Below are positions 1-64,000 of a stretch of DNA of 64,000 bases, piece by piece. The translations under genes and the position numbers were made by a program. The stretch is from a virus. Every line of letters starts with the position of its first letter. Position 1 is the first letter of the stretch. The DNA is taken from positions 58,133-122,132 of the IMG/VR virus record IMGVR_UViG_3300034418_011550. The stretch is one strand, 5' to 3'. The notes under the pieces were generated by a model. The model worked only from the letters and a program-made list of their open reading frames with translations. It searched no databases and was not told the origin of the DNA.

Positions 1-66
1 TTAGATAGAAACAACGGTAGTGTACCTGATAATAAAAAATATCTAAATACTTTACCAGGATAATAA

Positions 67-1953
67 ATGCCTTTAGTAGATTTACTAACAGATCTAGGTA
101 ACTTTAAATACTACTCAGGTGGTCGTGGGTATGTGTCAACGCCTAATTCTTTTGGGCAAAAAAGCATACCTTATGGATATGACCGTCCTGGTGGAGGAAA
201 TAGTGGTCAACCTTTTGTAACTGTTAGTAAACAAAATAGTTTTGACTTATCTGTAGACCAATTAGGTAGCACTGGTTTAAATAATGATTTATTTATTAGA
301 GGAGGAGTATCTGTTGCTAAACATGTTAAAGAAGATGAAATAAGAATTGGAAAATTTTTAGCTTCATCACAAGGTTTACTTTGGATTGCTCAACAAAACT
401 TATTAGAAAAAACATTTAAACCAAAATTACCAAATGATATTTATCCAAGAGAAATTTATAGTCCTTTAAATACTCTAGCTCAATTAGCAGGTAATCCTAT
501 TGGTACCCATATAAATAAATCTGGTTTAAATCCATTTTACTTTGATATACCTCATGGTCAAGGTGAAAACTCATATCTAGTTAAAACAGATAAACAATAT
601 AATACAGAAAATACTAACCGTTTAACTTTACTATACAAATCTAAAATATCTCAACTTCCAGACTCACCAGACTTAAAAGTATCTAAAGGTTTTAGTATCA
701 AGTTTAATGATAATGATTTTATTATAAATGATGCTTTATCTAGTTATAGAAGAGTAACTGATACAACTCTTACTATACAAAAACTAGATAATACTTTTGA
801 ATCTAATTATTCATCTTGGACCAGTGAAAAACTAAGCAATTCCGGACCTTTTAAATCAGATCCAATTTCTACTCCTTACCTTAATGATTTTAGAAGTAGA
901 ACTTATGATGGTGGTGCTGAAGCAGGAGGTGGATATAAATTTAAAAGCTTTTTAGCTAAAGGAAATTATTCTGAAAACAACAGACAAGATACTTTTGGAA
1001 TGTCTGACCCAGGAACTCGTTTTAAAGACGTTTCTGATATAACTGCTTTATCTTCAAACCAGTCTACTGATAAAATCAATACTGTTTCTTTATATAGTTC
1101 AAACAAAGTAGATACAGATTATTCAGAATCAGATTTAATACCTTTTTATTTTCAAGTAGTTAATAATGATGACCCTTCAAATTATACTTTTGTTCATTTT
1201 AGAGCTTATATAGACAATTTTGGAGATAGTTTTACAGGAAATTGGCAATCATTTAAATATTCTGGTAGAGGTGAGAATTTTCATATTTATGATAGCTTTA
1301 ATAGGTCAATTAGTTTAGGATTTACTATAGCTATTGAATCAAGACTCGAACAACAACCTCAATATAAAAAAATAAGTTATTTAGCCTCATTAACTGCTCC
1401 TGATTATTCTAACTCAACCGGATTTATGAGAGGTAATTTTGTTAAATTAACTGTAGGAGATTATTTGACACAAACTCCTGGATTTATTAATAGTATAAAT
1501 TACTCAGTAGCAAATAATGTCCCTTGGGATATAGCTAGAGACAATAATGGTAATCTTTTAGATAATGGAACTCAAATATTACCGATGGTGATTAATGTTA
1601 GTATGACCTTTACTCCTGTTCATAATTTTGTTCCTAAAACAAATGGAAATTTTGTAGGTAATGAAGATAAATTTAACAAAGCAGCCTATATTGTTAATAG
1701 AGAAGCCGCTGAAAGGTTTGGATCTAAAGTTGATAATATAAGTGGAACAACATTAAAATCTGCTCCAATACCAAAACCAACAAACCCTGGACAAATAAAT
1801 ATACCAAATAAACTCCAAAAACCATTTGTTTTAGAACCTACTAGCCAAAGAAGAATTTCAGGACCATTAAATGCTTCAACTCCTACAGATGTTCGACTTA
1901 AAAATCAATCTTTATTTAGTAGAGCTATTCCTGATGGTTTACCTAATGCTTAA
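67..1953 (+). CDS. Contractile-tail baseplate / tail-tube initiator-like protein
   Basis: The C-terminal block (FRAYIDNFGDSFTGNWQSFKYSGRGENFHIYDSFNRSISLGFT...PMVINVSMTFTP) resembles P2 gpU/CIS tube-initiator domains; directly upstream of a LysM gene and a hub gene. Confidence 0.55.
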   Translation: MPLVDLLTDLGNFKYYSGGRGYVSTPNSFGQKSIPYGYDRPGGGNSGQPFVTVSKQNSFDLSVDQLGSTGLNNDLFIRGGVSVAKHVKEDEIRIGKFLASSQGLLWIAQQNLLEKTFKPKLPNDIYPREIYSPLNTLAQLAGNPIGTHINKSGLNPFYFDIPHGQGENSYLVKTDKQYNTENTNRLTLLYKSKISQLPDSPDLKVSKGFSIKFNDNDFIINDALSSYRRVTDTTLTIQKLDNTFESNYSSWTSEKLSNSGPFKSDPISTPYLNDFRSRTYDGGAEAGGGYKFKSFLAKGNYSENNRQDTFGMSDPGTRFKDVSDITALSSNQSTDKINTVSLYSSNKVDTDYSESDLIPFYFQVVNNDDPSNYTFVHFRAYIDNFGDSFTGNWQSFKYSGRGENFHIYDSFNRSISLGFTIAIESRLEQQPQYKKISYLASLTAPDYSNSTGFMRGNFVKLTVGDYLTQTPGFINSINYSVANNVPWDIARDNNGNLLDNGTQILPMVINVSMTFTPVHNFVPKTNGNFVGNEDKFNKAAYIVNREAAERFGSKVDNISGTTLKSAPIPKPTNPGQINIPNKLQKPFVLEPTSQRRISGPLNASTPTDVRLKNQSLFSRAIPDGLPNA

Positions 1954-1958
1954 AAGTT

Positions 1959-2270
1959 ATGAATAGATATAGAAATACAATAGGACAAAACACAACAAAT
2001 ACTGAAGGAACAATTGTTTCTTTTGTTGGAGTTAAATATCCTGACATTCCTTATACTTCTGGAGATATTTATGTTTATACAACAGCAGGAGACCGTTTAG
2101 ATAATTTAGCTAAACAGTTTTATGGCTCATCAGAATATTATTGGGTAATATCTGTAGCTAATCCTGACTTAGGTATGGGTTCTCTTTATGTACCTGAAGG
2201 TACTCAAATTAGAATTCCAGGAAATTTAAGTAATATTATTTTAAATTTTCAGTTATTAAATAATCAGTGA
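1959..2270 (+). CDS. LysM-like baseplate protein (P2 gpX-like)
   Basis: TTAGDRLDNLAKQFYGSSEYYWVISVANP...GTQIRIP is the typical tail-X/LysM pattern. Confidence 0.7.
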   Translation: MNRYRNTIGQNTTNTEGTIVSFVGVKYPDIPYTSGDIYVYTTAGDRLDNLAKQFYGSSEYYWVISVANPDLGMGSLYVPEGTQIRIPGNLSNIILNFQLLNNQ

Positions 2271-2271
2271 T

Positions 2272-5200
2272 ATGGCAAATATTATAGGTGAAGTTTTTGA
2301 TAGATTTGTAACACAACAAGTAGAAGCTAGACAAACTCTTTTAGGTTATTCACAAGAGGGTAATACTATTAATGATAGTGTTAACCAATGGTTACATAAC
2401 AATTCAGCTTGGACTAGAATGATATCTGGTATTGATATTAGAGGACCAAGAGCGGCTGAAAGATTAGTTTCATTAAATTTAGGAGCAGATTATGCAAGTG
2501 AAAACTTAGCTAAAAATTTTATTTTATATAATGGAGTATCTTCAGTAACAGGTTCAGGAGATAGTTTATCTTTTAATCCTTCTACAAACAATCAAGATTA
2601 TTTTGCTGCTAATAGTGATTTTTCTATAACTAATTCTTATGGTTTTGCTGGATTAGATCAAGGACTAAGACCAATGCCTGGTATTGAATCTGTAAGAGTA
2701 AGTTATGTAAATAAAGGAGCTTTAGCTAATGCAGAAATCGATATAATTGCTTTTAATAAAGAACAACTAAATATAATTGATACTTTATTTTTACATCCTG
2801 GTTATAGTTTCTTATTAGAATGGGGATGGACAAGATATATTGATAATGATACAGCGACTGTTATTCATAATGATCCAACTAGTTTAATAACTGATCCTTT
2901 TAAATCAATATTATCTAAAAAAAGCACTCAATATACTATATACAATGAAATAAAAAAAGAAAAACAAAAACAATCAGGCAATTATGATGCCTTATACTTA
3001 ATTGTTAAAAATTTTAAGTTTACATTTCAACCTAATGGTACTTATAAAATAACAGTATATGCTGTAACTCAAGGAGATTTACTTGAAAATTTAAAAATAA
3101 ACACAGTATCTCCAGGAGAAGGGGCTTTAGGGGCTAAACAACAGCTTTTAGACCAAGATCAAAGAAATAAAACAGTTGAAGACCTTAAAGCTGAGTTAGC
3201 TCTTAATGAAAGTAAAATAGCAGAAAAAGCTAAAGAACTACAAGCTCTTGAAACAGCGTTTGAGGAATATAAACGAAAAAATGTACTACTTATAAATACA
3301 CCTAAATATAAAGAAGTAGTTGCTGCTTCTGTACCTACTATTGAAGAATTAAGAAAAGAAGTTAATGATTTAAAAGGTAGACCAACTGAAATAAGAAATG
3401 AAATTATAACTCTTACTGGAGAAGATATAGAAGCTACAAATGTTGTAGATAGATTAGCTAATAAATCAAGGATACATTTAGAATTAAAACGTGTTAGAGA
3501 TTATCTGCAAGGAAATACCGGGGGTGCTTCTCAAGATATTTTATCTATGAAAGTAGAAAAAATAGAAAAAACAAAAACAGTAAATGAAGAAGGTTTAATA
3601 ATTGAAACTACAGATACTGCTAATGATTTTCTATATTTTATGAAGTTAGGTAATCTGCTAGATTTTATTCAAAATAATCTTTTATTATATAGTACTAGCA
3701 AAAGTAACCCTTATTTTAGAATAGATACAAATAATAACAATTATTGTTTCCATTTTAGTAAACATATTTCAGCTGACCCTGAAATTTGTATGATTCCTGT
3801 AAGAGATGGAAAAATTGCTGTTCCTGAATCTTATAAAAAAGTTAGAGAAAGACCAGAAAAAATAGCTGAACTACAAAGAAAACTACAACAACAACAAAAG
3901 AATGTTGAACTTGCTCAGGATGTTCTTGAAATAAATCAATCAATTGAAAATATAGGAACAATAGATTTTTCTCCTACTACTCCTGGTGAAAGAGTATTTA
4001 ATCCTTTTGAAGTCACTAAACCAAATACAGAAACTACTGAACCCGCTGGTTTTCTTGATGTTATTAAAGAACCAACAGCCGCTGAACAAGCCCTCACAGC
4101 CGCTCAACAATATTTAAAAAGTATTTCTACTGACTTAACATCTGAAAATAAAGCAGCCTCTGGGTCAACAGATGCTTCTGGTCATCCTTTTTATGGAGGT
4201 TTACCTTCTACATTTCAATCAAATGCTGGTGGGGGAACAACAAGTAGAGATGAAGTAATACAAGAAGAAAATCTTGGAAGAGTATTTGAAAATATACCAG
4301 TAGTATTCTCAGGCTCAGCTGGTTTTACAGGACCAGAAACAATAACTATCAAAGGAGCACCAAAAGAAGTTGAGGCTTATACTATTAATTTTCCAAATTC
4401 CATTAGATATATAACTAGAAGTAGATACTTTCAGTTTGGAAAAAAAGATAATGAACCTACTAATTTAACAGAACAAGGTTCTTGGACTATTAAAGATGGA
4501 AAATTTAAAAGAATACCAGATAAAGATAAAAGTACAACTCCTAATTTAACTAAAACTAGAAATGCTGATGATATCGAATCGGGGTTAACATCACAAGATC
4601 TAAATACAGACTTTATTGTAAATAATTTTATTGGAAGGTTAATGGATATTCATGTTAATCTAGAATATATAGCAACAGTAGCTAATAATAATATAGATAA
4701 ACAAGGTAATTTATCTTTAATTTCCTTTTTAAATCAATTACTAACAGGTATAAACGCTGCTTTAGGTTATTGTCATGACTTTCAAGTAATTTATGATAGG
4801 GAAACTAATTATGTAAAAATATATGATTATAAAATTTTAAATTATGGGGGGTTAAAAGAAAAATCAAATGCTCCTGCATTTTTTAATCTTTTTGGTTTTA
4901 AACCTATAGGTAGGTTTAATTATGGTTCTTTTATATATGATGTGAACTTCACTTCCCAATTAACTAATGACTTTGTTAATATGATAACTATCGCTGCCCA
5001 ATCTGATACTAATGTATTAGGTATGGATTATACAGGATTATCTAAATATAATGAAGGACTAGTTGATAGAATTATATCCCAAAAGAAATCAGCAGCAGAA
5101 ATAGGATCAACATCTGGGGGTACAACAGTTAAAGACCTTAATAATCTTTATAATACCGCTAAAACTTTTGCTCAAGATATTTGGGGACAATTAAGTATAA

Positions 5201-6420
5201 ACAGAGGTGAGGTAGATGCTTTTATGTCTGCTAATAGAGACTTAGCCAACTACGAAATTAATAACTCTGTAAAAAACGGATTAATACCTAACCCTATAGT
5301 TATTCCTTATAACTTATCACTAACAATGATGGGCCTTTCAGGAATGAAAATATTTGAAACTTTTGAGGTTGATGATAAAATATTACCTCCAATGTATGAT
5401 AATAGATCTTATAACTTTATTGCTAAAGCTATATCTCATACTATAACAAACAATAAATGGACTACAACTTTAGAAAGTCAAATAGTAAATAAATCTAAAA
5501 ATAATGAGGTTATTCCTGTTTCTGAAAATGTTGAAAAATATATAAGAGTAGTTACTAATAATGGTGGTGGCGGTGGTGTAACCTTCCAAGGACTAGGAAG
5601 TTGCGACCCAGAAATTCTTAAAAAGGTAACACCTTTTAGTAATCTTTCTAGCGAAAAAAGAAAAAATGCTATTTATTTATATAAACTTCTTAAATCTTCT
5701 AAATTTAATTTTACAGAAAGTCAAGCCAGAGCAATTGTATCTGTTAGTTCTAAAGAATCAAACTTTAAACCGGTAGATGAAATAAGTTATGTTAATGGTA
5801 ATACTAAAATAAAAAGAATTATTGAAGTATGGCCAAAAGTACAAAACCCTCCTTTAAGAAATAAAGTATTAAAACTTTTAGCAGATGGTGCTAGTGACTA
5901 TAGCTCAGGATGTTATGCTGATGGTTCTTGTCCTAAACATATACAAGCTGATAAAGATTTTTGGGAGTTATTTTATGGTGGTTTATATGGAAATCCAAAA
6001 GGACAAGCGTGGAGATATATTGGTAGGGGATATAATGGTGTAACATTTTTAGGAAGTGAAAAAAGCGGTGATGGATATGCTGGTTATAATAGATTATATA
6101 GAGAACTTGGAAGCCCAGCAGGCCAAGTTGACCTAGTAAAAAATCCAGAGGATTTAAATAAAAAAGATTCAGATGGAATATACAAAATAGCGGCTTGGGT
6201 AGCTGGTTTATATTTCCAAAAAGCTATAAATAGACATAAAAGTACTTTTGAAGGAGTTAAAAATGATCCCGAAGCCACTATAAAATATATGATTAAAGCA
6301 AATGCAGGTTGGGGAAGTGCTGAAACAGGTAAGATCTTTGTAGAAGGATTATGTAAAGCAGTTAAATTTTATTCAACTCTCCCATCATCAATCCCAGTCA
6401 ATGAAGTACCAAATGTATAA
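2272..6420 (+). CDS. Baseplate hub-like protein with a coiled-coil insert and a C-terminal lysozyme-like (GH19-type) domain
   Basis: Position after gpU/gpX-like genes; PGIES..V, LLEWGW and GMKIFETFEVDDKILP hub-like segments; GGGGG linker followed by KESNF...YIGRGYNGVTF. Confidence 0.55.
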   Translation: MANIIGEVFDRFVTQQVEARQTLLGYSQEGNTINDSVNQWLHNNSAWTRMISGIDIRGPRAAERLVSLNLGADYASENLAKNFILYNGVSSVTGSGDSLSFNPSTNNQDYFAANSDFSITNSYGFAGLDQGLRPMPGIESVRVSYVNKGALANAEIDIIAFNKEQLNIIDTLFLHPGYSFLLEWGWTRYIDNDTATVIHNDPTSLITDPFKSILSKKSTQYTIYNEIKKEKQKQSGNYDALYLIVKNFKFTFQPNGTYKITVYAVTQGDLLENLKINTVSPGEGALGAKQQLLDQDQRNKTVEDLKAELALNESKIAEKAKELQALETAFEEYKRKNVLLINTPKYKEVVAASVPTIEELRKEVNDLKGRPTEIRNEIITLTGEDIEATNVVDRLANKSRIHLELKRVRDYLQGNTGGASQDILSMKVEKIEKTKTVNEEGLIIETTDTANDFLYFMKLGNLLDFIQNNLLLYSTSKSNPYFRIDTNNNNYCFHFSKHISADPEICMIPVRDGKIAVPESYKKVRERPEKIAELQRKLQQQQKNVELAQDVLEINQSIENIGTIDFSPTTPGERVFNPFEVTKPNTETTEPAGFLDVIKEPTAAEQALTAAQQYLKSISTDLTSENKAASGSTDASGHPFYGGLPSTFQSNAGGGTTSRDEVIQEENLGRVFENIPVVFSGSAGFTGPETITIKGAPKEVEAYTINFPNSIRYITRSRYFQFGKKDNEPTNLTEQGSWTIKDGKFKRIPDKDKSTTPNLTKTRNADDIESGLTSQDLNTDFIVNNFIGRLMDIHVNLEYIATVANNNIDKQGNLSLISFLNQLLTGINAALGYCHDFQVIYDRETNYVKIYDYKILNYGGLKEKSNAPAFFNLFGFKPIGRFNYGSFIYDVNFTSQLTNDFVNMITIAAQSDTNVLGMDYTGLSKYNEGLVDRIISQKKSAAEIGSTSGGTTVKDLNNLYNTAKTFAQDIWGQLSINRGEVDAFMSANRDLANYEINNSVKNGLIPNPIVIPYNLSLTMMGLSGMKIFETFEVDDKILPPMYDNRSYNFIAKAISHTITNNKWTTTLESQIVNKSKNNEVIPVSENVEKYIRVVTNNGGGGGVTFQGLGSCDPEILKKVTPFSNLSSEKRKNAIYLYKLLKSSKFNFTESQARAIVSVSSKESNFKPVDEISYVNGNTKIKRIIEVWPKVQNPPLRNKVLKLLADGASDYSSGCYADGSCPKHIQADKDFWELFYGGLYGNPKGQAWRYIGRGYNGVTFLGSEKSGDGYAGYNRLYRELGSPAGQVDLVKNPEDLNKKDSDGIYKIAAWVAGLYFQKAINRHKSTFEGVKNDPEATIKYMIKANAGWGSAETGKIFVEGLCKAVKFYSTLPSSIPVNEVPNV

Positions 6421-6440
6421 TAAAAATATATTTATAATAA

Positions 6441-7043
6441 ATGTACTATCCTAAAAACAAAATAAAAACAGGTCTTTATACTAATGGAGGAGAATACATT
6501 TACGCTGATAATAAATCTTCTTTTACAGGATATTATTATGCTTTATACAATGGAAAGTTTTATGAAGGTAAATCTCCAACTAAAGGAAATCGAGAAATAA
6601 TAGAAATTTCTCTTCTTGATAGTGATCAATCAATTAAAACAGATATTCGTTTAATAGATGATTTTGGCCCAAGTGGAAAAACAGAATCATATGCTACTAT
6701 TATTTCAACTGGTCAAAAACAAAATGTACCAACCCCTGTTTTTAGGTCTCCACAACAAACAGATTATGGTATAGGACAATTTGTAAGATATTTTTGTAGA
6801 AAAGTTAATGAACCTGTTTTTATAGAAATTAATAATTCAACATATACAGCTTTATATAATAAAAACCAAAATTGGGTTCAACTATATATTCCTTTTCAAA
6901 TATATTGGTTAATAGCAGGTGACTATGAAAAAGTAGTACAAACTAATAGAATCAATGTAACAAGAAAAGAACAATCCCTCCAACTTTATGGTTTAACTAA
7001 ATATATAGAAGCACATGGGGGTTATGATAAATTCTATTTTTAA
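6441..7043 (+). CDS. Hypothetical protein, probably virion-associated
   Basis: 200-aa ORF at the end of the structural block, preceded by ATATTTATA. Confidence 0.4.
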   Translation: MYYPKNKIKTGLYTNGGEYIYADNKSSFTGYYYALYNGKFYEGKSPTKGNREIIEISLLDSDQSIKTDIRLIDDFGPSGKTESYATIISTGQKQNVPTPVFRSPQQTDYGIGQFVRYFCRKVNEPVFIEINNSTYTALYNKNQNWVQLYIPFQIYWLIAGDYEKVVQTNRINVTRKEQSLQLYGLTKYIEAHGGYDKFYF

Positions 7044-7090
7044 TTTGTCTTTGTAAAATCTTGATACTATATTAATAGCAAATCAAGGTT

Positions 7091-8374
7091 ATGTTTTGGT
7101 TAATAGAGACAGAGGAACAATTAGATTATTTAAAACAACATCCTATACAAGATGCATTTGTTGAAGTAATCCCATATCATGATAATGTTCATCCTGCTTT
7201 AAATGACATTTCATTAATTTATATTAGACCGTTTAATGACACTAAAGGTTATATATTATGTATTGACCATAGTGAGACTTTTTCGCTTAATAAAACGGTT
7301 ATAGACAGTGTACTACAAAGTATAGAACGTATATGGGTCCGAGATAAAAAACAAACACTATATTACTTACCAATCAAAAGCTTGTTTGACCTATCCATAC
7401 TTAACCCTACGTATATACAAGAAGAGCAAGCAGTACATACACACATTTACTCCCAAAATACGGATTATCTAAAACCAAACAAACTTATCCCAGTAGCTAA
7501 ACTCTATGAGAAATACGAACATATTTATATACAAGTTCGTAGTACTATTCCTCAAGAGTTACCCCCATACTTTGACTTTTATAACAACAAAGTAGCATTG
7601 GCTTTCTTCGGAATTGAAAAGAATGGTATAAACATAAACAAAAATGAATTTGATAAATACTATGAACCCACTAAAGAATTTTATTCAGTCAAAGACAATA
7701 GGGTATTTACCAGTTACAACTTATCTACAACAACTCGTAGACCAAGTAACTCTTTTAATGGCATTAATTTTGCCGCTTTAAATAAAGAAAATGGCTCAAG
7801 GAGAAGCTACATATCGAAGTATGGGTTTGTGGAGTTCGATATTAGCGCATACCATCCTCATCTTGCTGCTCGTTTGGTTGCCATGGATTTCAATGGGCAA
7901 GACGTCCATCAAACGTTCGCAAACCTATACGGAGTCTCGTATAAAGAAGCAAAAGAGCTTACGTTCAAACAACTCTATGGTGGCGTATTTAAAGAGTACG
8001 CGCATTTGGAATTTTTTCAAAAAGTAAATAAGTTTATTGAAGAGAAGTGGCAAGAGTTTGAAGAGCAAGGCAAGGTAGAAGTTCCAATATCTGGATACTT
8101 TTTTTATAAAGACAAGTTGGAAAATATGAATCCACAAAAATTGTTTAACTATATGTTACAAAATGTGGAAAGTGCTGTCAACACGTATATACTGATAGAC
8201 ATTCATAAATTATTGAGAGGGCGTAAAACTAAAATAGTTTTATATACTTATGACAGCTTTTTATTTGAGCTTGGAGAAGATGAAAAAGATATAGAAATTG
8301 AAATAAATAAAATATTTAAAAAATATAAGTTACAAACAAAAACTAGTTATGGAGACACATACGATTTTGCATAA
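7091..8374 (+). CDS. Divergent, short family-A DNA polymerase-like protein
   Basis: Motif A-like VEFDISAYHP, motif B-like AKELTFKQLYGG, motif C-like LYTYDSFLF; only 427 aa. Confidence 0.72.
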   Translation: MFWLIETEEQLDYLKQHPIQDAFVEVIPYHDNVHPALNDISLIYIRPFNDTKGYILCIDHSETFSLNKTVIDSVLQSIERIWVRDKKQTLYYLPIKSLFDLSILNPTYIQEEQAVHTHIYSQNTDYLKPNKLIPVAKLYEKYEHIYIQVRSTIPQELPPYFDFYNNKVALAFFGIEKNGININKNEFDKYYEPTKEFYSVKDNRVFTSYNLSTTTRRPSNSFNGINFAALNKENGSRRSYISKYGFVEFDISAYHPHLAARLVAMDFNGQDVHQTFANLYGVSYKEAKELTFKQLYGGVFKEYAHLEFFQKVNKFIEEKWQEFEEQGKVEVPISGYFFYKDKLENMNPQKLFNYMLQNVESAVNTYILIDIHKLLRGRKTKIVLYTYDSFLFELGEDEKDIEIEINKIFKKYKLQTKTSYGDTYDFA

Positions 8375-8813
8375 ACCCGAATATATGTATACCGGATACG
8401 ATTTTGATCCAATTAATATACGTGACGTGAATAATAAGTTATTTTGTACTTTTACTAGCTTGGAAAATTTAGATTCTCTAGTAAACGAAATTACAAGCGC
8501 ATACTCCATAATGTACAAGAAAATGTTTGTTTTGTATGTAAAAAGTACAGACGAATATGTTGTTACATATAATGTTGAGCAAGGCAATGTTAGTGACATT
8601 CCTGAAAATACTATTTTAGTACATAGAAAAAAAGACACTAATACACTATATACTATTAATGCTTTAAATGAGCTTATAAAAAAACTAAATGGGGGAGTAG
8701 TTGACCCTAAGTATATGGTGAGTTGGCAACACTATAGAAATTGTATTTTATTGACTAACCATAATGAGTTAAAACAATTAAATACAAAGATTTATAAGAT
8801 TGTTGAGCTTTAA
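8349..8813 (+). CDS. Hypothetical protein (alternative start 8385)
   Basis: Long ORF with phage-like codon usage between the polA-like gene and SSB. Confidence 0.5.
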   Translation: METHTILHKPEYMYTGYDFDPINIRDVNNKLFCTFTSLENLDSLVNEITSAYSIMYKKMFVLYVKSTDEYVVTYNVEQGNVSDIPENTILVHRKKDTNTLYTINALNELIKKLNGGVVDPKYMVSWQHYRNCILLTNHNELKQLNTKIYKIVEL

Positions 8814-8866
8814 TTTGGCTCATTAGTCCCGTTTTATTAAATTAAGTTATAAACAATGTATAAGTT

Positions 8867-9697
8867 ATGGATTTGAATGAAATCAAAAATCGATTAAACG
8901 CCATGCAGAGTAAATCTGCTTCAAAAGGCGGAGGTGACAAAAAGAACATTTTTTGGAAACCAAGTGTAGGTAAGCAGGTAGTACGAATTGTACCATCTAA
9001 GTTTAACAAAAATAACCCATTTTCAGAGGTTTATTTCCATTATGACATTACTAACCGAGTAATGATCTCTCCAATCAACTGGGGTGAAAAAGATCCTATT
9101 GTTGAGTTTGTGAAGCAACTTCGTGGAACAAATGATAAGGAAAATTGGCGTTTGGCTAAAAAGTTAGATGCTAAAATGCGTATTTTCGCTCCTGTTATTG
9201 TTCGTGGTGAAGAAGCTGAAGGAGTTAAATTATGGCAATTTGGTAAAGAGCTGTATATGGATTTCTTGAATTTGGCAGATAATGAGGATGTTGGTGACTT
9301 TACTGATATTACTACAGGTCGAGACATTAGTTTGACTACTGTAGGTCCTGAAGTTACTGGAACTAGCTACAACAAAACAACCATTATGCCAAAGGTTAAA
9401 GAAACTCCTTTGAGTAGTGACGCTAGTGAGGTTCAAAGCTGGTTAGATAATCAACCAAATCCAGTTGATGTGTTTAAAAAATATTCTTATGATGAGATGA
9501 AAGAAGCACTTCAGAAATGGTTGACTCCTGACGAACCAGAAGAAGGAGATATTATTGATGATGAAGATGAACCAGAAACTGAACCAGTAGCTCCTACTAA
9601 AAACTACGCTCTTAAGACTCCAACTGCTCCTAAAGTGAGCAAGGCTGAAAAATTTGATTCTTTGTTTGACGAAGAAGAAAGTGATTTGCCATTTTAA
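8867..9697 (+). CDS. Single-stranded DNA-binding protein (T4 gp32-like)
   Basis: FWKP..GKQVVRIVP, GVKLWQFGK and DITTGRDI segments; acidic tail ending EEESDLPF. Confidence 0.75.
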   Translation: MDLNEIKNRLNAMQSKSASKGGGDKKNIFWKPSVGKQVVRIVPSKFNKNNPFSEVYFHYDITNRVMISPINWGEKDPIVEFVKQLRGTNDKENWRLAKKLDAKMRIFAPVIVRGEEAEGVKLWQFGKELYMDFLNLADNEDVGDFTDITTGRDISLTTVGPEVTGTSYNKTTIMPKVKETPLSSDASEVQSWLDNQPNPVDVFKKYSYDEMKEALQKWLTPDEPEEGDIIDDEDEPETEPVAPTKNYALKTPTAPKVSKAEKFDSLFDEEESDLPF

Positions 9698-9708
9698 TTT
9701 AAACATTT

Positions 9709-10791
9709 ATGCCTAGACCTAAGAAAAGTGAATCACTAACGGCAGCAGTCTCTGCGGAGATTAAAGCCAATTTTAACCTTGATAAGTTCAAGGAGAAAAA
9801 AATGCTTAACAGTAATGTTAAGTTTAAAGAACAAAAATGGATTCCTCTTAGCCAGGCGTTTCAAGATGTTACATCAGTTCCTGGTATTCCTCAGGGACAT
9901 ATTGTACTTCTTCGAGGTCACAGTGATACAGGTAAAACTACTGCCTTGATTGAAGCAGCTGTAGCTGCTCAAAAGATGGGTGTTTTGCCTGTATTCATTG
10001 TTACTGAGATGAAATGGAATTGGGAACATGCTATGCAAATGGGTCTCCAAGTAGACATGGAGGTAGATGAAGAAACAGGTGAAGTATTAAATTACGGCGG
10101 TTTCTTCCTTTATGTTGACCGAGAAAGTTTGCATACTATTGAAGATGTAGCAGCATTTATTTTAGATATGTTAGATGAACAGAAAAAAGGAAGTTTGCCT
10201 TATGATTTGTTGTTCCTTTGGGACTCAATAGGCTCTGTACCTTGTGAAATGTCTGTTAAATCTAATAAAAATAACAATGAATGGAACGCTGGTGCAATGA
10301 GTACCCAATTTGGAAACAATGTAAACCAAAAAATCACACTTTCCAGGAAAGAATCATCTCCTTACACAAACACTTTATTGTGTGTAAATAAGGTTTGGAC
10401 AGCTAAAGCTGAAGTACCTATGGGTCAACCAAAACTTATGAACAAAGGAGGTTTTGCAATGTGGTTTGATGCTACATTTGTAATTACTTTTGGTAACATT
10501 GCTAATGCTGGTACAAGTAAAATCAAAGCTATTAAAGACGGAAAGCAAGTTGAATTTGCTAAACGTACTAATATTCAGATTGATAAAAACCACATTAATG
10601 GTGTTACAACCAGAGGTAAGATTATTATGACTCCTCATGGCTTTATTAATGACAATGATAAAGAAGTTAAAGCCTATAAGGATGCCCACGCCAATGAGTG
10701 GATGAAAGTTCTAGGAAGCATGGACTTCGACATTTTTGAAGAAGATGAAACTTTTGAAACTATGAATGTATTTGAGAATGAGCCAGATTAA
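9709..10791 (+). CDS. uvsX: RecA/UvsX-like recombinase
   Basis: Walker A GHSDTGKT, Walker B FLWDS, GGFAMWFDA, KNHING. Confidence 0.88.
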   Translation: MPRPKKSESLTAAVSAEIKANFNLDKFKEKKMLNSNVKFKEQKWIPLSQAFQDVTSVPGIPQGHIVLLRGHSDTGKTTALIEAAVAAQKMGVLPVFIVTEMKWNWEHAMQMGLQVDMEVDEETGEVLNYGGFFLYVDRESLHTIEDVAAFILDMLDEQKKGSLPYDLLFLWDSIGSVPCEMSVKSNKNNNEWNAGAMSTQFGNNVNQKITLSRKESSPYTNTLLCVNKVWTAKAEVPMGQPKLMNKGGFAMWFDATFVITFGNIANAGTSKIKAIKDGKQVEFAKRTNIQIDKNHINGVTTRGKIIMTPHGFINDNDKEVKAYKDAHANEWMKVLGSMDFDIFEEDETFETMNVFENEPD

Positions 10792-10830
10792 TATTTGGCT
10801 ATTAACAAAATCTTTGTTATATTCATAGTA

Positions 10831-11865
10831 ATGAACAGAAAAGAACTATTACAACTTCTTGAAACCATGGAACAAGAGACACCTGTCTCAAATAAACATG
10901 ATAGAGTTCTATTGATAGATGGCTTAAATTTATTCTTTAGAAACTTTACAACTATTAAGTATGTTAATGAGGCAGGTGCTCACGTTGGTGGTTTAGGAGG
11001 TTTTATTCGCTCACTTAATTTCCTTATTAAACAAATTCAACCCACATCATTATATGTTGTATTCGATGGGGTAGGTTCTTCCACTAACAGGAAGAATCTA
11101 CTTCCGGAATACAAATCAGGTCGTAATTTGACTCGAGTTACTAATTGGGATATTTTTGAGTCATTAGAAGATGAACATGACTCTAAAGTTGACCAGTTAG
11201 TTAGATTAATTCATTATCTAAAATGTCTACCTGTTAAAACTGTTAGTATTGATAAAGCAGAAGCAGATGATATTATTGCTTACTTGAGTAAAAAGTTACC
11301 TGAAAAACATAACTCCCAAGTGTTTATTGTTTCTAATGATAGAGACTTTATGCAACTGGTAAATGATAAAGTTATTCTTTATCGCCCAGCTGAAAAAGAA
11401 TTCTTTGATAAAAAAGCTGTTAAGGAAAATTTTGGAGTACTAGTTGAGAATTTTATCTTATACAAGACATTAATGGGTGATAATTCAGATAAAATTGAAG
11501 GTGTAAAAGGATTAGGTGAGAAAGGATTAAGAAAAAAGTTTCCTGAATTAGCTGAGCGTCCTATGTCTTTTAGTGATTTAATTAATTTATGTGCTTCAAA
11601 ATATAAAGAGAATGTTACTTACTCTAAAATTGTTTTTGAGGCTGATAGATTAGAAAAAAACTATAAGATTATGGATTTAAGTAATCCTATTATAGGAGAA
11701 AATGATAAAGAATATTTGGATGAATTTATTGATGAACTAGCCCCTGAATTGAATTTAAAAGCATTTATGCGTTTATATAATGAAGATGGTTTAGGGAAAA
11801 CAATTTTGAACACTGAATATGTGATAAATGAATCTTTTAAAGTATTAAACAGTTATAGAAAATAA
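10831..11865 (+). CDS. 5'-3' exonuclease / flap endonuclease (T4 RNase H-like)
   Basis: LLIDGLNLFFR, VVFDG, EADDIIAY, SNDRDFMQL, GDNSDKIEGVKGLGEK (H3TH). Start moved to 10831 because a promoter lies at 10795-10823. Confidence 0.9.
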   Translation: MNRKELLQLLETMEQETPVSNKHDRVLLIDGLNLFFRNFTTIKYVNEAGAHVGGLGGFIRSLNFLIKQIQPTSLYVVFDGVGSSTNRKNLLPEYKSGRNLTRVTNWDIFESLEDEHDSKVDQLVRLIHYLKCLPVKTVSIDKAEADDIIAYLSKKLPEKHNSQVFIVSNDRDFMQLVNDKVILYRPAEKEFFDKKAVKENFGVLVENFILYKTLMGDNSDKIEGVKGLGEKGLRKKFPELAERPMSFSDLINLCASKYKENVTYSKIVFEADRLEKNYKIMDLSNPIIGENDKEYLDEFIDELAPELNLKAFMRLYNEDGLGKTILNTEYVINESFKVLNSYRK

Positions 11866-11870
11866 GTTAT

Positions 11871-13238
11871 ATGACATTAAATAATTTGTCCCAATATGGT
11901 ATTGGGTTCCAGATCAAAGTATTATCTTCCTTGCTAACTCACAAGGAATTTTTACTCAACATTCAAGACGTTTTGAGTGAAGAATATTTTGATAATCAAG
12001 CACATAAATGGATTATTAAACATATCCTAGATTACTTCCAAAAATATCATGCTTGTCCTAGTATGGATGTTTTGAAAGTAGAGTTAAAAAAGATTGATAA
12101 TGAAGTACTTCAGGTCTCAATTAAAGAACAACTTCGTGAAGCTTATAAAGCATCCGATGAAGATTTAAAGTATGTTGAAGAAGAATTTTCTAACTTTTGT
12201 AAAAACCAACAGCTTAAAAAAGCGTTGTTAACAAGTGTAGACTTTCTTAATGCCGGAGATTATGACTCTATAAGAATGATGATTGATAACGCCTTAAAAG
12301 CGGGTCAAGACAAAAATTTAGGCCATGAGTATAATAAAGATACTGAGTCTAGATATAGAGAAGATCAAAGATTAGCTGTACCTACACCTTGGGAACCATT
12401 TAATGATTTACTAATGGGAGGTCTAGGAGGAGGCGATTTTGGTCTTATATTTGGTAATCCAGGTGGTGGTAAATCTTGGTCACTAGTTGCTTTAGGTGGC
12501 TATGCTGTTAAGTTAGGTTATAATGTTATCCACTATACTCTTGAGTTAGGTGCTGATTATGTAGGACGTCGTTATGACGCTTTCTTTACTAATATTCCTG
12601 TAAATAAAATTTTACAACATAAAACAAAAGTTGAAGAATTAGTACCTCAATTAGAAGGACAGTTAATTATCAAAGAATATCCAACAGGTAAGGCATCTAT
12701 TTCAACTATTGAAACACATATTAAAAAGTGTATTGATTTAGATTTTAAACCAGATTTAATTATTATTGACTATGTTGATCTTCTTCGTTCAAAAAGAAAG
12801 AATCGTGAGCGTAAGGATGAGATTGATGATATTTATATTAGCACTAAGGGACTTGCTAGAGAGTTAAATATTCCTATTTGGAGTGTATCTCAAGTTAATC
12901 GTGCTGGTGCAAAGGATGATATTATTGAAGGTGATAAAGCAGCCGGTTCTTATGACAAAATCATGATTACTGATGTTGCAATATCCTTATCAAGGAAACG
13001 TCAAGATAAAGTAAATGGGACAGGAAGATTTCACATTATGAAAAACAGATACGGTATGGACGGCCTAACGTTCTCTGTGAAAGCAGATACTTCAACTGGT
13101 CATTTTGAAGTGTCGACCCATGTTATAGACGATGATGAGGAACCAACAAATCAATCCAACAGCACTAATTTTGGTGGAATTGACTCAGTAGACAAAGCCC
13201 TTATTAGAAACAAATTTTTCGAATTACAAACAGACTAA
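11871..13238 (+). CDS. DnaB-like replicative helicase (T4 gp41-like)
   Basis: Walker A GNPGGGKS, IIIDYVDLL, SQVNR, KNRYG. Confidence 0.9.
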   Translation: MTLNNLSQYGIGFQIKVLSSLLTHKEFLLNIQDVLSEEYFDNQAHKWIIKHILDYFQKYHACPSMDVLKVELKKIDNEVLQVSIKEQLREAYKASDEDLKYVEEEFSNFCKNQQLKKALLTSVDFLNAGDYDSIRMMIDNALKAGQDKNLGHEYNKDTESRYREDQRLAVPTPWEPFNDLLMGGLGGGDFGLIFGNPGGGKSWSLVALGGYAVKLGYNVIHYTLELGADYVGRRYDAFFTNIPVNKILQHKTKVEELVPQLEGQLIIKEYPTGKASISTIETHIKKCIDLDFKPDLIIIDYVDLLRSKRKNRERKDEIDDIYISTKGLARELNIPIWSVSQVNRAGAKDDIIEGDKAAGSYDKIMITDVAISLSRKRQDKVNGTGRFHIMKNRYGMDGLTFSVKADTSTGHFEVSTHVIDDDEEPTNQSNSTNFGGIDSVDKALIRNKFFELQTD

Positions 13239-13252
13239 ATTATTATTAAAAA

Positions 13253-15109
13253 ATGTTAACAACAGAATCACAAATTTTGTCGGAAATTACTACCCATCTT
13301 AAGTATGCCAAATACGTGCCTGAAAAAAACAGACGCGAAACTTGGGATGAGTTGGTTACCCGAAACAAGGAAATGCACATTGAAAAATTCCCTCATTTGG
13401 CTGAGGAAATTGAGTCCGCCTACAAGTACGTTTATGATAAAAAGGTACTACCATCAATGCGTTCAATGCAATTTGCTGGTAAGCCTATTGACATAAACAA
13501 TGCTCGTATTTTTAACTGTTCCTATTTGCCTATTGATGATTATAGAGCATTTTCGGAAATTATGTTCTTATTACTTTCAGGATGCGGAGTAGGTTATTCA
13601 GTACAAACCCACCATGTAGAAAATTTACCTGAAATTAGAAAACCACTTAAGTGGAAACGTTATCTAGTAGGTGATTCTATTGAGGGATGGGCTGATGCTG
13701 TTCGTATGTTAACTAAAGCTTATTTTGGTTATACTTCTACTGGTCCTATTTTTGACTTTAGAGATATTCGTCCAAAAGGAGCTTCACTTATTACTGTTGG
13801 AGGTAAAGCACCTGGTCCTGAACCATTGAAAATTGCTTTAGTACAAGTACAAGCTATTTTAGACCGTAAACAAGATGGTGAAAGATTAACAACTTTAGAA
13901 GCACATGACATTATTTGTCACTTAGCGGATGCTGTTTTGTCTGGGGGGATTCGTAGAGCTGCTCTTATTGCTTTATTTAATTTACATGACAATGATATGT
14001 TAACTTGTAAATTTGGAAGTTGGTGGGAAAATAATCCACAACGAGGTAGAGCAAATAACTCAGCAGTATTGCTTCGTAGCAAAATCGATAAAGAAACATT
14101 CTTGGATTTATGGAAGAAAATTGAAGCATCAAATAGCGGAGAACCAGGTTTCTTATTTACAAATGATAAAGATGCTGGGACTAACCCATGTGCCGAAATT
14201 AATTTGAAACCAAACCAATTCTGTAATTTGTGTGAGATCAATGCTTCAGATATTGAAACACAAGAAGAATATAATGCGAGAGCTAAAGCAGCAGCATTTA
14301 TTGGTACATTACAAGCTAGTTATACTGACTTCCATTATTTAAGAGATGTTTGGAGAAAAACAACTGAAAAAGAAGCATTATTAGGTATCGGAATGACAGG
14401 TATCGCTTCAGGAGCTATCTTTAAATTAAATATGAAAGAAGCAGCTAAAGTAGCTTGTGATGAAAATGAAAGAGTAGCTGAAATTTTAGGTATTAGAAAA
14501 GCAGCTCGTGTTACCACAGTTAAACCATCAGGTACTACTTCATTAGTATTAGGTACAAGTTCAGGTATTCATGCTTGGCATGATGATTATTATATGCGTC
14601 GTATTCGTTTAGGTAAAAATGAAGCGTTGTATCAATATTTAGCTGTTTATCATCCTGAAATGTTGGAAGATGATTTCTTCAAACCAGAAATTCAAGCAGT
14701 AGTATCTGTACCACAACAATCTCCTGAAGGTGCTATTACACGTAAAGAATCAGCTATGGATTTGTTAGAGCGTATTAAAACAATTAATAAAAATTGGATT
14801 AAGCCAGGTCATAGAAAAGGTTCAAACATGCATAATGTATCTGCTACAGTAACTATTAAACAAGATGAGTGGGATACAGTAGGTGAGTGGTTGTATGAAA
14901 ATAAAGAATACTTTACTGCTTTATCTTTCTTACCTGAAGATTTAGGTACTTATAAACAAGCTCCTTTTGAAACCATTACAAAAGAAGAGTTTGAAAAAGC
15001 TGTAGAATCATTACATGCTGTAGATTTATCTAAAGTTATTGAAGTAACGGATAATACAGCATTAATGGATCAAGCAGCTTGCGCTGGTGGAGCTTGTGAA
15101 ATAGTATAA
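13253..15109 (+). CDS. nrdJ: Class II (adenosylcobalamin-dependent) ribonucleotide reductase
   Basis: PSMRSMQF, FNCS, TNPCAEI, TTVKPSGT, C-terminal CAGGACE Cys pair. Confidence 0.88.
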   Translation: MLTTESQILSEITTHLKYAKYVPEKNRRETWDELVTRNKEMHIEKFPHLAEEIESAYKYVYDKKVLPSMRSMQFAGKPIDINNARIFNCSYLPIDDYRAFSEIMFLLLSGCGVGYSVQTHHVENLPEIRKPLKWKRYLVGDSIEGWADAVRMLTKAYFGYTSTGPIFDFRDIRPKGASLITVGGKAPGPEPLKIALVQVQAILDRKQDGERLTTLEAHDIICHLADAVLSGGIRRAALIALFNLHDNDMLTCKFGSWWENNPQRGRANNSAVLLRSKIDKETFLDLWKKIEASNSGEPGFLFTNDKDAGTNPCAEINLKPNQFCNLCEINASDIETQEEYNARAKAAAFIGTLQASYTDFHYLRDVWRKTTEKEALLGIGMTGIASGAIFKLNMKEAAKVACDENERVAEILGIRKAARVTTVKPSGTTSLVLGTSSGIHAWHDDYYMRRIRLGKNEALYQYLAVYHPEMLEDDFFKPEIQAVVSVPQQSPEGAITRKESAMDLLERIKTINKNWIKPGHRKGSNMHNVSATVTIKQDEWDTVGEWLYENKEYFTALSFLPEDLGTYKQAPFETITKEEFEKAVESLHAVDLSKVIEVTDNTALMDQAACAGGACEIV

Positions 15110-15121
15110 TATTTATTAGAT

Positions 15122-16450
15122 ATGTGGAATAGTATAAGAGAAAGAATTTTCCCATTTATTATAGCACTTTCCGCATTATCTGTAAGTGCATCAGCGGCTT
15201 TTTATAGTGTTACTGGTCTTAGTTTATTATTTGCTGGGGCCAGTTTCGCTGTAATTATAATGGCTTCTTCTTTAGAGATAGCTAAATTAGTAACAGCATC
15301 TTTATTATATCAATATTGGGAAAAACTAAATAAAGTATTAAGAACATACCTCACAATAGCAGCGTTTATTCTTATTTTAATTACATCAGCAGGTATTTAT
15401 GGTTTCTTATCTGCTGCTTATCAAGCTACTGCTAATAAAGCAGGTATAGTAGAGAACCAAATCAAATTATTAGAAACTAAAAAGACCTCATTTGAAAAAA
15501 TCAAAGGACAATATGAGGTAGAAAAACAATCAATAACACAAAATATAACTTCATTAAGAAATGCTCTTGGAAACAATAATCAGTCTTATGTGGATAATAA
15601 TGGCAATGTCATTAGTTATTCTTCCTCAGCAAACAGAAAATCTTTTGAGAAACAGCTGGAAGTGGCTATCCAAAAAGATGAACAACTTACAACAAAAGTA
15701 CAAACGTACAACGACTCGATAATCAATTTAGAGACCCGAATTGTTAAAACCCAAAATAATTCAGAAGTAGCAGCTGAATTAGGTCCTTTAAAATATTTAG
15801 CTAATTTAACAGGAGTTACTATGGATAGAATCATTAACTGGTTCTTATTAGTAATTATTTTTGTATTTGATCCTTTAGCTATTGCTTTAGTAGTAGCAGC
15901 AAACTTTGCCTTTGCTCAATTAAAGAAAAAAGATACACCTAAACCTTTAGAAAATGATGAAGAATTAGAAGAAGCTAGTTTAGTAGATCTTCAAATTCTA
16001 GAACAAGAAGAACAAGAAAAACCAATTCCTGTATTTATGGACCCTAAATCAGGTAAACTTTATTATGAAGAACCTGAAGAAGAAGGGGACGAGGATCATG
16101 CTCAAGATATGGTTTTAAATGCTATGGTTGAAGATATGACAGATGAAGAAATTCAAGAAGTTATAGATACTGATGGTGATGGAAAAATAAGTGAGGAAGA
16201 ATTAATAAACTATATCAATAATATAGATTCAGATAATAGCGGAGACATAGATTTAGAAGAAGCTAAAAAAGCAGGTATAGATCCTGAACTTATTGATCAA
16301 ATAAATAGACTTAAGTCTTTATTAGGAAGTACCTTATTATCTGATCCTGGTACTTTAGGTTTAAGAACAGAAATAGCATTTTTAAAACAGCAAATCTTAA
16401 GCCAATTAAATAAAAAAAAGGATGATGATGATACTATAACTGTATTTTAA
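15122..16450 (+). CDS. Membrane protein: N-terminal TM helices, coiled coil, TM helix and acidic tail with two EF-hand-type Ca2+-binding loops
   Basis: Hydrophobic N-terminus; DTDGDGKISEEE (16166-16201) and DSDNSGDIDLEE (16226-16261) both fit DxDxDGxIxxxE. Confidence 0.6.
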   Translation: MWNSIRERIFPFIIALSALSVSASAAFYSVTGLSLLFAGASFAVIIMASSLEIAKLVTASLLYQYWEKLNKVLRTYLTIAAFILILITSAGIYGFLSAAYQATANKAGIVENQIKLLETKKTSFEKIKGQYEVEKQSITQNITSLRNALGNNNQSYVDNNGNVISYSSSANRKSFEKQLEVAIQKDEQLTTKVQTYNDSIINLETRIVKTQNNSEVAAELGPLKYLANLTGVTMDRIINWFLLVIIFVFDPLAIALVVAANFAFAQLKKKDTPKPLENDEELEEASLVDLQILEQEEQEKPIPVFMDPKSGKLYYEEPEEEGDEDHAQDMVLNAMVEDMTDEEIQEVIDTDGDGKISEEELINYINNIDSDNSGDIDLEEAKKAGIDPELIDQINRLKSLLGSTLLSDPGTLGLRTEIAFLKQQILSQLNKKKDDDDTITVF

Positions 16451-16540
16451 AATCTTTTTGGAAAGGGTTACAAGGGGTTTGGCTCATCCGAACATATATG
16501 TTATATTTATATCATAATAAAGAAACAAGAAATAAAGGTT

Positions 16541-17353
16541 ATGCAAAACATCAAAGTAGTAAAAAGAGGTCGTCCAAGTAACAAAAACGTTCAAAACGCA
16601 ACTTTCGTTCCCTCACTTATTGATTTTAGTAAAGTTACCAAATTAGACAATTTGGACATTGATCCCAAAATGATGTCCACTATGAAAACAGGTTTGGCTG
16701 TTGATAAATTGATTTCACATGAAGGTGGTATTCCGGCCGCAACTAACATTATGATGATTGGTGACCCAGGTGTTGGTAAAACCACTGTGTTGTTGGATGT
16801 TTTGAGTGCCGCTCAAAATAAAGGTAACAAATGTTTATTCATCTCAGGTGAGATGGGTAAAAAGCAAATGTTTAAATACACACAACGTTTTCCACAGTTT
16901 GGAAATATCGAAACATTGTTTATGCAAGATTTTTTAGAGTATAACACTAAAGATGTAATTGAACAAGTTTTGGACCGTGGTTATGATTTAGTTTTGGTTG
17001 ACAGTGCTGCTGAAATTATTGATGGTGTACGTGATGATAATAATTGGGATCGTAAAATGGCTGAAAGCTGGTTGGTTGATGTTTGTGTAAAGAACAACAA
17101 AGGTGAGAACAAAACCAAAAGTTTCACTTCGTTTATGTTGATTCAACAAGTTACCAAAGCAGGTGTATTCGCAGGTTCAAACAAATTGAAGCATTTAGTT
17201 GATGCAATGGGAGAGATGCGCCGCGAATCAGAGCGTGATGGTGGTGGAACATTTATCAATTTTAACAAGAACCGTAACGGTTTGGTTGACGTTAAAATGT
17301 ACTTTGAATTGTCAAACAGTGTTATCCGTTACGGAACCACTGTTAAGGCTTAA
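16541..17353 (+). CDS. RadA/Sms-like RecA-superfamily ATPase with an N-terminal AT-hook
   Basis: GDPGVGKTT, FISGEM, LVLVDS, QVTKAGVFAGSNKLKHLVDA, KNR; KRGRP near the N-terminus. Confidence 0.75.
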   Translation: MQNIKVVKRGRPSNKNVQNATFVPSLIDFSKVTKLDNLDIDPKMMSTMKTGLAVDKLISHEGGIPAATNIMMIGDPGVGKTTVLLDVLSAAQNKGNKCLFISGEMGKKQMFKYTQRFPQFGNIETLFMQDFLEYNTKDVIEQVLDRGYDLVLVDSAAEIIDGVRDDNNWDRKMAESWLVDVCVKNNKGENKTKSFTSFMLIQQVTKAGVFAGSNKLKHLVDAMGEMRRESERDGGGTFINFNKNRNGLVDVKMYFELSNSVIRYGTTVKA

Positions 17354-17394
17354 TAAGGTTGTCCAACCTTAAAATGGACTAGAGCTACGAAGGC

Positions 17395-17426
17395 AAACAA
17401 GGGTGAAGAAATTCACCTTCTTGTTT
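17395..17426 (+). terminator. GAAA-tetraloop hairpin after the RadA-like gene
   Basis: AAACAAG-GGTGAA-GAAA-TTCACC-TT-CTTGTTT. Confidence 0.6.
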
Positions 17427-17486
17427 GGCTTATTCAAATACCTATGTTATATTTATATCATAATAAAGAAACAAGAAATAAAGGTT

Positions 17487-17762
17487 ATGCAAAAACAATT
17501 TGAAACAGCAACAGAAGTATTTGAATTTACTGTTAATTTAGGTGGATTTAGAGGTAAAAAAGTATTTGAATTTTTCCCATCAGAGAATAAAAAATACGGT
17601 CCAGGTTCAGTTCGTGAATTAAGTTTGTTTGGCCAAAGCATGAATGTCAGTTCAGCTACAAAGCAAGGATTGATGTTGTATTCATTTGATATTTTAGGTA
17701 AAAAAATAACCAACAAGATCAAATTTGAAGATATTGAATTAGGGAATACATTAGATAAATAA
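17487..17762 (+). CDS. Hypothetical protein (start reassigned to 17487)
   Basis: The ATG follows the duplicated 52-bp promoter/leader. Confidence 0.55.
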   Translation: MQKQFETATEVFEFTVNLGGFRGKKVFEFFPSENKKYGPGSVRELSLFGQSMNVSSATKQGLMLYSFDILGKKITNKIKFEDIELGNTLDK

Positions 17763-17766
17763 GAAA

Positions 17767-18258
17767 TTGATGCATTCAAGAGAAACAGTTACTAAAAAAC
17801 TCAAAAAACTTAAACCTCTTAAATACAGTCAGTTTCGATGGTGGAGGACATATCAAGTTCCTCCATCTCTCCCTAAATCAGTTCATATTGAGAAAAGAAT
17901 TCAGAATGGAGATTTTGAACCATCTCCTTATTTTTGGATGGCTCAAGAAGCACTTTGGGAAAAACATGATCTAGACCAATTAAATCTTGAACCATTTCAA
18001 AGAGCAAAACGTGGTGGTTTACTTTTAGCTAAGTATGAAAGACTAATGCATGATTTTGAAGTTGATGATACTGAGAGATTAGATAGTTTTATTGATGCTA
18101 TTTATGATTATTTTGAAATTAAAAAATCAGATGCAGAAGAGGAGATAAAAAAGTTTGGCAAGTCTGTATCTGCTTATTATAATTATGCTTGTAAAAAATA
18201 TACAGTGCGTAGAGTAGCACCTAAAAAACGTGGACGCCCTAAAAAAATAGTTATATGA
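17767..18258 (+). CDS. Hypothetical protein with a C-terminal AT-hook
   Basis: Ends PKKRGRPKKIVI. Confidence 0.5.
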   Translation: MMHSRETVTKKLKKLKPLKYSQFRWWRTYQVPPSLPKSVHIEKRIQNGDFEPSPYFWMAQEALWEKHDLDQLNLEPFQRAKRGGLLLAKYERLMHDFEVDDTERLDSFIDAIYDYFEIKKSDAEEEIKKFGKSVSAYYNYACKKYTVRRVAPKKRGRPKKIVI

Positions 18259-19043
18259 AAATATCACATGAAGTACCTTTATTCCTATTAGAAGATAGTC
18301 AAAAATTTAATGACTATGATTATGCTCTAGTTCATTTACTAGATTCAGACCAAGACTATGCTAATTATTTTATTAAAGCTAAACAAGAAGGTCGCTATAT
18401 TATTTTAGATAATTCACTTCATGAACTAGGAACAGCATACAATGACTCAGGTTTATTACATTGGATTGATAAAATTCGTCCTAATGAATTTATTGTTCCT
18501 GATGTTTGGGAAGATTGCACTCAGTCTATAGTTAATGCTAGAAAATGGACTCAAATTGAATTACCTGATGAAGTTACTAAAGTAGCGGTTGTACAAGCTA
18601 AAAGTGTTAGAGAAGCAATTACCTGCTATCAGACGTATAGAGATTTAGGATATAAAAAGATTGCTTTCTCATATGGTGCTAATTATTATTTAGATCATTC
18701 GTCACATCCAAATAAAAATCTAGCTAAAGCATTAGGTCGAATTGAGATTGTAAGTCGTTTGTATAATTCTAATATTATTAATCATACAGATAGAGTACAT
18801 TTGTTAGGTTGTCAAGTACCACAAGAGTTTAGTTGGTATTTAGATATGCCTTTTATTGAAACTATTGATACATCAAATCCTATTATGGCTACTATTGATG
18901 ATATGCCTTATAGTCCTATTGGTTTAACAGAAAAACCAAAAGCAAATATGAATGATCATTTTTATATGGCTGCTGAAGATATGGATTTTGATTTATTGAT
19001 GTGGAATCTTGATAAATTTAGAGAATTATTAAAAAAATATTAA
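18255..19043 (+). CDS. dpdA: TGT-fold base-exchange transglycosylase, DpdA-like
   Basis: TGT-like motifs in order: ILDNS, PDV, VVQA, HLLG, IDTS; ~850 bp upstream of queC. Confidence 0.65.
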   Translation: MKISHEVPLFLLEDSQKFNDYDYALVHLLDSDQDYANYFIKAKQEGRYIILDNSLHELGTAYNDSGLLHWIDKIRPNEFIVPDVWEDCTQSIVNARKWTQIELPDEVTKVAVVQAKSVREAITCYQTYRDLGYKKIAFSYGANYYLDHSSHPNKNLAKALGRIEIVSRLYNSNIINHTDRVHLLGCQVPQEFSWYLDMPFIETIDTSNPIMATIDDMPYSPIGLTEKPKANMNDHFYMAAEDMDFDLLMWNLDKFRELLKKY

Positions 19044-19528
19044 TGCAAGTATTTTTACCATACCCAGACTTTAAAAAGTCATTAGAATCTTTAGACGATA
19101 AACGTCTAGGTAAGCAACGTGTTGAAACATATCAACTTATTGCTGGTTTAGAAGGTCGACCAACATTGACTGGAAAACCTTATTCTAAAGGTCGAGTAAA
19201 CCATCCTATAAGTAAGATGTTTAGAGATAATATACCAGCGTTAAAGCACTATTTAAATGTGTCTATAGACGTTTGGGTTGAAAGAGGCAAAAATAATACT
19301 ATGAAAAAAGAAGAAATCAATGAGGAAATTACTATGCCTTTTTGGTTTGGAGATGAAGAATTTCATAAGTCACATAGAGCAAATTTGTTAAGAAAAGACG
19401 CTAATTATTATGGAGCCCATGGTTGGAATGATGATCCTGAATTACCTTACAGATGGTATGATATGGATAAAAAACAATGGTATGACCAAACAGTAGGAAC
19501 AAAAGAAAGAATATATTTAAATAAATAA
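19043..19528 (+). CDS. Pyrimidine-dimer DNA glycosylase / endonuclease V-like protein
   Basis: MQVFLPYPDF...LDDKRLGKQRVE...HP...H..HRANLLRKD pattern. Confidence 0.65.
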   Translation: MQVFLPYPDFKKSLESLDDKRLGKQRVETYQLIAGLEGRPTLTGKPYSKGRVNHPISKMFRDNIPALKHYLNVSIDVWVERGKNNTMKKEEINEEITMPFWFGDEEFHKSHRANLLRKDANYYGAHGWNDDPELPYRWYDMDKKQWYDQTVGTKERIYLNK

Positions 19529-19531
19529 CCC

Positions 19532-19747
19532 ATGGAAAAAGAAATGTTATCACTTTATGATTACCTAGGACGAGCAGCTGGTCCTGACTTAGGTGAAGAA
19601 GTAGCTAAAGCAGCTACAGCTGAAAAAATTAAAATAAGCGCTAAGTATGTATCAAACCCTAAATACTCAGGAGAAATTTTAATGTATCCTAAAGAGTGGC
19701 TAGATAAATACTTTAAAGTTTCACAAGTAGATGAATTGCCCTTTTAA
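19532..19747 (+). CDS. Hypothetical protein
   Basis: ORF fills the gap within the operon; ends DELPF. Confidence 0.45.
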   Translation: MEKEMLSLYDYLGRAAGPDLGEEVAKAATAEKIKISAKYVSNPKYSGEILMYPKEWLDKYFKVSQVDELPF

Positions 19748-19748
19748 T

Positions 19749-19889
19749 ATGAGCAATGTAGATACAAACCCAGCATGGGAAAAGATGTTTAAAGAAGTTC
19801 TAGATGAAATTCTTAAAAATTGTGCTTTCCTTACCTTGGAAGATTACCAAGAGTTAGTTAAATTATCAAATAAAAAAGAAAATGAATAA
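19749..19889 (+). CDS. Small hypothetical protein (46 aa, not in ORF track)
   Basis: MSNVDTNPAWEKMF...KENE*; fills the gap and overlaps the queC start. Confidence 0.4.
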   Translation: MSNVDTNPAWEKMFKEVLDEILKNCAFLTLEDYQELVKLSNKKENE

Positions 19890-20733
19890 ACAAGCAGTAT
19901 TGTCACTAAGTGGAGGTATGGACAGCTCCACATTGTTGCTTCATCTACTTGCCGAGGGCTATGAAGTGACAGCACTGTCTTTTGACTACGGTCAAAAACA
20001 CTCTGTTGAATTAGAGCGAGCTAAGTCTTTAGTTGATTACTTAAATCAAGAACTTAGACCACAAGGTTACTCTAAAATTAATTATCAAGTAATTAAATTA
20101 GATGGATTATCTCAATTACTAAACTCAGCACTTGTAACTGGTGGAGATGAAGTTCCTGAAGGTCACTATGCTGAAGAAAATATGAAAGCAACAGTTGTAC
20201 CTAATCGAAACAAAATCTTTTCATCTATTATCCAATCAGTTGCTTTATCAATTGCTACTCAAAAAGATACAACTTGTGCAATAGCAATGGGGATACATAG
20301 TGGTGACCATGCAATTTATCCTGATTGTAGACAAGAATTTAGGGATATTGATTTTGAAGCATTTAAATCAGGTAACTGGGAATCAGAAAGAGTAGAAATG
20401 TATACTCCTTATTTAGATGGTGATAAGTTTACTATTTTAGAAGATGGTGAGAAATGTTGCAACCAGTTAAATATTGATTTTAATGCTGTTTATAAACGCA
20501 CTAATACGTCATATAAACCAATTCAACATATTGTTTATGACCAGTACGATAATCCATCTCCTGAGTGGTTTAGTGATTATAAGTCAGCATCATCTGTAGA
20601 ACGAGTAGAAGCTTTTATTAAATTAGGTAAACCTGATCCTGTAAGTTATGCAGATGAATTTGGACCAGTAACTTGGGATTTTGTAAAAGAGTATGTATCT
20701 TCAGTATTAGATGATTACGCGAAGACAGTATAA
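19882..20733 (+). CDS. queC: 7-cyano-7-deazaguanine synthase
   Basis: SGGMDS PP-loop, FDYGQKH, VPNRN, YPDCR. Confidence 0.9.
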   Translation: MNKQAVLSLSGGMDSSTLLLHLLAEGYEVTALSFDYGQKHSVELERAKSLVDYLNQELRPQGYSKINYQVIKLDGLSQLLNSALVTGGDEVPEGHYAEENMKATVVPNRNKIFSSIIQSVALSIATQKDTTCAIAMGIHSGDHAIYPDCRQEFRDIDFEAFKSGNWESERVEMYTPYLDGDKFTILEDGEKCCNQLNIDFNAVYKRTNTSYKPIQHIVYDQYDNPSPEWFSDYKSASSVERVEAFIKLGKPDPVSYADEFGPVTWDFVKEYVSSVLDDYAKTV

Positions 20734-20923
20734 AAAATCAAAACCATACCCATCAATGTATGTGGTGATTAATAAAGAAGGTGAAGTTTACACTGGTTTA
20801 ATAAGAGGTAATATTAATTGGTCTTATAACTGGTCTGAAGCAAAACCTCTATTTAAAGAATCAACAACTTGGCTCCTGAAACATAACCCAGGAGCCGAGT
20901 TAATTAATGAAAAAGAATTATGA
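20711..20923 (+). CDS. Hypothetical protein
   Basis: Overlapping ORF within the operon. Confidence 0.4.
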   Translation: MITRRQYKKSKPYPSMYVVINKEGEVYTGLIRGNINWSYNWSEAKPLFKESTTWLLKHNPGAELINEKEL

Positions 20924-21075
20924 AACACCCAGATCCAAAAAAACATCAAATTATTAGTTTTGTAAAATCAGCTATTAGAATAGTTGGTTATGGACTTATT
21001 CCATTTAGTTTGGTAACAGCAACTATTGTACTTATATTAAGTGAATTAATCGGAATTATAGAAGAATTAGTATGA
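20920..21075 (+). CDS. Small membrane protein (51 aa, not in ORF track)
   Basis: MKHPDPKKHQIISFVKSAIRIVGYGLIPFSLVTATIVLILSELIGIIEELV*; ATGA overlaps at both ends. Confidence 0.5.
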   Translation: MKHPDPKKHQIISFVKSAIRIVGYGLIPFSLVTATIVLILSELIGIIEELV

Positions 21076-21317
21076 AGAAATTATTTTATTTTACAGCTCC
21101 ATGGTGTGGACCATGCAAAATGTTAAGTCCTACTATGGAAAGAGTAGCCCAAGATACACCAGTAGAAAAAATCAATATTGATTATGAAATTGATAGGGCT
21201 AAAGCAGCTAATGTTATGAGTGTTCCTACAGTAATATTAGTAGAAAATGGACAAGAAGTTCGTCGATTTGTAGGAAACAGAAGTTATCAAGACATAATGA
21301 ATTTTATCAATGGGTAG
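21072..21317 (+). CDS. trxA: Thioredoxin
   Basis: WCGPC active site, SVPT cis-Pro loop. Confidence 0.9.
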   Translation: MKKLFYFTAPWCGPCKMLSPTMERVAQDTPVEKINIDYEIDRAKAANVMSVPTVILVENGQEVRRFVGNRSYQDIMNFING

Positions 21318-21774
21318 TTTTAGATCAACAAAAGTATTTGATGGTTACTCTACAGTGTTTCGTCAATGGAAAGCTGAGGGAACACATTGTAGATTCTTAC
21401 ATGGTTATGGAGTAAGTTTAAAAGTATGGTTTGAAGGTGAACTTGATGAACGTAATTGGGTTTGGGACTTTGGAGGTATGAAACGTGCTAAAGGTACTAT
21501 TGATGGTATGAATCCTAAAGCATGGTTAGATTATATGCTTGATCACACTACAATTGTAGCAGAGGATGATCCCTATCTCCCAGTATTTAAACAAATGGAA
21601 GCAGACAGTGTAATTCAATTACGAGTTATTCCAGCTACAGGAGCAGAACGTTTTGCTGAATATTTTTATAATAAGCTAAACGATTTTATACAAGCAGAAA
21701 CTAATGGTCGTGTTAAAGTAGTTCAAGTTGAATTCCGTGAACATGAAAAAAATACAGCATTTTATAAAGGTTAA
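21310..21774 (+). CDS. queD: 6-carboxy-5,6,7,8-tetrahydropterin synthase (QueD/PTPS family)
   Basis: HCRFLHGY, WVWDFG, LDH, GAERFAE, VEFREH; located within the que cluster. Confidence 0.8.
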   Translation: MGSFRSTKVFDGYSTVFRQWKAEGTHCRFLHGYGVSLKVWFEGELDERNWVWDFGGMKRAKGTIDGMNPKAWLDYMLDHTTIVAEDDPYLPVFKQMEADSVIQLRVIPATGAERFAEYFYNKLNDFIQAETNGRVKVVQVEFREHEKNTAFYKG

Positions 21775-21776
21775 TT

Positions 21777-22589
21777 ATGGATAGTAAAGTAACAGAAAAA
21801 CAATGGAACATTCAGGAACCAGGTCGTATCACAGATTATGATAAAAGGATTCCTGTATTAGAAATTTACCCTTGTGTTCAATCAGAAGGTTCAAGACAAG
21901 GTAGACCTACAATAGCTGTTCGAGTAACAGGTTGTACTCATAGATGTTGGTTTGGTGCTGGTGGTTGGTGTGACTCTTGGTACACAAGTATTCATCCTGA
22001 GAAAGGTGTTTATACATTTAATGATATTGTTAAAGCATATGATGAAAATCCTCATATTAGAGAGATGATGTTAACAGGAGGTTCACCAACAATGCAACCT
22101 GCCTTAGTAAATGAATTAACTCATTTTGCTTATCAAAGAGGTATTTTTATTACAATTGAAACTGAAGGATCTCATTTTATTAAAACTGATTACCCAATTG
22201 GTTTGATTAGTTTATCACCTAAGTTTAGTAATTCAATTCCTAAAATCGATGTTAATACTCCTATGGGTAAATTAGTTGACCAAAAAATGATTGACCAACA
22301 TAATAAATTCCGTTTGAATTATGATGCTATGAGAATGATGTTAGATCAACATGGTGATTATCATTTCAAACCAGTATGGGATGGTACTGAAGAAAATTTA
22401 GCTGAAATTGAAGCATTTAGAGTTAAAATGGATATTCCAAAATGGAAAACTTGGTTAATGCCTGCTGGTGATACTAGAGAGACATTAATTGAAATGTATC
22501 CTATCTCAATTGAAAAATGTATGGAAGTAGGTTATAACTGGACTGGTAGGGATCATATTATCAGTTACGATACTAAACGAGCTGTTTAA
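21777..22589 (+). CDS. queE: 7-carboxy-7-deazaguanine synthase (radical SAM)
   Basis: VQSEG, GRPTIAVRVTGC, CTHRCWFGAGGWCDS, LTGGSP, IETEG, SLSPK. Confidence 0.85.
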   Translation: MDSKVTEKQWNIQEPGRITDYDKRIPVLEIYPCVQSEGSRQGRPTIAVRVTGCTHRCWFGAGGWCDSWYTSIHPEKGVYTFNDIVKAYDENPHIREMMLTGGSPTMQPALVNELTHFAYQRGIFITIETEGSHFIKTDYPIGLISLSPKFSNSIPKIDVNTPMGKLVDQKMIDQHNKFRLNYDAMRMMLDQHGDYHFKPVWDGTEENLAEIEAFRVKMDIPKWKTWLMPAGDTRETLIEMYPISIEKCMEVGYNWTGRDHIISYDTKRAV

Positions 22590-22602
22590 TATTTATAATA
22601 AT

Positions 22603-22860
22603 ATGATGAGTTTAAAATTTAAGTATTTTTACAGTACAGGATGTGATGCTTGTAAACAGTTAAAACCTTTTATCTCTCAGTTTAAAGAAGAATTAAACAT
22701 AGAGATGATAAATGGAGATGAAAATGATCTTTTAATGGAAAGTTATAAGATTGATTGGTATCCAACCTTAGTTATGGAACATGAAGGTAATACTTGGAAA
22801 TTTGAAAGTCCAAAAGCAATAGAAGATTTTTTAACAAAAGCATCAAATGGTTCTCTTTAA
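22603..22860 (+). CDS. Thioredoxin/glutaredoxin-like protein
   Basis: CDAC motif, YPT cis-Pro loop. Confidence 0.7.
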   Translation: MMSLKFKYFYSTGCDACKQLKPFISQFKEELNIEMINGDENDLLMESYKIDWYPTLVMEHEGNTWKFESPKAIEDFLTKASNGSL

Positions 22861-23347
22861 CGAAACAGAAATTAAAAACAAAGTAGGTGAAATTGCCTAC
22901 ATGATTAAAAAAAGATATCACGAACAACCTCCTGTACTTATTTGTGTTTTAAACGGCGCTTTTATGTTTTTCACAGATTTAGTGAAACATATGGATGACT
23001 GCTATATAGACTTTATACGTGCGAAATCCTACAATGATACTACACAGGGCGAAATCTATATCACAAAACAAATCGAAATGGATATTACTGGAAAAGATGT
23101 TTACATTATTGACGACATTTATGATTCAGGTAATACTATGAACCGCCTAGTTAAACATGTTAGTTATGGTAATCCAAAATCAATCACTCCAGTAACATTG
23201 TTTAAAAGACACACTGCTGAAAATGATGATTTAATTTATGGGTTTAATTTAGAAAATGAATACTTTTTAGTAGGTTATGGTTTAGATGGAGTAGGTGATT
23301 TAAAACGCAATCAAAAATACATTACTGGATTAATGAGTGATGATTAA
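22847..23347 (+). CDS. hpt: Hypoxanthine-guanine phosphoribosyltransferase-like enzyme
   Basis: CVLNGAFMFFTDL, PRPP-binding IIDDIYDSGNT, FLVGYGLD. Confidence 0.85.
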   Translation: MVLFNETEIKNKVGEIAYMIKKRYHEQPPVLICVLNGAFMFFTDLVKHMDDCYIDFIRAKSYNDTTQGEIYITKQIEMDITGKDVYIIDDIYDSGNTMNRLVKHVSYGNPKSITPVTLFKRHTAENDDLIYGFNLENEYFLVGYGLDGVGDLKRNQKYITGLMSDD

Positions 23348-23394
23348 TTTAATTTGGTTCTTTTAAAATTAGTTATTATATTAAAGTATAAGTT

Positions 23395-24084
23395 ATGAAT
23401 AATAAGACATTTAAACTAGATTTAGAAGTAGTAAAAACAGGTTATGCTAATGGTATAGCTCCTGGTTTTCCATTAACTGAAAAAGAAAAATGGTCAATGG
23501 TAGATGAAGCAGCTGAAGCATATGGTAAGTTTTTAGATGCTTTAGGATGTGATTGGAGAAATGATCCCAATAGCTCAGATACACCTCGTCGTGTAGCTAA
23601 AGCATATGTTTTTGATTTGTGGAAAGGTCGTTATGATGCTCCTACAGACATTACCTCATTTCCAAGTGATGGCTATGATGGTATTGTAATTGAACGAAAC
23701 ATTCCTCTTACCTCAATGTGTTCACATCACCACCAAACAATTGGAGGAGTAGTTCATATTGGTTATGTAGTAGGTGAAAACGGTTCAGTAATTGGGTTGT
23801 CTAAATTGAATCGTATTGTAGAACATTTTGGCCGTCGTGGAGCTATTCAAGAACAACTTACTTCAGCTATTCATCAAGCTGTAGATAAAATTTGTGAAAA
23901 CAATAAAGGTGTTATTGTTACTATAGTTGCTACTCACAATTGTGTTTCATGTAGAGGTGTTAAACATCAAGGAGCTTCAATGGTAACTACTAAAGCATCA
24001 GGTGTGTTCTTAAATAATGAAAACCAAGCACGTAAGGAATTCTTTGACAGCTTGAAAATCAATAACGGAGGTCATCAAATCTAA
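23395..24084 (+). CDS. folE: GTP cyclohydrolase I
   Basis: DTPRRVAK, SMCSHH, GLSKLNR, QEQLT, HNCVSCRG. Confidence 0.93.
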   Translation: MNNKTFKLDLEVVKTGYANGIAPGFPLTEKEKWSMVDEAAEAYGKFLDALGCDWRNDPNSSDTPRRVAKAYVFDLWKGRYDAPTDITSFPSDGYDGIVIERNIPLTSMCSHHHQTIGGVVHIGYVVGENGSVIGLSKLNRIVEHFGRRGAIQEQLTSAIHQAVDKICENNKGVIVTIVATHNCVSCRGVKHQGASMVTTKASGVFLNNENQARKEFFDSLKINNGGHQI

Positions 24085-24254
24085 TGAAACTAGGTGGTTT
24101 TGTTGAATTGTTAATTAAAATAATTACCTTTGGACAAGGCCATCGAATTGCTTTATTCATAGCTAAAAAAATGGGCTATGATGATTGTGGTTGTAAAGCA
24201 AGAAAAGACAAACTAGACTTGTTTTGGGATAAAGTTTTAAATAAATTAAAATAA
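24084..24254 (+). CDS. Small hypothetical protein with a DCGC motif (56 aa, not in ORF track)
   Basis: MKLGGFVELLIKIITFGQG...YDDCGCKARKDKLD; TAATG overlap with folE. Confidence 0.5.
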   Translation: MKLGGFVELLIKIITFGQGHRIALFIAKKMGYDDCGCKARKDKLDLFWDKVLNKLK

Positions 24255-24255
24255 T

Positions 24256-24753
24256 ATGTTATTAAATTCAAATCAAATTTCAAATTATATCATTGAGTCA
24301 GATTTTTCAAAACGAGCTCAAATTGGTATTGACTTATCAGCAGCAAAAATTGAACGTATTGATGTAGGTTCTTCTGTTTACACAGATAAAACTCATATTG
24401 ATCCTACAGGTTATGTAGAAATGCCTACTTGGAGTATTGATGGTAAAGAATGTTGGCGCCTAGAAAAAGGTATTTACTCAGTTACTTTTAATGAAGGAAT
24501 TAAAGTACCAGCTGATTGTGCTGCTAAAATTACTCACCGTTCTTCCTTATATCGTACAGGAACAATTATTGAATCACCTTGGTGGGACCCAGGTTTTCAT
24601 TGCGAACAAATGAATACAACAATGATAGTAAACAGCATTATTATCATTGAAAAAAATGCTCGAGTTGCTCAAATTGCTTTTTGGCGTGTTGAAGAAGTAG
24701 GTGAGCAGTATAATGGACAGTGGCAAGGTCTTAATACAGCTTATAAAAAATAA
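24256..24753 (+). CDS. Trimeric dUTPase / dCTP deaminase family protein
   Basis: GIDL, HRSSLYRTG, WDPGF, RVAQI, YNGQWQG. Confidence 0.75.
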   Translation: MLLNSNQISNYIIESDFSKRAQIGIDLSAAKIERIDVGSSVYTDKTHIDPTGYVEMPTWSIDGKECWRLEKGIYSVTFNEGIKVPADCAAKITHRSSLYRTGTIIESPWWDPGFHCEQMNTTMIVNSIIIIEKNARVAQIAFWRVEEVGEQYNGQWQGLNTAYKK

Positions 24754-24929
24754 TGAAGTTTTGTATTAGTTGTAATACAGAAAAACCACTTCATGAATTT
24801 TATAGAAATGTTCTTAATAAAGATGGACGTACTGAAAAATGCAAATACTGTTTAGATGGTGAAGCTATAGATAGGTATGTTTCTTTATTAGAAAAAGATC
24901 AAATTCGAAGAAAAAAAAGAAAAAAATAA
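24753..24929 (+). CDS. Small CxxC...CxxC zinc-finger protein (58 aa, not in ORF track)
   Basis: MKFCISCNTEKPLHEFYRN..NKDGRTEKCKYC, like the N-terminal finger of phage HNH homing endonucleases. Confidence 0.5.
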   Translation: MKFCISCNTEKPLHEFYRNVLNKDGRTEKCKYCLDGEAIDRYVSLLEKDQIRRKKRKK

Positions 24930-24959
24930 GTCCCTATATTTTAGACTTAATCTATATAA

Positions 24960-25039
24960 GTTCCCCATTTTGGGTACATAAATAATATTATGTTCCCCAT
25001 TTTGGGGAATCTTTAAAAAATTGGTTCCCCAAAGTTTGG
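24960..25039. repeat. Three GTTCCCCA-core repeats at exact 32-bp spacing
   Basis: Cores start at 24960, 24992 and 25024; copies 1 and 2 share GTTCCCCATTTTGGG. Confidence 0.85.
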
Positions 25040-25100
25040 CCCTTGTATATATTTTTATTATATTTATTACCATCAAATCAATCAATTAATTAAACAAAAG

Positions 25101-25565
25101 ATGAAAAAATTATTATTTAGCTTGTTAGCAATCGGAATGATTGGATCAAGTGTAGCTCAAATGGCAATCCCAGGTGCAGTATTTGCAGACAATGCAGTAC
25201 GTTTTAACGGACGTAAAGTAACTCTTAAAAACGTTCAAGTTGATATGACATCTCAAATGTCTGTAGCAACAGGAGCAATAGCACCAGCTCCATTAAATGG
25301 TCCAGCAACAGCTTTAACTCCAGGAACAATTGGACCTGTAGGACCAGTAGCAGTTCAAGCACCTTGTCGTCCACCAAGAGGATTTTCTCAAGTGGATATC
25401 AAGTTCTTAGAGAAACCAGAATTTAAAGCTTGTTTCTTTATGGCTGATGTAATGTTAAATGTTTTAAAGCGTGATGCTGGTGGACAGAGTGTAGATGCTC
25501 AAATTACTTTTAGAGGTGATGCACGTACTGGATACAATGTATCTTTTTATAAATTAGGTAAGTAA
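25101..25565 (+). CDS. Secreted/periplasmic hypothetical protein
   Basis: Signal peptide MKKLLFSLLAIGMIGSSVA|Q; Pro/Ala-rich linker. Confidence 0.6.
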   Translation: MKKLLFSLLAIGMIGSSVAQMAIPGAVFADNAVRFNGRKVTLKNVQVDMTSQMSVATGAIAPAPLNGPATALTPGTIGPVGPVAVQAPCRPPRGFSQVDIKFLEKPEFKACFFMADVMLNVLKRDAGGQSVDAQITFRGDARTGYNVSFYKLGK

Positions 25566-25588
25566 TTATTTTTAACTACAAATAAATT

Positions 25589-25621
25589 AGGCTTGGGCAA
25601 CCAAGCCTTTTTTGTTATGTT
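25589..25621 (+). terminator. GNRA hairpin terminator overlapping the polB promoter
   Basis: AGGCTTGG-GCAA-CCAAGCCT followed by a T-run; TTGGGC-N17-TATGTT. Confidence 0.7.
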
Positions 25622-25628
25622 AACGCTA

Positions 25629-28223
25629 ATGTATCAGGCTTTATACTACGATAAAGAAGAAAGACAATATTATCTGAGAGATGATAGAAGTAAAAACTTT
25701 AAAACACTTCAATATTGGCCTACTTTCTATCAACCGGACCCAGATGGTGAATATGAAACATTAGAAGGTACTAGAGTTTCACCTACTAGAAAGATGCATG
25801 ATTGGAAAGATCCTAAATATTTTGAAAAGGATGTAGATAAAATCACTCGTTTTTTAGTAGACCATTATTATGAATCAGATGAAACTCCTAAATATCATAA
25901 CACAGTTTATTTAGATATTGAGTGTGAGGTAGCGGGAGCATTAACACCTGAAAATATCAGTGATCCAAAAGGTAAAATAACAGCTGTTGCTTTATATGAT
26001 GCTAACTCTAAAAAGTACTATTGTTTACTTTTAGATGAAAGCCAAACACTTAAAAGCATAACTGAAAAAGATAAAGAAGTTATTCCATTTGGTAGTGAAA
26101 AAGAATTATTACATGGTTTTCTAGATAAATGGTATGAATTAGACCCAACTATTATTACAGGTTGGAATAGTGGTTTCTTTGATATACCTTATCTTTATCA
26201 TAGAATTTCTAAAGTACTAGGAGAATCAGTCGCCCAAACATTATCTCCTATTGGTAAAGTAAAAATTACACCTCAATTTCCTGACCAACCTGTTAATTTA
26301 GGAGGTATTAATCACCTAGACTATATGCTTTTATTTAAAAAGTATATTATGAAACAGGAACCATCTTATCGTTTAGGTGACATAGGTAAAAAATATGCTA
26401 AACTAGAAAAGATTGAGTATGAAGGTTCACTTGATAAATTATTTAAAGAAGACATTCAGAAGTTTATTGAATACAACTTACGAGATGTAGAGATTATTGT
26501 TGAACTAGAGAATAAACTTAAATTTATTGAGTTAACAGTCACCATTTGTCATTTATGTCATGTTGAATATGAAAACATTTATTTTTCAACTATGCTAAAT
26601 GAAGGTGCTATTTTAACTTATTTGAAACGAAAAGGTATAGTTTCACCTAATAAACCTACTACTTATAATCCTTTACTAAGAACAATAGAGGAAGAATATG
26701 CTGGTGGTTATTTAAAAGATCCTGTACCTGGTTTGTATGAATGGGTTATTGATTTGGACTTTACTTCATTGTATCCCTCCATTATACGTTCTTTAAACAT
26801 GGGTATTGAAACTTTGGTTGGACGTGTTGTTAATAGAGGAAAATTTGATAATCAATGGTCTTTGAGAGAACTCAAAGAAATGAATCAAGACCAAGTACTT
26901 AGAATTGAAAAAATTAAAAAAGACAGGTCAATATCCACCTCTGAAATTACTGTAGCTGATTTAATTTCTATTATTGAAGAAAATGATTTAATTATTTCAG
27001 CACCAGGAGTAATATTCAGAAAAGATAAATCAAGTGTTGTTTGTGAAATTTTAACTGACTGGTTTGCTAAAAGACAAGAGTATAAAAAACTCATGAAAAA
27101 AGCATATAAGGAAGATAATGACCCTGTTATGGGAGAATTTTATAATAAACGACAACATGCTTATAAAATTAAGCTGAATGATGTTTATGGTGTATTTGCT
27201 ATTAATGGTTGGAGATACACTGATGGTAATAAATTTATTAGTAAAGCAATTACTTTAACAGGTCAGCGTTTGACTCAAGAAAGTATTAAGTTTGTTAATA
27301 AATGGATGAATGAACAACTAGGTACAGAAGATAAAGACTATATTGTTACTTCAGATACTGACTCACTTTTTATTCAAGTAAAAGATCTAATTCTACAACG
27401 TAAACCAGAGTTAGAAGGTGCTGATAGAGAAACAATTGTAAAAGAAGTACTACAAGTAGCTACTGAGGTTCAAAGAGTAGCAAATGAAAACCTACATGTT
27501 CTAGTTCAAGAATTGTTTAATGTTAAATATCCTGACGAACCTCATTATTTTGAGTTGAAACAAGAAGTTGTACTTGATAGAGGTTATTTTGCAGGTAAGA
27601 GGAGATACGCCCAACATATTGTTAATAAAGAAGGTGTACCAACAGATGAGCTAGATGTTAAAGGATTAGATTTGATGAAATCAAACTTTCCACCTTTGTT
27701 TAGGAAGTTTGGAGAACATCTTATTAATGAAATTATGTTTGGTAAACCTAAAGTTGATATTGATAAACAAATATTAGACTTTAGAACTGAATTAAGAACT
27801 ATTGATTGGAGGAAAATTCTTAAACCTACTGGTTTAAAGAAAATGAGTGAATATTTAGCTGCTCCTCCTCGTTCTGGGGAAATATTTTCTAAGTTAGGTT
27901 TAAAATGTCCTATCAATACTAAAGCAGCTATTATATATAATGACATTTTAAGATTTAAAAAATTAGATAAAAAATACCCAACGTTTCAAATTGGTGATAA
28001 AATGTATATTGCTTATTTGAAAGCTAACCCTTACCGAGTTGATGTTATCGGATTTAATGGTTTTAATGATCCTCCTGAAATTATGGAATTAATTGAAAAA
28101 TATATAGACAGAGATGGGTTATTTGATTCTGTATTAAAAAATAAACTAGAATCCTTATATTCAGATTTAGGATGGGGTGCAGTAGTACTTAATCAAAATA
28201 TCAATAAATTCTTTAGTTTCTAG
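25629..28223 (+). CDS. Family-B replicative DNA polymerase with 3'-5' exonuclease (T4 gp43-like)
   Basis: Exo YLDIE and GWNSGFFD; DFTSLYPSII, KIKLNDVYG, SDTDS, GKRRY, KGL. Start moved to 25629, downstream of the promoter. Confidence 0.93.
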   Translation: MYQALYYDKEERQYYLRDDRSKNFKTLQYWPTFYQPDPDGEYETLEGTRVSPTRKMHDWKDPKYFEKDVDKITRFLVDHYYESDETPKYHNTVYLDIECEVAGALTPENISDPKGKITAVALYDANSKKYYCLLLDESQTLKSITEKDKEVIPFGSEKELLHGFLDKWYELDPTIITGWNSGFFDIPYLYHRISKVLGESVAQTLSPIGKVKITPQFPDQPVNLGGINHLDYMLLFKKYIMKQEPSYRLGDIGKKYAKLEKIEYEGSLDKLFKEDIQKFIEYNLRDVEIIVELENKLKFIELTVTICHLCHVEYENIYFSTMLNEGAILTYLKRKGIVSPNKPTTYNPLLRTIEEEYAGGYLKDPVPGLYEWVIDLDFTSLYPSIIRSLNMGIETLVGRVVNRGKFDNQWSLRELKEMNQDQVLRIEKIKKDRSISTSEITVADLISIIEENDLIISAPGVIFRKDKSSVVCEILTDWFAKRQEYKKLMKKAYKEDNDPVMGEFYNKRQHAYKIKLNDVYGVFAINGWRYTDGNKFISKAITLTGQRLTQESIKFVNKWMNEQLGTEDKDYIVTSDTDSLFIQVKDLILQRKPELEGADRETIVKEVLQVATEVQRVANENLHVLVQELFNVKYPDEPHYFELKQEVVLDRGYFAGKRRYAQHIVNKEGVPTDELDVKGLDLMKSNFPPLFRKFGEHLINEIMFGKPKVDIDKQILDFRTELRTIDWRKILKPTGLKKMSEYLAAPPRSGEIFSKLGLKCPINTKAAIIYNDILRFKKLDKKYPTFQIGDKMYIAYLKANPYRVDVIGFNGFNDPPEIMELIEKYIDRDGLFDSVLKNKLESLYSDLGWGAVVLNQNINKFFSF

Positions 28224-28248
28224 TTTTTTAACCATATTTATTCATGAT

Positions 28249-29232
28249 ATGGCCCTCGTAGATCAAGAAAGTTTATTTACACCTTTCAAACCTAAAAAAT
28301 ACCAATCTGGAGATCCTTCAAAAGGATTAATCCAGGGTTATCAATCAAGTACATTAACTGCTCCTCGTACTCCAAGTTCCTATGCTAACCCAGAAGCTAG
28401 AGGTGTAAATGAAGCAGCAGATGGAGGACTCCCAGCACCTGCTACTCCTTCATACTCTCCACCTTCAAATTTTGATCCAGATTATCAAGCTTTATTAAAT
28501 TACGCTAACACTCAAGGTTATACACTCCCTACAGATGCTCAACAATTTGACCAAAATTATATGGTTCAGCAGTTAAAACAATTTGGTATCTGGAATAAAT
28601 TAGATTTATTTTATGTATTTGCTACTGATGGAGATGAGGATTTTGCTACATTAAACTGGAAAGCTCCATCAACCTTTAAATTAATTCCTACTAATAGCCC
28701 AACATTTACTTCCAATATTGGATTTACAGGCAATGGAACAGACCAATATCTAGATTCAGAATGGGCAGCAACTTCAGGATCAAATTTCACAGCTAATAAT
28801 GCTTCCCATGGTGTTTTCACAAATTCTCATCGAGGTGGAAATGCTACAGGTAATATAGGATATCATGGGCAAGGAGGAAGTGGTACTTATAATTTTATAT
28901 CATATCAATTAAGTAATTTTACAAATTATAGCCAACTAAACGGATTATCAGATTCAACTCAACAAAATAATTTTACCTCTTTTAGAGCTGTAACCTTTAA
29001 CTCATCATTATTCAAAGTATGGCAAGGTTTTAAAGCATTTGTAACCTCCAAATCAGGTGGAAATATAAGTGATGATCCTATGAGAATTATGCAACGATCA
29101 GTTTCTGGTACTGAATATTATGCTCCTAGTAGTGTAGAATTTAAAGCAGATTTTTGGGGTAGTTCTTTAAGTGACTATGAAATAACGAATATTATAACAA
29201 CTGTAACTGGTTATATTGGTAAATTGTCTTAA
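28249..29232 (+). CDS. Hypothetical protein, possibly virion/fibre-associated
   Basis: Pro/Ser-rich N-terminus, then a Gly/Asn/Thr-rich beta-rich domain (WNKLDLFYVFATDGD..FATLNWKAP); preceded by ATATTTAT. Confidence 0.4.
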   Translation: MALVDQESLFTPFKPKKYQSGDPSKGLIQGYQSSTLTAPRTPSSYANPEARGVNEAADGGLPAPATPSYSPPSNFDPDYQALLNYANTQGYTLPTDAQQFDQNYMVQQLKQFGIWNKLDLFYVFATDGDEDFATLNWKAPSTFKLIPTNSPTFTSNIGFTGNGTDQYLDSEWAATSGSNFTANNASHGVFTNSHRGGNATGNIGYHGQGGSGTYNFISYQLSNFTNYSQLNGLSDSTQQNNFTSFRAVTFNSSLFKVWQGFKAFVTSKSGGNISDDPMRIMQRSVSGTEYYAPSSVEFKADFWGSSLSDYEITNIITTVTGYIGKLS

Positions 29233-29257
29233 AAATTAATTTTTATATTTTTAAATT

Positions 29258-29290
29258 AAGCTTGGGAAACCAAGCTTTTTTTATTATGTT
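29258..29290 (+). terminator. GNRA hairpin terminator overlapping the sliding-clamp promoter
   Basis: AAGCTTGG-GAAA-CCAAGCTT followed by a T-run; TTGGGA-N17-TATGTT. Confidence 0.7.
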
Positions 29291-29296
29291 AATAAT

Positions 29297-30037
29297 GTGA
29301 TAGAAAAATTAGACTTAGTATCAATCATCTCAAAATACTACCTAAATGGTATGATTGAAGCCGTTAAATGGGAAATTAAAAATAACAAATTAACTATTAA
29401 GTTTACTGCTCCTGATAAAACAATGATTGGAGTTGTAACTTGTGATGATTTTAATTTAGAAGATTCAGACATTGGTATTAGTAATACTACTCAATTAAAT
29501 AAGTTACTTGCTATTACAAATGGTTATTTAACTTTAGAGTATCAAAAACAACATAAACTAATTACTAAACTTATTATAGCAGACAATCAATTTACTCTAA
29601 ATTATGCTTTAGCTGATACTATGATTATTCCTAAAGCAGGAGAATATGTTGGTGATGGTAAATACAATATTGAAGCTTTGTTAGATAACGAAAGTATAAG
29701 CGCTATAGTACGAGCAAAATCAGCACTCGCAGATACTGATACAGTTGTATTTAAGCCGTTTACTAACGATGATGGTGATTTACAGTTAGAAATGGAATTT
29801 GGAGGTAATATTGAATACTCAAATAAAGTATCATTTTACATACCAGACATTACAACTAATAATTTACCTGTTGATTTTAAAGTCAATTATAATTCTAATT
29901 TAATTAAAGAAATTATGTATTGTAATAAAGATGTTCCAACAGGAACTATGGAAATCAATTTAGATGGAATTATGAAACTTTCATTTGATAATGATAAAGT
30001 TAAAAGTGAGTATTATATTGTTGCAAAGGAAATCTAA
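29297..30037 (+). CDS. DNA polymerase sliding clamp (gp45/PCNA-like)
   Basis: Size (246 aa), two-domain beta-alpha pattern, and position near polB and the clamp loader. Confidence 0.65.
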   Translation: MIEKLDLVSIISKYYLNGMIEAVKWEIKNNKLTIKFTAPDKTMIGVVTCDDFNLEDSDIGISNTTQLNKLLAITNGYLTLEYQKQHKLITKLIIADNQFTLNYALADTMIIPKAGEYVGDGKYNIEALLDNESISAIVRAKSALADTDTVVFKPFTNDDGDLQLEMEFGGNIEYSNKVSFYIPDITTNNLPVDFKVNYNSNLIKEIMYCNKDVPTGTMEINLDGIMKLSFDNDKVKSEYYIVAKEI

Positions 30038-30056
30038 TTATGTATATTTATAACAA

Positions 30057-30560
30057 AGTGAAACCTTAGGGAACACTAAAATCATCTTAGGAGATTAAAA
30101 TTATGACACATTTAAAAATTTTTGAAAATTCAATTACACCGTTTGACATCCTATTTAAGGATTTCTTCAAATCAGAATTAAACTTCCAACCAGCCATTGA
30201 GGCTAAATTTCCCCATCCGGTAGACATTTATGAAAACAAGAATGGACTTCATTTTGAAGTTGCTTGTACTGGTCTAACTAAAGAAGATATTGACCTAAGT
30301 TTAGAAGGTGATGTCTTAAAAATTGCTTACGACAAAAAAGAAGAAGATAAATGTTGTGATGTTAATGATTGCAACTATATCAAAAAAGGTATTGCTCGTA
30401 GGTCCTTTAATTTAGGTTATAAAATCGTAAACAAGTTTGATTTGTCAAAAGCTGAGGCTGAGATGAATAATGGCTTATTAAAAATTTCTATTCCATTTGC
30501 TGAAGAAGCAAAACCAAAAACATTAAAAATTAAGTAAAACCGTTCTCCTAAGGTTTCACT
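30057..30560. repeat. Perfect 14-bp inverted repeat flanking hsp20
   Basis: AGTGAAACCTTAGG (30057-30070) / CCTAAGGTTTCACT (30547-30560). Confidence 0.9.
30103..30537 (+). CDS. hsp20: Small heat-shock protein (Hsp20/alpha-crystallin)
   Basis: PVDIYE, GLTKEDI, GIARRSF, AEMNNGLLKISIP. Confidence 0.92.
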   Translation: MTHLKIFENSITPFDILFKDFFKSELNFQPAIEAKFPHPVDIYENKNGLHFEVACTGLTKEDIDLSLEGDVLKIAYDKKEEDKCCDVNDCNYIKKGIARRSFNLGYKIVNKFDLSKAEAEMNNGLLKISIPFAEEAKPKTLKIK

Positions 30561-30565
30561 AAGTT

Positions 30566-30763
30566 ATGAAAATGCATTTAATCAAAACTAATAATGATAT
30601 TCTTTATCAGGTAATTCATCAAGAACCTGAAACAAAACAAATTGACACTGAAAAGATGAGAATTAAACATCATTGTACAGATGTATTTAGAAAAGATGGA
30701 ATGTATTGGTTTGTTAGATTAATAGAAGAAGCTCAAATAATTGAGGAAAGTTTGGACAATTAA
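30566..30763 (+). CDS. Hypothetical protein
   Basis: ORF with AAGTTATG start context. Confidence 0.45.
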   Translation: MKMHLIKTNNDILYQVIHQEPETKQIDTEKMRIKHHCTDVFRKDGMYWFVRLIEEAQIIEESLDN

Positions 30764-30786
30764 AAAAATTATGTTAAATTATAGTT

Positions 30787-31080
30787 ATGGCTAAAGAAAA
30801 AGAATACACACGTACTATCACTGACCCTGAAATGGAACCTTATTTCCTTTCAGTTGATGACAACAATGTTACTGTTAATGTTAAAGTTACGCCTGATGCT
30901 CGTTACACTGACTCTACTACAGAGTATGTAAAAACTATAGGTCATTATAGTAGAGTAAGTACAGCTTTAAAAACAGTTATTAATGAAAAAGTAAATAGTC
31001 AATCATATGAGTCTTTAAGAGACTATATGGATGAGTATAATACTGTTACTGAAAAACTAAATAAAATATTAAATTTTTAA
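30787..31080 (+). CDS. Hypothetical protein
   Basis: ORF downstream of the promoter at 30752. Confidence 0.5.
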   Translation: MAKEKEYTRTITDPEMEPYFLSVDDNNVTVNVKVTPDARYTDSTTEYVKTIGHYSRVSTALKTVINEKVNSQSYESLRDYMDEYNTVTEKLNKILNF

Positions 31081-31083
31081 AAT

Positions 31084-31371
31084 ATGTTAGAAGCAATTTA
31101 TAATGCAGTTATTGTAAAACCTGTTGAGGAAGAAGAAACCTCATATGGTGGAATTATTGTCCCTGACCTAGGGAATGAAAAAAATAAATTAGCAGAAGTA
31201 GTAGCAGTTGGACCTGGTTACTATTCAGCTAATGGTACTTTAGTTGAAACTGTACTTAAAGTAGGAGATACAGTAGTATTACCTACTATGGGTTTTAGTA
31301 AAATGGAGTATGAAGGTGAAGAGTATTGGTTGGGTCCTGAAAATCAAGTTTTAGCAAAAATAAATAAGTAA
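31084..31371 (+). CDS. groES: Co-chaperonin GroES
   Basis: GGIIVPD, VVAVGPG, LKVGDTV; adjacent to groEL. Confidence 0.92.
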   Translation: MLEAIYNAVIVKPVEEEETSYGGIIVPDLGNEKNKLAEVVAVGPGYYSANGTLVETVLKVGDTVVLPTMGFSKMEYEGEEYWLGPENQVLAKINK

Positions 31372-31372
31372 T

Positions 31373-32986
31373 ATGAGTAAAATTATAGAATTTGGTCCCG
31401 ATGCAAGGGAAAAAATGATTAATGGTATTGATAAACTAGCTAATGCTGTAACATCAACACTTGGTCCTAATGGACGAAATGTAGTTATTGCAAACGGAGG
31501 TATTCCACAATCAACTAAAGATGGTGTAACAGTAGCTAAATCAATTACCTTAGAAGATCCAATTGAAGAATTGGGTGTACAATTAGTTAAACAAGCAGCT
31601 ATTAAGACTGCTGATAATGCTGGTGATGGTACTACAACTTCAACTTTGTTGGCTCGTGAAATGGCTAAACAAGGTCTTAAGTATCTTAACCATGGAGAAA
31701 ATGCTGTTGAAATTAAACGTAGTATTGATAAAGCAGTAAAAGAAGTAGTTGAACATCTACGTCATGAAATTAAAGAAGATATTTCAGATGAGGAACAACT
31801 TAAACAAATTGCAACAATTTCAGCTAATAATGATTCTGAAGTAGGAGAATTAATTGCTACAGCAATGCAAAAAGTAGGTCGTGAGGGAGTTGTATTCATT
31901 GAAGAGTCTAAAAATGGTGAAACATATCTTGAAACAGTAGAAGGTATGCAGTTTGACAGAGGTTATAAATCACCTTATTTTGTGACTGATAATAACTCAA
32001 TGAGTACTACTTTAAATGATGCTTTGATTTTGATTGCCGATAAGCGTTTTACTCAAGTAAAAGAGTTGTTGCCTATTTTAGAAGCTGTATCTAACCAAAA
32101 TAAACCTTTAGTATTGATTGCTGAAGATATTGATGGTGAAGCATTAGCTACTTTAATTGTAAACAAAGCAAGAGGTATTTTAAAAGTTGTAGCAGTTAAA
32201 GCCCCTGACTTTGGTGACCGTCGTAAATTGATTCTTGAAGACATTGCTACCATGACAGGTGGCCAAGTATTCAGTACTGAAAAAGGTATGAAATTAGATA
32301 AATTTAGTTGGGATTGGTTTGGTCAAGCTCGAGTAGTTACTGTAGGTAAAGATGAAACTACTATTGTAGATGGTAAAGGTGATGCTGATAAAATTGCTGA
32401 ACGTATTGAAGAACTTCAAACACAAATTGATAAATCTGTTTCTCCATATGAAAAAGAAAAATTACAAGAACGTTTAGCTAAGTTTATTGGTGGTGTTGCT
32501 GTTGTTCATGTAGGTGGATTTACAGAAGCTGAAATGAAAGAAAAGAAAGACCGAGTAGATGATGCTTTACAAGCTACTAAAGCCGCTCTTGAAGAAGGTA
32601 TTGTACCTGGTGGTGGAATGGCTTTGCTACACTCTCGAAATGGTATTAGTGATTTTAATACTATTGGTGGTCGAATTGTTTATAATGCCTGTGCTGAACC
32701 ATTTAAGAAAATTTTAGCCAATGCTGGTTATGAACAAGAAGATATATATAATGCCTTATCAGGAGCAACAGGAGGTGATTATTGGTATGGATTTAATTTG
32801 AATGATGAAGATTTCTGTGATATGAGAGAAATTGGAGTAATTGATCCAGCTAAAGTAACTCGTACAGCTCTTGAGAACGCAGCTTCAGTAGCTGGTACTA
32901 TCTTATTGACAGAAGCAGTTGTTGTTGACAAACCTGAGGATAAAAAAGATGATGCTGGGTTTGGAGACATGATGGGAATGATGTAA
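31373..32986 (+). CDS. groEL: Chaperonin GroEL
   Basis: [49 protein letters not shown]-terminal GM repeats. Confidence 0.97.
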
Positions 32987-32992
32987 TAAAGT

Positions 32993-33193
32993 ATGCAAGA
33001 CGCAGTATCACTCATAGGAAAAAAATTAACAATAGGAGAAGAACTTTTTGAAATAAAAGGAGTACATTTTGTACCACAAGCTACTCACCCTAAACATAAT
33101 ATCTACTTTAGTCTTAAAACAACAGATAAAGGTATTATAAATTATTCTTATGATGTGATACTGCCTTACTTTAAAACACAAATTAAGTTATGA
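32993..33193 (+). CDS. Hypothetical protein
   Basis: ORF within the operon. Confidence 0.4.
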   Translation: MQDAVSLIGKKLTIGEELFEIKGVHFVPQATHPKHNIYFSLKTTDKGIINYSYDVILPYFKTQIKL

Positions 33194-33453
33194 AAAAAGA
33201 AGTTATAGAAAACCTAATAGAGATTGCAGACCGAATGCCACCAGGTGATAGATGGAAAGTAAAGGGGGTTGAAGCAATTCAACCCACCTTAACTGACGCT
33301 TTAGAAGCGTTTTATCAAGTGGCGAATAATAAACCTATTGCTTTTCGTTTAGATTTGGCTCAAGGAAAACTTTATGCTATCTTTACAGATGAAGTAGAAA
33401 TTAAAGAACCTGAACCTAAAAAATATTCAATATATGGTGACTACCAGCTCTAA
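33190..33453 (+). CDS. Hypothetical protein
   Basis: ORF within the operon, ATGA overlap. Confidence 0.45.
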   Translation: MKKEVIENLIEIADRMPPGDRWKVKGVEAIQPTLTDALEAFYQVANNKPIAFRLDLAQGKLYAIFTDEVEIKEPEPKKYSIYGDYQL

Positions 33454-34375
33454 ACAACATACCCTATGGGTTGAAAAGTATCGTTCTCAAGATCTTTCTA
33501 CATATGTAGGAAACGAACAAATTAAAGGTACTATTTCTAAGTATCTAGAACAAAATGATATTCAAAATTTTATTTTCTACGGCACAGCCGGTACTGGTAA
33601 AACTACTCTTGCTAAACTTATTGTTAACAATCTTAATTGCGATTATCTCTATATTAATGCTTCCGATGAACGTGGTATTGATACTATTAGGGATAAGGTC
33701 CAGGGTTTCTCGTCTGTGGCGTCTTTTAAGCCGCTCAAAGTTGTCATCTTGGATGAGGCTGATTTCCTTACTATACAGGCTCAGGCGTCGTTAAGAAACA
33801 TTATTGAGACATTTTCAAGAACAACTCGATTTATTTTAACTTGTAATTATATTGAGCGTATTATTGATCCGCTCCAGTCTCGTTGTCAAGTTTTAAAAAT
33901 TGTTCCTCCATCTAAATCAGAAGTAGCTTCACATGTTAGTGATATTCTTAAACAAGAAGAAGTTGAAATTGGTTTAGATGATTTAAAACTAGTAGTTAAT
34001 CAATTTTATCCTGACATTCGTAAAATGTTAAATACATTACAAATGAGTGTTAATAATGGTGAAATATCCATTGATAAAGACATATTAGTGTCTAGTAACT
34101 ACAAAAATAAAGTCCTCATGGAATTATGTAAACCAAGTTCTAAGTCGTTTAATAACATTAGACAAATTATAGCTGACTCTGGAGTTAATGATTATGAGGA
34201 CTTATTTAGATTTTTATTTGATAATATAGATAAATATGCTTCTACTAATGCTGGTGAAGTAATTATTTATATTGAAGAGTATCAATATCATTCTAATTTT
34301 AGAATTGATAAAGAGATAAATGTAATGGCTTTAATTTCTCGAATATTAGCTGTTATTGAAAAAAGAGTATTATGA
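33434..34375 (+). CDS. Clamp loader AAA+ subunit (RFC small / T4 gp44-like)
   Basis: LWVEKYR, GTAGTGKTT, NASDERGID, ILDEAD, SRC. Confidence 0.92.
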   Translation: MVTTSSKQHTLWVEKYRSQDLSTYVGNEQIKGTISKYLEQNDIQNFIFYGTAGTGKTTLAKLIVNNLNCDYLYINASDERGIDTIRDKVQGFSSVASFKPLKVVILDEADFLTIQAQASLRNIIETFSRTTRFILTCNYIERIIDPLQSRCQVLKIVPPSKSEVASHVSDILKQEEVEIGLDDLKLVVNQFYPDIRKMLNTLQMSVNNGEISIDKDILVSSNYKNKVLMELCKPSSKSFNNIRQIIADSGVNDYEDLFRFLFDNIDKYASTNAGEVIIYIEEYQYHSNFRIDKEINVMALISRILAVIEKRVL

Positions 34376-34587
34376 GACAATTCCTAAAGTTCCTATTAAT
34401 TTGGATTAGTCAAAACTTAGCAATACCTTTCTGGATGGTAGGTCATGTTCATTTAATGACAACAATTTATCAAGATATACATGAAATTATTATGAGTATG
34501 GGTATGAACATTATAGTATTAATAGGATTTATTTTAGATTATAAACAACAAAAACAAAATGAAAAATCAACAACAAATGAACATTAA
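34372..34587 (+). CDS. Small membrane protein
   Basis: Two hydrophobic segments. Confidence 0.45.
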   Translation: MRQFLKFLLIWISQNLAIPFWMVGHVHLMTTIYQDIHEIIMSMGMNIIVLIGFILDYKQQKQNEKSTTNEH

Positions 34588-34804
34588 CATTGATTTGTCT
34601 AAGACAACATCAGTAGAAACTTCAACTGGTAAAAAAGTATGGAGTCAAGGAATTATTATTCGTAAAGTATCTAAATTTATAGTAGGAGCTGAAGAAGATG
34701 CTTTAGTACCTATCCCAGTATTTTATGATGCTGAAACAGGAGAAATTTTGACTGAAACTTTACCTAAAGAATTAAGGGAAGAATATTCAAATGACAATCT
34801 TTGA
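34559..34804 (+). CDS. Hypothetical protein
   Basis: ORF within the operon. Confidence 0.5.
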   Translation: MKNQQQMNINIDLSKTTSVETSTGKKVWSQGIIIRKVSKFIVGAEEDALVPIPVFYDAETGEILTETLPKELREEYSNDNL

Positions 34805-35210
34805 TTGGTTAAAACAAATCACAACAGATAAAAAACCTTGGTCATCTTTTACAGAAGGCCAGCGAGAATCATTTAATTCTTACATGGTTCATAGATTTGT
34901 AAGTATGTATGAAGGATACACTGAGGTTGCAAATTACGGCCAAAGAATCCCTTATCCTGAAAAAGAAAAAACTTATAAATATTACTGTACTATGTTACCT
35001 AAAAAGAATGTGTTCCTAAAATATATTAAATCATCTAAGAAGAGACCTAATATTGATTTATTAAAATACATAGCTGATTATTATGTTGTTTCACTTGGAG
35101 AAGCTGAAGATTATATTTATCTTCTAAAACGAGAAGGGATAGAACATGTTCTTGAAAAATCAGGAGTTAATGAAAAAGAAATTAAAAAGTTATTAAAAGA
35201 AATAAAATGA
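34791..35210 (+). CDS. Clamp loader small subunit (T4 gp62-like)
   Basis: F..L..I...KK...FNSYMVHRFVS...LPKK..F.KY.K pattern; near the gp44-like gene. Confidence 0.65.
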   Translation: MTIFDWLKQITTDKKPWSSFTEGQRESFNSYMVHRFVSMYEGYTEVANYGQRIPYPEKEKTYKYYCTMLPKKNVFLKYIKSSKKRPNIDLLKYIADYYVVSLGEAEDYIYLLKREGIEHVLEKSGVNEKEIKKLLKEIK

Positions 35211-35410
35211 GAGGAAAAATTATTGACGCTGTAAAATCACATGCTCAAGGTCATGTTGACAAACATTTAGCCAATATTGAAGTCTATCTTTCTAACCCAG
35301 TTGGGGTAGGAGAACATCCAGACATTATTGAAGCTATTGAAATGGAATTAGAACAAGTAGCTAAATATCAAGATCAATTAGATATTATTAATAAGTATTT
35401 TCCAAGATAA
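35207..35410 (+). CDS. Hypothetical protein
   Basis: Helical ORF with NPVGVGEHPD. Confidence 0.5.
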   Translation: MRGKIIDAVKSHAQGHVDKHLANIEVYLSNPVGVGEHPDIIEAIEMELEQVAKYQDQLDIINKYFPR

Positions 35411-35413
35411 GTT

Positions 35414-35698
35414 ATGACAAAAAATAGTGATATTTATGGAGTCACACATAGTGATTCATTAATTGAAGCTTTAGAGAAATCTAAACGACAATATGAAGAA
35501 GCAACTTTTACTCCTGACTCTATTGTCCAGTCTGTTATGAATAAATTTCATACTAGAGCTGAAATGGGTTATAAAAAATACAACAATACTTTAGATAGAA
35601 ATGATTTCACAGTATTAGAATGGATTGAGAATGCTCAAGAAGAACTAATGGATGGAATTTTATATCTTGAGAAGTTGAAAAAAACACTAGGTGGGTAA
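35414..35698 (+). CDS. All-alpha nucleotide-metabolism protein (MazG-like pyrophosphatase or T7 gp1.7-like kinase)
   Basis: RAEMGYKKY..TLDRND...AQEELMDGILY (EExxD acidic helix). Confidence 0.4.
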   Translation: MTKNSDIYGVTHSDSLIEALEKSKRQYEEATFTPDSIVQSVMNKFHTRAEMGYKKYNNTLDRNDFTVLEWIENAQEELMDGILYLEKLKKTLGG

Positions 35699-36644
35699 AA
35701 AGAAAAAAATACCAGCTATTGTAAAGCAAATCAAACAGCATACTCTTAAAGAAATCAATTACGCTTTTGAAAAGTCGATTTCTTATAGTCAGTTGTCAAT
35801 GTTTAATGCTTGTCCACATAAATGGAGTCTTCAATATAAAGACGGCTATTATGTTTCTGAATCGTCTATCCATATGACTTTTGGAACTGCGTTACATGAA
35901 GCATTACAGCATTATATAACAACTATATATGAGGTTAGTGGGGCTGAAGCTGACCGTATCAACATAGAAGAGTATTTTGAAGACCGTTTTAGAGAAGTTT
36001 ATTTAAAAGACTATAAGTCTAATAAAAATGTTCATTTCTCTAACTCATTTGAAATGAGGGAGTTTTTTGAAGATGGTTTAGCTATTATAAACTACATCAA
36101 GAAAAACAGAGGTGGTTATTTTGGTAAACGAGGCTGGTATTTAGTAGGATGTGAAATTCCCATATCATTAAATCCTCATTCAGAATATAAAAATGTATTC
36201 TATAGAGGATATCTTGATGTAGTATTATATCATGAACCAACTAATAAATTTAAAATTTTAGATATTAAAACATCTACTAAAGGTTGGGATGATTATGCTA
36301 AAAAAGATGAGATCAAACAAATGCAATTAATTTTATATAAAAAGTTTTTTGCTCAACAGTTTGGTGTTTCTGAAGATAATATTGATATTGAATTTTTTAT
36401 TGTCAAAAGAAAAGTATGGGAAGATTCACCTTACCCTATATCTAGAGTACAAGAATTTAAACCAGCAAGTGGTAAAGTAAAGATTAATAAAGCAACTAAT
36501 ACAATTAAAGGATTTATAGAGGAAGTATTTAACAATGATGGTTCTTATAAAAATAAACAATATGAACCAAATGCTAGTGATTGGAATTGTAGATTTTGTC
36601 CTTTTAAAGATCGCAAAGAATTATGTAATAAAGGCGTATCTTAG
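35691..36644 (+). CDS. PD-(D/E)xK exonuclease (Cas4/RecB-like)
   Basis: ISYSQL..F..CP, FG..LHE, GYLDV, ILDIKTS, QL.LY, C-terminal CRFCPF. Confidence 0.82.
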   Translation: MGKKKKIPAIVKQIKQHTLKEINYAFEKSISYSQLSMFNACPHKWSLQYKDGYYVSESSIHMTFGTALHEALQHYITTIYEVSGAEADRINIEEYFEDRFREVYLKDYKSNKNVHFSNSFEMREFFEDGLAIINYIKKNRGGYFGKRGWYLVGCEIPISLNPHSEYKNVFYRGYLDVVLYHEPTNKFKILDIKTSTKGWDDYAKKDEIKQMQLILYKKFFAQQFGVSEDNIDIEFFIVKRKVWEDSPYPISRVQEFKPASGKVKINKATNTIKGFIEEVFNNDGSYKNKQYEPNASDWNCRFCPFKDRKELCNKGVS

Positions 36645-36688
36645 TAGATCCCAATATATTTATATACGATATTAAATTAATAAAAGCT

Positions 36689-36880
36689 ATGAGTAAAAAA
36701 GATATGACATTAACCTCTGTTAAAGTACAGAGTGAGTTATTTGACAATTTCAAGATTGCATGTGTTAAGTACAAATTTTCTTTACAAAAACTTGCAGACC
36801 GCACTATTCATTTGTATCTTACAGATGAAGATTTTAGAAAAAAAGTACACTCACATAACAACTTAGAAATTAAAGATTAA
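36689..36880 (+). CDS. Ribbon-helix-helix-like DNA-binding protein
   Basis: TLTSVKV beta strand followed by two helices; sits at the head of the glycosylation island. Confidence 0.55.
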   Translation: MSKKDMTLTSVKVQSELFDNFKIACVKYKFSLQKLADRTIHLYLTDEDFRKKVHSHNNLEIKD

Positions 36881-36882
36881 AA

Positions 36883-38319
36883 ATGGAATCACGTTTTGAA
36901 TATCTTCCTCCTGAGAAGAGGAAAAAAATTGTTTTTATCTCTGATGATTTAAGAGTTCACTCAGGAATTGCTACTGTAGCGAGAGAAATTGTAATTCATA
37001 CAGCCCATCATTTTAATTGGGTAAGTGTAGGAGGAGCTGTTAAACATAATGAGGAAGGTAAAAGATTAGATTTATCTCAATCAACTAATGAAGTAAATGG
37101 CTTAAAAGATTCATCAGTTATAATGTATCCCGTTAGTGGATATGGTAATCCTGATTTTTTAAGACAATTAATTGAATTTGAGAAACCAGATGCTATAATG
37201 ATGATCACTGATCCTCGTTATTATATTTGGTTGTTCCAAATGGAAAATGAAATTAGAAGAAAAATTCCTATTGTTTATTTAAACATTTGGGATGATTATC
37301 CTGCTCCACTTTATAATAAACCATATTATGAAGCTTGTGATTTATTAATGGGTATTTCAAAACAAACAGTAAACATTAATAGACTTGTGTTAGGTGATAA
37401 AGCTGATAAAAAACTTCTTAAATATATTCCTCATGGATTAAATCATAATGTGTTTAAACCTTTAGATAAAAAAGATCCTAAACTATTAGAGTTTAAAAAC
37501 AAATTATTTAAAGGTAAAGAATATGATTTCGCTTTATTGTTTAATTCTAGAAACATTAGGCGTAAACAAATTCCTGATACTATTTTGGCTTATAGATATT
37601 TCATTGATAACTTACCTAAAGAACAAGCTAAAAAATGTTGTTTGATTTTACATACTGAAAGATCATTAGAGCATGGTACTGATTTGGAAGCAGTGATTGA
37701 ATTACTTTTAAATGAAGATCATTATAATGTAGAATTTACAGATGCTAAATTCAACCCAGAACAAATGAATTACTTATATAATAGTACAGATGCTCAAATA
37801 TTATTAACTTCAAATGAAGGATGGGGTTTGAGTATTACTGAAGCTATTTTAGCTGGTAATTTAATTATTGCTAATGTAACTGGTGGTATGCAAGATCAAA
37901 TGAGATTTGAAGATGAGGAGGGTAATTGGTTTACTCCAAGTGCTGATGTACCATCAAACCATACTGGAAAATATAAAAAACATGGTGAGTGGGCATTTCC
38001 AGTTTATCCAACCTCAAGAACATTAGTTGGTTCACCACCAACACCTTATATTTGGGACGACACTTGTAGACCAGAAGATGCTGCTGAACAAATTATGAAT
38101 GTTTATTCTTTAACTAAAGAAGAAAGACAATCAAAAGGTTTTAAAGGTAGAGAATGGGCCTTAAGTGATGAAGCAGGTTTTACCTCTTATCATCAAGCTG
38201 AAAGAGTGATGGACTCTATAAATGAATTATTTAATACTTGGGAACCAAGAGAAAAATATGAATTAATAAATGTAAATACTTATCCTGATAGAGTTATAAA
38301 TCATAAATTGTTATATTAA
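36883..38319 (+). CDS. GT-B (GT4-like) glycosyltransferase
   Basis: SGIATVARE, NSRNIRRK, SNEGWGLSITEA. Confidence 0.85.
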   Translation: MESRFEYLPPEKRKKIVFISDDLRVHSGIATVAREIVIHTAHHFNWVSVGGAVKHNEEGKRLDLSQSTNEVNGLKDSSVIMYPVSGYGNPDFLRQLIEFEKPDAIMMITDPRYYIWLFQMENEIRRKIPIVYLNIWDDYPAPLYNKPYYEACDLLMGISKQTVNINRLVLGDKADKKLLKYIPHGLNHNVFKPLDKKDPKLLEFKNKLFKGKEYDFALLFNSRNIRRKQIPDTILAYRYFIDNLPKEQAKKCCLILHTERSLEHGTDLEAVIELLLNEDHYNVEFTDAKFNPEQMNYLYNSTDAQILLTSNEGWGLSITEAILAGNLIIANVTGGMQDQMRFEDEEGNWFTPSADVPSNHTGKYKKHGEWAFPVYPTSRTLVGSPPTPYIWDDTCRPEDAAEQIMNVYSLTKEERQSKGFKGREWALSDEAGFTSYHQAERVMDSINELFNTWEPREKYELINVNTYPDRVINHKLLY

Positions 38320-39626
38320 TGAAACCGTTATTTGTAATAAGTTCTCCTTTTGACACCTATAGTGGCTATGGCGCCAGAGCAAGAGATTTAGTTAAAGCCA
38401 TTATTGAAACTGATAAATACGAAGTAATGTTAATGTCTCAGCGTTGGGGCAATACACCTTTTGGATTCTGTAAAGACAATCCAGAATGGGAATTTCTTTT
38501 AGAAAAAACATTACCAGGTAATCAATTAACTAGACAGCCTGATATTTGGGCTCAAGTTACTGTACCTAATGAATTTCAAAGAGTAGGTAAATTTAATATT
38601 GGTTTTACAGCTGGTATTGAAACAACTGTTTGTGCAGGGGAATGGATTGATGGATGCAATAGAATGGATTTAAATATTGTTTCTTCAGAACATTCTAAAA
38701 AAGTTTTCCAAAACTCTAAATTTGAAAAAAGAAATAAACAAACTAATGCTTTAGAAGGTGAGATTGAATTGTCAAAACCAATGGAAGTATTGTTTGAAGG
38801 AGCAGATTTAGACATTTACAAACATCTTAGTTATGGTACTTATGAAGATAATTTATCTGAGTTAAGAAACATTAAAGAAAAATTCGCTTACTTATTTGTA
38901 GGTCATTGGATTCAAGGTGACTTAGGAGAGGATAGAAAAAATGTAGGTTTGTTAGTTAAAGCATTTTTTGAAGTATTCAAAAATAAAACCAATAGACCAG
39001 CATTAATCTTAAAAACATCTCAAGTTGGTTCTTCATATCTTGATAGAGAAGAAGTAATTAAGAAAATTAAAAAAATAGCTAAAACAGTAAATTCTAAAAA
39101 TTTACCTAATGTTTATGTTTTAAATGGAGAATTAAGTGATGAAGAAATGAATGAACTTTATAATCATCCTAAAGTAAAAGCTATGGTTAGTTTAACTAAG
39201 GGTGAAGGTTTTGGTCGTCCATTACTTGAATTTACTTTAAGTAAAAAACCATTACTAACTACAGGATGGTCTGGTCATATGGATTTTCTTGATCCTAAAT
39301 TCGTTACTTTAGTTAAAGGACAATTAACTAATGTTCATCCAAGTGCAGCTAATCAATTCTTATTATCTGACTCTCAATGGTTTAGTCCTGATCATACTGA
39401 AGTAGGATTTTACCTAAAAGATATTTTTGATAACTATAAAAAATATACTGAAGGAGCTAAAAAACAAGCTGAAAAAACTAAAAATGAATTTAGTTGGGAT
39501 AAGATGAAAGATAAAATAGATCAAATTTTAACTAATCATCTTCCTGAATTTCCAAAAGAAATAAAATTAGAAATACCTAAATTAAATAAAATTCAATTAC
39601 CTAAATTAGAAAAAATAGATGGATAA
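38319..39626 (+). CDS. GT-B (GT4-like) glycosyltransferase
   Basis: SGYGARARD, DRKNVG, KGEGFGRPLLE, TGWSGHMDF. Confidence 0.85.
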   Translation: MKPLFVISSPFDTYSGYGARARDLVKAIIETDKYEVMLMSQRWGNTPFGFCKDNPEWEFLLEKTLPGNQLTRQPDIWAQVTVPNEFQRVGKFNIGFTAGIETTVCAGEWIDGCNRMDLNIVSSEHSKKVFQNSKFEKRNKQTNALEGEIELSKPMEVLFEGADLDIYKHLSYGTYEDNLSELRNIKEKFAYLFVGHWIQGDLGEDRKNVGLLVKAFFEVFKNKTNRPALILKTSQVGSSYLDREEVIKKIKKIAKTVNSKNLPNVYVLNGELSDEEMNELYNHPKVKAMVSLTKGEGFGRPLLEFTLSKKPLLTTGWSGHMDFLDPKFVTLVKGQLTNVHPSAANQFLLSDSQWFSPDHTEVGFYLKDIFDNYKKYTEGAKKQAEKTKNEFSWDKMKDKIDQILTNHLPEFPKEIKLEIPKLNKIQLPKLEKIDG

Positions 39627-40074
39627 TTTAATAACATGCGACCGTTGCCAATCAGATGCTTGTTATGTATCTGAAGTAAATGCAGACATTAAAACTTACT
39701 TTTGCTATGGATGTGGCTTTCAAACTAACTCTTTAATGATGGAAGGGGAAGAATTTTTAGAACAACAAAAAGAAACTCTACCAGAACTTTATAAAGATTT
39801 ATTTAGTAAAGATAAAAAAGGAAAAATTTGGATGCCATCAGCAGTAAATATTCCTAATCAAGGAATGATTTTTGCTAATGGAGCCAATATCAGAGATTGG
39901 AATTGGAGTGCTGTTAAAGCAGTTCCTGTAACAGAAGAAGAAAAAGAAAAATACCCTATACCAGGAAAGGAAGGTCAATACTATGAATGGAGAATGGATA
40001 TGACCACACTTAAAAACTTCCCAGAACGTGAGTATATGGATGCTCTTTCTTACATTGGAGTATTACCCGAATGA
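39619..40074 (+). CDS. Hypothetical zinc-ribbon protein
   Basis: CDRC...CYGCG. Confidence 0.5.
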   Translation: MDNLITCDRCQSDACYVSEVNADIKTYFCYGCGFQTNSLMMEGEEFLEQQKETLPELYKDLFSKDKKGKIWMPSAVNIPNQGMIFANGANIRDWNWSAVKAVPVTEEEKEKYPIPGKEGQYYEWRMDMTTLKNFPEREYMDALSYIGVLPE

Positions 40075-40679
40075 TTAGTTTAGCAATTACAGTTTGTAAC
40101 GAACATAAAGAGTTAGAGACTCTATTGGATTATTTATCCGATAGAGCTCTCTTTCCTGATTATGAAGTTGTAATTCAAATTGATAAAGACAATTACACTG
40201 ATGATGTTGTTAGTGTTATTGTTGGAAGGGGAATCAAACATTGGTTCTATCCATTAAATAAAGACTTTGCTAGTTATAAAAATGAGCTAGCAAAACACTG
40301 TGAAGGAGAATATATCTTCCAAATCGATGCTGACGAATTACCCTCAGCAGATTTACTTAACATGCTCCCAAGCATATTAGAAAGCAATCCCGAAGTGGAT
40401 GTATACTTAGTTCCTCGAATTAATACTGTAAGTGGTATCACCGAGGAACATATCCTCAAGTGGGGCTGGAGATATGAAAACGATAGAGTAAATTTCCCTG
40501 ACTATCAATGGAGAATTTATCGAAATGATAAATCAATTAAATGGAAAAATAAAGTTCATGAGGTGTTAGAAGGTTATAAAGGTTATGCTGCTTTACCTGC
40601 TCAAGATGAATTTTGTTTATTACATCCAAAAACAATTGAACGCCAAGAAAAACAAAACCAGTTTTATAATACAATATGA
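40071..40679 (+). CDS. GT-A (GT2-like) glycosyltransferase
   Basis: ITVCNE, DFASYKN, QIDADE (DxD), PDYQWR, HE. Confidence 0.85.
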   Translation: MISLAITVCNEHKELETLLDYLSDRALFPDYEVVIQIDKDNYTDDVVSVIVGRGIKHWFYPLNKDFASYKNELAKHCEGEYIFQIDADELPSADLLNMLPSILESNPEVDVYLVPRINTVSGITEEHILKWGWRYENDRVNFPDYQWRIYRNDKSIKWKNKVHEVLEGYKGYAALPAQDEFCLLHPKTIERQEKQNQFYNTI

Positions 40680-41488
40680 AAATAAAAGTAAATCATTTTG
40701 ATAAAAAAGTTTTTGAAGATAAATTACAACATTTATCCCATATTGATTTTTCTTTATTTGTAGATGCCATTCCTGAAAGTCAAGAGGAATTATCTTCTGT
40801 TAATATTATTTCTTTTCAAGAACCAAATGAATACTTCGGTTTACATGATTGGGTTATAAAAAATAAAGATATATTTTCAGTTATATTAACTTGGGATGAT
40901 AAAGTATTAAACCAATGTGATAATGCTATTTTTCAACCATTTGGACACACCTGGCTAAAACCAGACCAATATGAAAAAGAACATAAAAAAGAATTTAAAT
41001 TAGCTCATTTACAAGGTAAACTACTTAAAACATACGGTCATTCTTTAAGACATGAAGTAACAGCTAGAGAAAATGAATTTAAAATACCTACTAAATTCTA
41101 TGAAACTTATGGAGATAGAAACAACATTGATGATGCTCGTTTAGGTAAAGAATTTATATTCAGTGATTCACAGTATGGAGTAGTAATTGAAAATACTTCT
41201 CATAGAGGTTATTTTACTGAGAAAATATTAGATTGTTTTTTACTTAAAACTATTCCTTTATATTGGGGTTGTTCAAACCTATGGGATTATTTTGATACAG
41301 ACGGTATTATAAATATTAATAACATTGATGACTTAATTAATGTAGCAAATAATTTAACTGAAGATTTTTATGAATCTAAAAAAGAAGCTATTAATAAAAA
41401 TTGGCAATTAGCTTTAAATTATGTACATTACGAACAAAACATAATTAATACAATAACTAAAATTTTTAAACACAATAATCTTATATGA
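40676..41488 (+). CDS. GT10-like (alpha-1,3-fucosyltransferase-like) glycosyltransferase
   Basis: YGVVIENTSHRGYFTEKILDCFLLKTIPLYWG is the GT10 donor-binding motif. Confidence 0.72.
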   Translation: MKIKVNHFDKKVFEDKLQHLSHIDFSLFVDAIPESQEELSSVNIISFQEPNEYFGLHDWVIKNKDIFSVILTWDDKVLNQCDNAIFQPFGHTWLKPDQYEKEHKKEFKLAHLQGKLLKTYGHSLRHEVTARENEFKIPTKFYETYGDRNNIDDARLGKEFIFSDSQYGVVIENTSHRGYFTEKILDCFLLKTIPLYWGCSNLWDYFDTDGIININNIDDLINVANNLTEDFYESKKEAINKNWQLALNYVHYEQNIINTITKIFKHNNLI

Positions 41489-42627
41489 AAAAAATATGGT
41501 ATGCCCCTTATAAGTTTGAGTCTTATGGGGAAGAAGAAATCAAAGCAGTAGAAGAATCACTCCGATCAGGTTGGTTAGGTGGACAAGGACCTAAATCTGT
41601 TGAATTTGAAGAAAAAATAGCTAAACACTTTGGTAAAAAGTATGGTGTATTTGTAAATTCAGGTTCATCAGCTTGTTTACTTGCTTTAGCTAGTTTACAA
41701 CTGCCTAAAGGTACTAAAATTGTTACACCAGCATGTACCTTTTCAACTACATTAGCTCCTATTATTCAATTAGGACTCAAACCAGTATTTGTTGATGTTG
41801 GAGTAAATGATTATGTAGCCCAAGTAGGTGAAGTGTTAGCTGCTATTGATGATGAAGTTAAAGTCCTCATGTTGCCTAATTTGATTGGTAATAAACCAAA
41901 TTGGAAAGAAATCAAAGAAGGTTTAATAGCAATGGGTCGCGAAGATATTATTTTGATTGAAGACTCAGCAGACACAGTCACTCATACTCCAGAATCAGAT
42001 ATCGCCACTACTAGTTTTTATGCATCACATGTTATTACAGCAGGTGGTTCAGGTGGTATGGTAATGTTTAATGATAAGAAATTAGTAAATGTTTGTTTAC
42101 AATTCCGAGATTGGGGACGAATGGGTAATGACTCAGAAATTATGTCTGATCGTTTTAACCATGATGTAGATGGTATTGCTTATGACCATAAATTCTTATA
42201 TAGTGTTTTAGGTTATAACTTTAAATCATCTGAAATGAATGCTGCTTTTGGATTGGTTCAATTGGATCGTTTTAAAGAATTTGAACAAATTCGTAGAGCA
42301 AATATTGAGCGTTATATTAAAAATCTTCAAGGTGTAGGTGATATTGTATTACCTGATGATTCAATTAAACCAAATTGGTTAGCAATTCCTTTACAAACTG
42401 AAAAACGTTTTGAACTATTGAATTTCTTGGAAGACAATAATATCCAAACTCGTGTGACATTTGCTGGTAACGTAACTCGTCACCCTGTTTACAGAGAATA
42501 TCTCCAACCATTCACTAATTCAGATCTTATTATGAAAAATGGTTTCTTATTAGGAGCACATCATGGTATGACTATTGAAGATGTAGATTATGTTTGTGAT
42601 AAAATCAAAGAATTTTTTAATAAATAA
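41485..42627 (+). CDS. DegT/DnrJ-family PLP enzyme; ColD/E1-type NDP-4-keto-6-deoxysugar 3-dehydratase
   Basis: NSGSSA, IEDSAD, SFYASHVITAGGSGG with His at the position of the usual PLP lysine. Confidence 0.75.
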   Translation: MKKIWYAPYKFESYGEEEIKAVEESLRSGWLGGQGPKSVEFEEKIAKHFGKKYGVFVNSGSSACLLALASLQLPKGTKIVTPACTFSTTLAPIIQLGLKPVFVDVGVNDYVAQVGEVLAAIDDEVKVLMLPNLIGNKPNWKEIKEGLIAMGREDIILIEDSADTVTHTPESDIATTSFYASHVITAGGSGGMVMFNDKKLVNVCLQFRDWGRMGNDSEIMSDRFNHDVDGIAYDHKFLYSVLGYNFKSSEMNAAFGLVQLDRFKEFEQIRRANIERYIKNLQGVGDIVLPDDSIKPNWLAIPLQTEKRFELLNFLEDNNIQTRVTFAGNVTRHPVYREYLQPFTNSDLIMKNGFLLGAHHGMTIEDVDYVCDKIKEFFNK

Positions 42628-42630
42628 TTA

Positions 42631-44409
42631 GTGAAAAAAACATTAGAACATTTAGTTGACTCTTTAGTTTATAATAATATAGATACCTTTTTTCTAGTTA
42701 CTGGAGGTGCTATTGCTCCTATAGTAGATTATATAGGACAACATCCAAAAACTAAATATTACTGTTTTCAACATGAACAATCAGCTGCTATGGCGGCTGA
42801 AACATATTTCAGAACATCAGGAAAATTAGGAGTAGTACTAAGTACTAGCGGCCCAGGAGCTCAAAATTTATTGAATGGCATTTGTGGATGTTGGTATGAA
42901 TCAATTCCTTGCTTATTTATAACAGGTCAGGTTAGTACTTATGAATCTATTGATTGTATAGAATCAAATCCAAGACAACTAGGTTTTCAAGAAATGCCTG
43001 TTGTAGAATCTTTTAAACCATTTACTAAATTTATTAAAAAATTAACTTCAAATAATGATTTTAATCAAACTTTAAAACAAGCAATTGAAACTTGTTTTAT
43101 TGGAAGGTTTGGTCCTAGTCTATTAGATATCCCAATGGATATCCAAAATCGACTATTAGAAGATACTTCTTTAATTAAATTTAATACATATAGTCCTATT
43201 ATTGATGAAAATTTAGAAAATAAAATAAAGAATATTAATATAAAAATCAAAGAAAGTAAAAGACCACTTTTATTAATAGGTCATGGGGTTAGATTATCTA
43301 ATTCAATGGATGAAGTATTAATGTTGATAAATAAATTAAATATTCCTTTTGTTGTTAGTTGGGGTGGTTTTGATTCTATTCCTCATAATCATCCTTTATT
43401 TATAGGAGACATAGGAGTTTATGGAAGTAGAGGAGGCAACTTCGCCATCCAAAATTGTGATTTACTGTTATCTATAGGTTCTAGATTAGATACAAGACAA
43501 ACTGGAGGTGATTTAAAAACATTTTCAAGAGAATCATATAAAATTATGGTTGATATAGATGAAAATGAAATAAAAAAAGGTAGAGGATTAAATATAAACC
43601 TACCAGTAGTTTGCGATGCTAAGATCTTTATTAATCATTTATTTGGTTCTTGTGAACCTCAAGATAAAAAAGAATGGAACCAAAAATGTCAAGATTATAA
43701 AAATATAAAAGAAAATAGAACTTTAAAAGAAGATGTTTTAACTTCTTATGAATTTTTAGAACAACTAAATGATAATCTTCCTGAAGACTCAGTTATTATT
43801 CCTGATGAGGGAGGTCATTTAGTGTGGGCTATGCAATCTTTAAAAACAAAATTTAAACAAAGAATATTTTCTAATTTTGGAAACTCATCAATGGGGTATG
43901 GATTACCAGCAGCGATAGGAGCAGCTATTGGGACTGATAAACCTGTAATTTGTATTGATGGAGATGGAGGTTTTCAAATGAATATTCAAGAACTCCAAAC
44001 TGTTAAACATTATAATTTACCTATTAAGATTTTTATAATGAATAATAATTGTTACGGTATTATTAAACAATTTCAAGATTTAGTCTTCAACTCCAGATAT
44101 ATAGCTACTGAAAATAAAGATTATTCAGTTCCTGACTTTATTAAAGTGGCTCAAGCATATGGTATTAAAGCAGTAGAAGCTAACAAAAATAACTTTAAAG
44201 AAGTAATAAATTTGGCTTTACAAGAAGAAGGAAGTATATTAGTAAATGTTATTATTGATAGAGAACAAAAATTATTACCAAAATTAGAATTTGGAAATCC
44301 TTTAGAAGATATGTTTCCTTATCTAGAAGAAGATATTTTAAATAAAAATATGATTATAAATAAAATTCCAAGAAAAGAAAAAATTAAAAGTTGGGTTACA
44401 TTAAAATAA
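42631..44409 (+). CDS. Thiamine-diphosphate-dependent enzyme (acetolactate synthase-like / YerE-like carboligase)
   Basis: HEQSAAMAA, TSGPG, TGQV, GDGGFQMNIQEL...MNNNCYG. Confidence 0.85.
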   Translation: MKKTLEHLVDSLVYNNIDTFFLVTGGAIAPIVDYIGQHPKTKYYCFQHEQSAAMAAETYFRTSGKLGVVLSTSGPGAQNLLNGICGCWYESIPCLFITGQVSTYESIDCIESNPRQLGFQEMPVVESFKPFTKFIKKLTSNNDFNQTLKQAIETCFIGRFGPSLLDIPMDIQNRLLEDTSLIKFNTYSPIIDENLENKIKNINIKIKESKRPLLLIGHGVRLSNSMDEVLMLINKLNIPFVVSWGGFDSIPHNHPLFIGDIGVYGSRGGNFAIQNCDLLLSIGSRLDTRQTGGDLKTFSRESYKIMVDIDENEIKKGRGLNINLPVVCDAKIFINHLFGSCEPQDKKEWNQKCQDYKNIKENRTLKEDVLTSYEFLEQLNDNLPEDSVIIPDEGGHLVWAMQSLKTKFKQRIFSNFGNSSMGYGLPAAIGAAIGTDKPVICIDGDGGFQMNIQELQTVKHYNLPIKIFIMNNNCYGIIKQFQDLVFNSRYIATENKDYSVPDFIKVAQAYGIKAVEANKNNFKEVINLALQEEGSILVNVIIDREQKLLPKLEFGNPLEDMFPYLEEDILNKNMIINKIPRKEKIKSWVTLK

Positions 44410-44413
44410 AATT

Positions 44414-45349
44414 ATGGCAGCAGATAGTAAAACTAAAAAAACAATTCTTACCCTTAATCAAAATAAGAGTAAAGGAAACAAAACTGTATTAGTCACTGCG
44501 TATGATTACCCTCAAGCACGTATGGCAGACGCCGCTGGGGTTGATTGTATTTTAGTAGGTGATTCATTAGGCATGACTACATTAGGTCACAAAACAACTA
44601 TTCCTGTAACTATGGATGATATGATTCGTTCGTGTGAAGCAGTAAGTAGAGGTAATGAAAATGCTCTCTTAATTGGTGATATGCCCTATATGTCCTACCA
44701 ACCATCAGATCAAGTAGCAATTGAAAATGCAGGTCGTTTTATTGTTGCTGGGTGTGATATGGTTAAAGTAGAAGGCGCTATGGTTGACCGAGTTAAAGCC
44801 ATTGCTAGCTCAGGTATTATGGTTATGAGTCATTTAGGTCTTACACCTCATACTCGCGCTAAATTAGGTGGTTATAAAGTTCAAGGCAAAACAGCAGCCC
44901 AAGCTGAAATTGTTTTAAAACAAGCTTTAGCTCTTCAAGAAGCAGGTTGTTCAGCCTTATTACTTGAGGCAATGCCTAAAGAACCAGCAGGAATGATTGC
45001 CCGTGCTTTAGATATCCCCGTTTATGGAATTGGCGCTGGTGATGAAGTAGATGGTCAGTTAGTTATTTTTCATGATCTAATGGGACTATTTTGGGAATTC
45101 AAATCAAAATTTGTTAAACGTTATTGTGAAGCGGGTCAAATTATGACTCAAGCATTAACAGATTATGCTAATGAGGTTCGTAATGGTCAATTCCCATCAC
45201 AAGAAAATTTCTATGAAATTAAAGAAGAAGAACTTGAAAAATTACTAGGAGATGAAAAATGGAAATATGAGTTAGATAAAGATTATTATAACAATAATAA
45301 CCATAGTGTGACTCCAATTACTAATAATCCTACAGTAGTAAAACGTTAA
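44414..45349 (+). CDS. panB: Ketopantoate hydroxymethyltransferase-like enzyme
   Basis: TAYDY, LVGDSLGM, DMPYMSY, VKVEG, HLGLTP, GIGAG, DGQ..HD. Confidence 0.88.
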   Translation: MAADSKTKKTILTLNQNKSKGNKTVLVTAYDYPQARMADAAGVDCILVGDSLGMTTLGHKTTIPVTMDDMIRSCEAVSRGNENALLIGDMPYMSYQPSDQVAIENAGRFIVAGCDMVKVEGAMVDRVKAIASSGIMVMSHLGLTPHTRAKLGGYKVQGKTAAQAEIVLKQALALQEAGCSALLLEAMPKEPAGMIARALDIPVYGIGAGDEVDGQLVIFHDLMGLFWEFKSKFVKRYCEAGQIMTQALTDYANEVRNGQFPSQENFYEIKEEELEKLLGDEKWKYELDKDYYNNNNHSVTPITNNPTVVKR

Positions 45350-46116
45350 TGAATATTTTAATTACAGGGGCGGGGGGGTATATTGGAAAAGTTTTTTATA
45401 ATTATTTTAAAACTGAGTATAATATATCTCTTTTAACCCGAAAAGAAGCAGATTTAACTAATTTAAAACAAGTTAAAAGTTTTTTTCAAGACAAATATTT
45501 TGATATTGTAATACATTGTGCTATAGTAGGGGGAGGTAGATTAGATGAGGATACTCCTTCTGTATTAGATGACAATTTAAAAATGTATTACAATTTATTA
45601 GAATGTGAAAATCACTTTAATAAATTAATCCATTTCGGTTCAGGAGCAGAATCACAAGAAAGTTTTTATGGATGGAGTAAAAAAATAATTCATAACTCAA
45701 TTCAAGATAAAGATAAATTTTATAATATTAGAATTTTAAATGTATTTGATGAAAATGAGTTAGATTATAAATTTATTAAAACTAACATTCAAAAATACAT
45801 AAATAAACAAGATATAGAAATCTTTCAAAATAAGTTTATGGATTTCTTTTATATGGAAGACTTAGTTACTTTAATTAGATATTATATTAACAATGATGGT
45901 CCTAAAGTAATAGATTGTTGTTATGATTATTCTCCTACATTATATGATATAGCTCAAATTATAAATAATTTATCTGATTATAAGGTCAATATAAATTTTA
46001 AAAATTGGAATATGGCTCCTCCCTTTAATGGAAAATTTACTAATTTAAATTTAAAATTTATTGGTTTAGAACAAGGTATAAAAAATGTATATAATATTTT
46101 AAAGAATGAATATTAA
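45349..46116 (+). CDS. NAD-dependent sugar epimerase/reductase (extended SDR)
   Basis: ITGAGGYIG, VIHCA, YGWSK. Confidence 0.82.
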   Translation: MNILITGAGGYIGKVFYNYFKTEYNISLLTRKEADLTNLKQVKSFFQDKYFDIVIHCAIVGGGRLDEDTPSVLDDNLKMYYNLLECENHFNKLIHFGSGAESQESFYGWSKKIIHNSIQDKDKFYNIRILNVFDENELDYKFIKTNIQKYINKQDIEIFQNKFMDFFYMEDLVTLIRYYINNDGPKVIDCCYDYSPTLYDIAQIINNLSDYKVNINFKNWNMAPPFNGKFTNLNLKFIGLEQGIKNVYNILKNEY

Positions 46117-47020
46117 AATATCTTGTCATATAATGCCCTGGGATATAGATTATGCTTTATTAACTTTTACCCAATTAAAAAAATCATTTCCTTATATACC
46201 AAAAGATGTTAATATTACTTTAAATCCTGAATTAAATTTATCTAATTATCTAGTAGATTGGAATAATAGTAAATTACCTAAAAATTATTTTATAGATAAA
46301 TTCAATACTCTTCTCTATCTATTAGAAGACTACTCAGTCAATTCAAAAATCAATGAAGAAGATATTCTTTATGGCCATTTAGACCAACAAAGAAACCTAA
46401 TATCAGAGGAAGTAGATTATTATATGAGTATTTGTCCTGATGTTTATTTTAGTGAATATACTCTTTATTATTTAATAGAATCAGCTAAACAAATAAAAAA
46501 TAAATATTTTGTATTAAGTCCCCAACATAGAAAATTAACTGATAATAGTTGGGATCCAACTACTGATAAAGATTATTTAAATATACCTTATGAAAAATGT
46601 GATGAAGTTAATATTTTTGATATAAGATATAATAGTAAACAAAAAAATGATTTAACAGTAGAACCAGTTCACACACCTAAATTTGCTGGTTGGTGTGATT
46701 TATATAGTAAAGCATTTTATGAAGATTTAGTTCCTATACATGATGATTGGAGTGGTTATGGCCCTTGGGATTGGTATAGTATGATTTTAATAAATTATGC
46801 TAAACAATTTAATCTTGACTTTCAACAGTATGTTTTAAGAGGACTTACAGTAGGAGACTATTGGACAGGTAATTGGAAAGAAAAAGATGGATTATCAGGT
46901 TACTATAAGAGTTTAATAGTTAAAAAAGATATACCTGACCAAAGAGCTAATTTTGAAGCTAATTTAGAAGAATATGTCAAGAAAGGTATTTTAATGTTAA
47001 AAGAAAAAGGAATCATATGA
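46106..47020 (+). CDS. Hypothetical glycosyltransferase-like protein
   Basis: ICPDVYF, W.GYGPWD; context within the glycosylation island. Confidence 0.45.
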   Translation: MNIKISCHIMPWDIDYALLTFTQLKKSFPYIPKDVNITLNPELNLSNYLVDWNNSKLPKNYFIDKFNTLLYLLEDYSVNSKINEEDILYGHLDQQRNLISEEVDYYMSICPDVYFSEYTLYYLIESAKQIKNKYFVLSPQHRKLTDNSWDPTTDKDYLNIPYEKCDEVNIFDIRYNSKQKNDLTVEPVHTPKFAGWCDLYSKAFYEDLVPIHDDWSGYGPWDWYSMILINYAKQFNLDFQQYVLRGLTVGDYWTGNWKEKDGLSGYYKSLIVKKDIPDQRANFEANLEEYVKKGILMLKEKGII

Positions 47021-48375
47021 TTAAATTAATTGTATTTGATTTGGATGGAGTTTTAGTAGAGGCTAAAAATATCCATTTTGAAGCATTAAATAAAGCTTTA
47101 GGTAAATACGCTATTGATTGGAACGAGCATTTATCTACTTATGATGGTTTGAAAACAAATCAAAAACTAGAAATGCTTCATAAGAATAAAGGTTTACCTA
47201 AAGAGAAATTTGAAGAAGTATGGAATAATAAACAAAAATATACTCTAGAGGCATTAGCTAGTTTAAAAAAAGATGATACTTTATATTCAACTATCCAAAA
47301 TTTATCATCAGATGGATATAAATTAGCTGTTTGTTCTAATAGTATTCGTAAAACAGTATTAACTGTATTATCTAAATTAGGTATTATTGAGTTTTTTGAT
47401 TTGATATTATCAAATGAAGATGTTCAAAACAGTAAACCCCATCCAGAAATGTATTGGAAGGCTATCTCAAAAATGAGTTGTCTGCCTGAAGAAGCATTAA
47501 TTATTGAAGATTCACCTTACGGATTGTTAGCTGCTTCTAGAAGTAAAGCTCATATACTTAGAGTTGGATCCCCTAAAGAAGTTAATTATATTAATATAGC
47601 TCAAAAAATTAAATCAATTAAAGAAGGATATATTATGAAATCACCCGCTTGGAGAGATGAAAAATTAAATATACTTATACCAATGGCTGGTGCTGGTTCT
47701 AGATTTGAACAGGCTGGTTATACATTTCCTAAACCGCTTATTGATGTTAGGAATAAACCTATGATTCAAGTGGTAGTTGAAAACCTTAATATTAAAGCTA
47801 ATTACGTTTATATTGTTCAAAAGAAACATAGAGAAAAATACAACCTAGATACTCTACTTAATCTAATTACTCCAGGTTGTAAAATAGTAGAGGTTGATGG
47901 TTTAACTGAAGGGGCTGCTTGTACAGCATTACTAGCTAAAGAATATATTAATAATGATGCTCCTTTATTCTTTGCCAATTCAGACCAGTTTGTTGAATGG
48001 GACTCAAATGAGTTTATGTATAAAATGAATGAAACAAATACTGATGGAGGTATTGTTACATTTGAAGCCACTCATCCTAAATGGTCATTTGCTAAAGTAA
48101 ATGAATTAGGATTAGTAACTGAAGTAGCTGAGAAAAATCCTATATCAAATATTGCTACTGTTGGTTATTATTATTGGAAACATGGTTCTGACTTTGTAAA
48201 ATATGCTGAACAGATGATTGATAAAAATATTAGAGTAAATAATGAGTTTTATGTTTGTCCTGTATTTAATGAAGCTATTCAAGACAATAAACAAATTAGA
48301 ACATTTAATATAGATAAAATGTGGGGGTTAGGAACACCTGAAGATTTAAAATATTATCTAGAAAATTACAAATGA
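47017..48375 (+). CDS. HAD phosphatase fused to a sugar-phosphate nucleotidyltransferase
   Basis: FDLDGV, SKPHP, IEDS; then IPMAGAGSRF..GY..PKPLI, NSDQ, GTPEDL. Confidence 0.85.
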   Translation: MIKLIVFDLDGVLVEAKNIHFEALNKALGKYAIDWNEHLSTYDGLKTNQKLEMLHKNKGLPKEKFEEVWNNKQKYTLEALASLKKDDTLYSTIQNLSSDGYKLAVCSNSIRKTVLTVLSKLGIIEFFDLILSNEDVQNSKPHPEMYWKAISKMSCLPEEALIIEDSPYGLLAASRSKAHILRVGSPKEVNYINIAQKIKSIKEGYIMKSPAWRDEKLNILIPMAGAGSRFEQAGYTFPKPLIDVRNKPMIQVVVENLNIKANYVYIVQKKHREKYNLDTLLNLITPGCKIVEVDGLTEGAACTALLAKEYINNDAPLFFANSDQFVEWDSNEFMYKMNETNTDGGIVTFEATHPKWSFAKVNELGLVTEVAEKNPISNIATVGYYYWKHGSDFVKYAEQMIDKNIRVNNEFYVCPVFNEAIQDNKQIRTFNIDKMWGLGTPEDLKYYLENYK

Positions 48376-48800
48376 TACTAATTAGCCATAGAGGAAATAC
48401 CAATGGTCCTAACCCTGAAAAGGAAAACCATCCAGACTACATTATAAAAGCATTATCTGAAGGGTATGATGTTGAAGTTGACGTTTGGTATGTTAATGGT
48501 GAATTTTATTTAGGACATGATAAACCTCAATACAAAACTAATAAAATATTTTTAAGTAATAATCATCTATGGGTTCATTGTAAAAATGTAGAAGCATTGA
48601 ATCAATTTAGATTTGATTCCGGTATTAATTATTTTTGGCATGAAAATGATACAGTTGCTTTAACTTCACAAAAATACATTTGGGCCTACCCAGGCAAACA
48701 ACCTATTAAAAATAGTATAGCAGTTATGCCTGAACTTTATTTAGATGATGTAAATCAATGTGCAGGGATTTGTTCTGATTATATTCAAAATTATAAATGA
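48372..48800 (+). CDS. Glycerophosphodiester phosphodiesterase-like (PLC-like TIM barrel) protein
   Basis: ISHRGN, DVEVDVW, LGHD, HCKN, GICSD. Confidence 0.65.
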   Translation: MILISHRGNTNGPNPEKENHPDYIIKALSEGYDVEVDVWYVNGEFYLGHDKPQYKTNKIFLSNNHLWVHCKNVEALNQFRFDSGINYFWHENDTVALTSQKYIWAYPGKQPIKNSIAVMPELYLDDVNQCAGICSDYIQNYK

Positions 48801-49501
48801 GTCAAGGAATAATAATACAAGGACCAACAGATTATGCTTCCCATATAGTAGATTCATATGAGGGAATAGATAATGTTGTTTGGTCAACTTGGATAGATGA
48901 ACCTTTAAGTAATATTGAATTAATTAAATCAAAAGGAATAGAAGTAGTACAAATTGATAAACCTACTATTGCAGGACATATAAATGTTAATTTTCAAACA
49001 TTAAGTACTTATTTTGGTATCAACCATTTAAAAAATAAAGGAGTAACTGAGGGATTAAAAGTAAGAGGAGATATGAAAATAAATAATCCTAAGTTACTTT
49101 TAGAAGTAATAAAAGGAAAGAAAATATCTTTTTTATCTATATGTAAACCTAATATTAGACCTTTATATTATGAATTAGTTTACCAACATACAAGTTTTGA
49201 CTTCCCAGGAGATTTAGTTTTGTATGGTAGTTTGGATGAGTTAGAAAAATGTTTTAACTTCCAGGTTGAAGATAATAATCCTATTCCTCCTGAGGCATTA
49301 ATTGCTTATAGTTATTTAACACAATCAAATATAGAATTTAATTTTGACTATGACCATTTTATTAATTCAGGTATTAGTTTCTTTGCTCAAGAATGTTTAG
49401 ATAATAATATAGAAATTGATTGGTTAAAGCGAAGTAATGAAGAACCGTTTTGGAAAAATATATTAAACCACTCAGCAGATAAAACTTTATATAATTATTA
49501 A
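48797..49501 (+). CDS. Hypothetical surface-glycan synthesis protein (WavE-like)
   Basis: GIIIQG, VVWSTW, KVRGD pattern; context. Confidence 0.4.
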   Translation: MSQGIIIQGPTDYASHIVDSYEGIDNVVWSTWIDEPLSNIELIKSKGIEVVQIDKPTIAGHINVNFQTLSTYFGINHLKNKGVTEGLKVRGDMKINNPKLLLEVIKGKKISFLSICKPNIRPLYYELVYQHTSFDFPGDLVLYGSLDELEKCFNFQVEDNNPIPPEALIAYSYLTQSNIEFNFDYDHFINSGISFFAQECLDNNIEIDWLKRSNEEPFWKNILNHSADKTLYNY

Positions 49502-49502
49502 A

Positions 49503-50417
49503 ATGATATCATTAATTATACCCACTAATAAAACTAACTCTAATTATACAAAATACCTTGTAAATAATATTAGGGAAATTTATCCTGATGAAAATCAAGT
49601 AGAAGTAATTGTATCTGAAGATGATACAGTGACTATGGGAATAAATTATAATAATGCTGTTGCTAAAGCTAAAGGTGAAAAAATTATTCTACTCCATAAC
49701 GACATGGTTATTAAACCTGGTTTTGTAGAACAAATGGATAAAGACATCACTAAAGGTAGAATTACAGCATACACCAGAATTGAACCTCCTATCTACCCAG
49801 ATACATTTCCTGGTAAAATGATTTTGGATTGTGGAACTGATTTAGATAATTTTAATTATCAAAAGTTTTTAGATTTTAAAATTGAAGACACTACTTTACT
49901 TGATGGTGGTGCCCAAATGTTTTTTGGTTGTATGAAAGAGGATTACTTAGGTATTGATGGAGTTACTTTTCAATTGTTTTGTGAAGATGATGATCTACAT
50001 TTAAGACATAACATAGCTGGTTATGAACAAAAAGTTAGCTCAGCTCATGTTTATCATTTTGTTAGTAAATCATCTCGAGTAGGAAACTATCAAGAAATTG
50101 AACAACAATCAAATTATAATTTTGTTAAAAAATGGGGTTTTAGAAGATCTCATTACAATGTTGTGTATAATAAAAAATATGTTATTAAAAACACTAATAG
50201 TAAGTTAGATGAAACTTTAAAATGGTGGTTTAATGATGGAGAGGATATTATTGTTGAAGTTGATGGAAATACATTCACTAATCAAGATTATAATTATATC
50301 ACTCAACTAAATGATATTATAAAAGAAACAAATGAAATAGGAACTTTCCAAATTGGAAATCTTAAAATAACAATAAACAGTTTAGAAGAACAACAGAACA
50401 AACTAATTAGATTATGA
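49503..50417 (+). CDS. GT2-like glycosyltransferase
   Basis: ISLIIPT, LLHNDM, CEDDD, VYHFVSKS. Confidence 0.8.
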   Translation: MISLIIPTNKTNSNYTKYLVNNIREIYPDENQVEVIVSEDDTVTMGINYNNAVAKAKGEKIILLHNDMVIKPGFVEQMDKDITKGRITAYTRIEPPIYPDTFPGKMILDCGTDLDNFNYQKFLDFKIEDTTLLDGGAQMFFGCMKEDYLGIDGVTFQLFCEDDDLHLRHNIAGYEQKVSSAHVYHFVSKSSRVGNYQEIEQQSNYNFVKKWGFRRSHYNVVYNKKYVIKNTNSKLDETLKWWFNDGEDIIVEVDGNTFTNQDYNYITQLNDIIKETNEIGTFQIGNLKITINSLEEQQNKLIRL

Positions 50418-50572
50418 TATTCGGATTTTATAACAGAAACGACAAAATGGAAGAAATCATTTCTCGCTCAGTAGGAACATCTAGATTAGAAGCAGCTAAA
50501 AAATTCGCTGCTCGTAAACAATTATCTTTAAAAGAATTTTTAAAAATATTTGGAGTAAAAACAATAATATGA
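50414..50572 (+). CDS. Small hypothetical protein (52 aa, not in ORF track)
   Basis: MIFGFYNRND...AAKKFAARKQLSLKEFLKIFGV; overlaps both neighbours. Confidence 0.45.
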   Translation: MIFGFYNRNDKMEEIISRSVGTSRLEAAKKFAARKQLSLKEFLKIFGVKTII

Positions 50573-50967
50573 TTAATATGAAAGGTTTTGGAAAAAATTT
50601 AAATTTAAAACTACGTAGTGAAGATAAATCTTTTGGTAACAATAAAAAGACATTTATCAAACTAGTAGAAACTTTTGAACAACTAGTACAGCGTACTTAC
50701 CATCTAGAAGAAGAAACAGGTATTATAATGGAACGTTATGAGGAACCTTTCTTTATATTAATTGAAAGTTTATTTTACTTGAATTATGAGGATTGGAAGG
50801 CTGAATTAATTATGTGGTACGCTTATGATCGTTATGATGAAGATGGAGAAATACTTCCTCTTAGTTTGACAGATATTGAAACTGAAACAGAGGAAGAAGT
50901 CTTTATAAAAACACCAGGTGAACTATATGACCTATTTAAACGTATAGACAAAAAAGGAAAAAAATAA
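50569..50967 (+). CDS. Hypothetical protein
   Basis: ORF track. Confidence 0.5.
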   Translation: MINMKGFGKNLNLKLRSEDKSFGNNKKTFIKLVETFEQLVQRTYHLEEETGIIMERYEEPFFILIESLFYLNYEDWKAELIMWYAYDRYDEDGEILPLSLTDIETETEEEVFIKTPGELYDLFKRIDKKGKK

Positions 50968-50986
50968 AAGTTATATATTTAGAGTT

Positions 50987-51283
50987 ATGAAATGTATTAA
51001 ATGTGGAGAGATCATTCCTGAAGGAAGATTAAAAGCAATGCCTGGAGCAAAAACATGCATTACTTGTTCAAATGTTAAAATGAAAGGTGTAGTAACAGTA
51101 ATGAAAGGTGAGGGTGACCACACCTGGATTGAAACTATTCATTTAGAACATGACGAGCATAGAAAATATATGGAAGCTGAAAATAAACTTCGTAAAGGAG
51201 GACAAACATCATTTGATCCATCAGATGATGAAAAAGGGGTTCCATATGGTTTTAATGAAACAAAGTTAAAAAAAGAAGAATAG
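50987..51283 (+). CDS. TraR/DksA-type C4 zinc-finger protein
   Basis: CIKCGEIIPEGRLKAMPGAKTCITC. Confidence 0.75.
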   Translation: MKCIKCGEIIPEGRLKAMPGAKTCITCSNVKMKGVVTVMKGEGDHTWIETIHLEHDEHRKYMEAENKLRKGGQTSFDPSDDEKGVPYGFNETKLKKEE

Positions 51284-51924
51284 TGCCTAAAGCTAGACCA
51301 CTTACTAAAGAGGAAATTCTAGCAGCTATGTCTAAAACAAAATCAGTACGTAGCGCTGCTAGATATCTAAACTGTTCTTATCAACATCTTAAAAAATGGA
51401 TGAAGTTATATGAGGGTAGTAATGGTAAGAGTCTATTTGAGGAACATAAAAACCAATCTGGTAAAGGCATTCCTAAATTTTTAAGTCATTCTCCCTTTGG
51501 TAAAAAAGAACCTGCTATTTTAGATATTGTTAATGGAGTAGTAGACCCATCTAATTTTAATCCTCAAAAAATAAAATATAGATTAATTGAAGGGGGTTAT
51601 TTAAAAGAAGAATGTTACTCTTGTGGGTTCCATGAAAGAAGAGTATTAGATTATAAAATGCCTTTAATACTCCATTTTAAAAATGGTAACAAGCAGCATT
51701 ATAGACTAGATAATTTAGAGATGCTATGTTATAATTGCTATTACCTTTCAGTTGGAGATTTATTTACTGATAAACAAGTTGAGATAATGGAAGACCATGT
51801 ACCAAGTAAAGAAAAAGAACCAGATTGGGAGGTAGATGATTATACTCAACAACGTTTAAAAGAATTAGGTTTATATGATTCTAAACCAGATGATGATCCT
51901 TATGATTTAGTATCTAAACTTTAA
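51283..51924 (+). CDS. HTH plus HNH-like endonuclease
   Basis: SVRSAARYL..SY HTH; CYSCG...LHFKNGNKQHYRLDNLEMLCYNCY. Confidence 0.65.
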   Translation: MPKARPLTKEEILAAMSKTKSVRSAARYLNCSYQHLKKWMKLYEGSNGKSLFEEHKNQSGKGIPKFLSHSPFGKKEPAILDIVNGVVDPSNFNPQKIKYRLIEGGYLKEECYSCGFHERRVLDYKMPLILHFKNGNKQHYRLDNLEMLCYNCYYLSVGDLFTDKQVEIMEDHVPSKEKEPDWEVDDYTQQRLKELGLYDSKPDDDPYDLVSKL

Positions 51925-51936
51925 ATATTTATAACA

Positions 51937-52095
51937 GTGAGTAAGAAGAAGAAACATGATAAGTTGGTCAAGGATTATGACAAGCAGAAAGAGAAACATC
52001 TTGAGAAATTAGCTACTAAAAAGTTAAAAGATCAAGATAAAATAGACCACTTACGAACAAAATATATTGATACAGATTTTTTAAATTTATTCTAA
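51937..52095 (+). CDS. Small basic hypothetical protein (GTG start, not in ORF track)
   Basis: MSKKKKHDKLVKDY...FLNLF*; follows ATATTTATA. Confidence 0.4.
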   Translation: MSKKKKHDKLVKDYDKQKEKHLEKLATKKLKDQDKIDHLRTKYIDTDFLNLF

Positions 52096-52097
52096 TT

Positions 52098-52403
52098 ATG
52101 GCAGGCGAGATAACAGTCAACAATCAAGATGAGTTTCAAGAGATGATTGACAGAAAAGACTTTAGAATAGCTAAAGCAATTGTTGAATCTATTCTAGAAA
52201 ACATGGACAATAAAAAACGTAATGTTCATATATTAACAGTAGCCTGTGTTGAAGATAGTGCTATTTATGATTTAACCTTAGATAGAAAATTCTTTTCAGA
52301 CACATTAGAAGAGAATTTAAGGTATTTCATTGAACAGGAACGTTATGAGGAATGTCAAAAAATAGTAGAAGCTATAGATAAGTTAAAAAAGAAAAAATCT
52401 TAA
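52098..52403 (+). CDS. Hypothetical protein
   Basis: ORF track; C-terminal EQERYEEC. Confidence 0.5.
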   Translation: MAGEITVNNQDEFQEMIDRKDFRIAKAIVESILENMDNKKRNVHILTVACVEDSAIYDLTLDRKFFSDTLEENLRYFIEQERYEECQKIVEAIDKLKKKKS

Positions 52404-52452
52404 TTTGGCCTCATAATTTATTGATGTTATTTTAATAACAAAAATAAAAGTT

Positions 52453-53025
52453 ATGTTTTACAAGTTTGATAAAGAACAACTAGTGTTCAAAAAAGACTAC
52501 AAAAAATTAAGCAAAATTTTATTGTTCTTCATAGTATTATTACTATGTACTTTTGCTATAGGACGTTACATGCAATTCAAAGCATTAGACAAGTATGAGA
52601 AACAATTAATTGTACTTAATCTAGAAAAAGAAAAAAACAAATTCACTGAGGAAAAATTTATTGAACTAATTAAAGAACTTAATATGAAATTTCCCCATAT
52701 TGTTTATGCACAAGCCCGAATTGAATCTGGTAATTTCAAATCAGCAGTTTTCAAACAAAACTCAAATTTATTCGGTATGAGAGAAGCTAGAGTACGAGTT
52801 AATACAGCTAGAGGAACTAATCTTAATCACGCCTACTACGATAATTGGAAAGAATCAGTTTATGACTATGCTTTTTATCAATGCCGTTATATGAGTAATG
52901 CCGATACTGAGGCTGAATATTATGCCGCGTTGGATGCTTCATACGCTGAAGTAGGAGGTAGTTACTCAAAAGCATTAAAAAGTTTAATTAATAGAGAAAA
53001 CGTTAAAAATAAATTTAAAAAATAA
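52453..53025 (+). CDS. Membrane-anchored glucosaminidase (GH73/FlgJ-like) peptidoglycan hydrolase
   Basis: N-terminal TM helix; AQARIESG, NLFG, Y..W..SV.DY. Confidence 0.7.
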   Translation: MFYKFDKEQLVFKKDYKKLSKILLFFIVLLLCTFAIGRYMQFKALDKYEKQLIVLNLEKEKNKFTEEKFIELIKELNMKFPHIVYAQARIESGNFKSAVFKQNSNLFGMREARVRVNTARGTNLNHAYYDNWKESVYDYAFYQCRYMSNADTEAEYYAALDASYAEVGGSYSKALKSLINRENVKNKFKK

Positions 53026-53042
53026 GCCATGTATGTATTAGC

Positions 53043-53195
53043 ATGGCAGCTAAGAAAAAAACATCATCAATAAGTGCTTCATTATCTTATAAAGAAAAAC
53101 CTAAGAGAAGAAGAAAAGGAATCCATGCTAAAACTAAGACCAGTAAAACAAAAACTAGTAAAAATTATATTAAATTATCAGTTGGTCAAGGTTAA
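53043..53195 (+). CDS. Small Lys/Arg/Ser-rich protein (50 aa, not in ORF track)
   Basis: MAAKKKTSSIS...KPKRRRKGIHAKTKTSKTKTSKNY. Confidence 0.45.
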   Translation: MAAKKKTSSISASLSYKEKPKRRRKGIHAKTKTSKTKTSKNYIKLSVGQG

Positions 53196-53224
53196 TAGTA
53201 AAGTTTTATAAAAATTAAAAAGTA

Positions 53225-53371
53225 ATGAGTAAATCAAGTAATCAACAAAAACTATCAGTTTTGAATGTATGGTTGGAAGACAACAAGAAAAACAACAAGT
53301 ACAGGAAACAACAGAAAAAACAACCTAAATGGCTTACACAAGCCCTTAAGGACTTAGATGATGAAGATTAA
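53225..53371 (+). CDS. Small hypothetical protein (48 aa, not in ORF track)
   Basis: MSKSSNQQKLSVLNVWL...DDED*. Confidence 0.35.
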   Translation: MSKSSNQQKLSVLNVWLEDNKKNNKYRKQQKKQPKWLTQALKDLDDED

Positions 53372-53555
53372 TGGAACAACTATAGAGTTCTTTGAAAGTC
53401 TCCCTGATGAATTATTAGTAAAAATAGCTCAATATGATTGGGAAGCTTTAGAAAGATTGTGTGTTGCTCTTACTTTAGATTTGGAATTGCTTAGGCAAGA
53501 ACAAGAATATTTTAAGGAACGATTGAAGGAGGTCAAAAAGAATTTGGCCTCCTAA
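53358..53555 (+). CDS. Hypothetical protein
   Basis: ORF track. Confidence 0.4.
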   Translation: MMKINGTTIEFFESLPDELLVKIAQYDWEALERLCVALTLDLELLRQEQEYFKERLKEVKKNLAS

Positions 53556-53589
53556 ATACCTTTACTTATATTTAGGTATAATAAAGGTT

Positions 53590-54072
53590 ATGGCATTACA
53601 TAAGGTAATAGAAAAACACAAAGTAAACATTTTAGGTCAAGAAATAAAATATACAAATAAGTATATTACCTACACTGAAGGTACTATTCGTAGCTTCAAA
53701 CCAACTTCCAGCATGTACAGTTGTTCTGGTAGTTTATTTAAGTATGAGTTTGAACATGAATATATGTCTCCCGCTTTGTTTACTAATAATAAAGGTGAGA
53801 AATTTATTGTTCCAAGTTGGCAAAAAGTTCATCCTAAAACTACTTTAAAAGATATTGAAGTAATTAGACCAACTAAAAAAGTTGAGGACAAAGTTGAAAA
53901 AGGTACTTGGAAATTTGAATCATCAAGTGAACCAGGACATTTTTATGTTGTTCGTCAAACTGGTTTAAAATTTACTTGTAATTGTAGTGGTTTTTTTAGA
54001 GTAAAAGATAAATTAAAAGGTTGCAAACATATTCAAGAAGCTAGAAAACAATCTCAAAATGATAAAAACTAA
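53590..54072 (+). CDS. SWIM zinc-finger protein
   Basis: FTCNCSGF...CKH; follows the promoter at 53544. Confidence 0.6.
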   Translation: MALHKVIEKHKVNILGQEIKYTNKYITYTEGTIRSFKPTSSMYSCSGSLFKYEFEHEYMSPALFTNNKGEKFIVPSWQKVHPKTTLKDIEVIRPTKKVEDKVEKGTWKFESSSEPGHFYVVRQTGLKFTCNCSGFFRVKDKLKGCKHIQEARKQSQNDKN

Positions 54073-54274
54073 AAAACAACCAAATCATATTGAAATTGAT
54101 TTAACAGGCCCACAAGGTAATGCTTACTTCTTATTAGGTACTGCTAAAAAATTATGTTCCCAATTAGGTTTAGATTGGAAAGTAATAAAAACACAAATGA
54201 CTGAAGCTGATTATGAATGGTTAGTTCAAACATTTGATTATCATTTTGGAGATTTTGTAATATTATATAGATAA
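54059..54274 (+). CDS. Hypothetical protein
   Basis: IDLTGPQGNAYFLLG. Confidence 0.55.
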   Translation: MIKTKKQPNHIEIDLTGPQGNAYFLLGTAKKLCSQLGLDWKVIKTQMTEADYEWLVQTFDYHFGDFVILYR

Positions 54275-54498
54275 TGGCTAGACAAAAATTATATGTAGAT
54301 GAACCTGTAACAGTTGTGTTTAAAACTTCTAACAGGTCAAACGCTCAAACAAAAATTAAAACATTTAAAAATCGTAACATTGATGAAGTGATTGATCCTA
54401 AAATTAAACTACCAGGCATACCAGAAACAGCTGTATTTCTTGAAGTAGGTTTAGGAGAAAGTTTTATTGAAAAATATAAATTAAAATATAAACTGTAA
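54274..54498 (+). CDS. Hypothetical protein
   Basis: ORF track. Confidence 0.5.
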   Translation: MARQKLYVDEPVTVVFKTSNRSNAQTKIKTFKNRNIDEVIDPKIKLPGIPETAVFLEVGLGESFIEKYKLKYKL

Positions 54499-54510
54499 TA
54501 TTTATAACAT

Positions 54511-54987
54511 ATGGCAACTAGAGGACAAATAGCTTATTTAGCAGATCCAAATACAATATTTTCAATCTACAATCATTATGATGCTTATCCTCAATCTTTA
54601 GGTAAAGCATTAGAAAATCACTATAACACAGATACAGAAGTTGAGAATTTAATAATGGGTGGTAATGATATTGGATTTATTGATGATGATGGGATGGTAG
54701 ATCGTTTTGATAACGGTGGAGCTAAAATAATTAAAGGAGACGAACCTGAAAGTCTATTCAATAATCTTTATGACCACTCAGATAGCGCCGCCGCTGATTA
54801 TGTTTATGTTTGGTTAGAAGATAAATGGATTACTCTTCCAATAAATAAAGGCAGACAATACTTTGTAAGCACTTTACTTGATCAAATTAGAAAAGTAGAA
54901 CCAACTATGGAAGCTGATGATGCTAAAACTGAATTAGATGAAATATTTGTTCATCAAATGAAGTATAAAGCTGGTATTATAAAATAA
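54511..54987 (+). CDS. Hypothetical protein
   Basis: MATRGQI...IYNHYDAYP..LG..L..HY. Confidence 0.55.
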   Translation: MATRGQIAYLADPNTIFSIYNHYDAYPQSLGKALENHYNTDTEVENLIMGGNDIGFIDDDGMVDRFDNGGAKIIKGDEPESLFNNLYDHSDSAAADYVYVWLEDKWITLPINKGRQYFVSTLLDQIRKVEPTMEADDAKTELDEIFVHQMKYKAGIIK

Positions 54988-54997
54988 ATAAATAAAA

Positions 54998-55222
54998 ATG
55001 GATAATTTTGATTTAAAAAAATACTTAGTAGAAAATAAACTAAACGAAGGTAGATACACCGATGAAGGGTATGTACAAATGATGGGTCCTGAATTTGCTG
55101 ACGCTGTAAAAATGATTGAAAAGGCTTGGTTTGAATGGAAAAGTGCTCCTATGACTAATCCTAAAATGAAAATACCTGCTAAACAAGACCTATTGAATTA
55201 CTTTGATATGATCTTAGATTAA
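54998..55222 (+). CDS. Hypothetical protein
   Basis: Starts MDNFDLKKYLVENKL. Confidence 0.5.
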   Translation: MDNFDLKKYLVENKLNEGRYTDEGYVQMMGPEFADAVKMIEKAWFEWKSAPMTNPKMKIPAKQDLLNYFDMILD

Positions 55223-55294
55223 TATTATTTAGAATTATTCTAAATGAAAAAGGGATTTGGCTTTGCCGGATCCCTTTCATATATTTATACCATA

Positions 55295-55435
55295 ATGAAA
55301 GAGGATAATTTTAATGGTTTGAGTAAAGGACAAGTGAAACAAATTATTAGGCGTAATATGATTACTAAAATTAAGCCTAGTAAAAAAGTTTACTCAAGAA
55401 AGTCTTTTAAAAGAGGTTTGGCCTCTCAAGATTGA
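55295..55435 (+). CDS. Small basic hypothetical protein (start reassigned)
   Basis: ATG downstream of the promoter at 55257-55285. Confidence 0.4.
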   Translation: MKEDNFNGLSKGQVKQIIRRNMITKIKPSKKVYSRKSFKRGLASQD

Positions 55436-55464
55436 TTCATTATATTTATATTATAATAAAGGTT

Positions 55465-55629
55465 ATGAGATATATTTTGAAAGTTAATTGCGGTAATGGC
55501 CAGATTGAGAATATATGGTCTGGTAATGAAATGAGCGAGGCCATCCGATTGGAGGCTATTGCCATCAAGCATTGGGGTAAAGACAATGTTTGGATATGTG
55601 ATTGTGTAATGGAAATGTTAGTAGGTTAA
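55465..55629 (+). CDS. Small hypothetical protein (start reassigned)
   Basis: AAAGGTTATG start downstream of the promoter at 55418-55446. Confidence 0.45.
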   Translation: MRYILKVNCGNGQIENIWSGNEMSEAIRLEAIAIKHWGKDNVWICDCVMEMLVG

Positions 55630-55642
55630 TTAAATAAAGGTT

Positions 55643-55960
55643 ATGATAGAAAATAAAGAAATATTTCAAGAGTTGTTCAATGTGTTAGAGTCAAATAATA
55701 TTGATATTGAACGTGAAACTAATTATGAAAATAGTGTTTGGTCATTGTTAAATTCACCTGATGTTAGAGAAGGTTGGTACAATGGTGTAGAAGGGTTTTA
55801 TTTCAATAAATCCGATTATGGTTTCTTTGATCAAGAACAAGTTAAAGCATTATTCCCAATCCAAATCCAAGACAAAACAATTGAATTGGTTGATGTTTCT
55901 GATATGGAAGTAGATGATGACCGTATGTGGAAATCAAGTATTAGTTTTATTATTAAATAA
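55643..55960 (+). CDS. Hypothetical protein
   Basis: AAAGGTTATG start. Confidence 0.5.
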   Translation: MIENKEIFQELFNVLESNNIDIERETNYENSVWSLLNSPDVREGWYNGVEGFYFNKSDYGFFDQEQVKALFPIQIQDKTIELVDVSDMEVDDDRMWKSSISFIIK

Positions 55961-55963
55961 GTT

Positions 55964-56188
55964 ATGAAAAAAACAAATGTTATAACACCTATGTGGCTAC
56001 AATGCCAAGATGTTCTTAAGTCAGGAGATTTAGAAACGGCAGATGAGAAATTGATGAAATTGATTTTTAAACTAGCAGATTATACTATCAATGGTTATAA
56101 AGATGCTGATAAAATTGAAGGTGTAAAACTTGAAACATGGAAAGAACGAGCATGGTATGCTCTTGAGAATGCTGGTTTAATGGATTAA
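55964..56188 (+). CDS. Hypothetical protein
   Basis: AAGTTATG start. Confidence 0.5.
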   Translation: MKKTNVITPMWLQCQDVLKSGDLETADEKLMKLIFKLADYTINGYKDADKIEGVKLETWKERAWYALENAGLMD

Positions 56189-56189
56189 T

Positions 56190-56510
56190 ATGGCAGAGAA
56201 AAGAGGTCAAACAGAACAACTAAAGTATGATTTTAATACTGCTCGTGCTTCATATATTAGAATGAAAGCAATGGGTAAGTGGTCTAGAGTAAGTTGTAGA
56301 GAGTTTAGGTCATATTGTGGTGAGCGAAGTCTTTATTTAAAAGATGAGGAAACAGGAGAGTATGATTATGTACCTTATGAAGGTCCTATTTACTATTATA
56401 ACTCAAATAAAATATGTAAGGAACCAATTGAGGAACAAATTCAATATCTTCAAGACTCCCCTCGCCAAGTATTCGCAAGACCTCATGAAAAATACTTACT
56501 TAACACCTAA
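56190..56510 (+). CDS. Hypothetical protein
   Basis: ORF track. Confidence 0.5.
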   Translation: MAEKRGQTEQLKYDFNTARASYIRMKAMGKWSRVSCREFRSYCGERSLYLKDEETGEYDYVPYEGPIYYYNSNKICKEPIEEQIQYLQDSPRQVFARPHEKYLLNT

Positions 56511-56527
56511 TGGGAATATTTATTTAT

Positions 56528-56713
56528 ATGACTAATGAGGAGTTAATTGAAGAATTATATTACAAAGCTCATACAAAGGGTTTCTTTAATGAGTTACATG
56601 AAAAAGTAAATGAATTAAAAACAAAAAATACATTTAAGTGTAGACATGAAATGGTCAAAACAGCTTATGATGAAATAAAAAAACTAAAGCTTGCTCGACC
56701 ATCCCACACCTAA
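56528..56713 (+). CDS. Small hypothetical protein (start reassigned)
   Basis: MTNEELIEELYYKAH; follows ATATTTAT. Confidence 0.45.
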   Translation: MTNEELIEELYYKAHTKGFFNELHEKVNELKTKNTFKCRHEMVKTAYDEIKKLKLARPSHT

Positions 56714-56784
56714 CCCTACGTATATACAAATTAAATTTGGCCCCACAAAAGTAAATACATATATTAAAAATAAAAGTTATAAAA

Positions 56785-57144
56785 ATGTTTAGTTACAACT
56801 TGAGTGACACAGAGTGTCTATTATTTAATCCTATTCCAAATGGTTTTGAGTTATATAGCTCGGCTGAAGGTTTTAACGAGAAAAAGAAAGTGGCAGTTTA
56901 CAAGGCTGGAAAATGGTTGTTTGAAAACTTTTCACAACAAAGTACATTTTGGCAATTATTCAGTATGTACAGAAACAGCTTTGGTAAAGCGTTTAAGGCC
57001 TATCATAGGTCATTAAAAGAAAAACCAGCCATGTATGAGTTTCAGTGCGTACGTAGGAGATTTTCAATCCAAGTAACGAAAGCGAAACGTGGGTGGTGGC
57101 AATGGATGTATAATACTTTTTACGAAAACAAATATAGATTTTAA
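56785..57144 (+). CDS. Hypothetical protein
   Basis: Follows the promoter at 56737. Confidence 0.5.
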   Translation: MFSYNLSDTECLLFNPIPNGFELYSSAEGFNEKKKVAVYKAGKWLFENFSQQSTFWQLFSMYRNSFGKAFKAYHRSLKEKPAMYEFQCVRRRFSIQVTKAKRGWWQWMYNTFYENKYRF

Positions 57145-57159
57145 AATAAAAAACAAAAT

Positions 57160-58098
57160 ATGAAAAAACTATTCTCTTTATTGGCCGTGTTAGCGACTGT
57201 GGTGAGTGCTCAAGCCAAATGTGACTGGTCTGGTTACTGGATGAAAACAGTTAACCAGCAACAAAATGTTTACACATTCCAAACAAATGTCGATTGGGAC
57301 TCGTGTGTTGATTACTGGTGGATTGTCTATGATTATCAATTGAAGAGAAAAGACACTCTATCGGATTTTAGTGGTTTCACACAGGTTCAATTTAATGCTA
57401 AAGGTAAGTATAAAGTTATTTTGCATGTGTTTGACCAATGTAACAAATGTGATACTAACTTCATTCAAGAGGTTGATATAACCATTTATGGCAAGGCAGA
57501 TGTAGGATATAGCGTTGGCGCGCATAACTGTCGTTATTATACGTTTGAAATGACTAATATGAAGGATTCTTGTGTTGAGTATTATTATTCAATTTATAAG
57601 AGTGATTTGTTTGATTCGTTGTATGGTTATTGGGACACAGCTAAAAACTTAACTGAGTGGTTGTATAACAATTATGATTTTGATGAGGCTGATTTGGTTT
57701 ATTATAATATGAGCTCTCAACGAGTTGTAACTCATGAGTTTGCAGATTCAGGTCGTCATTTGTTGATTGGGTATTGGTATAATAAATGTACTAAGATTGA
57801 TACTTGGGTAATGCGTAAAGTAGATGTTTGTGTAAGTAGACCTGTTAATGGACTAACACCAATTTCACCTTCAGTAGGTGGTATGGTTCGTCCTAATCCT
57901 GCTAGTTGTGAGTTTTATATTACAGATACTCGTACACCTATGGAGTATATGATTCTAAACACATCAGGAACAATTATTGCAATGGGTAATACTAGTCCTT
58001 TTGAACAAACTCGTATTGAAAGTTGTAGTTGGCCAAACGGTGTCTACTATATTTGGGTTATGGGCCTCGGCCGAGAACTAATTATGATTCAACATTAA
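57160..58098 (+). CDS. Secreted Cys/Tyr-rich protein with PKD-like repeats and a type IX secretion C-terminal sorting domain
   Basis: Signal peptide ending AQA; two repeated beta-rich units; C-terminal VRPNPA..F.I...Y.ILNTSG..I..G...I....WPNGVYYI.V....LIMIQH. Confidence 0.65.
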   Translation: MKKLFSLLAVLATVVSAQAKCDWSGYWMKTVNQQQNVYTFQTNVDWDSCVDYWWIVYDYQLKRKDTLSDFSGFTQVQFNAKGKYKVILHVFDQCNKCDTNFIQEVDITIYGKADVGYSVGAHNCRYYTFEMTNMKDSCVEYYYSIYKSDLFDSLYGYWDTAKNLTEWLYNNYDFDEADLVYYNMSSQRVVTHEFADSGRHLLIGYWYNKCTKIDTWVMRKVDVCVSRPVNGLTPISPSVGGMVRPNPASCEFYITDTRTPMEYMILNTSGTIIAMGNTSPFEQTRIESCSWPNGVYYIWVMGLGRELIMIQH

Positions 58099-58141
58099 TT
58101 GTAATTTAAACGTAATATTACCGTAATCGGTTACATGTGTG

Positions 58142-58166
58142 AGGTCGCTATTTATTAGCGACCTTT
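58142..58166 (+). terminator. Stem-loop, probable intrinsic terminator or processing site
   Basis: AGGTCGCTA-TTTAT-TAGCGACCT followed by TT. Confidence 0.6.
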
Positions 58167-58176
58167 CGCATACATT

Positions 58177-58599
58177 ATGAAAAAAGCATTATTCATTCTG
58201 TTTTCGCTATTGACAGTCACTTCTTACGCTCAAAACTTGGGGTACGAAATGAGAACGAATGGCAAATCTTATTTAACTACAAGTCAATCTGGATTTGAGT
58301 TGCGTCACCGAACTGACCTTCAGGAAAATCGAGTTACTTACCGTTACAACATTCACAAGGAGAATAAATTATTCTTAAGTGTTCCTCTACACTACAAGAT
58401 TGAAAAACACGCTCCTACTTTAGAACCGAGATTAGTTTATCATGCCGACAAATACTCTATTTGGGTACAGCAGGAATTTTGGTACCATGAATGGGATAAT
58501 ACAGCAGTAGCTTTAGATATCTCTAAAGGTAATATGAAATACAGAATAGGATGGGACACATCCAAAACCGTTCGTTTTAGATTAACAGTTAAAATTTAA
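58177..58599 (+). CDS. Small outer-membrane beta-barrel-like protein
   Basis: Signal peptide ending SYA|Q; alternating amphipathic strands; terminal VRFRLTVKI. Confidence 0.55.
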   Translation: MKKALFILFSLLTVTSYAQNLGYEMRTNGKSYLTTSQSGFELRHRTDLQENRVTYRYNIHKENKLFLSVPLHYKIEKHAPTLEPRLVYHADKYSIWVQQEFWYHEWDNTAVALDISKGNMKYRIGWDTSKTVRFRLTVKI

Positions 58600-58604
58600 T
58601 AGTC

Positions 58605-59543
58605 ATGAATATATTTGCATTAATTGGTTTCTTATTAGCTGGTTACTCAGTAATCGCTAACGATAGTGTTCAAACATTAGGAACATGGATTGCTTCAAAC
58701 AGAGAAAGATTTAAATGGTACACATTATGGATTTCAGCCTCATTAGTATTAGCCATTACTTTATGGTATAGTTGGTATACAACAGGTGGTGATATTTCAT
58801 TTGGACGTTTATCTAAAATCCCATTTCAAGAAGCAAAATGGTATCACGCTTTAGCACCTTTAGCATTGATTGCTTTAACTAGAAAAGGAATACCAGTTTC
58901 AACTTCATTCCTAGTATTATCAGCATTTGCCTCATCATTTGTTTTAGAATCAATGTTGATGAAGAGTGTTGTTGGGTATGGAGTAGCAGCAGTAGCAGCA
59001 TTTGCTATTTGGTTTATTTTATCTAAATTCTTAAATGAAAAAAAGGATGTTAAAGATTCACACAAACCTTACTGGAGAGTTGCTCAATGGTTAACAACCG
59101 GATTTTTATGGTACACTTGGCTGGCTCATGATATTGCAAATATTGCTGTTTATTTACCTAGAGTGTTATCATTAGGTGAATTAGGAATGATTATTGGATT
59201 ATTCACAGCAGTACTAGGTTATATATTTTATGAGCGTGGTGGTAAAATACAGCAGCTATTAATTGATAAACAAAATACTAAATATGTTCGTTCAGCAACC
59301 ATTATTGATTTAGTTTATGCTTTTATTTTACTATACTTTAAAGAAATGAACAGCATTCCAATGTCAACCACTTGGGTATTTGTTGGATTACTTTCAGGTA
59401 GAGAATTAGCTTTAAGAAATGCATTTAAAAAGAATGGAGAGATTAGAACAGTGTTTCCAATGGTGTTAAAAGACTTTGGTAAACTCTTAATAGGAATGTT
59501 AGTATCAGTAGCTATAGTATTAGGTATTCATTATTTTCTTTAA
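58605..59543 (+). CDS. PiT/PHO4-family-like inorganic phosphate transporter
   Basis: Many TM helices; repeated signature ANDSVQTLGT / AHDIAN and PVSTS / PMSTT. Confidence 0.65.
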   Translation: MNIFALIGFLLAGYSVIANDSVQTLGTWIASNRERFKWYTLWISASLVLAITLWYSWYTTGGDISFGRLSKIPFQEAKWYHALAPLALIALTRKGIPVSTSFLVLSAFASSFVLESMLMKSVVGYGVAAVAAFAIWFILSKFLNEKKDVKDSHKPYWRVAQWLTTGFLWYTWLAHDIANIAVYLPRVLSLGELGMIIGLFTAVLGYIFYERGGKIQQLLIDKQNTKYVRSATIIDLVYAFILLYFKEMNSIPMSTTWVFVGLLSGRELALRNAFKKNGEIRTVFPMVLKDFGKLLIGMLVSVAIVLGIHYFL

Positions 59544-59567
59544 TAAACATTTTTATATAATAATTTG

Positions 59568-59593
59568 GAGGGGCGAAAGTCCCTCTTTATATT
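59568..59593 (+). terminator. GAAA-tetraloop hairpin overlapping the thyA promoter
   Basis: GAGGGGC-GAAA-GTCCCTC inside TTGGAG-N17-TATATT. Confidence 0.6.
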
Positions 59594-59600
59594 CCGCTAT

Positions 59601-60617
59601 ATGAATCGTTTAGATAAAGACTATCAACAATTACTCCAAGATATTATTGAGTTTGGAGTTGATAAAAAGGATCGAACAGGGACTGGTACTAAGTCTCTGT
59701 TCGGTTATACTATTCGCCACAACATGAGGAATGGTTTTCCATTGCTGACTACTAAAAAAATAGCTTTTAAAACTATGACAACTGAGTTGTTATGGTTCTT
59801 AAGAGGAGATACGAACATCAAATATTTGGTTGATAATGGATGTAACATTTGGAATGGTGATGCATATAAAAACTATGAGAAATACGCAATGGCTAATTCT
59901 TATGGTGTTGATATTTTATCAATGGATGAGTTTATCAACGAAATCAAAACCAATGATGAGTTTGCTAAAAAGTGGGGTGAGTTAGGTCCTATCTATGGTA
60001 AACAATGGAGAAGTTGGGATTTTCCTGAAGTGAATGGATACTTTGGTCCTATTGATCAAATAAAAATATTAATCCAATCCTTAAAAACAAACCCAGACTC
60101 AAGACGATTAATGGTTAATGCTTGGAATGTAGGTAAGTTACATGAAATGGTTTTACCTCCTTGCCATTATGGATTTCAAGTTTATACAAGAGAATTAAAT
60201 GAGAAAGAAAGAATAGATATACTTCATATTAAACATGGAGATAAAGGTTATCATATTCAGAATGGATTTAATATGTTAGATGAATTGGATATTCCAACCC
60301 GAGCAATCTCCTTAATGTGGAATCAAAGATCAGTTGATACATTCCTGGGTTTACCATTCAATATTGCTTCTTATGGTTTATTACTTGAGATGCTTGCTAA
60401 AGAGGTAAATATGATTCCTGATCAATTAATTGGTAATCTAGGCGATGTCCATTTATACTCAAATCATATTGAACAAGCAAAAGAGCAGATAGAAAGAAGG
60501 CCGATGAAGCTACCCACAATTGAAATAGGTGAATTAGATATACTAAAAGGAAGTGCAGAAATTGAATTAAAGAATTACTTACACCACTCAGCAATCAAAG
60601 CACCTCTTTCAAATTAA
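59601..60617 (+). CDS. thyA: Thymidylate synthase
   Basis: FPLLTTKK, ELLWF, GPIYGKQWR, LPPCH, QRSVD, PFNIASY, GDVHLY. Start moved to 59601, downstream of a promoter/hairpin. Confidence 0.95.
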   Translation: MNRLDKDYQQLLQDIIEFGVDKKDRTGTGTKSLFGYTIRHNMRNGFPLLTTKKIAFKTMTTELLWFLRGDTNIKYLVDNGCNIWNGDAYKNYEKYAMANSYGVDILSMDEFINEIKTNDEFAKKWGELGPIYGKQWRSWDFPEVNGYFGPIDQIKILIQSLKTNPDSRRLMVNAWNVGKLHEMVLPPCHYGFQVYTRELNEKERIDILHIKHGDKGYHIQNGFNMLDELDIPTRAISLMWNQRSVDTFLGLPFNIASYGLLLEMLAKEVNMIPDQLIGNLGDVHLYSNHIEQAKEQIERRPMKLPTIEIGELDILKGSAEIELKNYLHHSAIKAPLSN

Positions 60618-60621
60618 TTAT

Positions 60622-61278
60622 ATGAATTATAGAGACTCAGACCCAAATTCAGAATGGGGCATTATTAAATCTGATCAAATAAGTTACAATATAAGGGATA
60701 AAAGATTCTTTGTAGTAGATAACTTTTATGAGGATCCTTATCAAATTAGAGAATTTGCTCTACAACAAACTTATTTTGAAGGTGAAGGAGCAGTAGGTTT
60801 TAGAACACGTAAACAATATCTCTTTGGTGGACTTAAAGAGCAATTTGAAAGTATAATGGGTATTAAAATACAAGAACATACTGATGATGGTTATGGGTGG
60901 TATGACTCTGGTATTAATGGTCGTTTTCAATTTTGCCCAGCAGGCACTCCAAGTGTTTACCATTGTGATTCTCAAAAATGGGCTGCTGTTATTTACTTAA
61001 CACCTGATGCTCCTCCATCTGGTGGTACTAGTTTTTTTAGACATAAGGAAACTAAAATACATCATAACTCTCAAATCGACTGGTCAACAGGTATAGGTGA
61101 AAAAGTATTTAATCAAAAAACATTTTTAGATGGCTCTCCTTATGAAATGGTTGATACAGTTGGTAATGTTTTTAATAGGCTAGTTATTTTTGATGGAGGC
61201 CTTATTCATTCAGGCATAAATTATTTTGGATGGGATTTAGAATCTAGTAGGTTGTTTCATATATTTTTCTTTAGTTAA
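60622..61278 (+). CDS. 2-oxoglutarate/Fe(II)-dependent oxygenase
   Basis: HCD...YLTP...GGTSF...FNRLVIFDG.LIHS...R (HxD...H triad). Confidence 0.8.
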   Translation: MNYRDSDPNSEWGIIKSDQISYNIRDKRFFVVDNFYEDPYQIREFALQQTYFEGEGAVGFRTRKQYLFGGLKEQFESIMGIKIQEHTDDGYGWYDSGINGRFQFCPAGTPSVYHCDSQKWAAVIYLTPDAPPSGGTSFFRHKETKIHHNSQIDWSTGIGEKVFNQKTFLDGSPYEMVDTVGNVFNRLVIFDGGLIHSGINYFGWDLESSRLFHIFFFS

Positions 61279-62060
61279 TGAATTCAATACCAGTAATAGG
61301 AGTAGCTATAGTGAATGGTTTTCACTGGTTAGAAAGGTTAGTTGACAGTATAGACTATCCTGTAGATAATTTTGTTATTTTTAATAATAATGGAAAAGGT
61401 GAGCTTACTAGTCAATTAGATGAATTAGTTAGCAAAAAACACCCTTATATAAGTAATATAAACGTTTGTCATTTACCTGCTAATATTGGGTGTGGGGGAG
61501 CATGGAACTTAATTATTAAGTCATATATGAAAGCTCCTTACTGGATTATATCAAGCCATGATACTGCTTTTGTTCCTGGTTTATTAGAAGAAATGGCTCA
61601 AGTAGCTTCTGACTCTGAAGTTGGAATGATTCATCCTAATGGGGGTGATTTTGGAGATGGTAGTTATGATTTATTTTTAATTAAGGATTGGGTTGTTCAA
61701 AGCCATGGTTTATTTGATGAAAATCTTTATCCTGCTTATTGTGAGGATGCTGATTATATTATGAGAGTTCATAACAAACCATTCAAACGAGTAACTCAAT
61801 TATCTAAAATTCATTTACATGGTAATGGCCCAGCTAATGAGTATTATACTTATGGTGCCCAAACTAAAAAAGCAACACCTGAATTGAATACTAGATTAGA
61901 TAATATAAATGAAACTAATTTTAAATATTTAAATCAAAAATGGGGACCAGGTTGGAGGATGACTAATCCTTACAAACATCCAATGAACCGAGTAGGTGTT
62001 CCATTAGGCTATACAACATATGATTTAGAGTTTGTAAGGAGTAAATATTTAGGGTTCTAA
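61278..62060 (+). CDS. GT2-like glycosyltransferase
   Basis: SIDYPVD, NIGCGGAWN, SHD, GLFDENLYPAYCEDADY. Confidence 0.8.
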   Translation: MNSIPVIGVAIVNGFHWLERLVDSIDYPVDNFVIFNNNGKGELTSQLDELVSKKHPYISNINVCHLPANIGCGGAWNLIIKSYMKAPYWIISSHDTAFVPGLLEEMAQVASDSEVGMIHPNGGDFGDGSYDLFLIKDWVVQSHGLFDENLYPAYCEDADYIMRVHNKPFKRVTQLSKIHLHGNGPANEYYTYGAQTKKATPELNTRLDNINETNFKYLNQKWGPGWRMTNPYKHPMNRVGVPLGYTTYDLEFVRSKYLGF

Positions 62061-62073
62061 ATATGTATGTGTA

Positions 62074-62511
62074 GTGAAAACTACATTACAAACTAAGTAC
62101 TCATTATTCTTTGCTGATGGCACAAGATTAACTTATGGCAACTGCTTAGTAGCATGTATTGCCTCTATATTAGAAGAACAAATTGATGAAGTCCCTAATA
62201 TTTATACTTTTTATGGATTAGATGACCCTGAGAATACTGAAACTGAAAATCATTTATGGTTTAAAGTAATTAACTTATGGTTGGAGAAAAAATATAAAAA
62301 AGTATTAATTAAACATAAAATGGATGAAGAAACAAATGAAGAATTTGTAATTGTGAGAGGATTATCAATGAAAATGAAACCTCACACTTGTATTTACAAA
62401 AATGAAAACGGAAAACTACTTCCGCACTTTGATCCTCATCCTACGAAACAATATTTGCATCAAACGCAATTCTATTTTACTATAGAAAATATTTGGAAAT
62501 CTTCTTTATAA
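62074..62511 (+). CDS. Hypothetical protein (papain-like Cys...His pattern)
   Basis: GNCLVACIAS...PHTCIY...HFDP. Confidence 0.4.
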   Translation: MKTTLQTKYSLFFADGTRLTYGNCLVACIASILEEQIDEVPNIYTFYGLDDPENTETENHLWFKVINLWLEKKYKKVLIKHKMDEETNEEFVIVRGLSMKMKPHTCIYKNENGKLLPHFDPHPTKQYLHQTQFYFTIENIWKSSL

Positions 62512-62549
62512 AACTTGGCTAATCTGTTAATTTTTGTTATATTAATAGC

Positions 62550-62843
62550 ATGAAACGAGACAGTATCAAAGCTCTTATAGTTTTAAATTTATTGTTAGTG
62601 TTAGGTGTTTACCTTCAACATAAATACTCTAATGAAAGTAAACTCATTTTAGTTAACACAACTGAAACATGGAACACAGTAGATTCAACATGGTTTACTA
62701 AATCTGGTCAAGAACATTCATTACAAACCAGTTACAAATATTATGGTCATTTAACTGATGGATCAACTATAACTTCTAATAAACCTATTCAGGTTGGTGA
62801 TAGTGTTAAATATATTTACTACCATTATAAAAAAACTAAATAA
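62550..62843 (+). CDS. Small membrane-anchored protein
   Basis: N-terminal TM helix; follows the promoter at 62515. Confidence 0.5.
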   Translation: MKRDSIKALIVLNLLLVLGVYLQHKYSNESKLILVNTTETWNTVDSTWFTKSGQEHSLQTSYKYYGHLTDGSTITSNKPIQVGDSVKYIYYHYKKTK

Positions 62844-62846
62844 GTT

Positions 62847-63080
62847 ATGGAAAACAAAATTATTGAACTTGATCTCCATGGTGTTAAACATGAGGATGTA
62901 ATCTGGATAGTAGAGGAGTGGGCTTTAATGTGGGACTATAGGATTGAAGGATTTGCTGGTAAAATTATTACTGGTAATAGTATAAAAATGAAAACACTAG
63001 CTGAAGGTGCTTTACTTAAACATGGGTTTGAATTTAAACATATGAGTGATGGATCAATATTAGTAAATGGTAAAATATGA
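62847..63080 (+). CDS. Stand-alone Smr-domain-like protein
   Basis: ELDLHG...KIITGNS. Confidence 0.6.
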   Translation: MENKIIELDLHGVKHEDVIWIVEEWALMWDYRIEGFAGKIITGNSIKMKTLAEGALLKHGFEFKHMSDGSILVNGKI

Positions 63081-63216
63081 AAATAATAGCAATTTCTTGG
63101 GTAGTATTAGTTTTACTTATTGGGTTGTATTTAAGCACTAAAAAAGTAAAAGATGATGAGTGAGTTTGGCTTATCCAAATTTTGATGTTATATTTCCATC
63201 ATTAAAATAAAAGGTT

Positions 63217-63405
63217 ATGAGATATACATTAAAAGATTTTTATACATTAGATGATATGTATTACTTCCCCAACATCCAGGAGGGTATTTGGGTTGATCAA
63301 GATGAAGCTCAACAAATTATTGATGAAATGAATGAAGAGCTAGAATGGGATGATTCACAAGCACAAGATGATGCTGCAATGGAAGATTTTAGTTTTGGAA
63401 TATGA
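63217..63405 (+). CDS. Acidic hypothetical protein
   Basis: Follows the promoter at 63166; AAAGGTTATG start. Confidence 0.45.
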   Translation: MRYTLKDFYTLDDMYYFPNIQEGIWVDQDEAQQIIDEMNEELEWDDSQAQDDAAMEDFSFGI

Positions 63406-63857
63406 AAGTAGAATACACTAATCGTTACAATGATACTTTTACCTTTACCCTACAAGAGGATGGAAACATCTTATGGGAAGGTGAATTTGAGTATTGCCGT
63501 TTTGCATGGCCTAATGTTTATAAGGATGCTTATCAAGCATACAGAAAGGATGGAGGTCAGATGCATATTGATGAATTTAAGAAAGCAGTCCATGAATATA
63601 ATAATGAAACATTTGAATATACCCCATTAGCTAAACAATACGGACCATTAGTTTATTCAGATACTAAAAGCATTTGTATGGTTGATCCATCAGGTGGTCC
63701 TTATATTAGTTCAGGTATGGATATGGGTATGTTTGAGGATGAGTTTAAAGGTAGAATTGTTAGGTCATTTGTCCCTGTTGAAACTGGGTATTTGATTCAA
63801 ACATACGGTAAGTTTGATCATTTAGAGGATAGAGATATTATAGGAGGTATTATATGA
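63402..63857 (+). CDS. Hypothetical protein
   Basis: ORF track; VDPSGGPYI. Confidence 0.5.
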   Translation: MKVEYTNRYNDTFTFTLQEDGNILWEGEFEYCRFAWPNVYKDAYQAYRKDGGQMHIDEFKKAVHEYNNETFEYTPLAKQYGPLVYSDTKSICMVDPSGGPYISSGMDMGMFEDEFKGRIVRSFVPVETGYLIQTYGKFDHLEDRDIIGGII

Positions 63858-64000
63858 GAACTAAATTTGAAATAAAAGACAATAGAACATTTAGTGAAAA
63901 AGCTAAATCGTTTGGACAAAGTATGTTATTTTGGAGAGGTCGTAAGAAAGGTATGATTCATACTCGTAGTTTGGAATGGGGTGATTTACGATACATCTTC
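63854..64000 (+). CDS. Partial CDS running off the window end
   Basis: MRTKFEIKDNRTF... open to 64000. Confidence 0.45.
   Translation, partial: MRTKFEIKDNRTFSEKAKSFGQSMLFWRGRKKGMIHTRSLEWGDLRYIF

Follow-up and report, generated by a model that had tools for sequence, protein, structure and literature searches.

A PanB homologue beside a YerE-like carboligase points to a probable branched-deoxysugar pathway in an uncultured marine phage

Introduction

E1 (DdhC, RfbH), the CDP-6-deoxy-L-threo-D-glycero-4-hexulose 3-dehydrase, and ColD, the GDP-4-keto-6-deoxymannose 3-dehydratase, share the DegT fold and have His where the PLP lysine would otherwise stand, and ColD has neither an Fe-S cluster nor an E3 partner. 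In the YerE/YerF pathway to CDP-yersiniose A of Yersinia pseudotuberculosis, an E1-type 3-dehydratase stands upstream and an SDR downstream of YerE, which, like PpYerE and JanthE, is a three-domain, ThDP-dependent member of the decarboxylase superfamily with a ketone acceptor; its donor is pyruvate. The erwiniose cluster of Pectobacterium atrosepticum, a bacterial LPS locus, comprises the ErwI/ErwJ aldolase-dehydrogenase, ErwE, and ErwF; the aldolase product is a 4-hydroxy-2-oxoacid that is consumed by ErwE, which accepts 4-hydroxy-2-oxobutanoate and rejects pyruvate, and ErwF then reduces the product (PMC9306805). A "unifying scheme" for acyl-branched sugars also covers the related caryophyllose and gastriose clusters (PMC9306805).

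The window analyzed here, 64,000 nucleotides of an uncultured marine phage (IMG/VR record IMGVR_UViG_3300034418_011550), carries an operon with the same arrangement of 3-dehydratase, three-domain ThDP enzyme, and SDR, in which the ThDP enzyme is coupled to PanB. We consider it likely that the operon serves to make and attach an acyl-branched 3,6-dideoxyhexose of the yersiniose or erwiniose type with a PanB-derived donor. We found no paper that proposes a 2-oxoacid-donor role of PanB in sugar branching.

Results

The glycosylation operon (36883-50417) consists of 14 genes and encloses a five-gene cassette at 40676-46116 (Table 1). A preliminary description had presented the cassette as contiguous, translationally coupled genes of a candidate deoxysugar C-branching pathway. 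ORF coordinates and family matches confirm the packing, with junctions, in order, of a 4-nt overlap, a 3-nt gap, a 4-nt gap, and a 1-nt overlap, and the pathway reading is supported by the synteny and YerE-like signatures reported below. Packing is equally tight across 38319-50417, and an upstream GT4 gene brings the operon to 14. The gene for the 151-aa protein keeps its position in close relatives.

Table 1. Genes of the glycosylation operon, with predicted products
Predicted product	Coordinates	Strand	Basis
GT4-type (GT-B) glycosyltransferase	36883..38319	+	Pfam Glycos_transf_1 / Glyco_trans_1_4; syntenic with cassette in related phage contigs
Second GT4-type glycosyltransferase	38319..39626	+	Pfam Glycos_transf_1; syntenic in relatives
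151-aa protein, N-terminal Cys-rich (zinc-ribbon-like) stretch	39619..40074	+	Sub-threshold Pfam matches only
GT2 glycosyltransferase	40071..40679	+	Pfam Glycos_transf_2, E 6e-9
GT10-like (alpha-1,3-fucosyltransferase-like) glycosyltransferase	40676..41488	+	Weak Pfam GT10, fold
Predicted PMP-dependent NDP-4-keto-6-deoxyhexose 3-dehydratase, E1 (RfbH/DdhC) lineage	41485..42627	+	RfbH and PDB E1 scores
YerE-like ThDP-dependent carboligase (sugar C-branching enzyme)	42631..44409	+	JanthE/5ahk scores, sequence signatures
PanB (2-oxoacid hydroxymethyltransferase), virus-specific clade	44414..45349	+	Pfam, TIGR00222
Short SDR, 255 aa, candidate YerF/ErwF-type branch-ketone reductase	45349..46116	+	Pfam Epimerase, RmlD_sub_bind N-terminus
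GT-A fold glycosyltransferase	46106..47020	+	AF2/Foldseek; no Pfam match
HAD-IA (beta-phosphoglucomutase-like) + sugar-1-phosphate nucleotidyltransferase fusion	47017..48375	+	Pfam HAD_2 plus NTP_transferase
142-aa phage-specific protein	48372..48800	+	No Pfam match; accompanies HAD-nucleotidyltransferase fusion
234-aa protein	48797..49501	+	Sub-threshold WavE (LPS synthesis) match only, E 0.016
GT2-like glycosyltransferase, last gene of operon	49503..50417	+	Pfam Glycos_transf_2, E 1e-5

The DegT-family protein (Pfam score, 234 bits) contains SFYASHVITAGG and FRDWGRMGND. When it is aligned to E1 (PDB 3bcx), its His falls opposite the His of E1 and no Cys stands opposite the Cys-rich stretch DCYCAPGCDNTC, which bears out the earlier reading of a His at the PLP-lysine position without Fe-S cysteines. 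E1 has 437 aa and the cysteines, whereas the window enzyme has 380 aa and, like ColD, neither Fe-S cluster nor E3 partner. In overall sequence, however, it is closer to E1 (206 bits on 3bcx) than to ColD (132 bits), and it reaches 260 bits on the NCBIfam RfbH model, for which the cut-off is 423. The original assignment as a ColD-type dehydratase therefore stands for the predicted mechanism, because His replaces the PLP lysine and the Fe-S cysteines are absent, but not for descent: judged by its sequence, the enzyme is ColD-like in mechanism and E1 by lineage. A full E1 with its cysteines intact and a score above the RfbH cut-off is encoded in some related phage contigs (e.g., L014).

The window has no 4,6-dehydratase gene, neither Gmd nor RmlB-like, a gap that the preliminary description did not mention. 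In nearly all relatives, an RmlB-like gene adjoins that of the ThDP enzyme, between it and the DegT gene, and its product carries the STDEVYG and YxxxK motifs and reaches 302-309 bits with TIGR01181 versus 51-59 bits with the Gmd model. The missing enzyme would thus be encoded elsewhere in the genome or supplied by the host, and the pathway in the window may be incomplete or host-dependent. A candidate for the first step, NDP-hexose formation, is the HAD-nucleotidyltransferase fusion, which falls in the NCBIfam bPGM family, is weakly RmlA-like (rmlA_long, 51 bits), matches the NDP-sugar pyrophosphorylase 4evw, and in L092 is encoded immediately after the RmlB-like dehydratase. The gene for the 142-aa protein accompanies the fusion gene in L009, L125, L092, and L021; in the atlas, its product matches only viral clusters and gives a weak lead to GDPD (0.85).

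Although the GT10-like protein matches Pfam GT10 below the Pfam cut-off (E 3e-4), its AF2 model (pLDDT 91) finds as best folds the H. pylori alpha1,3-FucT 2nzw (E 2.6e-8), FUT9, and plant FUT11/13, and the alignment keeps E172, N173, Y179, T181, E182, and K183, which we take to match the FucT motif ENxxxxxYxTEK. By this model and alignment, the GT10-type fold is real and the FucT motif is present. To our knowledge, GDP-fucose is the donor of all characterized GT10 enzymes. The GT-A protein (pLDDT 86) matches COLGALT1, the LH3 GT domain, and GalNAc-T2 in Foldseek (E about 5e-7), and its gene is conserved downstream of the SDR gene in close relatives. Transfer of the branched sugar had been attributed to the GT10-like enzyme; its fold and motif hold up, but the link to this sugar does not set it apart, and the two transferases are equal candidates. 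The SDR has GAGGYIG and Y107-x3-K111, and in most relatives its gene comes after that of PanB or of the ThDP enzyme.

The sugar had also been described as GDP-linked, which now seems doubtful because the 4,6-dehydratase linked in relatives is RmlB-like; the higher E1 than ColD score and the weakly RmlA-like nucleotidyltransferase point the same way. Such a route would run from GDP-mannose through Gmd and a ColD-type 3-dehydratase to GDP-4-keto-3,6-dideoxymannose, followed by branching and GT10-like transfer, and it would suit the ColD-like mechanism, the FucT fold and motif, and two contigs (L007 and L125) with a Gmd gene immediately upstream of the GT10-like and DegT genes. It is nevertheless unlikely, given the E1-like sequence, the RmlB-like dehydratase that relatives encode between the DegT and ThDP genes, the absence of Gmd and RmlB alike from the window, and the closest near-complete relative (G001, 148 kb), in which the RmlB-like gene is the sole 4,6-dehydratase and the GT10-like gene is kept without Gmd.

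The ThDP enzyme, automatically labeled acetolactate synthase large subunit, matches the TPP_enzyme N, M, and C domains. Its best PDB matches are 8rph, which is JanthE (PMC12188165), at 321 bits and 5ahk at 300 bits, both YerE-like structures (PMC12188165, PMC12247030), versus 245 bits for AHAS. It shares with them a loop insertion after GQV, has the GDG motif, carries Phe in place of AHAS II W464, and lies under every NCBIfam AHAS cut-off (402 bits versus 538); no AHAS small-subunit gene accompanies it. We therefore rejected AHAS as its identity, and these signatures class the enzyme as YerE-like.

The window PanB matches Pfam at 329 bits and TIGR00222 at 280 bits (equivalog cut-off, 207.55). 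It is 41-46% identical to housekeeping PanB of E. coli (1m3u) and M. tuberculosis (1oy0) and shares all of their catalytic and metal-binding residues, including the equivalents of E. coli D45, S46, D84, K112, E114, and E181, but, unlike them, has an inserted Trp (W227) and is extended by ~45 aa at the C-terminus. Its clade-specific changes are mild and its score clears the threshold for the housekeeping equivalog, so its sequence does not in itself establish a new substrate. Phylogeny places 81 viral PanBs in a single clade (support 0.98) apart from ~130 cluster representatives, rather than among housekeeping copies. Every PanB-bearing contig among 135 IMG/VR loci has a three-domain ThDP enzyme next to PanB, in three gene orders and always with an E1-type DegT and an SDR; of 80 PanB loci taken as the closest from bacterial and archaeal assemblies, by contrast, 3 (L137, L138, and L140) have a ThDP neighbor and 75 have PanB alone. 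Unlike housekeeping PanB, the viral protein never occurs together with panC or panE. As previously noted, PanC, PanE, IlvC, and IlvD have no family match among window ORFs of >=200 aa, and PanC, PanE/ApbA, KARI, and IlvD are likewise absent from relative genomes estimated to be 90% and 100% complete.

Val375 is a donor-specificity residue of AHAS II (Steinmetz 2010, PMID 20504042). Glu393 of the window ThDP enzyme aligns with it, a structural role borrowed from AHAS II rather than from a YerE-like structure; the equivalent is Val in 5ahk and Met in JanthE. This residue is E, Q, A, or C in 85/85 PanB-linked ThDP enzymes and I, T, or S in all 13 PanB-less ones. In the prasinovirus-like clade, PanB-less lineages arose at least three times (node supports, 0.9-1.0), each with a change from Q to I or T, and 2 of ~590 columns segregate perfectly with PanB, the second being column 443, which precedes GDG. 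Random polyphyletic clade sets gave >=2 such columns in 2.4% of 2000 trials, a rough control (p about 0.02). Nine PanB-less records, which are fragments 11-43% complete, have no PanB anywhere, and a PanB-positive control record shows one.

Discussion

Covariation of a donor-pocket residue with PanB supports PanB as the maker of the 2-oxoacid donor, and together with the erwiniose precedent it favors such a role in the predicted pathway. That PanB feeds the ThDP enzyme, as originally suggested, is the most likely reading of the synteny, the YerE-like signatures, the lack of pantothenate and branched-chain amino acid partners, and the covariation. The erwiniose cluster follows the same logic: one enzyme is dedicated to making the gamma-hydroxy-2-oxoacid, which a YerE-like ThDP enzyme joins to the C4 ketone of the 4-keto-3,6-dideoxyhexose; the branch is then reduced by an NAD(P)H reductase, and a nearby glycosyltransferase installs the sugar. 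The phage cassette differs in being viral, in its 3-dehydratase without Fe-S cluster or E3 reductase, and in its donor-maker, a methylene-THF hydroxymethyltransferase instead of a pyruvate aldolase, so that the branch would end in a hydroxymethyl-derived terminus.

We infer each chemical step, as well as the 2-oxoacid, product, nucleotide, and glycan target. An NDP-4-keto-6-deoxyhexose would be formed from the NDP-hexose delivered by the HAD-nucleotidyltransferase fusion, and the His-type, Fe-S-free E1-like enzyme would remove its 3-hydroxyl by a ColD-like route. PanB would hydroxymethylate a 2-oxoacid with methylene-THF, and the YerE-like enzyme would decarboxylate the hydroxylated product and add the acyl anion to the C4 ketone. 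The short SDR would reduce the branch ketone, and transfer of the sugar, probably to glycans of the virion or host surface, would fall to one of the operon glycosyltransferases.

Alternatively, the ThDP enzyme might add acetyl from pyruvate, with PanB hydroxymethylating the enolizable branch or keto sugar afterward. The alpha-hydroxyketone product could chelate Mg2+ as a 2-oxoacid does, and the same option has been raised for the erwiniose-cluster aldolase (PMC9306805). We regard this order as improbable, as a pyruvate donor predicts V or I at the Val375-equivalent position instead of the E, Q, A, or C seen with PanB (I or T without it), PanB retains all 2-oxoacid-carboxylate- and Mg2+-binding residues, and ErwE in the analogous system rejects pyruvate (PMC9306805).

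An auxiliary metabolic role, with an acetolactate synthase for Val/Leu/Ile and PanB for pantothenate/CoA, agrees with the automatic annotation, the PanB equivalog score, and the labels given to homologues in prasinovirus papers (PMC5371798, PMC6851583), but it is very improbable, and was rightly judged a poor fit before, for a YerE-like enzyme that scores under every NCBIfam AHAS cut-off, lacks W464 and a small subunit, has no IlvC, IlvD, PanC, or PanE partners in either the window or near-complete relatives, and is embedded with PanB among seven glycosyltransferases and a sugar 3-dehydratase, in contrast to a housekeeping ilvG (L217) that adjoins ilvM, ilvE, and ilvD.

Our findings suggest that the ThDP enzyme and PanB most likely work together to equip a deoxysugar with a hydroxylated carbon side chain, and the "acetolactate synthase" and PanB genes of this phage are therefore probably glycan genes rather than amino acid or vitamin genes.

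Results

With its long ORFs all on the + strand and a GC content of about 30%, the window looks like a portion of a large, uncultured phage genome. Its replication genes are of T4 type (family B DNA polymerase, gp32, clamp loader, DnaB-like helicase, RNR, and ThyX), and its DNA polymerase shares at most 34% identity with those of cultured phages. The five genes that the preliminary description singled out as a branched-sugar cassette were found where it had placed them, with overlaps or gaps of 1 to 4 nt at their junctions, and they form the middle of a longer operon. A promoter and terminator scan of the window gave counts below those of shuffled sequence. Among the other genes, QueC, a radical SAM protein, and GTP cyclohydrolase I are grouped and likely belong to a 7-deazaguanine (preQ0-type) pathway, which some phages use for DNA modification. 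Several related contigs share a gene pair with the window, namely the fusion of a HAD (bPGM-like) domain with a nucleotidyltransferase and, following it, the 142-aa phage-specific protein, which has a weak GDPD lead; in comparison locus L092 this pair is located beside the RmlB-like dehydratase gene.

Features of the window and gene order of the sugar operon (window positions)
Feature	Positions	Remark
442-aa protein	15122-16450	EF-hand calcium-binding motif
QueC	19882-20733	
Radical SAM protein	21777-22589	Possibly QueE-like
GTP cyclohydrolase I	23395-24084	
GroEL/Cpn60-type chaperonin	31373-32986	Pfam 241 bits
Sugar operon	36883-50417	
Operon genes 1-2		Two GT4 glycosyltransferases
Operon gene 3		151-aa unknown
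Operon gene 4		GT2
Cassette (operon genes 5-9)	40676-46116	
Operon gene 5		GT10-like
Operon gene 6	end 42627	DegT
Operon gene 7	42631-44409	ThDP enzyme
ThDP enzyme position 443	about 43957-43959	Residue before GDG
Operon gene 8		PanB
Operon gene 9		Short SDR
Operon gene 10		304-aa protein
Operon gene 11		HAD-nucleotidyltransferase fusion
Operon genes 12-13		Two unknowns
HAD-nucleotidyltransferase fusion and next 142-aa protein	47017-48800	
Operon gene 14		GT2-like
DksA/TraR-type zinc-finger protein	50987-51283	Just downstream of sugar operon
DUF6445 protein, then another GT2	60622-62060	Right after ThyX; second small glycosylation-related pair

The ThDP enzyme, labeled automatically as an acetolactate synthase (AHAS) large subunit, has the three domains of the decarboxylase superfamily (Pfam TPP_enzyme N, M, and C) and its GDG...NN motif (IDGDGG in the alignment). 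Judged by its sequence, it is a YerE-like enzyme and not an AHAS, with ligation of an acyl anion from a 2-oxoacid to a ketone acceptor as its predicted activity. Among solved structures, it scores highest on JanthE (8rph, 321 bits) and 5ahk (300 bits), the latter presumably PpYerE, against 245 bits for the best AHAS. The 8rph structure is that of JanthE (PMC12188165), and structures of both PpYerE and JanthE exist (PMC12247030). A loop insertion after GQV is present in the window enzyme, JanthE, and 5ahk and absent from AHAS, and the window enzyme has Phe at the position of AHAS II W464, as does 5ahk (numbering checked on Salmonella IlvG: E47, F109, M250, R276, V375, and W464). It stays under every NCBIfam AHAS cut-off (TIGR00118, 402 bits versus 538) and, with Phe in place of Trp464 and Glu in place of Val375, differs from the biosynthetic IlvB/G/I enzymes; neither an AHAS small subunit nor ilv genes were found among the window ORFs, in contrast to locus L217, where a housekeeping ilvG is accompanied by ilvM, ilvE, and ilvD. 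Its context is that of a YerE-like enzyme, among genes for building a 4-keto-3,6-dideoxyhexose, with a 3-dehydratase gene directly upstream and, in relatives, an adjacent gene for an RmlB-like 4,6-dehydratase as well. A 164-kb contig encodes an enzyme (P0002) 96% identical to it.

The preliminary description correctly noted that the DegT-family 3-dehydratase lacks both the PLP-binding lysine and the Fe-S cysteines, because His occupies the lysine position (SFYASHVITAGG) and, in the alignment with the Fe-S-dependent 3-dehydrase E1 (RfbH/DdhC), no Cys stands opposite the Cys-rich stretch. On a DegT fold, these are the features of ColD, the GDP-4-keto-6-deoxymannose 3-dehydratase. The protein scores 206 bits against E1 versus 132 bits against ColD, falls below the RfbH cut-off (260 bits versus 423), and is not an E1 proper, lacking the [2Fe-2S] cysteines; an E3-type partner reductase (NAD_binding_1 protein) was absent from the four related viral records searched. 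In our reading, it belongs to the E1 lineage, has lost its Fe-S cluster, and would have to work in a ColD-like manner. Some related phage contigs encode a full E1 with cysteines instead (L014, RfbH 460 bits versus a cut-off of 423).

In nearly all of the IMG/VR loci compared (see below), the DegT or ThDP gene adjoins a gene for an RmlB-like 4,6-dehydratase (STDEVYG and YxxxK; TIGR01181 302 to 309 bits, CDP-type model 77 to 90, Gmd model 51 to 59). No 4,6-dehydratase of any type was found in the 64-kb window by tblastn with RmlB-like and Gmd queries or by Pfam searches of ORFs of at least 200 aa, and the junction between the DegT and ThDP genes is the exact slot of the RmlB-like gene in relatives (L005, L012, and L022). 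The missing gene may be located beyond these 64 kb, or a host intermediate may be drawn on. The preliminary description had argued for a GDP-linked sugar from the ColD analogy and the GT10-like gene, a step made doubtful by the E1-like character of the 3-dehydratase and the RmlB-like character of the 4,6-dehydratase linked to it in relatives. A GDP route does have in its favor the GT10 motif and, in locus L007, a Gmd gene directly upstream of the GT10-like and DegT genes, but the 148-kb G001, the closest near-complete relative, has the RmlB-like gene as its sole 4,6-dehydratase and no Gmd while keeping the GT10-like gene, and the nucleotidyltransferase domain of the window scores best, if weakly, on RmlA-type models. 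We consider a GDP route rather unlikely and lean toward an NDP-glucose route (dTDP or CDP) as the somewhat probable one.

As for the transfer of the sugar, the GT10-like protein scores under the Pfam GT10 cut-off; its predicted model (pLDDT 91) has the GT10-type GT-B fold, with top Foldseek matches that are all GT10 (Helicobacter pylori alpha-1,3-FucT, E 2.6e-8), and it keeps E172, N173, Y179, T181, E182, and K183, which we take to be the alpha-1,3-FucT motif ENxxxxxYxTEK. The assignment to GT10 is thus upheld by fold and motif, but this gene, proposed to encode the transferase of the branched sugar, does not accompany the cassette consistently. The 304-aa protein encoded after the SDR adopts a GT-A glycosyltransferase fold in its predicted model (pLDDT 86; Foldseek matches to COLGALT1, LH3, and GalNAc-T at E of about 5e-7) and is as good a transferase candidate.

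PanB is a genuine member of its family (TIGR00222, 280 bits versus 207.55) with the catalytic Asp, Asp, Lys, Glu, and Glu conserved, and it stands apart from PanE and PanC, its partners in pantothenate synthesis. Searches of the window and of relatives with an estimated completeness of 90 to 100% gave neither PanC nor ApbA, although a host pathway could still supply them. The housekeeping panC and ilvC genes whose presence elsewhere in the genome would have counted against a glycan role are likewise missing from related genomes: the relatives estimated at 90% and 100% completeness have no PanC, ApbA/PanE, KARI, or IlvD by searches that returned matches in 9 to 14 of 14 control genomes. A phosphonate pathway (PEP mutase, phosphonopyruvate decarboxylase, and aminotransferase) was rejected on the full-length strong PanB match and the three-domain ThDP enzyme.

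With PanB and the ThDP enzyme as queries, IMG/VR yielded 135 loci, whose neighbors were identified by tblastn with window proteins. In every PanB-bearing contig PanB adjoins a three-domain ThDP enzyme, which is the kind of synteny that the preliminary description proposed to look for. The pair occurs in three arrangements (ThDP then PanB, PanB then ThDP, and divergent) and in three groups of loci: close relatives of the window (DegT 66 to 90% identical); phage contigs with a true E1, in which PanB is 70 to 84% and the ThDP enzyme only 33 to 37% identical; and a group with PanB at 49 to 55% identity, taken to be prasinovirus-like, in which some contigs are binned with giant viruses, one contig measures 196 kb, and CheckV completeness estimates imply genomes of about 190 kb. 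In assemblies of bacteria and archaea, PanB stands alone in 75 of the 80 closest PanB loci and next to a ThDP enzyme in only 3. Two of these 3 contigs, with a GC content of 30% and binned with Pelagibacter and Prochlorococcus, are probably phage DNA. The third (L140:302-8419), on a Chloroflexi MAG contig of 62% GC, encodes a ThDP enzyme, PanB, DegT, an extended SDR, a NUDIX protein, a B12-binding radical SAM protein, and a methyltransferase, and it suggests that the pair exists outside marine viruses too. On contigs that do not look phage-like, the closest PanB (60% identical; L139:8338-13486, on a 150-kb Gammaproteobacteria MAG contig) has no ThDP enzyme nearby; beside it are a methyltransferase and an NRPS-like A-T-TE protein, surroundings typical of a natural-product locus and not of a pan operon.

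A tree was built from 85 viral PanBs together with 145 sequences representing clusters at 50% identity. In it, 81 of the viral PanBs share one clade (support 0.98), which contains phage and prasinovirus-like subclades, and the other four belong to a second clade. The catalytic residues do not vary in viral PanB, and the substitutions specific to the clade amount to mild exchanges between hydrophobic residues plus one inserted Trp, which give no clear indication of a different substrate. No parallel was found among cultured phages: the INPHARED matches were at most 46% (panB) and 33% (ilvB) identical, and most resemble bacterial sequence that has ended up in phage records. Just one "phage" panB there is annotated; it is found in Microcystis phage MaAM05 (L001; MW495066.1, 254360-273139) and lies with panC, pxpA, and sufBCDS-iscU in a region that looks like bacterial DNA inside the record.

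Val375 of AHAS II confers pyruvate donor specificity, going by the title of Steinmetz et al. 2010 (PMID 20504042; title cited in PMC5727371). The aligned residue is Glu393 in the window enzyme, V in 5ahk, and M in JanthE, whose hotspot residues concern the acceptor side (PMC12188165) and were of no help in placing position 393. Across 102 distinct viral ThDP enzymes, those with an adjacent PanB (n = 85) have A (29), Q (25), C (17), or E (14) at this position and never V, I, L, or T, and those with no PanB (n = 13) have I (8), S (4), or T (1); the Chloroflexi enzyme, with PanB present, has C. Within the prasinovirus-like clade, lineages without PanB have at least three separate origins (node supports 0.9 to 1.0), each with a change from Q to I or T, and one PanB-positive/PanB-negative pair of enzymes is 81% identical. 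PanB was absent throughout nine PanB-less records, all fragments, in a search that showed one in a PanB-positive control record. Only 2 of about 590 columns, positions 393 and 443, segregate perfectly with PanB; in 2,000 trials with random polyphyletic sets of three clades, 91% gave no segregating column and 2.4% gave two or more. At position 443, enzymes linked to PanB have D or E, and those lacking it have A or N.

Discussion

The covariation at the Val375 position is what would be expected if PanB-linked enzymes use a donor other than pyruvate. The pattern fits PanB-less enzymes that would use pyruvate, as YerE does, and PanB-linked ones that would use another, hydroxylated or bulkier donor, and it argues against PanB working after an acetyl branch has been installed. 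The proposal that PanB feeds the ThDP enzyme gains support at the residue level.

The erwiniose cluster offers a template. There, the ErwI/ErwJ aldolase pair produces 4-hydroxy-2-oxopentanoate, which ErwE, an enzyme that rejects pyruvate and accepts 4-hydroxy-2-oxobutanoate, ligates to CDP-4-keto-3,6-dideoxyglucose before ErwF reduces the branch (PMC9306805). Whereas the donor in that cluster comes from an aldolase, here we propose that it comes from PanB, which by analogy would take the aldolase's place and deliver a hydroxymethylated 2-oxoacid made from pyruvate, 2-oxobutanoate, or 3-methyl-2-oxobutanoate, candidates among which sequence cannot tell. We regard the finding as a variant of a known pathway type, all of whose chemistry we infer.

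Previous studies have read the prasinovirus "acetolactate synthase" as serving Val/Leu/Ile synthesis (PMC5371798) and the PanB of OlV7, OlV2, OlV5, OlV6, and OtV-2 as serving vitamin B5 synthesis, with its role unknown (PMC6851583), and our literature search found no paper linking either viral enzyme to branched sugars. We give an even chance to the reading that viruses abundant in the ocean, T4-like phages as well as giant viruses of green algae, make a family of previously undescribed C4-branched dideoxysugars with a side chain from a PanB-made hydroxymethylated 2-oxoacid, that the residue at the Val375 position (I/T, E/Q, or A/C) predicts the branch, and that the viral "acetolactate synthase" and "panB" are glycan genes. 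Cultured prasinoviruses with and without PanB provide a ready test (PMC6851583), and the residue "code" would give biocatalysis groups a testable handle on the donor scope of YerE-like enzymes.

If this reading is true, PanB would be added to the known donor-supplying enzymes of sugar C-branching, and two recurrent labels of marine virus genomics, "acetolactate synthase" and "panB", would come to denote glycan synthesis instead of amino acid and vitamin metabolism. New sugars would then be expected on the virions of very abundant ocean viruses.
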